A DNA stretch of 64,000 bases from Takakia lepidozioides (taxonomy: Eukaryota; Plantae; Bryophyta). Both the position numbers and the translations under genes were made by a program. The stretch covers positions 56,482,001 through 56,546,000 of the forward strand of contig CM060734.1 in assembly GCA_030704615.1 (NCBI GenBank), written 5' to 3'. This document shows positions 1 to 64,000 of this stretch, piece by piece (positions within the stretch are counted from its first letter, which is position 1; each line of letters starts with the position of its first letter). The notes below the pieces were generated by a model that saw only the letters and a list, made by a program, of their open reading frames with translations, had not been told where the DNA came from and searched no databases.

Positions 1-385
1 GTCAAAAAGATGTAAATCCATCTTTCGGCTTCCCTAGATAAAACAAAACATATGTTTAGTGAAGCCTTTATCACATTCTCTTAATTGATTGTATCATATT
101 ATTAGTAATTATTAATCAATAAATATCTGTAACAATATATCTCATCAACTAAGATGAGCCATTGCGCGACAAACTATTTGTTAGATAAATGATATGTTGG
201 ATTTTATATTTTGCTTAAAATAGTTATGTTGAATTTATTTATAGAACCAAAAAAAGTTGAAAGAAGACTCCTCGTGAAAGAATCATAAATCATTTTGTCT
301 CTTCATCCCAAAGAACTATTGCTTTACATTGGACGATGGATGGACGTTATTGCCTACGTTGGTGGACACTTTGAATCCTAGATTA

Positions 386-3033
386 CCGTAGAGGTCGCTA
401 TATTCTGGTTTTAAATAATTCATTTAAGGAGAGAATGAATTTTTTGAAATTTTGCCCTGGGACTAGACGAAAGAGGGGAATAAAAAAATGAACTTTGGAA
501 AAAGAAGGTGACAACTGCCGAATGCAAGCAGTAGTGAATGCTGAAACGTCAAGTTTGAGACTTACTAAAAATGTGTATCACTAACTAAAAATGGTTACAA
601 AATGTGAAAAATACCGTTTCGAGAGATCTATACTCAGCTCTTGAATTACTAAGAAACCCTTTAGGAATAAAAAATCCAAGATCTGCAACCCTTCAATTTC
701 TTGATTCGTAAGTTCAAGCTAGCACTTCAGGCTACAACGTTCGATTCGAATGGGCCCCTGTACTTCTGCTGCAGCTTATTTGATATGTGTAGATATCACT
801 TTCCCTTATTCTGAGCTTGTTGCTTCATCTTTAACATCTTCAGAGCTTGTGGGATACTGATTGGTTTGGCGCCGGTTGATTCCTCCATACATTTGAGCAT
901 CACAGTCTCAGTAGTTTCACAAGGATCTGCTTTCATGCATGTCTTGATAGTTGTCATCATGATCTTCAATTTGGTCTTCTGGAGTTGGATGAGACTTGAA
1001 TAAGATTGAACAAATGTTGGCTCCATAGCTACAATCTGGAAGTCATTATTGAATGCTATGTCCAGACCTGTCTTCTTCCAATCTTTCTTCACACTCTCGT
1101 CCATACGTATGATGTGGTTCCATGCGTTATACAACCAACAGGGTAGGTACTGTTTCAGTGTCACAAGACGGAGATCAACCTTAGGAGATTCTCCTTGTTC
1201 AAGCTTTGACTTGATTACGTTGCAGGTCCATCCATTGAACTCTTGAATGCAGGCTTGAAAGGTCTTCGAAGGGTCTTTGAATGACTACATCTACTGGCTG
1301 CAAGACGCTGGTACAATTAGCAGGGACGTACAAATAGACATATTTGAGGATATTCCTTCACCATGTCTCTAAACTCAATACTAGTATGCACTGACCAGCA
1401 ATCGATGAGCCATATCATCTTGTGTCCATTGGGTAGGCCAAGTTCTTTGCCTTGTGATTCGTAATATGGCAATAAGATCATGTCCACAAACTGCTTGCAA
1501 GTCTGAATGGTAGACCAATGATTTTGAGTATTGGTGAAATGAAAACCAGCGGCTAGACATTGCTTTTGACCAAGAGTTGCAGGTGGAAGTGAACGAGTTG
1601 TGGTTCTATTGAAAAGCACTTGTAACGGTTGACACTCAACTGCAGTAATCTGCCTTTTGTCATCTTGGCCTATCACATGAATGTGCTTAGAACCTTGGTC
1701 TCCCATGTCCTTTCACCTCCTGCAGAAACAATGTGCACCCCTATTTGGTCCGTGTTCACAACTAGCTCACGTGGCCGAATATTATATAATTTGACTAGGT
1801 ATGTTACCCTTTGGGCTATCAAGGTCCTTTGCGTCTCCCAATCAACTGGTAGTTTTGAAGCAGCTGTGGTGGAAACCCGGTATGACCAGTTAAGATACGT
1901 TCGAAGAACATCCGTATTCACCGAAGGCTCACTCGAAACTTACGAGAGTAATCTTCGCTTAATAGTTGAGGTGCTCGAAGCTCAATGATGCCTTGAACAA
2001 TGGGTTGCACCAACGGTGCTGTCAACGGTTGACCTTCAGCACGAATCTGCTTAAGAGTGTCCACGATCTCATCTTTAAGTTCAGGGTGTCTCTCCATAAA
2101 TCGTCACATGATTTTTGGCGAGCAGTTAGGCCGTTCCCCTTTCGATTGCTTGTTTGAATTTTTCTTTCAGTACACCTTCCGATGTGAACCATTCCGCAAG
2201 CAAACCACGTGAAAGTTTGTCATAAATAATGGCTCGTCATGACACCTGGAGCTTTGTGGTAAGAACGAAGATAATGTAGCGCTGCACTCAAGCTTCGATG
2301 ACACCTTACAGCAGCGTAGATCGAAGGCCATAAATCCGTTGAGAACCAATTCGTATAAGTCCCTCTTTTTTTCGGTTTCTTTCTAGAGCTTGCTCCTCGT
2401 CCTCCTCATGTTTGATTTTCATTACAAACACAGTTGCTTTTGGATCTGGACGTGGACGCCCAACATGCCGCTTCGGGTTCTCCTTGGTTCTTCCGTTTTA
2501 ACGCTGAACCTCATATCTCCTCAGCCAAAGCCTCCGACATCCTTCGCTTCGCCACCTCATCTTCCTATTTCATGATAGGACTAACATGTTGTTGTGATTG
2601 CATGCAGAAGCCAACGTGGTTCAGAAGCAATCTGTGATCACATCGATGTTTCAGCTAGAAAATGTGACGCTATAGAACTAAACAGCTCAATTGGAAATCC
2701 ACACAGTCTGAAAAAAGACAGTGAACCCAGCCCTTCTTTGCAACCCCCTTGTACCTATTCTCTCCGCTCAAATTAACTATAATCTTAACTTGGAGTTAAT
2801 CGACTCCCGTGTGAAAATCGATATGCCCAATCAACTGCCGCCGTCGAGATCTAAGGAATCAAGACGTGATTGACGAAATTTAATGAAAAGTACCCAGGGT
2901 GCCGAATTTCAGAAAAAAATGGATGAAGCTTGGATGAAAAAATTAAAATTGTCATTAAGCCTGCCGAACCTGATGACCTACATGTATTTAATGATTTCGA
3001 CATGGGTCTGTCGAGATAGAACGGCCTCTACGG
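386..3033 (-). mobile_element. Full-length but decayed pogo/Tc1-mariner superfamily DNA transposon
   Basis: Imperfect TIRs: CCGTAGAGGTCGCTATAT at 386 and, as reverse complement, CCGTAGAGGCCGTTCTAT ending at 3033. Both ends are flanked by TA (384-385, 3034-3035). A fragmented DDE transposase lies inside. Confidence 0.85.
796..2575 (-). pseudogene. Frameshifted DDE_1 (pogo/CENP-B-like) transposase
   Basis: ORF fragments carry VVNTDQIG (1st Asp), DDKRQIT, NHWS, WLIDCWSVH (2nd Asp) and, after a frameshift near 1320, LQPVDV (3rd Asp). Multiple stops and frameshifts. Confidence 0.85.
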
Positions 3034-3205
3034 TACCTAAGTTATGCACAATTAGAGCACAAACACCCAACACTTTGACTTATGTATGTGTTTTTTTTTT
3101 TTTTTTTTAATACATACTCAAATGTATATAGAACTACAGATATATCACAAGTACATAAGTTACTTTGGCTGCGCGGCACCACTAATGACAACTTCTGAGA
3201 ACTTT

Positions 3206-3426
3206 GGGTGGTAGCTCAGCTGATAAGTGCTCAGTGTCTCGCCCTAGTGGTTCGGGGTTCAAACCCGTTGCCCTGCCTCGTGTGTGGGATTGTTCGTGAC
3301 GGTATGTCTGGGCGTTGTTCGTCGTGTAGGTCTCCATGGCCCATAAATGAAAGGGGGTTAATCTTTCCCCTCAAGGGCCTGAATGTGGGCTGTCGCTCCC
3401 AGGTTTCCTTTTCTGAAAAAAAAAAA
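3206..3426 (+). mobile_element. tRNA-derived SINE, family 1
   Basis: Pol III A-box-like TAGCTCAGCTGA (about 3212) and B-box GGTTCAAACCC (about 3256), then an unrelated body and a poly(A) tail (3416-3426). The 3' part recurs at 32686-32753. Confidence 0.75.
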
Positions 3427-3691
3427 CAATGTTCAAGTCTTACAAATTCATTAATTAATGTTAGAATGAACAATGTTCAATCAAGAGAGAGAAGACTCCG
3501 GTCAAAACGTCAAAACCAGAGTAACTAAGAGCCACTTCGCTTCATGGCTACTACCCCCTCTAGGGGGTGGGCCCTATTATGTTCAATCAATTAATGGTAC
3601 TATTTTTATTATAGAGAGAAAAGACTCTAGCTAGAGCTGACGTAAGTAAGAGTCATTGTATTTTATGACTACTACTCCTTTCAAGGGTGGA

Positions 3692-4785
3692 CTAGGGTAG
3701 CCTGTGTCGTTGGGCCAAATGTCATGTGTCATCTAATTAAGCCCAAGTCCAAGTGCGTCTCCCATGTCAAGACCCAAGTGCAACCTCTAGGATAGCCTGT
3801 GCCTTTGGCCCATGTGTGAAGAATTGAAATGTAAGACCAAGTGTGATTTCCTATGTATCCCAATGCGTCTCCTATGTCAAGGCCCATCTAAGCCCAAGTG
3901 CAATTTTCTATGTATCCAAGTGCATCTCCTATGTAGAGGCCCAAGTGTAATCCAAGTGTATCCAAGTGCGTCTCCTATGTAGAGGCCGAAGTGCGACCTC
4001 TACATACTTGAAATTCGTGTTAGCCGTATCTCATCATTTTTTTTCCACAGAGCCTACGACCAGTGTATCCAAGTGCGTCTCCTATGTCGAGGCCCAAATG
4101 TGACCTCTAGCATGTGCCGTGGGCCCAAGTGTCAAGTATCATTTAAGTCCAAATGTAAGATCTTCTATGTATCCCAGTGCGTCTCCTATGTCGAGGCCCA
4201 AGTGCAACCTCTACGATAGCGTGTACCTTTGGCCCATCTGTGAAGAATTGAAAATCTAAGACCAAGTGCAATTTCCTATGTATCCAATGCATCTCCTATA
4301 TTGTTGAGGCCCAAGTGCGACCTGTAGTGTAGCCTATGCCGTTGGCCCATGTGTGAAGAATTAAAATCTAAGTCCAAGTGCAATCTTCTATGTATCCAAG
4401 TGCGTCTCCTATGTCGAGGCCCAAATGCAACCTCTAGGGTAGCTTGTACCGTTGGCCCAAGTGTCCAATGTCATCTAAGTCATTATTTAAAGAGCCTACG
4501 ACCAGATTTGAACCGGAGACCTTTTCCTTGATATCTGTCGAGGCTCCGATCATTGTGCCAGGAAAGCCCACTTTCCTATTTTCCGTGAATTTCGTACTTG
4601 AAATTCGACATCTCCCACACCGCAGGTCTAAAAATCATGAGACCAAGCCCGTGCACCCCTCCTCGTCGAGGGCTTTCCAATGGTACCAAGCACCAAGGCT
4701 AGGGCCCCGCAGTTTGGGACATCTCAAATCTACAAAACAAAACAAACAAAACAAAACAAAACAAATGTCTTGCTTCATTTATTGA
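3692..4785 (-). mobile_element. Non-autonomous Helitron-like element with internal degenerate tandem repeats
   Basis: On the minus strand it begins A|TC at 4785 and ends ...GGCCCAACGACACAGGCTACCCTAG|T at 3692. The interior has many copies of CCAAGTGCGTCTCCTATGT and about six copies of the CTAGGGTAGCCTGTGCCGTTGGCCC-like end motif. Confidence 0.55.
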
Positions 4786-5187
4786 TTGAGTAAAGGTTTT
4801 TATAAATCAAATTTTAACAAATAATTCTTAAATTCTTAAACATAAAGACTAAACATATTAGCGTACATCTAGAATCTATAATAGAGTTTGTTGAATATAT
4901 GGATTTTGTAATACATTAATATATCTATATTTTTAATTTCAAAAATATAAATAAGAGATGTTAAGACAAATTAAGAGTGACAAATAATGATGAATGTAAA
5001 CATGACATTCTAGAACTGATTCCAATATTTTGGCATGGAGGTGTGATTTTTATTTTTATTTTTTGAAAGAGGGACAGTGGGCTCAAAAACTTTATAAATA
5101 AGGAAAAATATCCGTGGAACACAGAAGGTGGAAAAAATAACCACCGAGAAGGCTGTGAGGACTTATTGCGGGGTGACATCTTTGGAA

Positions 5188-5407
5188 TTTTTCTTTGGGA
5201 GAAGATGGCATGATACCTACCATAGAGTTGGAATATCATGGGGATTCTTTTTTTATTTTTATTTTAAATTTTAAGGGGCTGCTTCATATTGTTTTTCCGC
5301 AATATGGAATCTTCATAATGACACAACAAAGCAGATTTTGGGATTTTTCTTTGGGAGAAGATGGCATGATACATGATACCTACCATAGAGTTGGAATATC
5401 ATGGGGA
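5188..5407. repeat. Two direct copies of a ~55-60 bp unit
   Basis: TTTTCTTTGGGAGAAGATGGCATGATAC...CTACCATAGAGTTGGAATATCATGGGGA at about 5188 and about 5345. Confidence 0.8.
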
Positions 5408-5547
5408 TCCTTTTTCTTTCTTTAAAAAAAAAAAGGGGCTGAGCCCAATATCAGGGGGATTCCTTGAGGAAAAATCAGCAGGGCATGGTCAAACCATTTC
5501 CGGCACGAATTGGGGCAGGGCCAAATCAGTTTGGATCCTCACTCTCT

Positions 5548-5587
5548 CTGCACTTGAGCAGGTAGCCCCGTGGTTGGGTGTTTGTGC
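5548..5587 (+). mobile_element. 5' fragment of SINE family 2
   Basis: CTGCACTTGAGCAGGTAGCCCCGTGGTTGGGTGTTTGTGC is nearly identical to 31303-31342. Confidence 0.65.
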
Positions 5588-5779
5588 AGGACCAAGCTAC
5601 CAGCAAATGAAGAGAGCAGACGGGATTGTGAGAGTAGAGAGAGTGCCTGCGAAAAATAGCAGCAGTGGGTGTGATTCAGTATGGCATGGTCAGATTAAAG
5701 TCGATGTACACTATTAGCCATGATCTATTTTAGAAATGCTTCTATCAATCTATTTCATATACAAAAGGAATGATGTTAT

Positions 5780-6010
5780 CTTCCCTCTTTTGGCCCTCAT
5801 ATCCCAAAGTCAACTTTGGTGGCTTCACAACTTTTAAGACAATGAAACTCGACAAAATATAAATTGCTAATGTTACTTTTTTCCGAAAGGGCATAAAAGA
5901 AGGATACAATTTGACCTACAACCAACAAACACCGAGTCAATGACAACTGTGATGATTGAATTATTATTATTACTATTGATTATTGCAATATGAGAGCCAA
6001 AAGAGGGAAG
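5780..6010. mobile_element. MITE (~230 bp)
   Basis: TIRs CTTCCCTCTTTTGGCCCTCATAT and ATATGAGAGCCAAAAGAGGGAAG match at 22/23. AT-rich interior and TA-like flanks. Confidence 0.7.
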
Positions 6011-6037
6011 TAAACAACAAACTTTATATACTAGACT

Positions 6038-6175
6038 ATTTTTTTATTTTTTTATTTTTTGAAGAAAGGGGACGGAGGCCCTCTTAATCAGATAAAAACG
6101 AGGAAAAAACAACCTCGAGGCCATAAGGGTCACAAAGCGAGGCCACTTCAGGGCCGCAGTAACCACAGACAACTT
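6038..6175 (-). mobile_element. 3' end of a 5'-truncated retroposon (LINE-like)
   Basis: A T-rich tract is followed by AAAGGGGGACGGAGGCCCT...CGAGGAAAAAACAACCTCGA. A homologous segment lies at about 42304-42370. Confidence 0.5.
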
Positions 6176-7117
6176 CTAATAAGGTCAATTTTTCTTTAAT
6201 ACAATCTTGAATATATTTTTTCATTTTGTACTTTGTAATGACAGACCAGACCTAGAATCTAGAAGGCCAAATTTGGTACTTCCAAAGATAGTCAAGCTCT
6301 TTTGATGTAATTGCACCAACGGTTTCCACTAGGACTAGATTCAATGGATTTCAAATCTTGTATGGAAGTGATCTAGCAGAGTCCAACATGCTCATATCAC
6401 TAACCACATAAGTGTAATTACACAATCATATATTAGTCAAACCCCACTAACTTGCCAGCCAAAAATTGCAACACCTTTATTTTATTAATTTTTTATTTTG
6501 TTCCCAAGCAATTTGGACATCTTTCAGAAAGCATAAGTTGGTGACATGTCCGACAATGGTGTGACGCTATGGCACCTATTCCTACTCTACACTGAAACTA
6601 GTATCTAATTTTCAATCGTCACTAGAACTTCAAGTTTTAAACCTGGCCTAGATCATATTAATTATATCATTCACTACAACATTGTAAGCGATTCGTAATT
6701 AATTGTGAATCTCAAAGATGAATGTAAACTTCTCAAATGTCTTTGCACTCTTAGTACCTTACCGGAATATGCACAATTTACTATTAGATGCTCAAATTAA
6801 ATTCCAGAATGCAACAATTGCAAGATCTCATATTTGTCTCCTTCACAATTTGGTCTAAGTTTTAGAGATCTTTATTCTTCGCGACAATCAGTCAATATAA
6901 GTTATGTGACCATTTGTTTTGGCCCATGGAGCCACTCCTAACAGGGATAATAGCCGCAAGGTGGAGTGGTTCTTAGTTATGTCGGCCTCGACTAAAGTTT
7001 TCCGTTTTTAGTTGCTTCATCCTTAAACAAATATACATTGTAAGCCCAAAAAACAAACAGGTAGTACCAATTTGGATAGATCAAACTTGGAGAAATATGA
7101 GTTCAAGGAGTAGTCAT

Positions 7118-8341
7118 TCAACTTCGATGCTTCCTTGTGACCTTCTTCTGCTTGGAGAGTTTCAATGGTACGTGCATTGAAGCTGGCTTGACCTGGTTGA
7201 CAACATCTAGCTTGGCCACCTTGAAGCCCCCCTTGGATGGGGTATAATCATCTTCCTCAACTTGATGATCGAACCTTTTTCCTGGTGGTGTCAAGCTCGC
7301 TCGAATCATTGGTCTCCTTGCTTCAGGTCCAGATTTACGAGGATTACGGTTTCTCTTCTTAGGATTTGGAGACACTTGAAGATTGTGATCTGCCTCTGAG
7401 CCATGTTGGAATCCTCATCATCAGTTCTACTACCATGGCTGTTAGTTTTGGAATCATGGTCAGAATCTAACTTGCTTTCGTCTGATTGAGTGCCTGCAAC
7501 ATCATCGACATCACAATCTTCATCAACTAGCATACTTTGACTTATTTTGTGGGCTGGAATGACCGCCTTCATCTGTTTCATCTCTTCCTGGGTTGGGGGG
7601 GAATAATTCACCTTGGATGTTCTCTTCTACGATCTTTTCCTGACTGTCACTAACTAAGAGATCATGACCATGCATTGAGTCACTTGAGTGAGTAGTGGGT
7701 CCTGTGAGTCTTCCATGTTTCCCCTTCTTCGAAGCCTTCTTCAGATTTTGCGCCTTCATCATTTCTTGGGCCTGTCACACACACAAAAATAAGATGCCCA
7801 CATTCAGATCTCATGGAAGCACTGGGTAGCATCATACAACACACAATAGTACAACTGAATTGTGTGCCTTCTGACTGATTTTGTACGTACCTGTAAGACT
7901 AGTGCAACTTTGTTGGCCCCGACAATGGGCCCACTCTCACACGTTGTTGCTTTCTCTGATGGAACTTCTGGCTTGGGTCTCTCCAAAACAGGCAGCACCT
8001 CCATGCCATGATCGACCCCCTTCTGGGTTTTAAGTATTGACATTGGTTTCTTCACTGCATTCTCAAACTGCTCAAAAACACAACAAGTAGTCATGAGGGA
8101 GTTCATTCAATATAAAAGTACAAATTCATAGATTATATATAATGGACAATAGAGCAAGCAAGTTATAATACCTCTTTTTCGGCTGTGGAGCTCCTGACAC
8201 AGGGCTCTCTGCAAGACACATGACCCGGCTTCTCTTCTTAGGATTTGCAGACACTTGAAGACCGTGATCAGCTTCTGGCACAGGCCTCTCTGAAAGACAC
8301 ATGACCTCTATTGGCTCTGCCGAGGATGGAACAAACTTCAA
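7118..8341 (-). pseudogene. Frameshifted multi-exon low-complexity (K/R/S/D-rich) gene remnant, probably TE cargo
   Basis: Exon-like blocks at about 8172-8340, 7891-8030 and 7118-7771 with GT/AG borders, and frame changes within the last block. An internally duplicated LQVS(A/P)NPKKR motif occurs at about 7352 and 8231. Confidence 0.4.
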
Positions 8342-8413
8342 TTCTATTGGATTGAGTGGCTCCTACACGGTTCCCCGTGTGTTAAGGCCTCATGGCAGCC
8401 TTTAGGCTTTTTA

Positions 8414-8787
8414 AAGCATGCCCAGCAGGCGTTATGGTGCTCTATCTTCAAAGTAGCGCGGCCGCCGATGTCGGAAGGGATCGCATGTCCCACACTCTCA
8501 CGCTTCAAAATGGTGAACCTCACCAAGTTTCGTCTCACTCCCGCGCTATCTACAACGCATTTGGAGTATGACATTCTCCCGCACGCTACGCCACTGAGCC
8601 TCACATGTCATGATGAGTGGCGGGGCCCACGGTCACCTCAGCATGACGCTATTACTCCCCTCTGGTTATAATGGATTGCTGCTGGGCTCTTACCAGCCAA
8701 CACGCTATCTAGCTTGCCTGCCTCACCATACGCCTCGCAAACGTAGTGATAGCGCGGCAGTTTAATGTGCCTCTGCTGGGCATGCTC
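8414..8787. mobile_element. PIF/Harbinger (Tourist-like) MITE
   Basis: TIRs AAGCATGCCCAGCAG and CTGCTGGGCATGCTC resemble the GAGCATCTCCAACAG-type Tourist terminus. Flanked by TTA and TAA. Confidence 0.75.
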
Positions 8788-10896
8788 TAAGGGTTTAATT
8801 TTTTCCCTTCAATAACTCTTTAATAAAATTCTCAGGGCCACTGTCCCCTGTTTGTAAGAAAAATCAAAATAAAAATCTAAGTAAAATTTGGATTCCTCCA
8901 AAAGAACAAATGCATGTAATACGCGCAAACCCGATTTGTTTTTTTTGTTATTTTCTTGGACCAAGCCCTTGTGAAGCCTGGATTCCTACCACTTGTTTTT
9001 TGGATTGGATGGATAGAGTATGACTACGTTTGGATGAACTGTTGCTGCGGATGAAGACCTGATGTGGCGGGGCTGACCGTTACGTAATATGAGCTGGCGC
9101 AGCTGGGTCTCATTAAATTAGTGTTGTCTGTAGTTAACAGCTAGTTTAGGATTATGATAGATGAGCTGACATCTTTGAGGGTCCTTATAGGAAGACATCT
9201 GGATGACCAATGTAAAGAGCCCATGTGGTTCAGATTAGATTACGTTTCTAATACTTAAGCCTGTGATTAGAGGCAAAGGAGGTGGTGGATTTGATCTCAA
9301 GTGGTGTACGGTGTACTTGTGTTGCAACTTGAATGTGCATGATCTGCTGGATGAAAGTGTCTTTGCATGTGTGAATGGTTGTGTCAGAATCTACCCTATC
9401 TAGCAAGTCCTTGTCCTACTGCGCTACAACCCCCTTGTTGGTAATTCCCGGACGGAAAGGGGAATATATCCCAGCCCCGGAATCTTGCCTCCCACCCGGC
9501 AGGGGGAAATAAACCCCTTTATTATGGAGATATTAACCCCTAAAGAACGAGAGGTGTTTTTGGGTTTTTGGACAATTCCAGCGGGAGATGGTGCATGTTT
9601 TTGAAAATAGAAAAAACAAAGCAAAAGTTCATGTTTGACCAAGCAAATTATCCATGATCCCAAATTTTCCTGGGAGAAAAAGTGCTATATTCATGTGAAG
9701 TGCACAATCTCACCCCAATTTGCCAAAATGAAAGGGGGGGTGCTTTGTATGTGACTGGAATGGGGGTTCAAAAAGAGAATTTGCAAAGGAAATGGTATAG
9801 GCCCCATTGGGACCCCAAATTCTCCTTCATTTGGGAATTCCAACGGTCAGTCCCTCATAGGCCAAGGACTACTCAAGCCTGCCCAAGAATTTCCCAAAAA
9901 TTGCCTAAATTGCATTTGGGATGTGGGATTTTGTGAAATTTCCGAGGTTTCCCATTATTTGCCAGGGCCAGCTCATTCGAGCCGTCCCCGTGTTCGTTGG
10001 CGTTTTGGGGAGGGCCTCACAGGCCCGACTCCAACCCCTGCATGCCCCCCGCCGCAAAATCCCACCCGCGTGGCCGCTGCCACCTGCCATGTCGACGGTC
10101 ACTGTCGTGCCCCCCTCCACCCAAAATCCTGCAATTTCCAAACTTCAAGAAATTCCTGACGGCGGAGTTTTTCTCTGTTGGGGGCGCCATAAAGACCTGC
10201 GTGTGCAGCTCGTTCCGCGCTACATTGTTCGGTCAAGCCGCTCATTCATCGGACTTCATCCGTGCATGCTACGGATGGATGAAAAATCGGGCCGACCCGA
10301 TTCAGGTCGGCTCGTTGTTTAGGTGTTAAGGCAAACAAGAGCATACTCATCCACCTTGAAGGCGGGTCAAGGCACATAGTGTCTTACCACCGGGTGTTCT
10401 CTTATTGGTATTGTAAAACAATCAATCAATGCCAATTTTGAATTGGTATCCTTTGTCCTGCTGGACAGTCACTGTTTGTCTCGTCTATTGACCGGATGAA
10501 CTATGAACTAGGCTACATCCTGTGTACATATTTCATCTATAAACGTGGGAAAATATTCATTTACAGCTGAGAGTAGGCCATAGTATCAGGGGTGGTCAGA
10601 ATCAAAGGGTACTTAAGCAGAGCCACAATGCTCTGAAGTGATCCTCACATCATCGTACGTAGACCAGGCTATCAATCCCGCTCTTGGAATCATCAATTCT
10701 CTGTAATCTGATTGCAAGGTTTCAGAATCTGGAGGTTCTGATCCTGGCCTTGAGGGTCATTGTCCTGTGGTGACTAGACGAGGGTTAAGAAGGTCTGTGA
10801 GTGCGTAAATCTGTGTCAACTTCGCAACCAGGCCCCACCCACAGCTCCATGAGCTAACGAGTCGCTCATAGCAACCCAGTTCTGTATTGCATATAG

Positions 10897-11205
10897 GTGC
10901 TCCCTGTCAACGCTATTTCTACAATGGAGGGCGTACAGCCAAGGGAAGCAGCTGGACCGGTCGTTGCAGCGGTCCTAACTCTGGGCTCAGAGGAACAACA
11001 TCTTGCAATAACCGAAGGCAGCGAGCACCGGCCCCTCTCGTCTTCTCTGGTAGATTTGAAAGAGAAGTGTATGGAGGTTCTGGCCTCGTACTTGCAGCGC
11101 CACATGGTGCCCTTTGAAGATGCCGATGCAGACCTTCTGGATGCCTCATCTGGAGAGGAAGACGAGGACAATAGTGGTGCTGCCCCATCCAAGAGACGAA
11201 AGTAG
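10897..11205 (+). CDS. Putative terminal exon of an orphan gene: acidic tract followed by a KRRK NLS-like C-terminus
   Basis: Acceptor-like TTGCATATAG|GTG at 10896, then an open frame to TAG. A GC-rich upstream region (9960-10320) has a donor-like site, but the upstream exons do not join in frame. Confidence 0.3.
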   Translation: MLPVNAISTMEGVQPREAAGPVVAAVLTLGSEEQHLAITEGSEHRPLSSSLVDLKEKCMEVLASYLQRHMVPFEDADADLLDASSGEEDEDNSGAAPSKRRK

Positions 11206-12244
11206 TTTTATTGATGTGTATATCCTTGCAGCTTCAATCTTCCTGATAATGATCCGCCTCGGATGGGAAACTCTGGTGATGAATTGGGCTAGCTTATCGC
11301 ACTCCTTTTATGATCATTGTTGGTTGAAGGGAGAAGTTAGAAGGGGAAAATAGTTTTTGTTATCCGTCTAGCATGCATTGTCATAATGCTTACATTGCAG
11401 AACACATGTGGAGGTTTGCATGTTGCTGCTTTGGTGTTGGAATGTGAAGTAAGGTATACCAGCACAGTTGCAAAGGTGCAAGGAGTGGTGATCACTTTAC
11501 AGAACACCAGTTCCACTAAGATCATACTCTAGCTTACCCTCATACTTGAACCCGCCAATGTCCAGCATAGATGAGAATTGCTTGCAAACTGTAATTTGAC
11601 CTGGATTATACTGACATTTTTGTGTATGTTGTTGGATGTTATTAGCTCAATCATTCTTAACCCATTCTAGTTTCAATTTCAAACAAGAGCTCTTCAGGGG
11701 GAGAGATACCCCCATCCCCCATGAGCTGCTGAACTAGCAAATTGCTTGGCTTCAAACCACAAAATCCACATTTTGAATGTAGTTCTGTGAATAATTACTT
11801 GTTTTAGTAACTTGAGGCCATTCAGCTCTTTTCTGGAGGTGTGATAGTGATGCAGACCTGATGCTTAATCCTCTTCAAAGAAAGAATTGTGCACAGTTGC
11901 TCTATAACAGCATGGGTTGTTCTCGCAGTTGTATGCTCAGTGTCTAGTAAATGACTGCAAACTCCGCCCTACATTTGATCATCCTCTTGAATATGCCTCC
12001 CCACTCTGTCTGATCAACCTTCTTTTCTTGTCTGATCTCCTTCAGGGCAGTAGGTGATGTTAGATCGGTTTGAGCCGTTGTTTCCCTGCATCCACTTCTG
12101 TCTCTTATCTAGTATGAGACTAAGATTATACGCCATTCATGAATTGAGCAAGTCTCCCTTTCCTCTTACTTTCTTTCTCGCCTGGCCTCCTTTAACACCC
12201 AAGGTCCTCCTCCTCTCTTCTGCCTAAAAACATGAGGGAATGGG

Positions 12245-12386
12245 GAGAGAGGGAGAGAGAGAGAGAGAGAATGTACTCATAAGACGATGTTCGCCGTGGC
12301 CTTGTGGCCATGGACCCCAGCCTGGGTGGAACAAAAAGACATAGAAACTACCTTTGTGAGCGGCTCACTCTGGTAGTGTGACTTAA
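12245..12386 (-). repeat. Dispersed ~120-bp repeat with (TC)n tail
   Basis: GAATGTACTCATAAGAC...GCCTTGTGGCCAT...CTTTGTGAG..GGCTCACTC..GTAGTG.GACTTA is shared with 63582-63704. A short copy lies at 52888-52906. The 12269 and 52888 copies abut (GA)n. Confidence 0.7.
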
Positions 12387-13066
12387 CATTGATATAGACA
12401 TTTGTTTATGGAGCCGGGGGCCTGCTTGTTTTCCATATATAGTTTTAAAGTTGGTGAACAGAGGTGCGGGGACGTCCTTGATCCTCCTGAAGAGGGTCAC
12501 TCTCTGGAGAATATCCTGGACAATGTATCAGAAAATGGATACTGTCTTCAGGCTGGGAGCACAGAGAGAGCAATGAATGAAATGGGATTTTAAAGAGTAC
12601 GATTTCTGCCCGCAGAGAGAGACACATGAGATAGACAAAGAGAGGCAAGTATTGGTTGACTCTAATTTAAACTGCATTGCAATTTGAAATCTTGTTGTGT
12701 TTGGGCAAGCTCAGCAAACCCTGAACTTGATGGTATAATTGCACTAGAAGTGCAACAAAATAATCTTTAAAATGTAAAAGGGTGCACCTACTTTGCATAA
12801 AATTTGCATACATGAAAGTGCACACTTCTGCATTATCCACACTATACTTTGTTTCTAACCTCTCCTTGACAGTTTGCTTAGCATCAGATCCCTGAAACCT
12901 TAGTCATAGCAGACTACCAGGAAAGCTATGACGAACCCCCCCCCCCCCCCCCCACTTTACAAAATTGTTATGGCTGATCGATGACTTGTTCAGCAGCAGA
13001 TAACTATCTGCAGCAAAGAGCCCAACCTCCAGGAATATGGGCAAAGAATGTGTAGAAAAAATGGAG

Positions 13067-14713
13067 CTACAAAGAAGAACATTGCATGGGCTCAAAGCCA
13101 AGCTGTGATTTTGCCCGGTCGTAGATGATGTGGAAGTTTTGCTGCTGGAAGTTCCCGATGATGGACATACTGGAAGCTGGGGAGCCAAGAATTGCAAGGC
13201 AGAGGATCTCCTCATCAGGGTCAGGTTGAATGAAAACATTCTTCCTGGGGAGTTGCCAGACTGCGCCATTTACAAACACAATACTGAATGTGGGCAAAGA
13301 GGGGTCGGGGTTTTGTGAAATGTCGTAACATAAGTCCAGGGGTTGCATGGGATCAGCTCTGGGTAGAGACACTTTGGACTCGAATGCAGCCCGCACTGGA
13401 AGGTAAGCTGGCTCAGTGAAATATGTGAGGGTTGTACCAGAATCAACAATGGTGCCACCACCCCCTTCACTGTTGATGCTCCATGCGCTTTCTGGAATAG
13501 TGAGGTTTTCTCCCCCAACAACAAGCTGCGAGATATTGACGTAGTAGAAGGTATCTAGACGGGGATTCTTAGTAAATGGAGTGTATTGGACATTCGTGGG
13601 CATTGTAGAGAGGACATTCTCCTCACCGAATACCAGAGTGCTGCTTACGTTCAGAGGGTCATCACGATCCACAAGACAATATGAGAATTTGTTGCCATAA
13701 AGAGAGCCAACCTGGGAGGCGAATGAGATCCCTCCTTGGCCCATGCCCAGCAGGCCCCCGGCTCCATAAAACAGACCCTCGTTGTTGTGTCCACAGCCAA
13801 ACATGACTTTCTCAATCTGGATAGTCTCCCCCTTGGAAACATTCAAGGTGAATGTTTCAAACGCGAAATCCCCTGTAGTGTTGGAAAGGTCACCGTACCA
13901 GTAGTAATACTGACAACCCCTTGGTTGGTCGACTGAGCATGTGGCTGTGTTGACGTAGGGATTTACCACGAGACAATCAGGGGAGTGGCAAGTAACCTGT
14001 TCATAAGAGTGAGATCCCTGGGGTTCGAATATAGGTCCTTGCTGAGAGTAGCAATATTCGCAAGGATTACATTGGACCCAAGTAAGGTCGCTGCCAGTGT
14101 CGATTATTACAGGGATGTGCCGAGGTGGTGTACCCAGATAAATGTCCATGAAATATTCTCCAGACCCTAGAGAAGCCCCCGATTCGAGCGTCCCCTCAAA
14201 CTCCAAGGGCGCATGCACCGCCTCTGGAGAGCTCGGACCCCTGGCTTTAGAGGTCGACGAACTCACAACCGCAGCAGCAGCAGAAGCATAGCCCAAGGCC
14301 CGACTCTTCACTCTCCTTCGAAATCCATGTGTGCGGGCAGTATCCCTCTTCAATGACTGCTGGAGTGAATCTTTTGGGCTCATAGATATCTGTGACGGAT
14401 GTGAGTCTCGATGTGAGAGGCTTAATCGCAGACCCCCCTGGTTTCCATCTTGTTTCTCTCCGAGCTTCCGCACTCGAACTGACCCTGTTTCCCCCGTTTT
14501 GTGAGAGGCGATCTGGCATCCATGGGAGTGCTCTCTTTCACCCGCCGCATGAGGCGGGACTTTCCGAGGGCCATCACAGACGCTGAACTCATTTGCTCCC
14601 GATGACAATTCGATGCCAGGAAGCCAATCGCTATCACAGCTAACAGCTTGGGACGCAAGAATCAAAAGCGCAGACAGGGTGGCTGCCCATGCTATGAGAG
14701 TCAGCCTACCCAT
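13067..14713 (-). CDS. Secreted A1-family (pepsin-like, nepenthesin/ASPG1-type) aspartic protease, intronless, 548 aa
   Basis: Signal peptide MGRLTLIAWAATLSALLILASQAVSC and motifs GSGEYF, catalytic IIDTGSDLTW and IVDSGTT, the Cys-rich insert and IIGNFQQQN. The ATG at 14713 is preferred over the TTG at 14728. Confidence 0.95.
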   Translation of the reverse strand: MGRLTLIAWAATLSALLILASQAVSCDSDWLPGIELSSGANEFSVCDGPRKVPPHAAGEREHSHGCQIASHKTGETGSVRVRKLGEKQDGNQGGLRLSLSHRDSHPSQISMSPKDSLQQSLKRDTARTHGFRRRVKSRALGYASAAAAVVSSSTSKARGPSSPEAVHAPLEFEGTLESGASLGSGEYFMDIYLGTPPRHIPVIIDTGSDLTWVQCNPCEYCYSQQGPIFEPQGSHSYEQVTCHSPDCLVVNPYVNTATCSVDQPRGCQYYYWYGDLSNTTGDFAFETFTLNVSKGETIQIEKVMFGCGHNNEGLFYGAGGLLGMGQGGISFASQVGSLYGNKFSYCLVDRDDPLNVSSTLVFGEENVLSTMPTNVQYTPFTKNPRLDTFYYVNISQLVVGGENLTIPESAWSINSEGGGGTIVDSGTTLTYFTEPAYLPVRAAFESKVSLPRADPMQPLDLCYDISQNPDPSLPTFSIVFVNGAVWQLPRKNVFIQPDPDEEILCLAILGSPASSMSIIGNFQQQNFHIIYDRAKSQLGFEPMQCSSL

Positions 14714-16879
14714 GTGGTCCAGATTCAAATTGGGTCTGCAAGTCCTGCCAAGATTCCAACACCCAATTCCAGCTCCGGATTAAGAAGAGGAGAGCGACGG
14801 CAAAACTTTTCCTGAAAATCTGACTGATGCGAACAGCAAGAGCAAGCACCTGACAAATCTCCAACCTGCAATCTTCTAGCATAAGGATTGGAATACCCGG
14901 GCAAGAGCTCACTTGAACTGCACTCTCTCGTTTCAGAGACTAAACAAAACAAAACCGACATATGTGCTCGTATGCTCCCCTTGTGATCATCACCTCCGAG
15001 AGGACGCAGCTGAGGAAGAGTTGTCAAGTCTTCGGGCCAAGTCAAAGGTACACAAAAAGCAGCCACTCTTGTCTCTCTCTCACAGTCCCTCAACTCCCTC
15101 CCCCACGTGTGGAATACCGGCTGCAGCACCTGTCATACTTGCTCGAGCTGGCACTGATGACAGCATTTATGGCGGACTGAGGATCATCATCCACAGTTTC
15201 GTTTGTAGTTTACTTGCATTTCGATCGCAGGAGCATCTGACTTTCTTCCTTGGTTGAGAGTTTGAGGTTGCGAAGAAGAGGATCCCTGTCGGTGGGGTCA
15301 TATCACCAACACGCCACGACTTTACGACTGGCCTTACGACTAGACTTTACTTTCTGGTTGCCATTTTGGAGAGCAGATGTGGGATGGTGTGGGGTAGCGG
15401 TCACGTGGTTGCCTGACCCACCCCAATCAATTGCTAGCATCACGCATGACGTCTCAATCTCGCAACTCGTTTGTCTGTGATGATCTGGAATGACTGCAGG
15501 ACTGAAGATGTTGTGTTTGATTGCGTAGCAACGATTGAAGTCAAACCCCACTTCCGTCGGCCACTCAGGACTCCATACAATATTTACTCTCTGGCATGTC
15601 AACAGTTGAGGTTTGACAGTCTTACTGTGGCGTACTGGGAATGAAGTCCGACATATGTTTTCACGACCTGCTGGGGGCCTGCACCATGCTTTGCAACTTC
15701 CTGTGGACAAGATGCTGCACTAGTCTTGTACATACATAGCTTGACTGGCTGCACACCATCCTTCACTTGCTACAGATTTTCTCAGATCCTTCTTGAAGCC
15801 CACACTAGCGACAGACCGGACGAGTTATATCTGGCTTACATACCTCCAGGGAAGATTTCTAGCTTCACTTGTAGCAGAGGCGCTACATGCATGGATGTGT
15901 CCAAGACGAAATTTCAAAGTAACGGGAAAGAAACTTGATCCTCGCTCATCTGCCTGGCTAGTTGCAATCTCACCAGTTGAGTAAATAGCAGAGTAGGATC
16001 CTGAAATGTTGAAGGCAAATCAACGCCATGAAGTTTCTCACGAAGTAGCTAGATTAGATCTAGAAGTCAAACGAGATACCGTAATCACTTAATCGGAGCC
16101 CGCGAGGAAAAATGATAAGTAGATTCTGTCATCCGAGCTGCCATCTAGAATGGGTTGTTGAGTGAAGCAAAGTCTGCTTGCAAGCAAGGTGCAGGCAGTC
16201 GGAACCCATCAAAGTTCAAGCTGTACATGGCCTTGGGAGTCAGCCCTCGGGATCAAGCTTGTCAAATAAGGTAATCGACGAGTCCGCTGGTATCAATGAG
16301 ATGAAAACACCGGTCAACGAAGGACGTAGAAGGGACGGGACGGTTGGACCTCGGTTGGTCTGATCGTGTCGATCTAATTCCTGGAGAGTACATGTCGAAT
16401 TCGGGGCCCATCACCCTTTCTGGTCCAACTCCAGACTCCAGACATCTTGAACGGCCTTCACATAGGCTGAATGAATGCTGTTCAATGTCCGAAATCTTCA
16501 GCTACAGTGAAACTACAGTAAAACTCATGAGGTCGGACTCACAGAGATGCGGACGTCTAGATTCATTGGATAGTTTCTGTAGTGAGAGATAGCTTCACGT
16601 CGATCCTGCACATCAGCTCCATCCACACTCTCTTACTCGGAAAAGTAGTAAAACCCTCTAAACCTGGTCGTCCTCCAGATCTTAGTGGAATATCTGTTCT
16701 TGACTAACCGGTTGACGAAATGTAGAGACTTCGTACTTTTGAAAATGAGTGCTTTGAACAGAATAAAATGCTTCTAGATCCACGGGTAACCGGTTCTTCT
16801 TCAATCCAGTGCGTCGGGTTCCATCACTGCCTCCTCATGGGAAACTGGGACCCAGACAATAGTCACACCTCTTGCACTA

Positions 16880-18265
16880 ACTTGCTCCAATATGGTCGCC
16901 CCGGTGCGTCGACATCATTCCGGATATGAGATAGCACCGTCTTCATGTCGGGACGGCTTGCAGCTGGCAGCCCTTGTGCGCAGAAGGCCAGTTACATCAA
17001 AATACTTAGAATCTCTCCATGCCAATCTTGAGCACTTTGGAGGCAGGACTGTGGCAAGGATAGTACCATCCGGAGATTGCGAATCTCTCGCTGAAGTCGG
17101 AGCTAGAGGGACGAGGTCCCAGCTGTGATTTGGTGCAGTTCAGCAAGACCCCGAAGCTGGGTATGTCGGCCTTCTCTGAGACTTTCGTCATGTAAGCCCA
17201 CCCTGCACTTTCACACCGTATCCGTAATTCGCAGAACTAGAGGAACGATAGATAGCAATGAAAGAAACACATGCACTGAAAATAGTCTGCGCAACATATG
17301 GCTACCTAGTAGCACCTGGGGCATATCTGATTGTCCGGGGGGGCCTAAACATTCGAACTCTTCTCCACCAAAACTTCAGCAATGCCAAGTCAACCATGCG
17401 TGCCTCGATGTCCGTCTAATCTTGCCAGTTTTCAGTTCAGTCACGGCTTCGATTGGGTGGTCAAAGCTGTGGTGCAGGTATGCCAGACCCTGAACCACCC
17501 CAACAACAATCCAATCCACTGTGAAGTCGATCCTTTAAGCTTTCATCGCTCATGAACTGCCATCATCTCCTAGAACCTCCCAGAAACGATTGTCATTGTT
17601 GTAATGTCCTTTCGAGTCTGCCCACTGAGATTGTTGTGTGAAATATCTAGACATTTTAGACTGCCGCTGTCGCCAAGCCTTTGGGATGGTATAGATCAAT
17701 GCGTTGATCTTACTTGGACAATATGGGTAAGATCATCCAACTCTACAGTCAGCTCTCCGTTGAATTGTTGAATGGCAAGCTCAAAGACTGGAGGGAGAAG
17801 AAATTGCTGACCATGGCTTTGGTGATTACCAAAAATGGAGTGGCAAAATCTTGTGTGGATACTTAACTCTGTCTTGAGTGTCTTCCGTTGATAGTGATCA
17901 GTGCCCATCAGTAAGGCATCAGGGTGAAGCTCACTCATACAGACATTATCGACAATTTCAGCTGGAGCTTCCACTCTGCAAGAGCTCAGAGTAGGACCCT
18001 GCAATGCAACTTTTGTTGCAGCCAATGGCACAAACAAAGAGGGAGGCTATGCCCATTCTGGAAAATGTCCTCGTACCTCGGACATTCTTATTAACCTATT
18101 CCCCCCCATGAATAATGTCATCTTGGAGCACACCTGCAGCTGCTGCTTGACACCTAGTTCAGTAATTGCCCTGATGAAGGGTACTAATAAAATTGGTCTA
18201 ATTCTGTCAACATCCTCTCTGTTGGGCACTGATCTTCTTCGGCGTACTTGCCTGAAGACCAGCAT
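16880..18265 (-). pseudogene. Decayed LRR receptor-like kinase (LRR-XI-like)
   Basis: LRR remnants such as LKCLDISHNNLSGQ (about 17620-17660). Kinase remnants VQGLAYLHH (about 17470-17500), a frameshifted VDFGIAK-like motif (about 17380-17395), WAYMTKVSEKADIPSFGVLL (about 17140-17200) and RPDMKTV (about 16935-16955). An intron is retained just before the WAY motif. Confidence 0.8.
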
Positions 18266-18355
18266 CCAGTAAAAATTGTTCCAATGCCAAGCCGTTGTCT
18301 ACCCAGAACACAAATATGCAAATGTACACATCAGCTCAATTTGCTGCTAATAGTG

Positions 18356-21300
18356 TTACTTGGACCTCCTAGTGAGACTGAGAATTGTGGACACCATTAG
18401 TTTGCGGTCAATTGGTTTTGTGAGATAGGCATCCATGCCAACTTGGAGGCATTTGGCTTCATCAGAAGACATGGCATGTGCAGTTAGTGCAACAATTGGT
18501 ATGTGGACATCACTTCCTTCCTCCGCTTTTCGTATGGCTTTTGTTGCATCATATCCATCCATTCTTGGCATCTAAACGCAAGACCAACAATATGTAATCA
18601 GTGGTTTAGGAGGTAGAGGGCAACATAGAAACATAGATCTCTTTAATAATACATAAGCTTGACTGCTGGACTCTGGAGATTGCTCAGCATGCATACTGCC
18701 TCAATACACTCACATACTCATACTGCTGGCAGCTGTGCCATCTATTCACAATACACACCCATTTGCAATCTCCAAAGGCATTCCGTTTACGACTGCAAGC
18801 AAACATACAGGAATTCTGAGCAGGTCCAGAAAAGATAGACATGTTCACTAGGTTGCAACTTGCAACAAACAACATGAATACACACAATAGGGAGAAGAGA
18901 GTACATTGTTGATACCTGACAATCCATGAGAACAAGGTCGAAACCTGAGACATTTCTGTTTCCACCTCCAGACACATTGCCTGAGCTTGCTGTGTTTTCT
19001 TCGACCGTACTTCCCAACCCGCTGTTTTGGATATTGCCAGCAGTATGAGTGCTCCGTAATGTGTCAACAGCTTGCAACCCATCCCCAACCACAACCACAC
19101 ATGCCCCCATCTTTTCCAACATGATGGTGGCCACTCTTTGAAGGACAGGTGTGTCCTCAGCAAGTAAAATTCGGATTCCAGCCAATGAGTTCAGGAGCCC
19201 ATGTTGACTGGAGGAAGGCTTCTTCGCAGCGGGACGTATTTGGCCCTTTGTGCCCACGAAAGGTGTGGCGGAAGTGCTGGCCTTCCCAGCTGAGCTTTCA
19301 GAAGATTCTTTGGCAGTACTAGTAGTCTCTGTAACACGTCCTTGAGACATTGGTTCTCCACCCCCTCTATCTTTATGCGCTTCTAAGCATGGGATGGGTA
19401 GTCTGACATCCATCTGCAAAGCTGGTTGGTTAGATGATGGACCGATGGAGATTTCCTCATTTTTCTGATACAACCTAGTTTCCAGAGTTGGCTCCTGTTT
19501 ACCTGTTCCATGCTGTCCACATATGCCAGGTTGAACTACATACCCATGTGCAATAGGGACATCTGGAGCAGAATCAGGCACGAGGTGATCAAGGTGCGTG
19601 TCTATGTCTATAAGGTGAGCTGTGCCACCAAGTTGGCTTTCAGCAGTGTTTGAAGTGTTGGTTGAATTGACAGGGGAGCCAGATTGCCTTTCACCCAGAA
19701 TCACTGGAGAAATAGCACCCGAGCAACTAGGACTCAGTATGGGGTGACCCGTTGTCCCCTGCCATTCATCCTCATCGCCTTGTCTCAACAATATCCTTCT
19801 CTGGCTTACGCCATCCTCGCCAGAATGCTCAGTTTCATTTCCAGGCTGAGGTTGTCCTGTTCCGGTGACCACCCTCAGCCATTTGTCCCCCCTCAGTTTG
19901 GGGCTCAAATGCTCTTCCCTGTTGCTACTCCCCTTGGTCGATGGGGCTATCCCACTGCTGTCTGGCCCCTGGTCCAAAGCAATGTGAGTGCTCTCCAAGG
20001 TGTTGCCTGTCTCAACAGAAAGACTCCTTGCAAAGAGGCTCTTATTGATGCTGGACATACTCTTGGCAGAAGACATCCTTACCAACACTTGAGCCAATTT
20101 CTCGTCCGACCCTGACGACTTAAATCCTAGCTTGTTGTCAATCTGTCACGAAAATAATATACCCTCCATTAGTGCAAGATTGGATGACGTACACCATTGT
20201 CATGCAGCCCCAAAACCTGGCTCATACATTTCAGCCAAAGGTCACTAGTTCGAGAACTGAAATGGCAGTGCAACAGCTCTGCTTGAGCATTGATAACTGT
20301 GCGCAGGCCACTGCACAATGTGTGAAAAGGTGTTGAAGAGTTGAAGAGACAAAGGTTGGAACCTATCAGACTCATAATGCTCACCTTCATGCAAAATGGT
20401 GCAATTTTCCACTCATTCATGATGATAGAAAGATTTGTGTCGCCTTGCCAAGAACGACTACATGCTCCATCTTACATGCACCCTATATGAATCCAAACAG
20501 GATTTCAGATGAGTCAATTCCTCGCATGGCTAAAATGAGCTTACCTGTGAGTGAAAGTGTGAAACTTGGAGATGGTCGATGCCAGCGATCTGCTGAACCC
20601 CCAAAGAACCTGGACTGAGTCCATCGCAGGCCTTAAGCTGGTATCGGTGCGACTGTGCCAAGTCAGAAGCCACACGCTCATTGCTTACCACTGCATCATT
20701 CCTATTTATTCCCATCATCAATGTCAAGAGCTGTAATACTTTTGATTTGTAGAGAGGTTCATTGGCCGTTATTGTGTACCCTGTCTGGCGAAGCTGGGTC
20801 TTCAATGAACTTGAAGTATTGTGATTTAGGAGCCATGAGATCATGACACCTTGGCGCCTGAACTCATCTAATGTTGCTAATTTGCTTTGTACAGCCAGGT
20901 TCTCTTCCGATCGAAGAAATCCTGAATCCATTATTACTAGCATCTTTGAGTTTTGGGCACTCTGAGGACCGGAGGCCACAGGTACTGATGAAGTTGAGTG
21001 AACTTGCTTTTGAGAGATGCCCTCACTGGCATGCCCATCAGGTGAGAGTACGGCTGGACGTTCAACCTCTTTGATTGCTGTTTCCAGGCCCGTGATTGTC
21101 TCAACACAACCACTCTGTCTTCCATGAGCTCCCTGCTGAGTCACACCTCGAAGAAGGACCATTGCCTCATCCCAGGCGGACGCTTCATACACATGTAGGC
21201 CCTTTGACTTCATCCATTTTGCCAAGGTTGTCCTCCCCATGTCTCCTCTTATTGCAATCAGCACCTGTTATGACAGCACACAATCACATTTCCTGAATCT

Positions 21301-24300
21301 TTGAAAATCCAAAACAGACACAAGGTTGGGACTACACCATACAAACCCTGACAAGTCCACAACTCAGATTTAATATGGCCTGCTTCTGATAAAACTGACA
21401 TTTGTAACAATGGCAAAGGCGGCTCATTAAAGACGAGGTAAGCTGCCCACTAGAACTCTTCAAAATATTTTCTAAGAAGACAGGTTTATAAGAACATTAC
21501 ACACACCTTGGCTTGTTCCAGTTCAGCGGGAAACGGTTGCTGAGATATATCCAGACTGGACAATTCAGAAGGACGGTCAAACAAAAGAAAGAGCCGTAGC
21601 AATGTTCCAGGTCCTTGTTTCCTTACTACCTTTATATCCCCAGACATCTTCTGAACCTGAAACCATTTTCGGCACCCCATATTTGCTACATTAGCGCTTT
21701 TCATTCCAGCCAACCAGAACAGTCACTCGCTACTCTATTCTTTTCCTGCAGTAGCCCGTTTGTTTCACTCGAGCACGGGGTCTATGGGCACAAGGCTACG
21801 GCAAACAGCGTTTTGTATGAGCATTCTTTTCCTGAAGTCACCTCTGAAAAGGCCTGTCAGGGACTGATAACAAGGTCTAGCATGCGGGTTCCAGATAATG
21901 ACACCAACTCGTATGATTAGTTGTATCATTGACCCACAAAGGCTACTACATACATGATAAAGTGCACACTCTGTTTTCACAAGGAGGAACTAGGGCTCTA
22001 GGTGACACACTTGAAGAGTAGTTCATTCCATTATCTTCCACCTCCCTGCCTGGGGCCGAGATTATATAGACCCACAGGACATTGACTGTTTTGTTGACTA
22101 TGCAATATTATACCAAGACAACTTACTGTTTTTTCAGGCCAACAATCTGAAACCACTACTCCATCTGTAAATGCTGATGCAGGGTCCCAAGCAGCTCATA
22201 TCTCCTGAAGACCAACTAGCTTATGTAACCGATGCTGGTAATCAGACATAATTCACCAGAGTGCGACACTTCATCAAAATGTATTGAGCTAACAGAGACT
22301 GTTTACAAAAGAAATCATGCTGGTGACAGCGTAGAGAGCATACCAAGGAACGCACAATACAGAGGCCCAGACCAGTTCCTCCGTACCTGTGAAAAGTTCA
22401 AACACCCTCTAAGAACTCTAATACATTGAAGTGCCAGGATAGCAAGAGTTTGACTGGCCTTAACTGGAAGACTGCAAGATGCGGCATCAGTCCCATCTAC
22501 CGTGACAGGCCGCGTATACAATGAGAATCTCACTATGGCTTCATCGTGGACCATTTCAGATTTCAAAGTCAATGCTGTTTAACAGTTGATACATCATCTG
22601 TGAACAGACCTACACAATATCACCTGAACAACATAAACAAAAAACCAGGAGGATCTGCAATCTGAAAAGATGGTTCACGCACGTGCGAGTAGTAGAAGGG
22701 TCTGCTTGCACAAAACTATCAAACACCATCTCCCACTTGCTCGGATCAATACCTGCATACCATTACCGACGTCCAATGCATTAGAATACGCAGTTTCCTT
22801 TATCCAACAAATGCATCTTACGTCAAGAACGAAAGTGCATCATATTAATATGATTCAATGCCCTTTAATGATTAATGCCAAGGAGAAGGAAGAAAAATAT
22901 GCACATGCTTCCCCACTTCCTTTCTATACAACTGGAGGGGTGGGGGTTGCCAAAAAGAGAATCTACAATGACAAGCCTGCTAAAGCACATGGGAAAGAGG
23001 GGAAGGGGAGAGACCACAGCCAGTATCCTCGACTTCAAACCACAGCTGGATTTTGTCCCGGTCAGAACTAGAGTCTCCCTGGTCACGGCCCAACCGTGCT
23101 GGCTGCCAAAAGTTGGTCTCCTTCCCAAATAGCACACCGTTTCTTAGCGCACTGGCTGGGGAGTTTGGTCCACACCAGCCCCGCACTATAACATGCCCCG
23201 CTGTTCCATCCCCACTGAATGCAAATTAGTATGTGTATCTACACATATCAACTGTCTTGTCTGAAATCACAGAGTAACAATGTGCATATCTACATAGGTC
23301 ATCAGGACAGACCAGTCACAGAACTATTCTAGTATAAATAGGGAGGAAGATATATGAATAACCAAAAGGGAGTCAGAAAATACATGAAGTGAACTTGATG
23401 GAGTTGGCAATTAAGTTGGCAAAAATCTGCATGGTCCTTGCCGAGTCCCCTCGGACAATTCGTTGCATCTCATCTGTGCACATGAATTAACACCCAGACC
23501 TTGGTTAAGTGTCAGGAATCTTTTCAAAGTGACAACCTGTTGTAGTATTTATGCCCGCTGAGGCAGTGTTAGCCTCCCCAGCCTCAAGGGTCCCAAATTA
23601 CTCCAACATGCAGATTTAGTTCATCCAAATATCAAATGCTCTTAGATCCACAGAATCTTCTTGTCAAGGACAACCTTCACCTCCTTTAACAACACAGGAA
23701 GAAGCAAACCATTGCCGATCAATTTTAAAAAATGACCAGAGTTCCTATCTGAGGAGGATATTTGACACAGTACATGCATCCAAACTGCCAAAAGCATGCA
23801 GAAAGCCAACTACAAAACAACTCCAGAAGACAGACTGAAATAAGATATGATATCTCTGCTTCTAATATCTGAACTGCCAGGGTGGTCAGCTGCACTGGAC
23901 TGGAACTGGAATGTCTCCCACCCTCTTGTAGACATGCAAACACTTGCCAACAGCACAGCAAGTTGGAAACTACCTAATGGACAATCTGGTAAGATCTTAC
24001 CTGCCAATTTTCTCATAACAGATTGTGCAGGTTTAAAGTGTCATTTCTCAGACCTAGAGTTGAAAGCCCTAGGGTAAAAAAGATCATTCACTCATTCATG
24101 TCTACAGATAACAAGGAAAGTTGCCGATCTTGCATGATGTACTTTGGTGCGAGTTGTGACACTTCATCTGGTTTCAATGTCAATGTTTATAGAGAATTTG
24201 CCCATTGAGTGCCACTGCTAGCACTTCTGTTCTGCAGCATAGGTAGTGTACCACACAAGACACTGATTTCCCAGTTCATCTCGAACTCAAAGCACAGGCA

Positions 24301-27300
24301 CACACACACATATGCCAAACAGGTAGAAAGATGAACAGAAGGGAAGGGGAGAAGGAAAGTTTATTTGAAGAAAATCACCGGCCAAATCAAGTACAATCTC
24401 GATGTTGTGGTCAACACACTGCACTGAGAACATGTCTATCAGCCCTTCAAGCTCCCGTCCTAGATCAAAGTCTGCCTCCTCCAGTAAAAGCATTCCTGAT
24501 TCCACCTGAATAAGGAACATGCAGCCATACACATCCTTCCTTACAAAGAGACCCCACATAGGAGTGATTTTTCTCCTCCTAAATCTCAGCATTTCCCTCA
24601 GGAGACTTCTATTGGCAGTTTGGACTACCTGTAATAAAGTTGGCTCCAGTACGGATTCCTGGTCTGGGTCCCAGGTTCATGACATATAAAACTTTACAGG
24701 CATGGCCACTGTCAACACATATGCTTTTGTTTCTTCCCCTTCTCCCCCAAAAACTGAGGACCTTGGATTGAGAAGTCTCCTCACTCCTTCTCCAGCTAAG
24801 CCAATTCTTCTCTCTTTCCCTCTTTCACACTCTCCTCTCTCTTGCTTGGGACTGGAAACCACCTTGCTCAGATCAAGAATATTGTTGAGGAGGGAAGAAG
24901 AAGAGTGGAGCAGCGACGAATTTGGGAAACCATGTTCACTTGCTCTGCAGTAAGATAATCATCACAAAGTAGTATGTCCAGCAGCCCGATGACAGCTGCC
25001 ATTGGTGTGCGAAGCTCATGGCTGCAGAGTGCCACAACCGACAAACTCCTAGATTAACTGGAGTAATGGAGGTAACTGGCTAGGGTGAAGGTCAAATATT
25101 GGTACTGTACAGTACTAACTACAAGCCCTCTGTTCTTAAATACTCGAAGATGAGCTCATATTTTAGCTGCACCTCACCTCTTTCTTCAGGTAACTGCATG
25201 CTTACGTAATGAGAAAAACAACACAAAGCTTTGGAGCAGCTATGATTTTTAGCAGAGGACACTATAAGTCCGTCAGCCATCAGCAATGCTTAATCGACCC
25301 GTAAGACCAGGTAGAAAGAAAATCACTGGAGGAAATCGTCAGACTTCGTAAAAAGCTCCCAACTTCCATGTCTGACAATTGCCGATTTCTTGTGTAGGAG
25401 ATGCTCGTGTACCTCATGTTAGCCAGAAACTGACTTTTATAGTTACTCGAGGCCTCTGCCCGCCTCCTTGCATCAAGATGGTTTATCAGCTCTGCCCGTA
25501 ACTTCATCTCAGTAGAGACTCCGCTGGTCAAGATGAGAATGAATATGCAGCCCACAAGCAGGATGCAGCTTGATATTGATATTAAAATGGCCAGTGTGGC
25601 ATGACCACTGTGGTCTACCTCTCCCATCACGAATGACCGCGGAGTTATGATTACACCCACCTGGCAAAAGAGACATGCATCAAACATCAGGTGAAGATTG
25701 TTTGGTCCTTCTCTGTCATCATCTTGCTTGCTAGGCCCTTCCAGAGACAAGTGACTCTGTGGCCAGATAAAAGATAGAATTCATCCTGCAAGACTTGGAT
25801 AGAGAATGCATGTCAATGAATTTGTTGCCATGACTCACGGGCTGTCTTGCCTGGAGGCATGACTCAACTGTAGTATTTCATGGGTAAGCAGGATTCAGGG
25901 GCCTGCCTGGAAACGATCATCAACTGGATTCATCATGGGAAAGACAGATTTGGCAAAAAGTACAGAGCCCTTATATCAGCTGGATTTACACTAACATATG
26001 CTTGGCACTACAATTCACCATTGAACCACTGTGAAAAATAGATCGTTTCAAAAAATTGAGAGAAATTCAGTGTCCAGGACTGTGACCAGGCTGATGAGTA
26101 ACCAAGATAGAATTTCAAAACAAAACTTAACAGGATCATGGGACTCACCAAAGGAAGTCTTGGGAGATTCAAAGAGAAAGTGTCGATGTAGTAGCGTGTG
26201 TTTCCTAAGTATATGTCTTCAACATGTATGGCATTTTGGAGGAGCCCTTCCTTGCCATATGTCTGCCACAGCCACTCTGCCCCGGCATGTATCACTGGAT
26301 CGCTTGATTCGTTGGCCAAAACCAATGATTTCTTTGATCCACTGTCATTTATCAGGGGTGCACTGGTGGAAGAAGCCAGCAAATAGCCATCTGCAGTGGT
26401 CAAGTAAATGTAGCCCTTGTGGGCATCTGTGAGCTCTCTCATCAGTAAGCTGATGCTAGAGAGCGCAGTGGTGATGCCTGTGACCGCAAAAATTGTATCA
26501 TTGGCAGGATGACGAATTGCCGAGGAACTTGATAAGAGTGGTGAATCCTCATTTGCATTAACTGTCACATGCCACGTGACTCCACCTTGCTTTAATTCTG
26601 ACACGCCTTGAATGTCCTTAGTTAAGTCATAAGCAGCTGTCATTTGAGGCGCACCTGTGGCTTGACCTGTTTCAGGATCGACTGGCTGGTAGTACCATGA
26701 CCAATTGGTATCCGCTCCAGGGGGAGAATCAGGCCAACTGCTCACAGGTGTCAAAGGAGGTGCAGGTGCCTGCGTGGGCAATTCAGTGGTTGGGGTGGAG
26801 TTGCTCAACATATTGCCCAGGCTTCCATTGGATTGCTGAGAATAAAAGTACTCAGTTTGATTACTTCCCACACTTCGGTCAAAAGCTTGGAGATGGCCAT
26901 TCTTGTATATAATAAAGACAGTCTTAAAGGTTTTCTGACTTACAAAAATTGCCCATGATATGTTTCTCATTGTTCCATACAGCTGCAATGACACAATCGA
27001 ACACTCAGAATTGTACCGTAAAGCACGCAGCTAGATGCGAATTCTTAGCTGCAAACAGACTTGCAACACTCCAAGATTGCGAGGTCCCCATGTAGCACTC
27101 CACAACCCCTCCAGTGACTGCCACCGTAGAAATTGCAAAATCAAAGACCCCAATAATGAAATGAAATGAAATGAACTGGTACTTTATAACGTCCGCGGAA
27201 AGCTCAAAGAGCTTATGGGACACAATAGAAAAACATGAGAGAGGAAACAAATCCAGAGCCAAAAAGAAGAAGAAGAAGAATAATAATAAGTGAAGCCCAG

Positions 27301-28774
27301 AAATACTATGCCAGAATCCCAAACAGGCCCAGATTGAATGACAGACCACCACATTATGCAACCACAGGACATCACAAGTAAATTGAAACTGCAGCAGTAA
27401 CGAGGGTGACGGACCAATGTGCCTGACAATCCTCCCACGGTATCCTTGTAAAAACAAAAACCACTGAGGATCCTTAACTGGTGGCCGTGGACATACAAGA
27501 TACAGCGCCAAGGCTAACCCTGTACACAAATCATCCTTCTTTAAGGGAAAGAAACAAAGACCATGGCAAGTTATACCCACCTCCGTTTCCTGACTCGCAT
27601 TCATCACCAATGCATACTGCCCAACCGCAAACTCAGAGAGATAGACTTGCGCTACAGTAGTGTCATGTGTTGCATTCAGCAGATTCCACATCCGTGAAAT
27701 GGGGCGCTGCAGCAGTTCTGTCCGCAAACTATATGCCAGGGTCTTGATTGACCTTGTAGTATACGCCACGGTAAAGTGCCAAGTCAAAATGGTCAACAAG
27801 CCTATCAAAATGGCCAGCATCACCTGCCCCCCATCCAATAAATATGACACATCAACCATTTGCAACTTGAACCAACCCCAACATGGAATAGCCTCAATTA
27901 AATCTTAAGAAGACTCTAATCTGTAATCGACTAAAAAAGAAGAAGATTGCACAGGAGTTCAGTGCAGCTCTCCACATGGGATAACTACAACTCCTCAATG
28001 CCCTCACTTGTTTGCAATCTATCTCACTGTTATTTGCTTCTTGAGCTGCAGAGCACTACTGGTAGAACATAACTGGAGGGCATCCAGGCCAGGATCATTG
28101 CGTGATGTGCAACTTTACAAAGGCATCAGGAGAACCGTGTCCCCGAACAACAGATCTGCAATGATCTGGGTACTTTTGCCACCCACTTTGGGTATCTTCA
28201 AGGCTCTGACAACTTATCCCATGCCGCACAGGCAGCCCCCTTCAGAATCTGACACTTGAAAGTCCCTATTGTGAGCACAGTCTTGTAGTCCAGACCATTT
28301 CGCCTATCGTGCCCAGAAACCAGCCAACTGTATCCGTTTGCTTCACAGGGAGGGACAAAGAGAAAAAATGCAGAGCACCTGAAGGATTCAAAGAAGGACG
28401 AATTCATTTTTATTTTTATTCAGGATCCCACTGGAGTTACCCAGAGGGAGAGGGAGGTAGGATATGGGCAGGAGATTGTACAACGAAACACACCGTTATA
28501 ACAGACGTGAAAACAGGAGCATACATACCATAATGCCAAGGCGGGCAGCAAAAATGCTGTAGTAGTAGGTACGGCGATGAGGTCGATGGAAATTGGAATC
28601 CTGGTCTTGTAAGTCGGCATCCACCACGTGCACAGCATTTCGCCTGCGAACGCAGCCCCAGCAGTTGAGCCTAGCCTTAACCCACTGCCTCCAACCCCCC
28701 TGCCCATGCTCACAGAAGCCGCCACAGGAGCAGCAGCCCCCATCCAGCATTACCTGCTCCGGCCTACCCCCCAT
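18356..28774 (-). CDS. AHK1: AHK1-like hybrid sensor histidine kinase (2 TM, extracellular domain, HisKA, HATPase, pseudo-receiver, receiver); about 1519 aa if a 1-nt frameshift in exon 5 is corrected
   Basis: Exons 28529-28774, 27581-27823, 26149-26982, 25413-25660, 24863-25021, 24379-24505, 23384-23473, 23015-23200, 22683-22752, 22344-22386, 21507-21656, 20545-21264, 18916-20142 and 18356-18571, all GT-AG. Motifs YYSIFAARLGIM/VMLAILIGLLTILTWHFT, EASSNYKSQFLANMSHELRTPM, NSIKFT, EVEDTGCGI, GGTGLGL, LLAED, LMDCQMPRMDG and YLTKP match Arabidopsis AHK1 as I recall it. Confidence 0.93.
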
Positions 28775-29591
28775 AGATCTACACTCCAACCACCCGCAGC
28801 TGAAATCTGCAAGATCTCCACGCCATTTGCCTCCCTCCACCTCCAACCTCAATTTTCTCAATTTTTCACCGCCTTTGCATACAGCAAACTCAATTCAACG
28901 CCTGCTCACAACACACTTGATCTCCCACCTTCTCCACTTGGTAAAGCTCCTGCCTTGTGCAGCGGTGGAGCCAGCAATCGGCTGCGATCTCCACCACCAT
29001 CCGCAGCAGCAGCGTGCAGCCCTGCCATGGACCCCTCCGTGGCACCCCCAAAGTCAAAACTTGCGCTACGTCACCCTCTTCAGTTGTCAACGGATCCCTT
29101 CTTAAAAAAATTAACGCTCTTATTATTATTACTACTCCTGCCCTGCCCGCTACCACACCTTTCGTTGACCTTTACCTTTATCTTTACCTTTACCTTAGTA
29201 AGTTTACCCTCATTGTACCTTTACACGTTTAGGTGTATTATATATAAGTAATGATAATTCAATTTTTAATATTATTGAGGAGGAAGACTCTCGTAACTGA
29301 TGGTGTCATTTCACAGGCATTTCACCATAGTGTAACCCCACGTGGAGTTACACTCCCCATGGTGTAACCCCGACTGGAGTTTAGGTACACTCCCTCCCAC
29401 CCATGGGACCCTCTGTCACCCCTACTTTTTTTTTTTCTTAAGAGGAACAGGGGATTACTCAGCTCCCTTAGTAACTGGAGTTACACTCCCTTCAGACCAT
29501 GTCACTGTCAATTTCTCAAAAGAGGTGGGGGAAGATTTGACATGCTAGAAACCAGAGTACCAAGAGGTTGCACATGTGCATTAAGTTATTA

Positions 29592-29790
29592 CCATAGTAC
29601 CTTGGCAAGTTCGACACAAATTTTAATATTTTAAAGACTATTGAAAATTTTGGAAATTAGTTTTATGAAATTAAATAATTTTGTGAATGATAATAAAGTA
29701 TCTTTGGGAATATTCTATATTTGGAAATGGAATTCTCAAAATAAAATAAATATTCGACAGAATAGTGTTGAACTTGCCAAGGTACTATGG
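29592..29790. mobile_element. Tc1/mariner (Stowaway-like) MITE upstream of the histidine kinase
   Basis: 26-bp TIRs CCATAGTACCTTGGCAAGTTCGACAC and GTGTTGAACTTGCCAAGGTACTATGG with one mismatch. TA on both sides and an AT-rich core. Confidence 0.9.
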
Positions 29791-29951
29791 TATTACCTCA
29801 TTTCTATTCCTAGTGTTAATGGTCCTATGTACCCCTACCTTGGTCAACACTGCTGCCCAAATGAAGGGCTCCAAAGTACTCATGTACCCACACATGAAAT
29901 AATCGGTAGGGTTGACTTGGGAACTTATGTGGTTTTGTGTTAACTATTAAC

Positions 29952-30571
29952 CAGTGTTGCGAGTTCGGCGGGCATATGTGCAAGGGTAAAGATATGCTAG
30001 AACGAACCCCGCTGGTGTGTCATACAGCCTATAGCCCGAGTGTGTAGAACTTAGGGTTTAGGGTTCCAAACATACCCAAACTGATACCATACCAGTAACC
30101 ATAGTTGGTTGGAGCAATACTCTGATTGCGAACAATACTTAGGGGGGAGTGCTTGGAGATGGAAGGGGTAGCAATTACGGTGCCCCCATGTTGTGTTTGC
30201 TATGGGAGGGGTTTCATTTTTGCGGCTGGATCTTTGATGTGGGGAGGCGCAAAAAGATTGAGCAGATCGGCTTTGTGATTGCAATTTTTTTTTTTACCTT
30301 TTGTATGTTGCCCTCAATCTGGTTTTTTTTTTCAGCTTTGAATGGAGTATGATGAATGTTGGGGTATACCCTACCATGGGACATGCTGCCCAGTATGTCA
30401 CTTGAGTTTTTGCCATACCCATGCCTAGGACCAAGGTATCTCGAAATTGGAAAAACTCATACCCATCCTATAACCTATCCTGGCCAGTCATAATCTACTA
30501 CCAGTTGGACCCAACAGCCAAGTAAGACCAGTTTGATATGCCAAAATGGACCTACTACCAGTACAACACTG
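29952..30571. mobile_element. Possible hAT-like non-autonomous element
   Basis: Termini CAGTGTTG...CAACACTG are the same type as those of 42059-42837, and the interior is rich in TACCA motifs. No clean TSD. Confidence 0.35.
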
Positions 30572-31039
30572 GTATTGATCCATAATCTCCCAAGTGGTTT
30601 TATGGTACCCTACTCCACTGAAATCCGTCCGACCAACTACTTATAACCACCATTCATCCACAATTTTCAACCATATATAGATAACTTTGACAACCAAGTT
30701 GTCCTAGCCGGGTGGTAACGGGCATATACCACCTCCGATCTGGTTGTGGGTTCCACAAACATGTCTACCTTCCGATTGGGAGGCAATATAGACCTTCGGG
30801 TTGAAGAGACACCATAATTTACACTTCCTTAAGAGGTGTCATACACCTTTAGTGCATCGGAGTGTGTTGCTTTTGTTTGGGTCGAATTAACCCTTCTCTT
30901 CCAATTGAGATCTACCACTACTCTGGCTCCAACTTTTGCTGGTTCTTGCAAGTCAATGGATAGCCCGCGGTAAGCTTGGACATCAATACAAAACTTCCCC
31001 AAGCGAAAAATAAAATAAAAATATGACGCCTCATGAAGG

Positions 31040-31794
31040 GAGCGTAACTTATGGTGTCACTTCACCACAAGGGCTACTGCCTTCCAGCTGGAAGGTGGAC
31101 ACCTTCATGACACACCAGACCGTGGTTTGAACCCACAACCACATCCAACGTGGTATGTGGCTACATGCTGGTTGTCTCCCCATGCAAAATCTCCGCTGCA
31201 GCATATGCCGATGACCTTGCCATCCTTGCCCATAAACCAAACACCTAAATCGACAAGTCACCAAACTATACTGCTTCAACCAATGGTCCGGTATGGAGCT
31301 TACTGCACTTGAGTAGGTAGCCCAGTGGTTGGGTGTTTGTGCCTTGCCTGTGCATAACCTAGGTGATCCTGGGTTCAATCCTTCAACATGTGCCATCAGA
31401 CCGTCCATTGGCCCTCGATGGCATGTGTGTTGAGCAGTAGGCTCTGTAAATTCACTGGACGTTAAAGAATCTTTATCTTTATCTTTATCTCCACAAATGT
31501 GTTGTTACCGCGGTAACACATCACAACCGACTCATCAAATCCGCTATCGCCTCCCACTACAAACTATGTATACATTATCAGAACAAACCTTTCCCCTTCT
31601 TGGGCCCAAATGAACAATACACCGACCTGGGCATCCAACTAGTCCTGTCCCTCACCTGGCACATTCAGAAAGGCACCACGCTATCCAAACTAGCCAATAA
31701 AAGCATGGCTCTCCTCAAATCCCCAGTTGCCGTTAGACCCAAATTATCAATCATACAATCAGTACTAAAACCCAAGTTCAATATTCATTCCTAG
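31040..31794 (+). pseudogene. Non-LTR retrotransposon reverse transcriptase fragment, split by a SINE
   Basis: ISAAAYADDLAIL at about 31190-31228. WSGMEL|NLHKCVVT is restored when 31303-31486 is removed. QYTDLGIQLVLSLTW follows downstream. Confidence 0.8.
31303..31486 (+). mobile_element. tRNA-derived SINE, family 2, with (ATCTTT)n tail
   Basis: A-box-like TAGCCCAGTGG, B-box GGTTCAATCC and a tandem ATCTTT tail. Removing it restores the RT reading frame. The head is duplicated at 5548. Confidence 0.8.
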
Positions 31795-32155
31795 AAGTTG
31801 TTGCAGTTTGATCTGGGAGACTCGTTATGGATGTCTAAAAACCATCACCCCATTTTTACCAGCTACTCAGTTAAGCTGGGTTATTTGTTGCTTAAACCCT
31901 AGATCGAAAGATCTTGCGACGTAAGTGGTGACATAATCCATACATCTCTATTTAAAGGTCAAAATCAATATGGAGTAAAGTCTGGAGGAAAGATAGAGCG
32001 GCAAAAATCAACCATTACTTTCAAAATGTAGGCCCAAGTGCACTGGAGTGAGAGGGCCTATAAAAAGGAAATTTAACCTTGTGGGCCAGTATATCACTGG
32101 AGAGTTCAAGGCCGGTTCATCATCTTTTTTCTCCTGGTGAACACATTCCATTCAT

Positions 32156-32530
32156 TAGAGTTATCCGTAAATTGTCCCAAACTCGGCATGAGAACCCTGA
32201 GTTTGGCCAAAACTGGGCATGAGACTCAAAACTTAGGATCAAGCGGTACGACTAGAAAAAAACACGAGATCAAACTGCCAGGACTAGGAAAATGGGGGTG
32301 GCAGGAGTTTGGACCCGAGTTTTGTTTGTCGTTGAGGCGGAGGAGCTCACGAGCTCATGTGAGCAGCCATTGCCCTCATCCCCAGTTTATGATTAGGTGC
32401 CCTCTTTTTTACTTCATGCCCAGTTTTCTACACTTTACGGATGTACTCAAACCTCAGGATGAAACCCCCAACCCCGTAACTCGGGTCCAAACAGGGTACC
32501 AAACTCAGGCTCACTTTATGGATAACTCTA
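32156..32530. mobile_element. MITE with TAGAG termini (hAT-like)
   Basis: TIRs TAGAGTTATCCGTAAATTG and CACTTTATGGATAACTCTA, with subterminal AAACTC/GAGTTT motifs. No TSD evident. Confidence 0.6.
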
Positions 32531-32685
32531 TTAATGTCATTGTTTCATTGAACGTTTTATTGCAGAGGTAGCATATTAATTGGCCTGGTAATTTTGGGTC
32601 TGACATCCAAACGGTTAGTACATTTCATTCATTCGTTGTTTGCAACATTCCAATAATTGAAATAATGATGTTTTATTTCCAGCAA

Positions 32686-32753
32686 TCCCTCCTCAAGGGC
32701 CTGAATTTGTGGGCTGTTGCTCCCCGGTTTCTTTTATTAAAAATAAAATAAAA
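32686..32753 (+). mobile_element. 5'-truncated copy of SINE family 1
   Basis: CCTCAAGGGCCTGAAT(TT)GTGGGCTGT.GCTCCC.GGTTTC matches about 3368-3407. A-rich tail; TCCAGCAA is duplicated on both flanks (candidate TSD). Confidence 0.7.
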
Positions 32754-33909
32754 TCCAGCAAAATCCCGTTTCAAGCCTAAGAGCTCAGGCTCCGAGGAAT
32801 TTTGTTTTAAATGGAATCTCTAGAAATCAAGATGTGATTGGGTTTTTTTGGGGCAAACCCCACTGTTATGTTTAATATTCATCATGACTTACCGACCGAG
32901 AAGTGGAAACCCGGAGTGGTCTTCCCATAGCCTGGGACAAAAAGAGGCTGCAGCTTCTCAAGGGCTTTGACCTCTCCTGGGGCAAGGGCAGAATTCTCTA
33001 GCCTCCAAACTCGAGTAGACTTTTTTTTCTTAAAAAATATGTTAAAAGTTTTCTCTCTTAGTAACAGGTGGTTATCTATCTGGTTATATATGTATATAAG
33101 CACTCTAGGTGAAAAAATAAGTAACCGGTCCAGTTAGGAACGCCTCTCATTTTAAGATAATAGGGTCTTCAATGGGCACGTGCGATGTGGCCGGTGGGCC
33201 CCGCGCACGGACGCCCGGCTCCCCAGCCCCCGCCCGCCCGCCCGCTGCTGCGCGCGGTCGCCCAGCCGCGCGGCCAGTTCCCCGCCCATGAGTCCGCTGC
33301 CCTCCAGTCTGCCAGCTGCTGGCCAGTCGGCTGCCCAACAGTCTGCCAGTCCGCCAGTCCGTTGTTGGCCAGTCCGCTGCCCAGCAGTCTGCCAGTCCGC
33401 CAGTCCGCCAGTCTGCCCGCCAGTCCGCTGGCCAGTCCCCTGCCATCAAGTCCGACGACGGCGCAGGATCGCCACCATCCATTCCCATAACCCATCCGAG
33501 CCCTCCATCTTTAGGGCTGCGAAAATGGCAATGATCTTCCCACCAAATCCCGGCCGCTCTCTATTGACGGCTGTTTGTTGTCCGATGTTGCGGTAGGCGT
33601 TTCCATGCACGCAACTGTTCCTCTTTTGCGCGCGATGTTCATGATGATGATAAAGCGTGTGCTTGAACATGAGAGGACTGTCTGGGCACTACATCCACCA
33701 TCGTGCATATGCTTCCACTATTTTTGTCTTCTTGTTGTGCTTTCGGGAACCTTCGTTTTATGGTTTGGTTCTATGTCATAAAATATGGAAAATGCGGACA
33801 TCTGTCGTCGATAACGTCCTCTACTTGTGATCCGTCATGATACGTTTAGCCCCTTCGTACTGCATCCCCTATGAGAGCCTTCACAAGTTTAGTTCGTTAA
33901 AGGAACCCA

Positions 33910-34155
33910 TGGGTAACATGGGCGCAAAAATGGTGGAAGCGTATGCACATGGGGGCGTGTATTGCAGATTTCGTATCGGACGATGGGACTGTTTATGTGA
34001 CCAAGTATAGCGGCTTGCATCCGTCGTGCATAAGTTGTGGAAAGGGTGGAGAATCTGAAGAAACCCAGCTTTGTGATGGATCCACATGGTATTATATAAG
34101 GGATGGCAGCACAAAAAAACAATTCGAGTCGTCACGGAACACCATCCAGTCGTAA
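33910..34155 (+). pseudogene. PHD-finger-like fragment inside the MULE
   Basis: SCISCGKGGESEETQLCDG matches the N-terminal half of a PHD finger. The second half (C..H..C) is missing. Confidence 0.4.
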
Positions 34156-35220
34156 GGTCCTCAAACATCCACACGCACCTGCTGAATGCAGATGTCTGAG
34201 CCACGACGAGAGATGTCTAAGACAATTGCATCTGCAAATGCGCGTGGATGTTTGAGGTCCGTTGTGTCGCGAGTTTGTTCACAGTGGGTCCGCTGGCCCG
34301 TTAGTGCTCCGGATATTCCCCTTATCGCGTGTATAACAGTCAGTTTGGAGGCGGTCTGCTGGAAGTCCATCTGTTGGGATATCAGTCTGTTGCACTTGTG
34401 AATTTGTCAGTCTGTTGTATCGGAAGTCTGTTGCACTAAGTCTGTTTGACTTCTTATTTTCCCTCCGGTCAGTCTTTTGGCTTGTTCTCCCGCCAGTCTG
34501 GCAAAACGTCCGTCTGTTGGACAGTTCTCCTCTATGGATATCAGTCTGTTGGACAGTGCATGCATCAGTCTGTTGTGCCGCGAGTCTGTTCGCAATGGGT
34601 GTGTTCGATTTTCCTGTTCTCCCCTTACTCTCTTTTGTCTTCATTCCACTGGCAGGGAAGTGCCTCCAATATGAAGCCGCTTCGCCTCAGCAAAGCGAAT
34701 AGTCCGCTGGACTGGCGGTCCGGTGGACTCTCGGCCCGATGGGAAATGAGTCTGCTGCACTTGCGAGGAGCGTGGATGAATTTAGTACGATCCGTTCGTT
34801 CGGTGGACGTATTCAATGCGATGACGGCGGATAGTTGGCGCCTGTGAAATCGCGCCACGTTGGCAGTGCCATGCCCGCTTTCCCCCTTCTACTTCTACTT
34901 TCTCCATTTTCTTCGCGCATGTTTCTTCGCACAGTTTTGCACTGCTTTGTTTTTCTCTTTGCGTTTCCATCACCGTAACGAAAGACGACCGTTCTTCCCC
35001 AGGTGTGGAGAGTCGCGGTGAGCCGCGAAGCGTCGCAAACACGCTCGCCTTCGTAACAACTCGAAGTTCATCAGCTTGGTGAGGTTCTCACTTGCTGCGG
35101 TGTTTCCATTCCATTCTGTGTCCTCTTCTTGCTTAGGGTGAGTCTTTCAATAGGACTTCTATCTGTCGCTCTGTCGCTCTGTCGCTCATTGTCCTTGCAC
35201 CTTCGTTTCATTCTGCAGCG

Positions 35221-38200
35221 ATGGAGGATGCTTGTGAAAAAGGTGGAGCGGACTGGTTGGATTTTGTGCACCAAACCAGACTGAAGAAGGAGCGAAGGTA
35301 CTGGTACTCACGAGACGAGTTTGATCATAAAATAGTGGAAGCATTTGTAGACCTCCGCGCCCGGAAGCCCAAAAACTCGAATTGGCAGAAGGACAAGCTC
35401 TTCTGTCCCTTCTGTGAAGAGGTAATCAAAGACAAAATCCAACTAAATCGGCATTGTGTTACAAGGAGACTGTTGCAATGATTCCACGGGATTTCAAGCC
35501 TTGGCCGATACTGAAAGAAATGTCGATTGTCAAAGAGGCCACAATGCGCTTGCGCGGATCAGTGCTTGACCCCCGCACTTTGGAATTAGACGAAGTGCGC
35601 GCACGGTATGGCGTCCATTGTGGTGGCCCGTCAATGGAGGATTTGCAAGTGCAGGGAACGCTGGACGCTCCTAGAAAACGTAAACTGAGTGATGGGGCCA
35701 AAAAAAAGGAGAGGCAAAAAAAGGAGAAGGCTGCAAGGTCTGCTCGCGAGGCAAGGGCAAAATCCACGCAACAGACTGAACCCCGTCCTGGGCGGCAGAC
35801 CCACACCATCAGTACTGATACTGAAAGTGAATCTGCTCAGGGCCTGGAAGGGGTGACAAGTCCAGTGGACATTGATTGACTTGCCTGACCAGACTCGGCA
35901 GCAGACTCACACAAATATCACGACCCATGCCATCGGTTTAGGGTCAAAACCAAAAACTCAACAGAGCACTGAAGGGCCAGTCTGCCCTGGCACATTGCGC
36001 CTCGTTGACTTTGGGCTTTTCCCACCAGAGTGCCCACCAATTGGGGATCCAGACTTCTTCCATTATTTATACAGAGTTGCCCAGTCAGGTCTGCTACGCA
36101 CATTAATCCGACAGGCGGAACAGAACTGGTTGAACAGCTTTGAAGATGAAGATGACGATGATGAAGTAGAGGAGGTAATGGTCAGTCTGACCGCCCAGTC
36201 TGTTCTCTATGCTGTTTGAGTCCATCATCGGGGTCACGTTGTCTATTCAGTCTGGTCAGTCCTCTGCGTTCTCTCCTCAGTCCGCTCGTCAGTTAGTCTG
36301 TTTTATATCGCTGCATTACTTACTTAGTCCGTTTGTCAGTCCGCTGGTCCAGTCCACTGGTATAGTCTACTAGTTGCCTCCACCCTACGTACGCATGTTA
36401 CAGTCTGCTGGTCTGTGAGTCCAGTCCGCTGCATGAGGTGAATATAGAGTCCACTTCCATTTTCCTGACGTCGAAGTTCTCTGCTGTGTACCAAGATGAA
36501 CGTGTTTCTATTCGTAGGGCCATTCAGGCTTGGCGGATACCTAGCAATGATGCTCCTTTACAAGCGACTGCAGTGCGTGCGGAAGTGGACCGCGTGCGAG
36601 AGTACATATTATTGAAGTATCCTGGGTCATCTGCTGCTATAGCGGCATTATATATTGAAGACGCGTCGGGGGGGGATGCGTCTGGGACAGCCGAGTTTGC
36701 CATCCAGCAGACTCCCATTCAGGAGGCCGTCATCCAGCAGACTCCCGTTCAGCAGCCTGTCATCCAGCAGACTCCAAGAGAGCAGACTCCCAACGAGCAG
36801 CCTGTCATCCTGCAGACTCATCTCCAGGAGCCCATCATGCAGCCCATGCCAATGGGAAGTCCTGTCATCCAACAGACTGCGGACCAGCAGACTGCCTTTC
36901 TCTCACATAGCACGGCTTTTTTGCAGTTTGGCGATCGCCATCACCGGTAATTCGCCCCGGAGCTGAAGACCTCACACTTCCCCGGCTTAGGGTGGGAGAG
37001 ATTAATCCCCATTTGGATTGGCATAATGAGCTCCACCGGATCGTTGCGGACCGCCGGTGGTCATTTGTACCCTTTCATTATTCCATGGAGTTTTCTATTG
37101 AGGAAGCCAACCATGTTCTAGAAGCCGCCTCTGTTGTTGCCATTGAAGCCACAAGCGACCAAAATGCGCAGCCTCTACTTGTGTAGCTGATTCTCATGAC
37201 CCACCTGCCTGAAGACCTCAGACATATGCCTATGGCACATCCAATTTTTGGGGTGCGAAGAAAGCACTTGTTCGGATTGACTGAGGAGGACTTTGAGCGC
37301 ATGGCAGCTTCCTTCCTACAACACAGATGGATGCAATTTGGCAATTTCCGCTCATACAACAAGTTGATGAAGGATCTGCATAGTTTGAGGATAGACTTAC
37401 TCCATGGAATAGACCATTCACAGAAGTTTGTGGTGGATGAGGCATTGCACTGGTTTGCATTGGTGATGGAGCGAGCAGTATTCGACATTGTTTTGCAGAA
37501 TCCCAATGTCTTCAAAGTCTTGTGGTGTGGGATCCCAACTGAAGACCGCATCGGCGCCATTGCTCATCTCGATGGAGCATACCTGTGCCGGCAAATCAAG
37601 GACATTGGCCTCGTCGGAAATCTCTTGGAAGGTAAAATGTTATGGGCAACTTTCGTGTTTCAGCTCAATTTCTTTTGCCAATTTTTTTACAAGTTCACAT
37701 TTGCATAAACATGTGTTGCAGGGCGAGTTGATCTGGGAGACAAGCAAGTGCAGGCTGCTTTCGACTCTTTTGCCAGAGGTGCAAGGGACCTTGTCTTGGC
37801 TTTACAAGGAGTTCGGGAGACTGTCCAGCAGACTGGCCACAAGAATGTCGAACAACATATTCCCCACGACACATGTGGGCAGACTGCCCCTCAGCCGACT
37901 GTGCAACAGACCATCGAACATGGCCACCAGACTGCCGCTCAGCAAACTGTACAGCAGACCGTGCAGCAGATCAACAAATCCAGCCAGCAGATTGTCCCTC
38001 AGCAGACCGACGAATCCAGCCAGCAGATTGCCCCTCAGCAGACTGTGCAGCACACTGGCGAACCTACTCAGCAGATGGCCGAGCAGACTATCCAGGAGAC
38101 TAACAACCAGTCTGTTCCCTAGATTGTGCAATAGACTCGGATGCACTGGCCTCACCGGGACCCTGTGGACGAATTTCTGCTGAGTTCCCAACAACATGTT

Positions 38201-40306
38201 TTTGGATCTGCCAGTATGAGTGTTTTGACCGAGTCCACTTTTTCCCCAGACACATTCACTGACGACGTCATCAGGTCACCGGTAAAGCATTCTTATCCAG
38301 CTCCCCGTGGCCTGCCTTCTATGACATTCCAGGTTAGTCCGGTTTTCGTGCGCTCAGTGGCGAAAGCCATAGATGAGTCCTACGTGATGACCGAACTCAA
38401 TCTGGGAACGCAAAACCGTATCATAGATCTTACAGAAGAGTCTGAGGAAGCAATTGTCGGTGGATCTTCCATGGAGATCCGAACACCCAGCCGGCTGTCC
38501 ACCAGACTGACTAGCACACTGAACAGTGGACACATGGAAGGACTGTCGAGCAACGTGTGGCGGGGCAGCATACTGTCTTCATTGATGAGCAGACTCAACC
38601 GCAGACTAACCAGCAGACTGCACAGGTCACAGATGGAAGGACTGACCAGGATGGCTCGGAGCGGCAGACTGCACAGCTCAGCTCTGACTGCACAGTTCAG
38701 ATTGCACGGCCTGACCAGCACACTACACACTTCACAGAGGGAAGGATTGACGACCAACCTGCCACCGAGCACATTGGCCACATTGAGGAAGAGACTGAAC
38801 CGCAGAGTTGCTAGCAGACTAAGTAGGGCGACAGCGCTACGTTTGTCTGCTCTATCCAGCCCGCCTACAGCTGTCCCTGCTTCCCAGGGGAGAGGCAAAG
38901 CCAAGAAGTGGACTGTCGTGGACCATGCTGAGGAGGTCGAGGAGGGTCCGAGTACCAAGAGACTGGCGAAGAAAAAGTCTGGCGTCTTTATGAACAAGAA
39001 CCGCAAGCTGGCCTTGGACATGGACAAAGATGTGGGTCGTTTCCTGGAGCAGCACAGGTGAGTACTGTGCTCAGTCTCCTCGTCTGTCTTTGTCGTTAAG
39101 TGCTTTGCGCTCTATTGTGGTCAGTCTGCATGCTGGTCAGTCTGCTGCTGGTTTCATCATTGTCTGTTGTGGTTAGTCTTGTCAATCTGATGAATTGTTC
39201 AGCCTGTAGAGTGTTTGGTACCATGTTGACGTCAGTCTGTTCAGTACATGAGGCTTCCCGAAAGATGGTCTGCTCTGTGCAGGATGGGTGCTCGGTTTGG
39301 CAAAGCACATGCTCTGCACGTGAAGGCAGGTAATTCCATGCTGATGTTTTTTGAAGAGGACCCACGGTTTGAATGCGGATTGTCGCCGGATGACATAAAG
39401 GCGGTCCAGAAGGTTGAGTCGGAGTGCACAGATAGACTCCTGGAGCTGTGGTGTCGATTCTATGAGAAGTCGGTTGAGGCTGCGTTCACTATTGCTGTTC
39501 TTCCAACGTCGACGTGGACGGTGTTGAAGTCATTGGGGGGGGGGCAACATGAAAGCCTTCTGGAGGTCTTGAAAGGTTGCCTCAGCACTGAATGACTGGA
39601 CAAGGACTTGAAAGAGTGCGATTTCATTTTGGTGCCAATTGGGGACGAGTTAGAACTCTTCTGAGTCTGCTGAGACTGTCTCCTGAGTCATAGTCTGGTT
39701 TCGCATTGTTGTCTTGACTCTGAGCGATTAAGTTGACCTCTGTATTTGTGCAGTGGACTGGGTTTGAAGATTGAGTCTGCTAAGTGTTGAGTCTGCTGAG
39801 CGGTCGGTCTGCTGAGTGTCAGTCTGCTGAGTCTGCCCATCATGATTGTGCAATGACGCCATGTTGTTTGATACCATTGCAGGGTGCACTGGAGTGTTTG
39901 TATCATCGACCTCCGCAAGGGCTGTTACACTCACCTGAACTCTATCAGGGACTTGCATAAATGTCCCTTTGTTCTAGGGTGGATTCGGAAGCTTCATGCG
40001 CAGTGCTTAGGGTACTCGATAGACTCACCAGAGTGGCATGAGATTGTCCAAGCATTTCAGTTCCACGCGTCTGATGTGCCCCAGAACCCATTCAGCTGGG
40101 AGTGTGGCTTTTACGTCATGTCATTCATTCAAGTGTTTTATGAGTGGGTAAAAGTCAGAGCAAATGTCTCCAAGACTGCAAAGCCAGAGAGAGGAACACC
40201 TTTCACGAAGGACTGGTTTACTTTCAAGTTTGCACTTGGGCAGCGAATGCAGTGTGCCCAGTATATCGTGCGGGGGTTGGACAACGTAGAGAAACTGCTC
40301 TCATGA
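35221..40306 (+). pseudogene. Multi-exon MULE cargo gene(s): N-terminal CxxC...H zinc-finger-like motif, basic NLS, Q/T-rich repeats, C-terminal Ulp1/peptidase C48 domain
   Basis: CPFCEEVIKDKIQLNRHC and PRKRK. Donors near 36174 and 39058; acceptors near 39282 and 39882. Protease motifs E*LDKDLKECDFILVPI, HWSVCIIDL..YTHLNS and PQNPFSWECGFYV. Frameshifts at about 35460 and 35875 and a TGA at 39593-39595. Confidence 0.75.
39884..40306 (+). CDS. Ulp1/SENP-like (peptidase C48) catalytic exon
   Basis: HWSVCIIDLRKGCYTHLNS aligns with Ulp1 HWALGIIDLKKKTIGYVDS, and PQNPFSWECG aligns with PQQPNGYDCG (both recalled from memory). Preceded by the acceptor TTGCAG. Confidence 0.8.
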   Translation: MHWSVCIIDLRKGCYTHLNSIRDLHKCPFVLGWIRKLHAQCLGYSIDSPEWHEIVQAFQFHASDVPQNPFSWECGFYVMSFIQVFYEWVKVRANVSKTAKPERGTPFTKDWFTFKFALGQRMQCAQYIVRGLDNVEKLLS

Positions 40307-40849
40307 GTATGATGTACTTGTCATGTGAAGTCTATGTACCAAAATAAAAAATGCGAATCTTTTTGCGTACTATTCCAGTGGTGATGAGCATTTTGTGTAC
40401 TGTGGGTGCTGGCATGTTTTGTAATGTTGTCACTAAACTCAATGGACACAATGGTGTCAATTTCCATGCACTATGCACCCGAGCCTGCTGAGCTTGAATG
40501 TGCGAGCAGTACGCTGCCGAGGCTAGGACTGCTGGGTCTGGTACCTAGTCTGGGAGGCACCATGTCCATGAGTCCGCTGGGATGCTGGATTGGCATAAGT
40601 TGTAGGGATGAGGTGGAAGTGTGGTGAGCAGACTTTTGGAGTGGGCAGCAGACTGACCAGTAGACTGGCTTACTGGCGCTCGCAGTCTGTTAACTGTGAC
40701 TCTGTTGGGAGACTGTGCGTGAGTCCGTTGGGAGACTATGCTTGGGAGACTGTGTGGGAGTCAGTTGGAGACTGGAGGAGTCCGTTGGGAGACTGTGCAT
40801 TAGTCCATTGCGGACTTGTATTTCAGAAAGGGACAATGCTACCAGAAGA

Positions 40850-41104
40850 AATTGTAGACTTATATTGTATTCTTCGTGACACCTACATGACATGTCACCT
40901 TGTCTCTTTTCGAGGAATTGCAGACTTATATTGTCTTCTTCGTGACACCTACACGACATGAAACCTTGTCTCTTTTCAAGGAATTGCAGACTTATATTGT
41001 CTTCTCCGTGATACCTACACGACGTGAAACCTTGTCTGTTTTCGAGGCATTGCAAACTTATATTGTCTTCTTCGTAACATCTACACGACCTGAAACCTTG
41101 CAAA
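40850..41104. repeat. 66-bp tandem repeat, about 3.8 copies, inside the MULE
   Basis: The unit GACTTATATTGTCTTCTTCGTGACACCTACACGACATGAAACCTTGTCTCTTTTCGAGGAATTGCA starts at 40857, 40923, 40989 and 41055. Confidence 0.9.
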
Positions 41105-42058
41105 TTTTCGAGAGTATATATGTGCTGCAGGTGCAGGTGCAGACACCCTCTTGCTGGTTCTCCGCAAAACCCTAGGCCGGGTTTTCCAAGCCTCCACGAA
41201 ATCTCGTCTCCTTTTCAGAGACATGTTGTTGTTGTCGTTCAGAGGACGGAAAGCCTTCGCTGCCGCAGGGTGCAACATTCCAGCCGCACTTTTCGCCAGG
41301 ATATCAACGAGCTGCCCTCTGCACATATGAAGAGCAGATCGGGCATGTGCCTCCAGGTATTTGTCATCACCTACAATGCGAAGTATGTCCCGCGAATTCT
41401 TGTTTTAATGAGGCTGAGACCTGCAGAGGTGCCTCGTCGTAGGGGAAATCGTCCGGAGGATGTCTTTCCATGAACTGATTGGATTCGTCGATGCCGCCGG
41501 CACCATTGCCCAAGAGCAAGTTAGGTAATCCTCCATGAATGGTTCCTAGCGCCGTGCTGGGGGCAGCGGACTCATGGGCGGGGGACTGGCGCCGCGGCGG
41601 ACGGGGGCGCGGGCGCGGGTGCTGCAGCCGCGCCCGCGGCTGGGCGACCGCGCGCAGCGGCGCGGCGGGCGGGGCGTCCGTGCGCGGGGCCCACCGGCCA
41701 TCGCACGTGCCCATTGAAGACCCTGTTATCTTAAAATGAGAGGCGTTAGGAACTGGTAGATGTCAGATTTTTGAATAACCTGGCAAATAACCTTATTATA
41801 AATACGGTTAGTATACGGTTCCTATACGATTATTATATCTACGGTTATTTGATGAAAATCGTCGGTTGTTTGAGGTTTTGCTAGTGGGCGGAACCGGAGG
41901 TTATATCCAGCCATAAAATGTTGAACAACTGCAACCACAGATTATTAGTTTCCTACAATTGATGCAATCAAAACCGCCGGTTATGAAAAAATTCAAATAG
42001 TCGCCCAACACTGGTTTCAACCTTATTATAAATTAAACAGATCAACACTGGTTTAAAC

Positions 42059-42375
42059 CAGTGTTGGTCTGGTATGGGTATCAGACCGGAGTATCAATGC
42101 TGGTGTCAACCCTGGTATCAGGGACCAAACCAGCCTGGTCTTAAGTATACCAGGTCATATATCAAACCAAGCTGGTATCCATTTCCTCATACCAGCCACA
42201 ATACAGTAACCCCCCCCACCCCCACCACCCCTCATCTTCCTCATTTACTCCGGTATGTGTACTATGTTAATTTATGTATGTATGTATGGATATATATATA
42301 AATAAAGGGACGGAGGCCCTGTTACTCAAAAATAAAGAAGCGAGGAAAAAATAACCTCGACAGGGCCGTAAGGCG

Positions 42376-42407
<32 letters not shown>

Positions 42408-42837
42408 GTGTGTGTCCCAGAACAGCCACAATGGGCAGCTAGAAACACAGCTAGTTCACCAATAAAACAGTGTAGCAAGAACCAGAGTCTTAATCGTCCA
42501 AGGTCTAAACATGCAGAGGCTAAGAAGACCACCTACACCTAATAGACCAAGCGCTGATAAACCAGCCAAGCACTTTGTCTTCCTACGCAAGGGCTCAAAA
42601 TTTATATTTACTTTATTGTATTTGTTTTCACTTGATATTTGATAAACTTGTGGCTTTGGAATGATACCAGAATTGATATCTCATACCAGCTGGTATTGTG
42701 GTCATGATACTCATACTTATACCAATATCTGTTAAAAATTACATCCACCATTATATAGACCAGACTGGTATAAAAGTTTTGTGATGGGTCTGCGGTACCA
42801 GGACCGGTGTCCTAAACCTGATACCAGACCAACACTG
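42059..42837. mobile_element. hAT-like MITE with a nested retroposon 3' fragment (about 42304-42590, including a ~30-nt G run)
   Basis: Perfect 17-bp TIR CAGTGTTGGTCTGGTAT / ATACCAGACCAACACTG. Left flank GTTTAAAC, which recurs at 42844-42851. Many TACCAG/CTGGTA subterminal motifs. Confidence 0.75.
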
Positions 42838-45482
42838 GTATACGTTTAAACACTGGTTTTACTGGTTGTTTAAACACTTATTATAGTATAATTAAACAGA
42901 TTAAAATTTAATCTCCCAAGCAACCTCGGATGAGGATGACATCGGAACGAAAATTGTAGACAATCCCTCTCATCCAGCCTCTTTAAAAAATGAATATAGA
43001 AAATCTGATGTCACGAATTTCCGCCCAGATCTCTCACGTGTGGGAATCCACAGTTGACTGGACAGGTGGCAGGGAACGCCGCCTTACTGGCCTTAGCCCA
43101 CCTGACTTCCTCTTGTGGATCCACACAAGCTTGCTATAATTAGTTATGGGCCCTCACTCAGGTGTTTATTTCCTTAATTTTTTAATTCTGCTTCTCTAAA
43201 TAATCTTTAAATGGTAAAGTTTCCAAGCACAGTCGCACTTCTGTTAAAAAAGAGAGAAAAAGAGCACCTATTGTGCGGTCACACTCAGTCAATCTAAGTT
43301 ATTCGGGTCACTGCATCGTAAATAGCAATAAATAAATGCATGGAATTCATGCAAGCCCTGCCGTATGTGATTATGAATAGGTAGTAAAAATCTGGAAGAT
43401 CACATAATTAGTCTAAATATCAAGGTAACAGGATTTGAGCCCTGAATCACCCAGGTGGTAGGCACTGTAATATCCAATCTTTCATTTATGGCATGCACAA
43501 GAAGTTGAACGGATGTCATTCATTAAAAGACAGAATATTCTCTTGACAATTGTCTCGATCGAATTGGAAGTCTAATCGAAAGTATCAGTGCTAAAGCAGC
43601 TGAAACCATTGCGTAGTCCTGCCTTACGAAGGCATGGCCAATAAAATAGAGTATAATTATAACTATATAAATATCTTCAAAATTTAATCTGTTGTATCTT
43701 ATTAGAAAAGAAAAACAAAAAGGAGAGGATGTGAATAAAAATAAATAAAAAAAATTTAAAAAAACAAAAGGAGTGACCGTCAACTTGAAAGTTTAATCTG
43801 AAGGTTTTTACGTAAAAGTAGGTGAGCGATGATGGTGGGATATTTAGCCAAGGAGTTTATTTTTGGACGATCCCGGGCAAATTGGAAAAGGAGAAGTGTA
43901 AAGACAAAGCAGTGCGAAGAATAATAGTAACTGATACGGAGAATAGTGTGAAGATTCCCGCGCACACACGGCAGCTCGCTGCTGGCCCGCCTCGTCTGAC
44001 TTGATGATGCTCTCATCTTTCGCTGCTGCCATGGCGGCCCTGCTTACACATCATCCCCTGCTCGCTGCAGCCTGTCACCCAGCTCGCATGACCTGTTCGG
44101 AATTTACAGTTCAACCAAGTAGAAAGATTTGACATCGTTGGGTAATCCATGATGCTGCCAAGGTGTGTTAGCTTGCTCGAGCTGCACAGACTGCTGAATC
44201 AGCAGCGATTAGCGGAGTTGAAGCGGGTTCGCAAGATTGATGGTGGAATTGAGGTTTGGTTCGGAGAGTTACAGATGGACTGCCAGGTACGACGATGGCC
44301 GGGAGATCAGCTAGTGCTCCTGTGCTTATCTATGTGAGGAAATAGTAGCATAACAGATGGCCAGGCAGGCAGCACCACAGCAAACCATAGGGTTGTGCTT
44401 GTCCCCTAATCTCCTCCCCATTTCACCCCTCCTTCTCGTTGGTATCCCAGTGAGGTTCCTCAATTTACTAGGTTTTGATCAGAATGTATGTTTTAGGTGC
44501 GCTTTGAGAGAAGTCCTGTTCCAACTGGGTAAAAGAAATGGATGCAATGGGGTGAATTGGCAGGCACTGAGGTCAAAAGTCTGAAGGATGTCTGGACATC
44601 AGGGACTGTGCTCGGCTTTGTCCCTGCTGTAAACTTGAACAACATTGGTGGCCTGTGCAGAGCAGGACAAAGACAAGTATGTAGTGTTGAACTGATTTCT
44701 TGGATTAAGGGGATGGAAGGAGCACACAGTCATGCAGCTGCTGCTGACCTGCTCCAGAATGTGATCTATTCACTGTCCATGGATTCAACAATCAAGCTCA
44801 TCTGAGCTGGGACAATCTCATACAAAATCCCAATACTAAATTTTATTGAATTCCGGTGCATCAATTAGATTTGCAGTCGTAGAGAGGCCATTTCCATAGA
44901 GTAGGTTGGAAGGAATGGCAAGACAATTCACATGTCCTTCAAATCCCGGAAAATGACTCTTAGCAGCCAGTCTGTTCCATGCGTCAAAATGTATACAGCT
45001 TCTTAACATCTGCTCATTAACTACTCAGGGCTTCGCACTTCCTGGGTTATCCGCACTTGCCAACCCTGCTTGTCTGCTTATCTACACTCCTGTTCCTCAA
45101 AGAGTGACCAGTGGCATGCCTCTAAACTAAGGACACCATCTCTCCAGAAAGAGACATTCTGAAATAGAAGAGAGAGAGCCCTGACAGAAAATCCACGTTA
45201 ATGTCAACTACACAAGTTGCCAGAACATGAAAAGAATTCTACAGCTTGATATGCCAGCTACGCAATGACTATCTGATACAACAGCCATAAAACCTTCACT
45301 ATGTTCACAAAACTTTCTCTCAAAGGAAGAAGCATCTCGCTTGCCGACAGTTACTCAATTGTGTGGGAGCATCTGACTTGAACTTCAATTGTACCCTGCC
45401 CAACAGCATTATGTAGAATATCTAACACATGATTTGGTTGACATATCCAGGAGATATGAAACTAAAATGGAAAGACATACCA

Positions 45483-45836
45483 TCAGAGATTGATGAACAC
45501 TGTGCCCATCTTCTTGCCTTGCCCATCAACAATGATGCCGTTGACAGAATCACTATCATTATCGACCAAGGCAAGCATCTGTCCATCAAAGAGAGTGATT
45601 GTAACAACAAGACCATCACTCTTGTTAGCCAGTGTGAAAGTTCCGTCCTTCCCATTGCTGGTTGTATATTCTATCCATTCATTGGGCATGAGCTCTTCTG
45701 GGGTGCCATTTGGATCCGAGGTCACTCCTATCCGGGTGTTTTTGGTCCAGTTTTCCACAGTCACTGTGGCATTTGCCTTCCATAGTGAGGAGACTACGAG
45801 CAGCATGAACACAAGAGTCCCTGCCATTCCTGCCAT
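45483..45836 (-). CDS. Small secreted beta-rich orphan protein, 117 aa
   Basis: Signal-peptide-like MAGMAGTLVFMLLVVSSLWKANA followed by a Cys-free mature region with alternating hydrophobic residues. Intact single-exon ORF with an acceptor-like CTGTCAG in the 5' UTR and a TATA-like element near 46000. Confidence 0.6.
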   Translation of the reverse strand: MAGMAGTLVFMLLVVSSLWKANATVTVENWTKNTRIGVTSDPNGTPEELMPNEWIEYTTSNGKDGTFTLANKSDGLVVTITLFDGQMLALVDNDSDSVNGIIVDGQGKKMGTVFINL

Positions 45837-47359
45837 TTCCTTGTGAACTATGCTCAAATCTGACAGACCAAAATGCACATAAACAGAGTGAAAGAAAGAG
45901 GCCTGAGGGCTAGAGAGGAGGATGATTGTTATTGGTGGCTCCAGGGACCTGAGTCAGGACCAGTGTGCTATCAACTCCAGTGGATAGCACTCTTCCTTTT
46001 ATTGTATGCAGATCTGACCTAACCCTAGGCAGATTCAAACCTACACACCACCACAAGGACCATAACTTCTGGAGCAAGAAATCCAACATTAGATCTGTAC
46101 CTAATGTAAACGATCAGGTGAAGCTCTACAATATGCTGACCATGCTCCTCTTGCTACACTCCAAGTTTTCTTGAGAAATACCACTGGCAGAAAGATAAAG
46201 CCAAAGTTTGGCTCACATGTGGAAAACACATCTTCTTATCCATAATCTGTGTGAAAAACCACAGCAACCTATTAAACAATTGTCATAACCCATTGATATC
46301 ACCCACCATGTACTGAAATCTCTGTAACTTGCTGAAACCGTATCTATAGGGACTTCGAAACAGAACGACCGTTTAGTATATAAGGACCTGTAGGCTATCT
46401 ACCTCCACCTACCTGTTCCCCGGATGCTCGACAATTCGATCAATATAACGCTGCCTCTTTCACCTACTCTTTGCTAAGAATCGGTCTCTATACGGATGTT
46501 AGCCACACGTCTTATGATTACATTCTAAACGGATGCAAACTCTTGGTGGACATTTGGATCCGCATTGAAACATAAACACGAACCTAACAAGAACCTAACA
46601 AGATGTACTACCAATCCCAAAATCAAGGGACTTACCAAAGGATTTCTTGGTTGATTCAGAGAGAGGGGTGTCTTGGACACGTCTCTTCACCATCACTGCT
46701 TGAGGGGTTGTACGAAGAAGTGAGCCACGCTCACTTCTTCCTGGCCCCACATCTTCCCAAGTGTCTAACTCACTTGCAACTCCATCGTTCCGTACCATTT
46801 GCATCTTGAGCTGAACACAACTGGGAAAGGAACACTGCTGGAGGGCTTCCAGGCTTTGGAAGTCACGAGACGGTAATTGCAAGACCTGAAGGGAAATTCT
46901 GAAGACGACAGACTTGCACTGGCGAAATGATCGAGCATTTCGGCATACCCAACGGCTGGTGAAAATGATCCAAGCGATCATGAGTAGAGATTTTGAGACA
47001 TAGTACGCTCTCACAGGCACAGGTCAGAATCTTCTGTGGGTCTGAGCTAAAGCCAGCCCTCAACACACCACCGTCCTCTCGCCTCAACTAGTCCCTTCCC
47101 TTTTCTTTCTTTCAGCGATCACGCAGTCTCTCTAGCAGACGCAGTGTACTTCTGCATATACTCGGTCAAACAGGTGTTTGTCTCCCGTGAGTAAAGCTTC
47201 ACTTGTCACCTTCCATTTTTCACTCTAAATTATTCCCCAGCCGGCCTGGGTGGGTCCCAAAGGACCCTTATTGTTTTCTTTTGTTGTTTTGCAAAGCCCT
47301 TTACAGGGGTCGCGGGAGCAGGAGGTGGTGTTCAAGCACCCCTCCTGCCCCTTGTAGGC

Positions 47360-47604
47360 AAGGTCAATCTTCGTACAGGGAACGAGGGACCCCTTGTGAG
47401 GCTCTCGCGAACCTGCAAAGATGCCACCATTTCCAACTCATCGCTAAAAGATGCCAACGTCTGCTAGGCATTCGTCAGAGCCACGTCCATGGACGCCAAC
47501 ACATCGGAAGCCCGCTTCAGTACGGCATCAAACTGTGCAAACAACTCCAACGCCCCTATCAATGCAACAGCAATCACGTCCTTGTGAGCAACACTTGAGG
47601 CCAT
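47360..47604 (-). pseudogene. Decayed helical-protein gene, copy A
   Basis: MASSVAHKDVIAVALIGALELFAQFDAVLKRASDVLASMDVALTNA*...ELEMVASLQVRESLTRGP with an in-frame TAG. TATA-like TATAATAAG upstream. Paralogous to 48475-48727. Confidence 0.5.
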
Positions 47605-48191
47605 TTTCAAAGAGCGCAACAAATTAATGGGGCCACCAAAGCCTCCTCTCTTATTATATGGATGGATGGATTTACACTGGATGGATGATTGGTCACTGTT
47701 GTTGTGCCTAGAACGACACATCACCAGAACAAATATGGCAAATCAATTGGAACACAAATGAACACTAAAAGTTATACGATGCATCTCAGCAATGTGCGTG
47801 ATGTGGCGTGTACATGTCACTCATGAAAATTCTGCATCATCCAAAACGACCATGGCTTATCAGCCCAACCCTAAACTGGAAAGTTGACATGCTGGATAAC
47901 GCCTTCCATGTATGCTGGCAATCAGACCCCATTGTTGGAAGAGCGAGAGTAGGAAGTTTACACAGGTTAAGGAATACATATACGTAATGCACTGCCGTGA
48001 GCATCTCGCGGACGTGGCAGGTTTTGATTGCGTAAGAGGAGGCCTGCTATTTCCTATACTATGTGTCCTCCTTTTCATCTCGTATTTTGTGTCCTTTGTG
48101 TGTCCTTTATGATGTGACAGGGCTGAAAGACCTACTCAGCAGGTCACTTTATGACCTGCTCCATCCTTAGCGACAGTGACATTACGTTCTG

Positions 48192-48310
48192 TAGCGCGCT
48201 GGAGCGCGGCCGCTACGGGCTGTAGCAGGTCGCTGTGACTGGCTCGACGCTCCCCTGTCGCCACGCACAGCTCCTGGTACGGTCCGCAGCGGCCGCGCTC
48301 CATTGCGCTA
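48192..48310. repeat. GC-rich fold-back inverted repeat
   Basis: TAGCGCGCTGGAGCGCGGCCGCTACGG pairs with CCGCAGCGGCCGCGCTCCATTGCGCTA at 24/27, and pairing continues inward. Confidence 0.75.
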
Positions 48311-48474
48311 TCTAGTACTTGGCGTACTGATAAATGACCATTTTTCATGGGAAGAGATCAAGTGGGCACGATCCTCTAACTTTTGCAGCTGCATATGCTT
48401 CAGTCACTGCTGCCTACATGTTCCAACCTGGATTGAGACAAAAGTTGGATTGGACGACAACATTCTTCGCAGCG

Positions 48475-48727
48475 GAACCAGGGACCCCTTGTGAGGCTCT
48501 CTCGAACCCGCAAAGATGCCACCACTTCCAATTCTTCCGTTGCCATCTTGAACGTTGCCATCTTGAACGATGCCAACACCCCTGACGCATTTTTCAGTGC
48601 CACATCCATAGATGCCAACACATCTAAAGCTTTTTGGAGTACGGCATTGAACCATGCAACTAAATCCCATGCCCTTGTCAATGCAACAGCGAGAGCGCAT
48701 CCTTGTGAGCAGCACACTCGAGTCCAT
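48475..48727 (-). pseudogene. Decayed helical-protein gene, copy B
   Basis: MDSSV..., then a frameshift to LAVALTRAWDLVAWFNAVLQKALDVLASMDVALKNA...ELEVVASLRVRESLTRGP. TATA-like ATAAATAG upstream and a 15-bp internal duplication (FKMAT twice). Confidence 0.5.
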
Positions 48728-49392
48728 TTCAAGAGCACAAGAGATAATGAGATACCAAGGCCCCCCTCTCTATTTATGCTGGCACATGGATGGATGGACA
48801 GGTCCATCCAACTTGGTTCATTTTACTCCCACCCTTTGCCGCGGACATCAAAGGGAGAACTTTGATGGCTCTGACGGACTTTTCAGCCATGTCCATTAGT
48901 AATCTTTGGTCATCTCTTGTAGTGAAATGTTTGTCACGAACTTAGTTTGCGATATGCTCGTGTTAGATACTCTACATAATGCTGGTGAGCAGGGTACTCT
49001 TGAAGTTCATGTAACTATGGGCAAGCTAGATAGCTTGAAGTTGGCCGACGATATGCTGATCATATGAGATATAAACTACAATGGAAAGACATACCATGAG
49101 AGATTGATGAACAATCTTTTGTACAATGTCAAACAAAGAATTACAGATGCGCAAATAAATGTTGTAAGTATGAGCACAATTTTTGAAAAATGAGTATGCC
49201 CATAATGCACGGATCATAGCTCCTTATCACCATAAGAGGAAACCAGGGGAGAGGGAGAGAGCAAAAGAGTGACTGTGAGAAGATGATTTCAGCTGGGCAT
49301 CCTGAAATGTTACACTACCTAATCCACACTGCTCCTGTGAAACGGCAGCAATGTAGTAACACCCCAAAAGCCAGTCCCATGCCTTATCCAAC

Positions 49393-52300
49393 TCACACGT
49401 CTTGTGATGCAGTAATGTACTTCTGCAGAGTTGAAATATCTAGTGCCTTGAATTCTTTCACAGCCTCCAACACAGCTGAGCCCAGTTTCACAGCAGCTTC
49501 ATGTGAAGGTGCCTACATCACATCAAGGATGCAGAATGATCAGTGACGAACTGGAAGAGATGTGTGTTAGTAAGAAGCATTTGCATGAGCAAAAGATCTG
49601 CTTGGTTTGCACAAAGAATTGCGCTACTCATCAAAATGCTTTCGGTGCAAACATGTCACCAGTCATACACAAACACCCACTGCAAAATAGCTAGATGACA
49701 CACCAAATTTTTGGAAAGAGACCAATGCACCTTCTGATAGAGCAAATACTACCAATGCCCAGCTTTTTTGGAGGGCAGCACATACCTCAATATTCAAAGG
49801 AAGGACAGGATCGTGTAATGACAGTCGCAAGAGGAACCAGCCACCATATCCTGACACTCGAAGCTGTCACTAAGCAGACACGGCAGCCACTGTTAACCGG
49901 TGTTTGTCTAGATCAAGGTCACACTTGGTGTTCCAACAGTAATCAAAACCATCTGTGGGTGCGATGGTGAACTAGTAGAAGGGCTTCTTCTAGGTGTGGC
50001 CCATTAACCCCTTTCACATTGCTTGTAAAAACACAAGTTAGACATGGGGACTATCTCATCACTATACAGTAGCTGGGAGGATCAATGGGTGTGGAAAGAT
50101 TATGCACTACCTGCCTAGTGAAAAAATCAAATCTCTCCCTCACTCATACATAAACGACACAGAATTCGCATAGGGGACTTTGGCCCTGGCTTCGATTCGG
50201 GGTCTGAAGTCAAATGTCCCTGCTTATGAATCTTTCAGAAAAATACCATAAACAGAATACAGAAGAACATGGTAAATCCTCACCCCTTCATAGTTGACGG
50301 CAGCCTTTTTCAGACTTGAATCAGACATCACCACACCGTCCAGGTGACTCAGGACTTGCTCTCCATAAGCTCTAAATCCCCTGAAGATATCCAGCAATGC
50401 TCCTCCATAAATACAAGTGACAGGCCAGGGAGTGTGCTCTATATCGTGCATGGGAACCTTCTGCAAGAGAACATCTTGTGATACGAGCACACCTCGTCTT
50501 TTGTGAGTCCCTTCAGTGTTTATACTTTTTCAGGTTATACCCATGGGAAAATATGAGCAAATATGAGAAACTTCTTTCAAAGACACTCAACTATACATCA
50601 TCAAGGATCTTTCAACTGCCTGAGAGACAGGTCTAGAAACTAGATTATCTTGTTATTTTATTCTTAATTCCAAAACATGTAGAAAAACCCTTTCTACAAA
50701 ACATCAGAGAGCTGGAATATATGCAAGGGCGCTATAATATGAGGTCGTTAGAAAAATGCTCATGCATCCAACAGTCCCAGTGCAATGCATGAAGATATAT
50801 CCAGGCCAAAATGTCAGGAATTGCTTCAAAGAGGATCAAGTACCGTGTGCCAACATCAGAATGAGACTGGTCAATCTTGAACCTCAACTCAAGAGCTACA
50901 TCGGCTTCCGTGAGCTCCCCGATAAGATCAGAGAGCACTTGGCTACCATGACCTTCCCCTGCAGCCTTGGCAGCTGCTAGCTTTATCAACAATTTCACCT
51001 GCCAACATAAGCTTTCAGTTCAAGCTCTATGACAAGATGCTCATTTCTTCTAGCTGATGGATTGGATAGTGCTTCTCCACTGCACCTCAGGTAATCAGGC
51101 TGCCCAGTTCCTAAGAGTTCTTATGTAGCAATTACACAACAAAAGTTTAGAGGAGTTTAGAAGGCCCTCCTGTATCCACCAAGGTACAGAACTACAATGG
51201 CAGAGTGGCACTCTACCATCCCCAGAACACCCTCCTTTTCATGCTATTCTTGAATGTGTTATTCCTTTTCTCCCTGTTTCATTTCAGCAACCACCCCTCC
51301 ACTTAGGAAACAGAAACGACACAAGTCTCTGGAAGCTTCGAGAGGATGACATTATAGTTTGCACTTCATCCTCATTATAGAGCCAAAACTGTCACTGAAC
51401 GTCTTAGTTAAATTACTTGAGGTGTCACAAAAATACTCGTGAGGATCAGGCTTAACACACCATGAGATAGGCGCCATCGTCCAGCCAGTGGTTCTCCTTA
51501 AGAGCGCCATGTCCACTTGTCTCAATCGCCAGGTGCGCCTCCTCTCCAACCTTATTCTATATCAAGGAATGACTACGGTAAATTTGGAAGAGAATGTACT
51601 CATGAGATGTTTGCTGCTCAGTTTGGGCAGAAGAGAGCATATATGAAATGCATTTTGGAGCATTAGCAAGAGTAGTTGTCTAGCCAAGCTTCTGAAACTT
51701 ATAAGAAAAATTCATTTTACTGAAGTTTACACAGAATTAACCTTATTCAAGTACAAGTAGCAGCAGATCACAGAGGCCAATAACCAAATGCCAGCCATGA
51801 AGGATAGGATAGAAGAACCACAAACCAGGCGAATGCCTTCATCTATCACATTTTTGTAGCCCCTCTTGAAGCGGTGATGTTTCCCACCTGCTCTCATTCA
51901 AAGACACGCAGACATTAAATTCACTGTTTGATTGTGTCATCAGAATTTCCCACCAGTGTCAAGCAAATACTACTGGCAGACTCCAGGTCTGCCAGTATGT
52001 AAGGGTACACAAACTACAGCCATCTTTCCAAATAAGTATATGAAGCTCATTATATCTGGACTTAATTTATATGAAGATACATGTAAACCAAAACTCACCA
52101 AGCTTATCTTCAATGAAAGTGGTCAGGCCATCAGACGTCACGCTGTCAGTCACAATTGTTGTCCCTGGATGCTAGGTACAGCAATGCAGAGTCCAGAACT
52201 CAGAGCCTTTACAAGCCCTTCTCATGACCATCTTGTCTTTACTTAATCCTACAAAAATTTCGCCAGGCAAGTGAAAGGAGCCAGTATTCCACTTGCAAGA

Positions 52301-55300
52301 CTTCACAATGCTAAGTCGAAAGGGACAACTGGGATCCACCAAGCATTACCATGGACACAAAAGTTCTGGGCTTGCCACACTTCATGGCTTCACAGTGATG
52401 ACAATCATAAGTCCTCCTTGTGAACCTGATGATTCACTAAAACTTGGGCTATTTAAACAGCATAAGGCTTTGCTTGAAGAAAAATAGGAACATTATAGGA
52501 TGCCAAATATGTGGCACACACTGTTCTTGTAATCTTTTGGAGCCTTACGGCCTGGAAACAAGAAGAGAGATGAGCCTCACCTCTACTAACACAATTGCAG
52601 ACATGAGCGCAATGAGGCGATTGCGGTTCAACTCTCTGCCACTAGAATCTACAGCAGCAGCCCTGCCAGGTCAGCCACTTATACTTCATCAGACATTGGC
52701 ACCACAAATCATACTCCTAGCCTAGACAGTTTACTTCCTTGTATCATGGTTGTGCTGCTACTCCCACCCTGCTAGCATCACATTACTCAAATAGTAGAAG
52801 CGGAAGAAAAAGAAGATCCAGTACGTCTACCAGGAGAAACTTTACAAAGGGCTACAGTGGTCCCTGAGGGCCTGTGGGAGAGAGAGAGAATGTACTCATA
52901 AGACGTCCTTTGCCATAGAGAGAGAGTGGGAGCTCCACAAATTGAATAAGACAGTAGTGGAAGTTGACTGACCTGTCAACGTCAGTATCAAAGATGATGC
53001 CCAGGTCTGCCTTGTGCTCCAGAACTGCACGAGTAATGGATTCCATTGCTTCTTTGTCCTCAGGGTTAGGGATGTGATTTGGAAACATTCCTGCCCGCCG
53101 ATAAGGAAACATGTGCAGAACAAAAACCAATTACATCACAACATCCAACCAACCCCACCATCTTTCTGCAGCCTATCACAGACTATTCTTTTAACTCCAA
53201 ATCAACAGCTAGGGCTAGTGTGTACACATCTGGAAAATACACAATTGATTGGTCATGCTCTTAGGCGCTGCTAATGCAGATGACCAGCTAGAGCTGTTGT
53301 AAAGAGTACAACCCAGTAGCTACTCAAACATTCTTGCAGATTGTGAACCAATAACCATGCCAGAATATGCATCTCACAACTCCACACTTGCTGCTAACTG
53401 ACAAAACTATGCCCATACCATCGGGCTCCAAGAACTGGCTCCCAGTAGTAACTGCTCCCAGGGGCTCCAGCACCTTTCCCTGCATCCAGGCCAATATGCC
53501 TTTCAAAATGTTGGACCTACAAAACAAACGGAACTTTTGGAAAAAAAACTCTCACAACCTTTGATTTTGGTTTCTTATGCTCAAATCTGACTTATGATTG
53601 AACTGCACTTCACGACACAATATGTGACTGTGTGCACATCCAAGGGAAGGACGTTAAGAGTGTAATGCACTCGTGTAACAGAACCCTTTAAAGATTAATA
53701 AATCAATACCTAACTACCCTCGCCATTTACATCACCCATATGCTGACCAGATCCCGTGTCTTCCAAAAACCGCAGATATGACTCATGTAAGAGAATGCCT
53801 GCCAATGACCCTGATACTGCACCTCAAGACTAAACCTTTTCCAGTATGTTGTGACTCCCATTTTGGGATGAAGAACACAGAGAAGAGCATCACGGCTTTC
53901 AAAGAAATCAAGAGAGTCAGGCACATACAGGAAAAAACCCTCCTGCTCCATTGCCTGCATCCACGACTATGTGAAACCCCTCCAGCGGCCGCTCTGAAGA
54001 GGGACAACACAAAGGGCAACTCAGTTTACGTGCTGATTGAGTATCCAATACTACACACAGAATGTCAAATGGCTCCTAATGAGGAAGGCCAAGATGTTCA
54101 GGTGGCAGAACAAGTGAGTTTGCTGCAGTGCAGTTGAGCAATCACAACAACCCAATGTGCCTCTCAATGAGCAGGCCTCTGTTGAGCTTGCTTTGGAGAC
54201 TCTGTAGAGAAATAGCAGCAACTTCTACAGCTAGCATCATCCTAAACCCAAATGCTGTGCAAATGAATGTGCATATGGACAACCTTGACCTGTATCTCAT
54301 GGATGCCAATAATAATTGTCACTAGACTTCTAGCAAGCAATTATGTTACATACTACTGAAAGTGATCCTCCCTCAATTCAACCCAAACCCACAAACCTCC
54401 CCAACTTCCTTTTTTCTCTGGCTCGTATTGGGTCCAGCCTCCCACATGCTTACCCTTTCCTCCTGCTCCTCTACGAACTGCATTTGCCAGGTCTGAAGTG
54501 TACTGCTCCATATAATCCACCTCCTGAGCCACTTTTGTTGCAACACCGGCCGCAGTTTTAGTGCTACTTTCAGAAAGGGCAGAGTGTATTTTTGTTGCCC
54601 TTGTTAAGATGTCACTGATGTCGGTTTTCCCGAGACCCCCCTCATTGGTGAAGAACTTCAACCCATTTCTGTTCCATGGAAGATGACTAGCTGTAAAACA
54701 TTCAAGAGGCAAAATAATTTAGGCACCGTACAGTCATCAACAAGTACAGAGCACAACCTGAAACTCACCCAAAAATCCAGAGCCTTTCATGGAGCTCCTG
54801 CAGGAGGGTTGCAAGAGACCTGATAAGACTGAAACTCTGTTATAGGGCTCGTGCTGGCCTGCACAGGAGGACAAACACCCATGCACGATCTATCCTGGAG
54901 ATGTAACACAAAAACAAGTTTGTTCTTCAATGAAAGTAGCTTGGCTCAGCATGAACCTTTGTCCCAGATTTTGGTTTGAGCCTACATTTTGACAAATGTG
55001 ATTTCTTCGACAATGACATATACCTGGATGTCATACAATCAATCTCCTCTCCAATTTGTGATTGTGCACATTGATGTTACGTTGAAACACCAGCTACGTC
55101 CCAGGCCTAACGAGTGCAGGTCGCAGGCAAAAGCTTGTTTTGAAAAAATAATGCAGATGACATCACAACATCACTAGCGAAACTCAGGACTAATGCAGCT
55201 GTCGTGATCAGCTCTAAGCCCTAACCCAATGTAGAAGCATATAGCTTTGCAGTTTGGCTACATGATTTGACAACAAACCTCAAACTCACTTCTCCAACCA

Positions 55301-57829
55301 CACAGCCAGAGGATCGAAGAGGGACCTGTGATCATGATTGACCCATTTACAGGGCACAAAATCTCTTCCTGGTCTGTGATAGTGCTGTTGAACATTGCCG
55401 GTGTTGATGCCAGCCTGTCCATCAATACCATGACAGAAGAGGGTTTTGTTCAGAGTGGCTTGAGTGGTACCTGGAGCAAAAACCTAACTCTTTCATCTGC
55501 TACTGGCTTCTGATCAAGAATGTCTGGCTCAACCAAACATTGCCATCAAAAACTGCAGCTAACATTGTCCAAAAGAAAGACTGTACCATATCATAACAGA
55601 TGGAGGAGGCTCCACCTTTGTGTTTTCAGCGAGGTATTTGTTCCCTAACAGACTTCCCTAACAGCTTCCACTTCCCTTCATCATGTCGTGGCTTCTTGAT
55701 GGTTGGTCCAAGGGATATCCCAAGCTGAGAAATCCTAAAACATGATAGAGAATTAGTGCAAAACGTACTGAAAAACCAAGAGCCAATCCTTCCATGAAAC
55801 ACTTACCCATATAGAACAACATCCAATCCAGCCCCGGCAATACCCCGTGCTGCGGCTGCCTGCACAACAATACACAGCAAATTCAAATTGCAAGGTCACC
55901 TTTCCAGCAAGCTTTTACCATTCCTTACCTGAGAGTTAAGCAGTAACTAGATGGCAATCCTTCACCACTTGCAGCCATTGGCAATGGTTGCTGTCAAGCC
56001 ATAGATGGTGAGTCCAACAACTCCTTATGCAGCCTTGTGCCACTGATCCAACTACTCCTAGAGTGGCTGTAAGGCATTCTCAGGTGCCTTCTCTGCTCTG
56101 AGCCCTCCCAGGAACACTTAACTAGCAAGTGTCAATGAGGACCATGGAAAGGAATGGTGTTGACTGCTCTAAGAAAACAGATAACTTAGCCCACCACACA
56201 GAGATCAAGCATGCATGGCCCAATATTGAGCCCAAGGGCCCAGTGACATGTACGCTGTGAAAAGGAAGTCACTGACACACCAAAAATTTACGCTGTGCAA
56301 GACAATGCTCTCATCACAGCATACTCAACTCACAAGTTTTAGATTATATGATACTACATTTGAAGTCCATGATATTCCAAAATGCAAATGTCATGGTTTG
56401 AAAGATTTAGCATGGAGTGTTGTGCACACCTGGAGAGACTCAGCAGATATTCTGGAGTCATGGCCAATAGAGACACGTAGCCGGGTCGTAAAATCTGAGT
56501 TCTTTTTATCAAGTAACCATGCTGCAAAAGCTGCAGCAATGGCCTCAGTGGCAGCTTCAGTCAGATTGACCTCTTCCCCCTCCACACCAGATACTGCCAC
56601 TCCTCGTATATCACTGCAAAACCCCCATGTCAGCAGATGATGTCCTGTCAAGTCCAAAATGCTGCCAAATAATTCACTCAAGACCACCAAAAACTTGTCA
56701 TCTGAGAAAAGTAGCTGTTGGTTGGGTATGGCCTGTAACCATTTAGTCGACACACTCTTATGGGAGAAAGAACTGACTTTCCTTGCCTTGTACTCAGGAA
56801 CTTAAGAAACTGTTCATAGGCTCCATGCCTACTGGCGTTAGGGGGACGAGAGGACAGCAGAACTAAGTGCACTACCAATGCAGACTCTTCACTCCATGGG
56901 AGTTACCTTAAAAGATGTTGTTGATTGAGATGTTGCAAATTTTCCCAAGAAACTAGAATAAATTTGACAAGAGTAATCACGGATACAAGGATGGCCACAG
57001 CTTTTCACATTGTCTGCAGCTTCTAGAAAAAAAGAGCAAAGAATGATCCTTCTCCATTTCAGGCTTTCACCCTCCAGCTACCCCTTATATTTTGCAGCCT
57101 GAAGCTACAATATCAACTACTTAGAGTTCTGCTAGCCCATCTTAACAACCTTAAGAGCTAGTAGGTGCCCCTTATACACATAAACGGCACTATTAAATGC
57201 AAAAATCAAAGTGATGTTGGGAGTGCCAAAAAAAGACAAAAAGAGGGCAACTAGCCATATCAGCAAAGCAAAGCTGCAGTACCAACATACCTGCCATTTT
57301 GAAGCTTCTTGAAATCTATCTTTGCTGCCAGGGTAGATTCACTCCCTGTTGAAACGGCAGCTGCAATACTCACCTAACCATGGTTAGTGCTTGAATGATG
57401 GTTCTTGATACCACATAGTTTGAACATGCAAGAAGGCAAGCAAGAATGACAGGTTCATAAACATTATCTTTCTCTTTGCTGTTTGTTATAATGTTTATGA
57501 AACACATTCATTAAGAAATTGTAAGGTATAAGACTGGTATAAGACTGTGAATTATGTATGAGAACATGAGAAAGGTTGCACTAACCACGTGTTATCATTT
57601 TAAGATTGCTGCTACTCCCACAAGGCAGGGTAGGTAACACAAGGTTCCCTGCAAAACCACGGCCACTGCAAAGAAGTTTTGTTGCAGGATTGATTCGCAA
57701 ATTCCGGAGGCCTGAAGAGGGGAAGCCCTCAATTTTGGCCTTGCTACAAACTTCACTCGGAAAGGTGCAAGCAGGGAATGATGGCTTCCACAGCTGCCAC
57801 AGAGAAGCTGCACAGTACCCCACCATCAT
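49393..57829 (-). CDS. Alpha-D-phosphohexomutase (PMM/PGM, phosphoglucosamine mutase family; At5g17530-like), probably plastid-targeted, 627 aa
   Basis: Exons 57586-57829, 57291-57360, 56430-56613, 55807-55859, 55326-55414, 54454-54690, 53929-53993, 53419-53479, 52973-53090, 52581-52662, 52099-52171, 51826-51887, 51461-51556, 50844-50998, 50284-50380, 49786-49863 and 49393-49512 join in frame. Motifs LQNGSDIRG, GHDSR, ITASHLP (catalytic Ser), DAGNGAGG, FDTDVDR (metal loop) and IETSGH. The start codon is less certain than the rest. Confidence 0.92.
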
Positions 57830-59688
57830 TCCAATATTGTTAGTGACTCTAGTTCCGCTACTGCAACCAGAACTCCCACTCCAGTCAATTGGCAAATCAA
57901 AGACCTGCTCCAGGGTTCACAAAACCTTTGCATGCAGGTGTCCATGCGGATTCAGTCTGACCACCAATACTGAAGTGATATCCAGGTACTAGGAGCAACA
58001 TGCAAGAGCAAACCCAGGCTGGCAGCGCTGGCAGTGTTTTTCAGTCAACAAGGAGCGGGAGCTGCAAACTGACGTCGATCGGCAGAGGAGGATTTTGGCT
58101 GCATAATAAAATCCAATGCGATAGTCAAATTGGGTAACTGGTCGTGAATCATCAGGTTCGCAGGCCTTGTCAAATGAGAACCTGTGCGCTCTCCAAACTG
58201 ACTGCATTCGTCTCCACAGACTGTCACCTCTACGACTAACTGCGATCGTAGTCACCACATGACATGGTGTAAGCCACACCTGGCTTCTGGAAGAACTAGT
58301 AAGCTGATGGATGTGCACAAGCTGAGTAAGATCACCAGCGATAATTTAGACGTCGAATTCATCTTACAGCAATTTCCGTGTTCTTAACTTACTGAGTCTG
58401 AGAAAACTCTTCACCACTCAATTCCATACCTGCATGAGACTGCTGTACCTCATCTCATTCACAGATGACAGACACTGAAAAAGCACGACCCATCATGTAC
58501 ACCCCAGAGTACGGCAACTCAACGACCAACACAGCAGATGCATTGAATGCTTTTGAAACCCAATAGCCAAAACGAGCACTAAACAACGAGGGAAGAAAGT
58601 ATTCCTACAAGCCATGGTTGATCATTCACTGGTGGGTGGTATGTCCCTCGATCCAAGCACGCTCCCCTCGCACCCTGTGTGCGTTGGCGTGGGGGGAGGA
58701 CTGGGCTGCGAGAAGACAATGGTACACGACTGCCAGGTGTGTGTCGCATGCCATGCCTACTACTTAACACTAGAAATCTAGAATCATGCCAGTTGTGCCA
58801 GGGACTGCAATGGATCCACAACAGATGGACTCGCACAATGATAATATAAGAACAGCCGTCATTTCCAGTACATTACGCACATGAAACTCTGTAATGGAAC
58901 CTCCAAAGGTCGGAAATGGTATGAGACCTTTTCAGATAGAGAGTTTTGCAGTTGCAGGGAGAGAGAGGCCAAGTCTTGGCCATCTTATTTTGTTATGGAA
59001 GTAGTTTTCCTGGTCAAGCTCTCCTCATTACAGTAAAGGGGGTAAAGCCATGAAGATAGGTAAGCTGATGAAACTATGTATGTAGCTTGAAGGATTGAAA
59101 GCTTTGCTTCTGTGTTACTGTGCTGCTTGCACAAATCGTGTGCACAGTAGTATCCTAATTTTAACCTGTAATGAAAGCTGCTGAGATTCCAGAATGGGCT
59201 GCATATTTCCTCACTAAACCTCATTGACATGTATCATAAGCTGCAATGTCTAAAATTACAACAGCGTTCTTGCCACCACCTGTCACGCCCACCAGCTGCG
59301 ATATGAAGCCTTATTCTACCACATTCTAAACACGAGTCCAAATCAAGAAGCACAGCAAAAGTTATACTGGGGTTCGGAAAGGCACATGCTACATATAAAC
59401 ACCCATTACAAAAATGTCTCATCTATGATCTGTAGAAGTACATGAACTTTCAATATTTGAAAGAAGATGCGCACTTGATTACCCAGAAATGTTTACTCCC
59501 GAAGTTGTTGGTTTATCTTATTTACAGGCATTGGAATGCCTTCCGCACCATCAAATACACACCTCAAACAGCTTATGGATCTCTAACCAGACATAAGGTG
59601 GGTATCTAGCTAAAGCTGTTGAGCTGCAGGCAACACCTGTGGATGACAATTCAGGATCTGGAGATATTCACATGTTATTTGCAGTGGA

Positions 59689-62600
59689 TCATTGATTCCT
59701 ATCAGATAGTTTTTCTACAGGTGATTCAGAATGTTGCTTTGGGCCTTGTGAGACTGCAAGCGAGGAAGATAAAGGTGAGGTTTTCTCCTTTGTACCTGTG
59801 TCCGCACCAGATGGGCAACCAGGACTGGACCCATTAGGGATACTGGGAGGTGATGAAATTGCTCCAGTTACACATGTAACAGGTGAAGTGAGTGGCAGAC
59901 CAATATTGGCTGGAGCTCTCTTATTGTGGGCTGCCTTATTGTACTGCACTGCAGAGATGCAACACCTTCCAGAATGTGACTCTTTTTGCGAAGAATCACC
60001 TGCACCTGTTGTACATGTTGACACTACTGGTGCTCCACTCTTTGATGTTCCAGTTGCTATGGGTGGGGTCGTTGAGACTGACTGCCTTCTCACTGAGGAG
60101 GCAGCTGGGTTGTCAACATCGTTGGATGGCTGTAGCTGTGTCTTTTGCGTTTCTAGACCTGCAGTGCGATGGCCATCATTGGAAGAGGATGGCGAGTTTG
60201 AGTGGGATCTTGGGCCAGATCTACTTGCACCATTTGACTTGCTCAACTGGTTGGGTGCAGCTGGCATATGAGAATTACTGGATGACGCTTGAGTCAATGC
60301 GACGGGCACGACTAGAGGGCTTGACTTTGAGGCACCATTTCCAGAAGCTCTGCCTGGCTGGTTCTTCGATGTGTGTTGCAACGGCAGTCGCTGTGGAGTG
60401 ATATTTTGGGGCACGGCACCTGCACCATAGAACTTTTCAGTCTCAGAATGTTTGAAAATAGTTCCCATGCAAACAGGTAACCGCATACCATGAATCACTG
60501 GAGTTCTACAGGCTGCTATATACAAACTACGCATCAGTGCAGGCCAGCCTCCAACACATAGCCTGAGAGGTTCAAGGCAATGAGGCGACACAGTTGGTGA
60601 GCCAAGGTTCAGATCGGCATAGGCCTGCTGGAGGTTACATTGTGTGATTCACCCAGCTGCAAATGGGGTATTGCCTTGCCAAACTGGATACCTGGGAGCT
60701 TTCGAGGCTGGGGGAAGAATCAGGTGACAAATTGCCCTGGTCACACTGTGTGTGGCCGTTAGAAAGTGCCCACCTAGTCCTCACAGGTGAAGGAGGTACT
60801 AGCTCCGGCCGTCGTCATTCTTCTTCTTCTTCTTCTTCTTCTTCTTCAGTGCAGGCCTCCAGTGGTGTGTGGCATCCACATCTATCAGCCCTTGTAAAGA
60901 AGCCACAAATGCAAATTACAAAGAAAATATAGATGGACATAAAAAGGCAATCCCACAAATAATCTTGAAAATGTCTTCGAGCTGTCATACATCTAGCAGA
61001 CTTCCGCCTTTCGTTTGACTTACCTGCGCCAGTGCGAATGTAGTGCACAATAGCTCCTTGGCCCCGTGCACTGACACTGTTCAAGGGTTGAACACCCATG
61101 CCTGCTTGATTTGAATGCCCCACTTTGGTCATAGGTACACCTCCAGGTCCAATGTGGACTACGTTGCCAGATTGGGCAGCCATTAGCAGTGATGCAGCCG
61201 CTGAGGCGGGCGCAATGCGTGCTCCCGCTGCTACTGCCGCTGCTTGCACCATCGGGTCTGGACCATGAAGGCCCTTGTGTCCTCCGCGTGCTCCATTTGC
61301 CCCTGTACTGTTGCGGGGGACATACTTCCCACCGGTAGAAGTTATCCCTGCCGTTGTTGAGGGCATTGGGACCGTGTGCCACATCTCAGTGCCTCCAACA
61401 GATGCTGCCTGGGCGGCTGCTGCACTCATGACCATGGCCCCCGGGGCAAGCAGGCGTGTTCCACCAGTTGATCCAGAAACCACAGTGCCTGTGCTTCGCC
61501 CTTGCCCAGTCCCAGTTGCTGTGACTGAAGCCCCGTTGGCACGCATGGAGCCTTGATTCTGCGCCTGCTGCCGAAGCCCATTTGCAGTCCGGGAGGGTGG
61601 ACCACCATTTCCTGTCGCTCCTCGCACACGGTGGGTATCGCCCACACCAATGGATCCCACATGTCCTGCCGAGGAGCTCACAGCATACAAAGCCACAGGT
61701 TCTGGTCCCTGGCCCTGTGGGTTTCCAGTTCCAGTGGGAGGTACCACTGCGACAGATGGAGGGATGACTGGAGGAGCCCCGACATAGCCCAGTGGCATCC
61801 CCGTCGATTGTACTGGCCCTGGACTTGCTGAACCTGTGCTGCTGCCAGCCACTGTTTGCCCCACACCACTGGGGCTTGATACTGTGGCCGGCACAGATGA
61901 AGAGGCCACCGTCTGTGCCTGTATGGTACCAGGAGCTGAGGGGGCAAATCCTGGCGCAACCCGAAATCCTGCTTTTTCTTGCACCTCCCGTCGCTTTCTG
62001 ATGAGTGCCCATCTCTGCACAGCCAGAAAACACCAAAACTTGAGTATATACCAATGTGAGTCAGTTACATCTCCAATACCCTCACACACCTTCACTGTTC
62101 CAGCCAGTCAAATGGCAATACTTTTATTGCTCCAGGCTGATGGGCTATATGCTGAGTGCCAATCTGTCCATCACACAATTCCCAGCTAGATCCATGGGCC
62201 GCAGTCTCTAAACAGGTCTTGGGAGTACTCACCCTATGACTCCTCCAAATACCTATTTCTGCTCAAGAACACCCACCAACTTTAAAACAAGCTGTTCATG
62301 GGACAACTGCCATGAATCCTAGACGAATGTCTAGCTTTCCCAGCAAGAAACTTCTGCTTAAGCTATTGTCCAGGCTACGTAGAAACACCTTTCCAGCCCC
62401 ACCAAGAGCAAACCTAAACAGGATTACAAACCTAAAGGGGCACTTTTACCAATACGAGGGACAACGTGCTATGCTATGATGAAGATCGGTGGCCAGAAAC
62501 TTGTAGATTTAACAGAATACGCTGCGAAATGGGGTGTGTTGCTTGTATTGCAGCCCTTATGATCCAGTCATCTGTGAGGAGGATGCACTGACTGGCTCAG

Positions 62601-63781
62601 ACTCCTATATTCAAGAATTGTCCATAGGGGTGTGTCAGTGTTCAGGCAGTAGCGACCAGTCATCGGCAGAACTCTTTATGTGTGGTTTTCACGTCTTAGT
62701 TACCCTGATCTAAACTGCAGAGCTGCAACATACTGCAGTCTAACAGTACCAAGAGAACAGGGACGGAATACCAGGGGCAATCACACATGTGTCCCAAATC
62801 AAAGAAAATGTGCAACAAAGCAAAGCTAACATTAGCACATTCCTGTACCAGACATGGTGCAGCAAAGTGATCCTCCATAAAGATGAACCAAGGAAAATAG
62901 TCAAACTGCTAAACAGTGAGCCCTGTCCTGTGCCCCATCACTACAATTTGGTAGTAAAACTGTAGAGGGACGCTACCATCACACCCAAATACATGTCAGC
63001 ATAGTGGATGATCATTGTCCTCAAACAGAAAGGCACCCAGTATGCAGACCTGGGGCCAGAGATACATGTAAATGTTACTCTGCTGCAAGGTTGCTCAACA
63101 ACACTGGAACCCAGGATAATCACGTCGATGGCTGATGAACGCAGGTGATTTCCCCATGGCATTCTTGTGAACTTTAGGGACTCAATACATAGATAGACAC
63201 ACACCTGAGAAAGCTGTGAGGCAGTCCGTTCATAGTTGAAGCCGCACTTCAGGATATTTGTCCAATTGCCCTCGCCACACTTCTCAACAGCTGCAATAAG
63301 TTCCAAGTCCTCCTCGGGGGTCCAAAGCCTTCGCTTCTTCCTATCTGTCTGACTTAAAACTCCAGCCAGCAGAGCATTAGCATTTGCGGAAGTGGGGGCT
63401 GAGTTTCCTGATTGGCTGTTCCCAGTGGCATTCCAAGCCGCAAGCCCATTGGTTGGTGTAGGAACTCCTTTAGCAGATGTAGTGCCTGCCAATGTTCCTC
63501 CCCCATTTGAAGTACCTGACAAAGCTGGAACCTGTCCGAGTGAAGGGTCACAATTGTCAACATGTGTGTGCCCATAAAATTGAATGTACTCATAAGACAT
63601 TGTTTGTGCCTTGTGGCCATAGACCCTGCCCCCAGTTAGGGCAGAACGAAAGAGGGAACATATACTTAACTTTGTGAGGGGGCTCACTCCAGTAGTGGGA
63701 CTTACCTCGGTATAACCAATTAGTTTGGGCTTCCCAGATATCCTCTAGAAAGCCCTTCACACAAGCATCAGCCTGCTGTGC
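59689..63781 (-). CDS. DRMY1: Single MYB/SANT-domain protein, DRMY1-like (5' end outside the window or unresolved)
   Basis: KKRRLWTPEEDLELIAAVEKCGEGNWTNILK...ERTASQLSQ|RWALIRKR and DPMVQAAAVAAGARIA...AASLLMAAQSGNVVHI. Exons 63205-63515 (or to 63531), 61024-62014 and 59689-60419, with a probable exon at 63706-63781. Confidence 0.8.
63582..63704 (-). repeat. Intronic copy of the dispersed ~120-bp repeat
   Basis: Homologous to 12269-12386. Confidence 0.65.
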
Positions 63782-64000
63782 CTGTGAAATAGAGGAAGAC
63801 ACACAGACAGGAAAAAGCAGAGTGCCCTTGCAAAGACCGGGATTACAAGAATCACCCACATGAATAACTGCTGCAGCAAGATCTCCATCTTTAGATTTTG
63901 ACTTTGAGATCTGATCTGCCTTTCGTTTGAGAGCAACACCTGTGATCCCATGTCGTTGCATGTCTGCCTGCATCATAGCAGTCCACTAGTAGTTATAATC

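Follow-up and report, generated by a model that had tools for sequence, protein, structure and literature searches.

Ends of the element and the family to which it belongs

The question that this locus raises is whether a Mutator-like element of the moss Takakia lepidozioides, which carries a SUMO-protease domain and has no recognisable transposase, encodes a factor that counters silencing. In the window, that is, the whole stretch of 64,000 nucleotides that was analysed, the boundaries of the element were confirmed at 33142-41744. It is flanked by a perfect 9-bp target-site duplication (TSD), GTTAGGAAC, whose left copy at 33133-33141 and right copy at 41745-41753 are identical on the plus strand. 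The left terminal inverted repeat (TIR) at 33142-33302 (plus strand) is GC-rich, imperfect and alignable over about 160 bp, and the right TIR at 41558-41744 (minus strand) is alignable over about 185 bp; over the first 72 bp the two tips differ by one mismatch and one 2-nt indel. The 19-bp tip occurs at only two places in the window, both of them ends of the element, where 0.03 would be expected by chance. An 8-bp TSD of the hAT type was considered and rejected because the flanks do not fit, and two metagenome contigs that matched the 19-mer were set aside as chance matches, the alignment being only 19-23 bp long. Comparison with other copies in sequencing runs covered 36300-42200. In one run (X1) 4296 contigs align over 5.9 kb of the element, which makes this a multi-copy family, and a contig of another run (X7) breaks away precisely at 41744 and continues in other flanking DNA, marking the end of another copy; contig letters running beyond the element were read by eye without a reference. 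The locus thus has what characterises Mutator elements (MULEs), namely a TSD of 9-11 bp, long TIRs and dispersed copies that share an end and differ in their flanks, and it represents a broken member of a Takakia family of the Mutator type that has many copies. The initial annotation was right about the ends, the TSD and the long TIRs, and about a host outside the seed plants. A single-copy element, which it had named as evidence against its own proposal, is not what was found; there are many copies, including an intact relative in which exons 1 and 2 are open.

As had been claimed, no MuDR transposase is recognisable in this copy. Domain searches of about 45 ORF pieces from both strands of the element returned no match to MULE, DDE, SWIM, FAR1 or GCM, and the DDE/SWIM transposase of an autonomous Mutator element was not found inside it. 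On the minus strand at 41084-41557 there is the truncated reading frame of a convergent gene, which is truncated at 41557, directly against the right TIR; the initial annotation had overlooked it. This remnant has an extra base at 41389 in this copy, and it matched no family in Pfam or in the metagenome and viral scans. Contigs at family depth diverge from the sequence of the element at 41557 and, therefore, this copy is probably a deletion derivative. The absence of a transposase is then probably a deletion in this copy rather than a property of the family, contrary to what had been proposed, and the convergent frame is possibly the 3' end of the transposase. Since the deletion may postdate the insertion, the missing transposase does not demonstrate mobilisation in trans.

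Structure of the accessory gene

The element had been described as carrying a cargo set of SUMO-protease, zinc-finger and PHD modules together with ORF segments of no known family. The C48 domain and the zinc finger are indeed there, but neither they nor the ORF segments are separate items. They are exons of a single gene of five exons, with GT-AG junctions and compatible phases, which encodes in order a C2HC zinc finger, orphan domains, Gln-Thr repeats, a SIM-like motif and the Ulp1/C48 domain. The gene, which lies on the plus strand, was searched exon by exon, and the intact sequence used for comparison was L001, one partial copy from Takakia run SRR15431198. Exon 1 (35221-36174) encodes the zinc finger (C-x2-C-x12-H-x4-C, with weak matches to zf-Di19, E 0.005, and to ZFP57 fingers), a basic NLS-like stretch, a small orphan domain and an acidic end; this copy is frameshifted at 35457 and at 35870 whereas L001 is open for 320 codons. 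Exon 2 (36528-37631) encodes a Gln-Thr repeat linker followed by an orphan domain some 230 aa long, and here this copy has a frameshift at 36916 and a stop at 37184 whereas L001 is open for 369 codons. Exon 3 (37722-39057) encodes Gln-Thr repeats, a SIM-like IIDLT with an acidic run near 38420, and a basic end. It has two stops in this copy, at 38121 and 38132, where run contigs have non-stop bases, and it lacks 28 nt and 471 nt relative to other copies. A 306-aa ORF at 38141-39061 was rejected as a chimera of two frames caused by the 28-nt loss. Inspection by eye and the splice phase assign exon 4 (39283-39648), which has a stop at 39593, to the first half of the C48 domain; searched alone it gave no database match. 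Exon 5 (39883-40306) encodes the catalytic half. No spliced joint was seen over 36300-42200 in a run presumed to be RNA, and matches to Extensin_1, Choline_bind_4 and DUF3903 were discarded as compositional and below cut-offs.

The Pfam match of the last exon to C48 (E 5.6e-12) bears out the Ulp1 domain, which is fused to the zinc finger. His (39887) and Cys (40103) are retained in this copy, and Asn stands in place of the catalytic Asp (39938) and of the oxyanion Gln (40085), so that an active deSUMOylase is not supported for this copy. The Asn at the catalytic Asp position could be a G-to-A decay change. The PHD module fared worse. What is present at 33997-34110 (plus strand) is a weak, degenerate and isolated half finger, C-x2-C-x11-C-D-G-S, which has three Cys but neither the fourth nor the remaining half of the Cys4-His-Cys3 finger with its eight ligands. 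It had no Pfam PHD match, its sole PDB matches were the PHD1 fingers of KDM5A and KDM5B over 20 residues (E 0.85 and 1.2), and it lies about 1.1 kb upstream of the ATG, outside the accessory gene. A PHD component of the proposed system is not supported.

The AGTCYG arrays

Throughout the element a short word, AGTCYG, is repeated in arrays, which the initial annotation had overlooked. There are 80 copies in the 8.6-kb element (9.3/kb) and 40 in the other 55 kb of the window (0.72/kb), the 64-kb window being the scope within which specificity to the family was judged; shuffles gave a mean of 19 and a maximum of 36. After tandem arrays were masked, 56 copies were left against 5.6 expected, a 10-fold enrichment. 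Repeats with periods of 8, 15, 16, 23, 46 and 66, in about 10 separate clusters, are all built around this word, and clusters of one orientation lie in the promoter, introns and subterminal DNA. It starts within both TIRs, and its density is highest, at 69.6/kb, just inside the left TIR, where the left subterminal array (33303-33460, plus strand; 8/23/46-bp periods) holds 11 copies in one orientation. Upstream of the gene, at 34331-34760 (plus strand), there are 10 more in one orientation. In the introns all 18 copies are on the sense strand, 9 in intron 1 (36175-36527, GT-AG), 3 in intron 3 (39058-39282) and 6 in intron 4 (39649-39882). The 3' spacer (40307-40845) has arrays in both orientations, and it is followed by the tandem array that had been reported earlier and is confirmed here (66 bp x 3.8, 40846-41110), whose unit includes AGTCYG. 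Exons hold 29 of the 80 copies, in reverse orientation and read as Gln-Thr, mostly in the Gln-Thr linkers, with none in the orphan domain or in the two C48 exons.

What the gene and the motif may do

The explanation that we favour, and to which we give an even chance, is that this copy, which is dead and has probably lost internal sequence, belongs to a family whose accessory gene acted as a self-targeted anti-silencing factor. In full-length members a convergent transposase gene, lost from this copy, would adjoin the right TIR. The N-terminal zinc-finger region would bind the AGTCYG clusters that the element carries in its promoter, its introns and its subterminal DNA; the SIM and the C48 domain would bind SUMO on silencing proteins at these sites and, if the protease is active, remove it; and members of the family would as a result be less methylated and transcribed. 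The motif would enter exons only as Gln-Thr linker repeats, and in introns it keeps its T-rich strand sense, probably because plant introns need U-richness.

Such a role gains support from the motif arrays and, by analogy, from a layout like that of VANDAL and KIU elements. VANC21 targets are non-coding, tandem, dense and in the same orientation (PMC5735166), and as AGTCYG arrays share these properties we count them in its favour. VANDAL21/VANC21 and VANDAL6/VANC6 resemble the Takakia element in having a dense same-orientation motif within tandem repeats in introns, intergenic and terminal DNA, and an accessory protein with tandem peptide repeats (PMC5735166). Their words are YAGTATTAY and AGTTGTCC/AGTTGTAC, and not AGTCYG. 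Also, the Takakia word fills coding repeats in reverse whereas VANC21 targets are non-coding, and the Takakia gene, for which binding and demethylation are putative, has no VANC domains by Pfam. Closer in gene structure are the KAONASHI/KIU VANDAL MULEs of Arabidopsis (Hoen 2006, as reviewed in PMC13317346), which like the Takakia element have a separate accessory gene ending in Ulp1/C48 and short family-specific motifs in non-coding DNA. KIU genes, which work through motifs of this kind, belong to the VANC genes and encode a Ulp1 domain as well, and thus the combination of Ulp1 with motif-targeted anti-silencing is not new (PMC13317346). KIU elements differ in being described as non-TIR, whereas the Takakia element has long TIRs with near-perfect tips, and in the VANC part, which is reported to be specific to dicots and derived from MAIN (PMC13547354), whereas the moss gene has a C2HC finger and orphan domains, and neither its exon pieces nor the intact P0001/P0002 matched DUF1985, DUF287 or PMD in Pfam. 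CUMULE and the other Ulp1-carrying MULEs of melon, rice, grape, hydra and lancelet are, like this element, of TIR type with a Ulp1 gene, and the parts of the sources available (PMC13317346, PMC2836005) report for them neither self-motif arrays nor an N-terminal zinc finger, both of which Takakia has; unlike them, the Takakia copy has no transposase.

Several observations count against the anti-silencing explanation. There is no homology to VANC by Pfam, 29 of the 80 motifs are exonic, unlike VANC21 targets, and Asn occupies two catalytic positions of the protease. In addition, one zinc finger by itself is seldom enough to specify 6 bp. To a wider proposal we give somewhat less than an even chance: Takakia Mutator families may have a sequence-specific anti-silencing independent of dicot VANC, with a zinc-finger/orphan reader, a SUMO-binding or SUMO-cleaving Ulp1 and a word of its own for each family. 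If so, bryophytes would have a convergent VANC strategy with SUMO removal as the effector step. A moss family that combines VANC-like DNA layout with a protein other than VANC would mean that motif-targeted anti-silencing had more than one origin. The role of Ulp1 on MULEs is still open (PMC13317346), and the Takakia family offers a direct test of it. Our literature search found no paper that pairs Takakia with Mutator.

A rather unlikely alternative is that the transposase reads AGTCYG as a subterminal-repeat and self-activation signal while the Ulp1 gene has a separate job such as deSUMOylating transposase or repair proteins. This would agree with the start of the motif in both TIRs and its peak just inside the left one, with the report that the AtMu1 transposase by itself activates cognate copies (10.64898/2026.08.24.746577, a 2026 preprint), and with the Ulp1 domains in Mutator elements of hydra, lancelet and angiosperms and in Ginger1 transposases, for which a transposition role has been proposed (PMC2836005). 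However, arrays also occupy three introns and the region upstream of the accessory gene, far from the ends, and at such sites a transposase has no need of end-binding sequences; the zinc finger, too, would be left without explanation. Less likely still, the motif could be a by-product of slippage and local duplication from a TIR seed, or a host-factor site, and the Ulp1 gene an ordinary and unconnected MULE accessory. That many copies lie in tandem repeats and low-complexity Gln-Thr coding repeats, and that orientation tracks strand base composition (introns are 34-41% T), is consistent with this, but one word forms the core of all six periods, its enrichment persists after masking, and slippage alone does not choose one word repeatedly.

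Decay of this copy and the orphan domains

This copy is dead. It is 1.8% divergent from the intact relative, with mutations of the methylation type and a pN/pS of 1.16, a ratio that reflects decay after the death of the copy. Being dead and incomplete, the copy is a poor representative; its value lies in leading to the AGTCYG family and to the intact L001. The same ratio, the absent transposase and the PHD-like piece, which may be a host-gene fragment, could be taken for a Pack-MULE carrying neutral host-gene fragments, and TIRs, a 9-bp TSD and no transposase are indeed common to Pack-MULEs and this copy. The content, however, is one coherent multi-exon gene common to many copies, with five phase-compatible GT-AG exons and 689 open codons in L001, and no host donor was found; neither the search of 1.84 billion representatives with the orphan domain nor the word-indexed searches showed a host-gene relative. 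For the main gene the Pack-MULE reading is largely refuted already and we consider it very improbable.

For the exon-2 orphan domain an exhaustive phmmer search of those representatives found only Takakia itself, word-indexed searches with P0001, the C48 exon and the zinc-finger region likewise returned only Takakia sequence, and metagenome and viral scans with the orphan domain gave no match. AlphaFold models built from single sequences were of poor quality (pLDDT 50 and 35) and fold searches on them uninformative; weak integrase and IS110 fold matches were rejected at a TM of about 0.17. We give hardly any credence to a HEPN-type ribonuclease that degrades silencing RNAs: an ESM Atlas feature search with part of exon 2 had a HEPN match at the top (best score 0.81), to which the ten best named clusters are related by family or clan, and an R-x4-H pattern follows a predicted helix, but shuffled proteins reach the range of 0.81 a third of the time, a longer exon-2 piece had no match, sequence searches of Pfam, PADLOC and PDB returned nothing, fold searches on the poor model (pLDDT 50) gave no HEPN match, and the residue after Arg is Met or Ile and not the usual Asn. 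Finally, between the PHD-like piece and the array upstream of the gene there is an imperfect hairpin at 34120-34290 (z = -3.9).

Ends and class of the element

The element spans positions 33142-41744 and is flanked by two identical 9-bp repeats, GTTAGGAAC; the empty site is a weak palindrome. Over 72 bp, the tips of the terminal inverted repeats (TIRs) are identical except for a single substitution and a 2-nt indel, and an alignment of the TIRs covers about 160 bp of the left one and about 185 bp of the right one. The 19-bp TIR tip is found at only two sites in the window, both at the ends of the element. In sequencing run X7, one contig matches the element as far as 41744 precisely and beyond that base continues in a different flank; this indicates a second insertion and confirms the right boundary. 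Thus, the bounds, the perfect target-site duplication (TSD) and the long TIRs reported in the initial annotation are borne out. The combination of long TIRs and a 9-bp TSD is characteristic of Mutator-type elements. The claim that a recognisable transposase is lacking also held, as no transposase-related Pfam match was found among about 45 ORF pieces on both strands. Judged by its ends, this is a non-autonomous Mutator-like element.

At the right end, a truncated minus-strand frame extends from 41557, where it abuts the right TIR, to about 41084; it is interrupted at 41389 by an additional base, which other copies lack. A contig from run X4 agrees with the window as far as 41557, beyond which it has at least 255 different bases; read by eye on the minus strand, this continuation starts with an acceptor-like TGCAG and its frame stays open. 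The family-level depth in X4 drops from 23.3 to 3.85 in the next bin past 41557, to which GC dropout could contribute. By eye, a loose end at 41389 in run X1 looks like a diverged paralogue, in which the first, second and third codon positions differ in 4, 0 and 7 of ten codons, respectively, as expected for coding DNA. The right TIR thus probably joins directly onto a truncated exon of a convergent gene. For the remnant at 41084-41557 no database match was found; it is possibly the 3' end of a transposase.

Structure and domains of the accessory gene

The initial annotation described a multi-part cargo set, but what is found instead is one predicted five-exon gene on the plus strand (exons 35221-36174, 36528-37631, 37722-39057, 39283-39648 and 39883-40306), joined by four predicted GT-AG introns that match in phase and contain 34-41% T. 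No spliced joint for it was seen in run X6, which is guessed to be RNA. Domain searches were run exon by exon. In L001, a relative's contig that is intact over exons 1-2, exon 1 encodes a C-x2-C-x12-H-x4-C finger, which matched zf-Di19 in Pfam at E 0.005, below the cut-off, and the fingers of ZFP57 at E 0.14, and exon 1 also has a basic stretch. Exon 2 encodes Gln-Thr repeats and an orphan domain; within the latter, at 37330-37370 (+), there is an R-x4-H pattern with a weak, unconfirmed HEPN hint from ESM Atlas. Exon 3 encodes further repeats and, by pattern match only, a SIM-like IIDLT with an acidic run. The Ulp1/C48 domain noted earlier at the end of a large spliced gene is indeed encoded by exon 5 (Pfam E 5.6e-12), and its nearest PDB matches are SENP2 and Ulp1. 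In the present copy the catalytic His and Cys are kept and Asn stands at both the Asp position and the oxyanion Gln position. The former differs from Asp by a single G-to-A change and may have arisen through decay of the present copy.

AGTCYG arrays and a possible anti-silencing function

Counted on both strands, AGTCYG occurs 80 times in the element (9.3/kb) compared to 0.72/kb elsewhere in the window, and order-2 Markov simulations gave a mean of 19 and a maximum of 36. AGTCTG was found 60 times against a median of 3 for its permuted words. Within introns 1, 3 and 4, upstream of the gene and inside the left TIR, the motifs cluster in one orientation; counted by orientation, they split 18:0 for introns and 5:24 for exons, counts that are not independent. 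The exonic motif reads as Gln-Thr in 7 of 7 cases in exon 2 of L001 and, with a 28-nt loss allowed for, in all 14 CRGACY words of exon 3, and there is none in the orphan domain or in either C48 exon. An 870-bp motif-free block upstream of the gene's own array holds the PHD-like piece (near 34027-34090), whose only PDB matches were KDM5A/B PHD1, aligned over the first 20 residues at E 0.85 and 1.2. In this piece Ser replaces the fourth Cys and the second half of the finger is missing; the piece may be a remnant, is no evidence for a chromatin-reader module, and the PHD module proposed earlier is not upheld.

VANC21 binds a short motif that is packed densely, and in one orientation, into the intronic, intergenic and terminal DNA of its family (PMC5735166); the KIU genes belong to the VANC genes and carry a Ulp1 domain as well (PMC13317346). 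Since the motif layout in the Takakia element is the same, the best reading, to which we give about an even chance, is that the accessory gene encodes a self-targeted anti-silencing factor, whose zinc-finger region would read AGTCYG and whose SIM and C48 part would bind or remove SUMO at these sites. The layout itself is observed; demethylation would be the outcome. The main rival, that the transposase reads AGTCYG and the Ulp1 gene serves transposition, is possible but clearly less probable. An origin of the motif from slippage or a host factor is more doubtful still; with tandem arrays masked, 56 AGTCYG are left versus 5.6 expected. A HEPN RNase is very improbable.

The element is not assigned to VANDAL/KIU: the TIRs are long, no DUF1985, DUF287 or PMD match was found, and VANC has been described as dicot-specific (PMC13547354). 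That the element works like them is a hypothesis. The Ulp1 fusion alone is not new because Ulp1 is widespread on Mutator elements (PMC2836005); what is new is motif arrays with a putative non-VANC reader in a moss.

Copies of the family and decay of the present copy

A search of 1.84 billion representatives with the exon-2 domain found a single relative, P0001, which is 95% identical and is encoded on L001 from run SRR15431198, a British Columbia metagenome of Takakia lepidozioides (PMC9021317); L001 matches 35003-37849 at 96.8%, which makes Takakia the host. On 36300-42200, X1 gave 4296 contigs (1552 at 99% or more, 1618 at 95-99%) and a summed depth of about 12,000-40,000, which is not a copy number, compared to 41.8 for the right-junction contig of the present copy. 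These contigs and depths show that the family has many copies. The X4 family contigs are long and unbranched at depth 22-28, so L001 appears to behave like the family consensus. Loose ends at 37816, 38513, 40185 and 40255 (X1, X4, X6) are diverged sister subfamilies of the accessory gene, C48 exon included.

Compared to L001, the present copy differs by substitution at 52 of 2834 aligned bases (1.8%); C-to-T or G-to-A changes number 28 and the reverse changes 4, with enrichment at CG (3.0%) and CHG (2.5%) over CHH (1.3%). Transversions away from C or G make up 19 of the 52 (12 A/T-type, 7 C/G swaps) over 35003-37849, and C/G swaps are likewise common in the run-contig comparison. In exons 1-2 the pN/pS is 1.16 and the present copy has three frameshifts and one stop, whereas in L001 the two exons have open frames of 320 and 369 codons. 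Thus the accessory gene of the present copy is dead, and the open relative suggests that the gene was functional while the family spread; a Pack-MULE is a very unlikely reading. In exon 3 the run contigs have 28 and 471 extra bases, and both stops of the present copy are non-stop bases in them. As 28 plus 471 is not a multiple of three, a further intron within the missing 471 bases is likely. The insertion is recent enough to have kept a perfect TSD, yet old enough for neutral decay.

Neighbouring features

A multi-exon gene (about 18787-27865, -), which has the element some 5 kb upstream, resembles by eye an AHK1-type hybrid histidine kinase, with HisKA-like and receiver-like exons; its scanned pieces had no Pfam match at E 0.01. 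A single-exon aspartic protease gene (TAXi_N/TAXi_C) lies at 13067-14728 (-), and a Myb-domain gene with long low-complexity exons at about 59689-63687 (-; Myb_DNA-binding, E 8.6e-08). A 131-aa ORF at 45483-45878 (-) starts like a signal peptide, has no Pfam match and may encode a small secreted orphan protein. The right flank (41760-42850) is repetitive, with short inverted repeats at 42005-42075 and 42821-42842 and a G30 run at 42377, has high depth in X1, and is probably a MITE-like element. To the left, three small inverted-repeat units (29584-29798, 30723-31159 and 32156-32530; arms 29-38 bp) are possibly MITEs or hairpins. At 3832-4464 there are 57-bp and 113-bp tandem repeats with the common core CCAAGTGCA.
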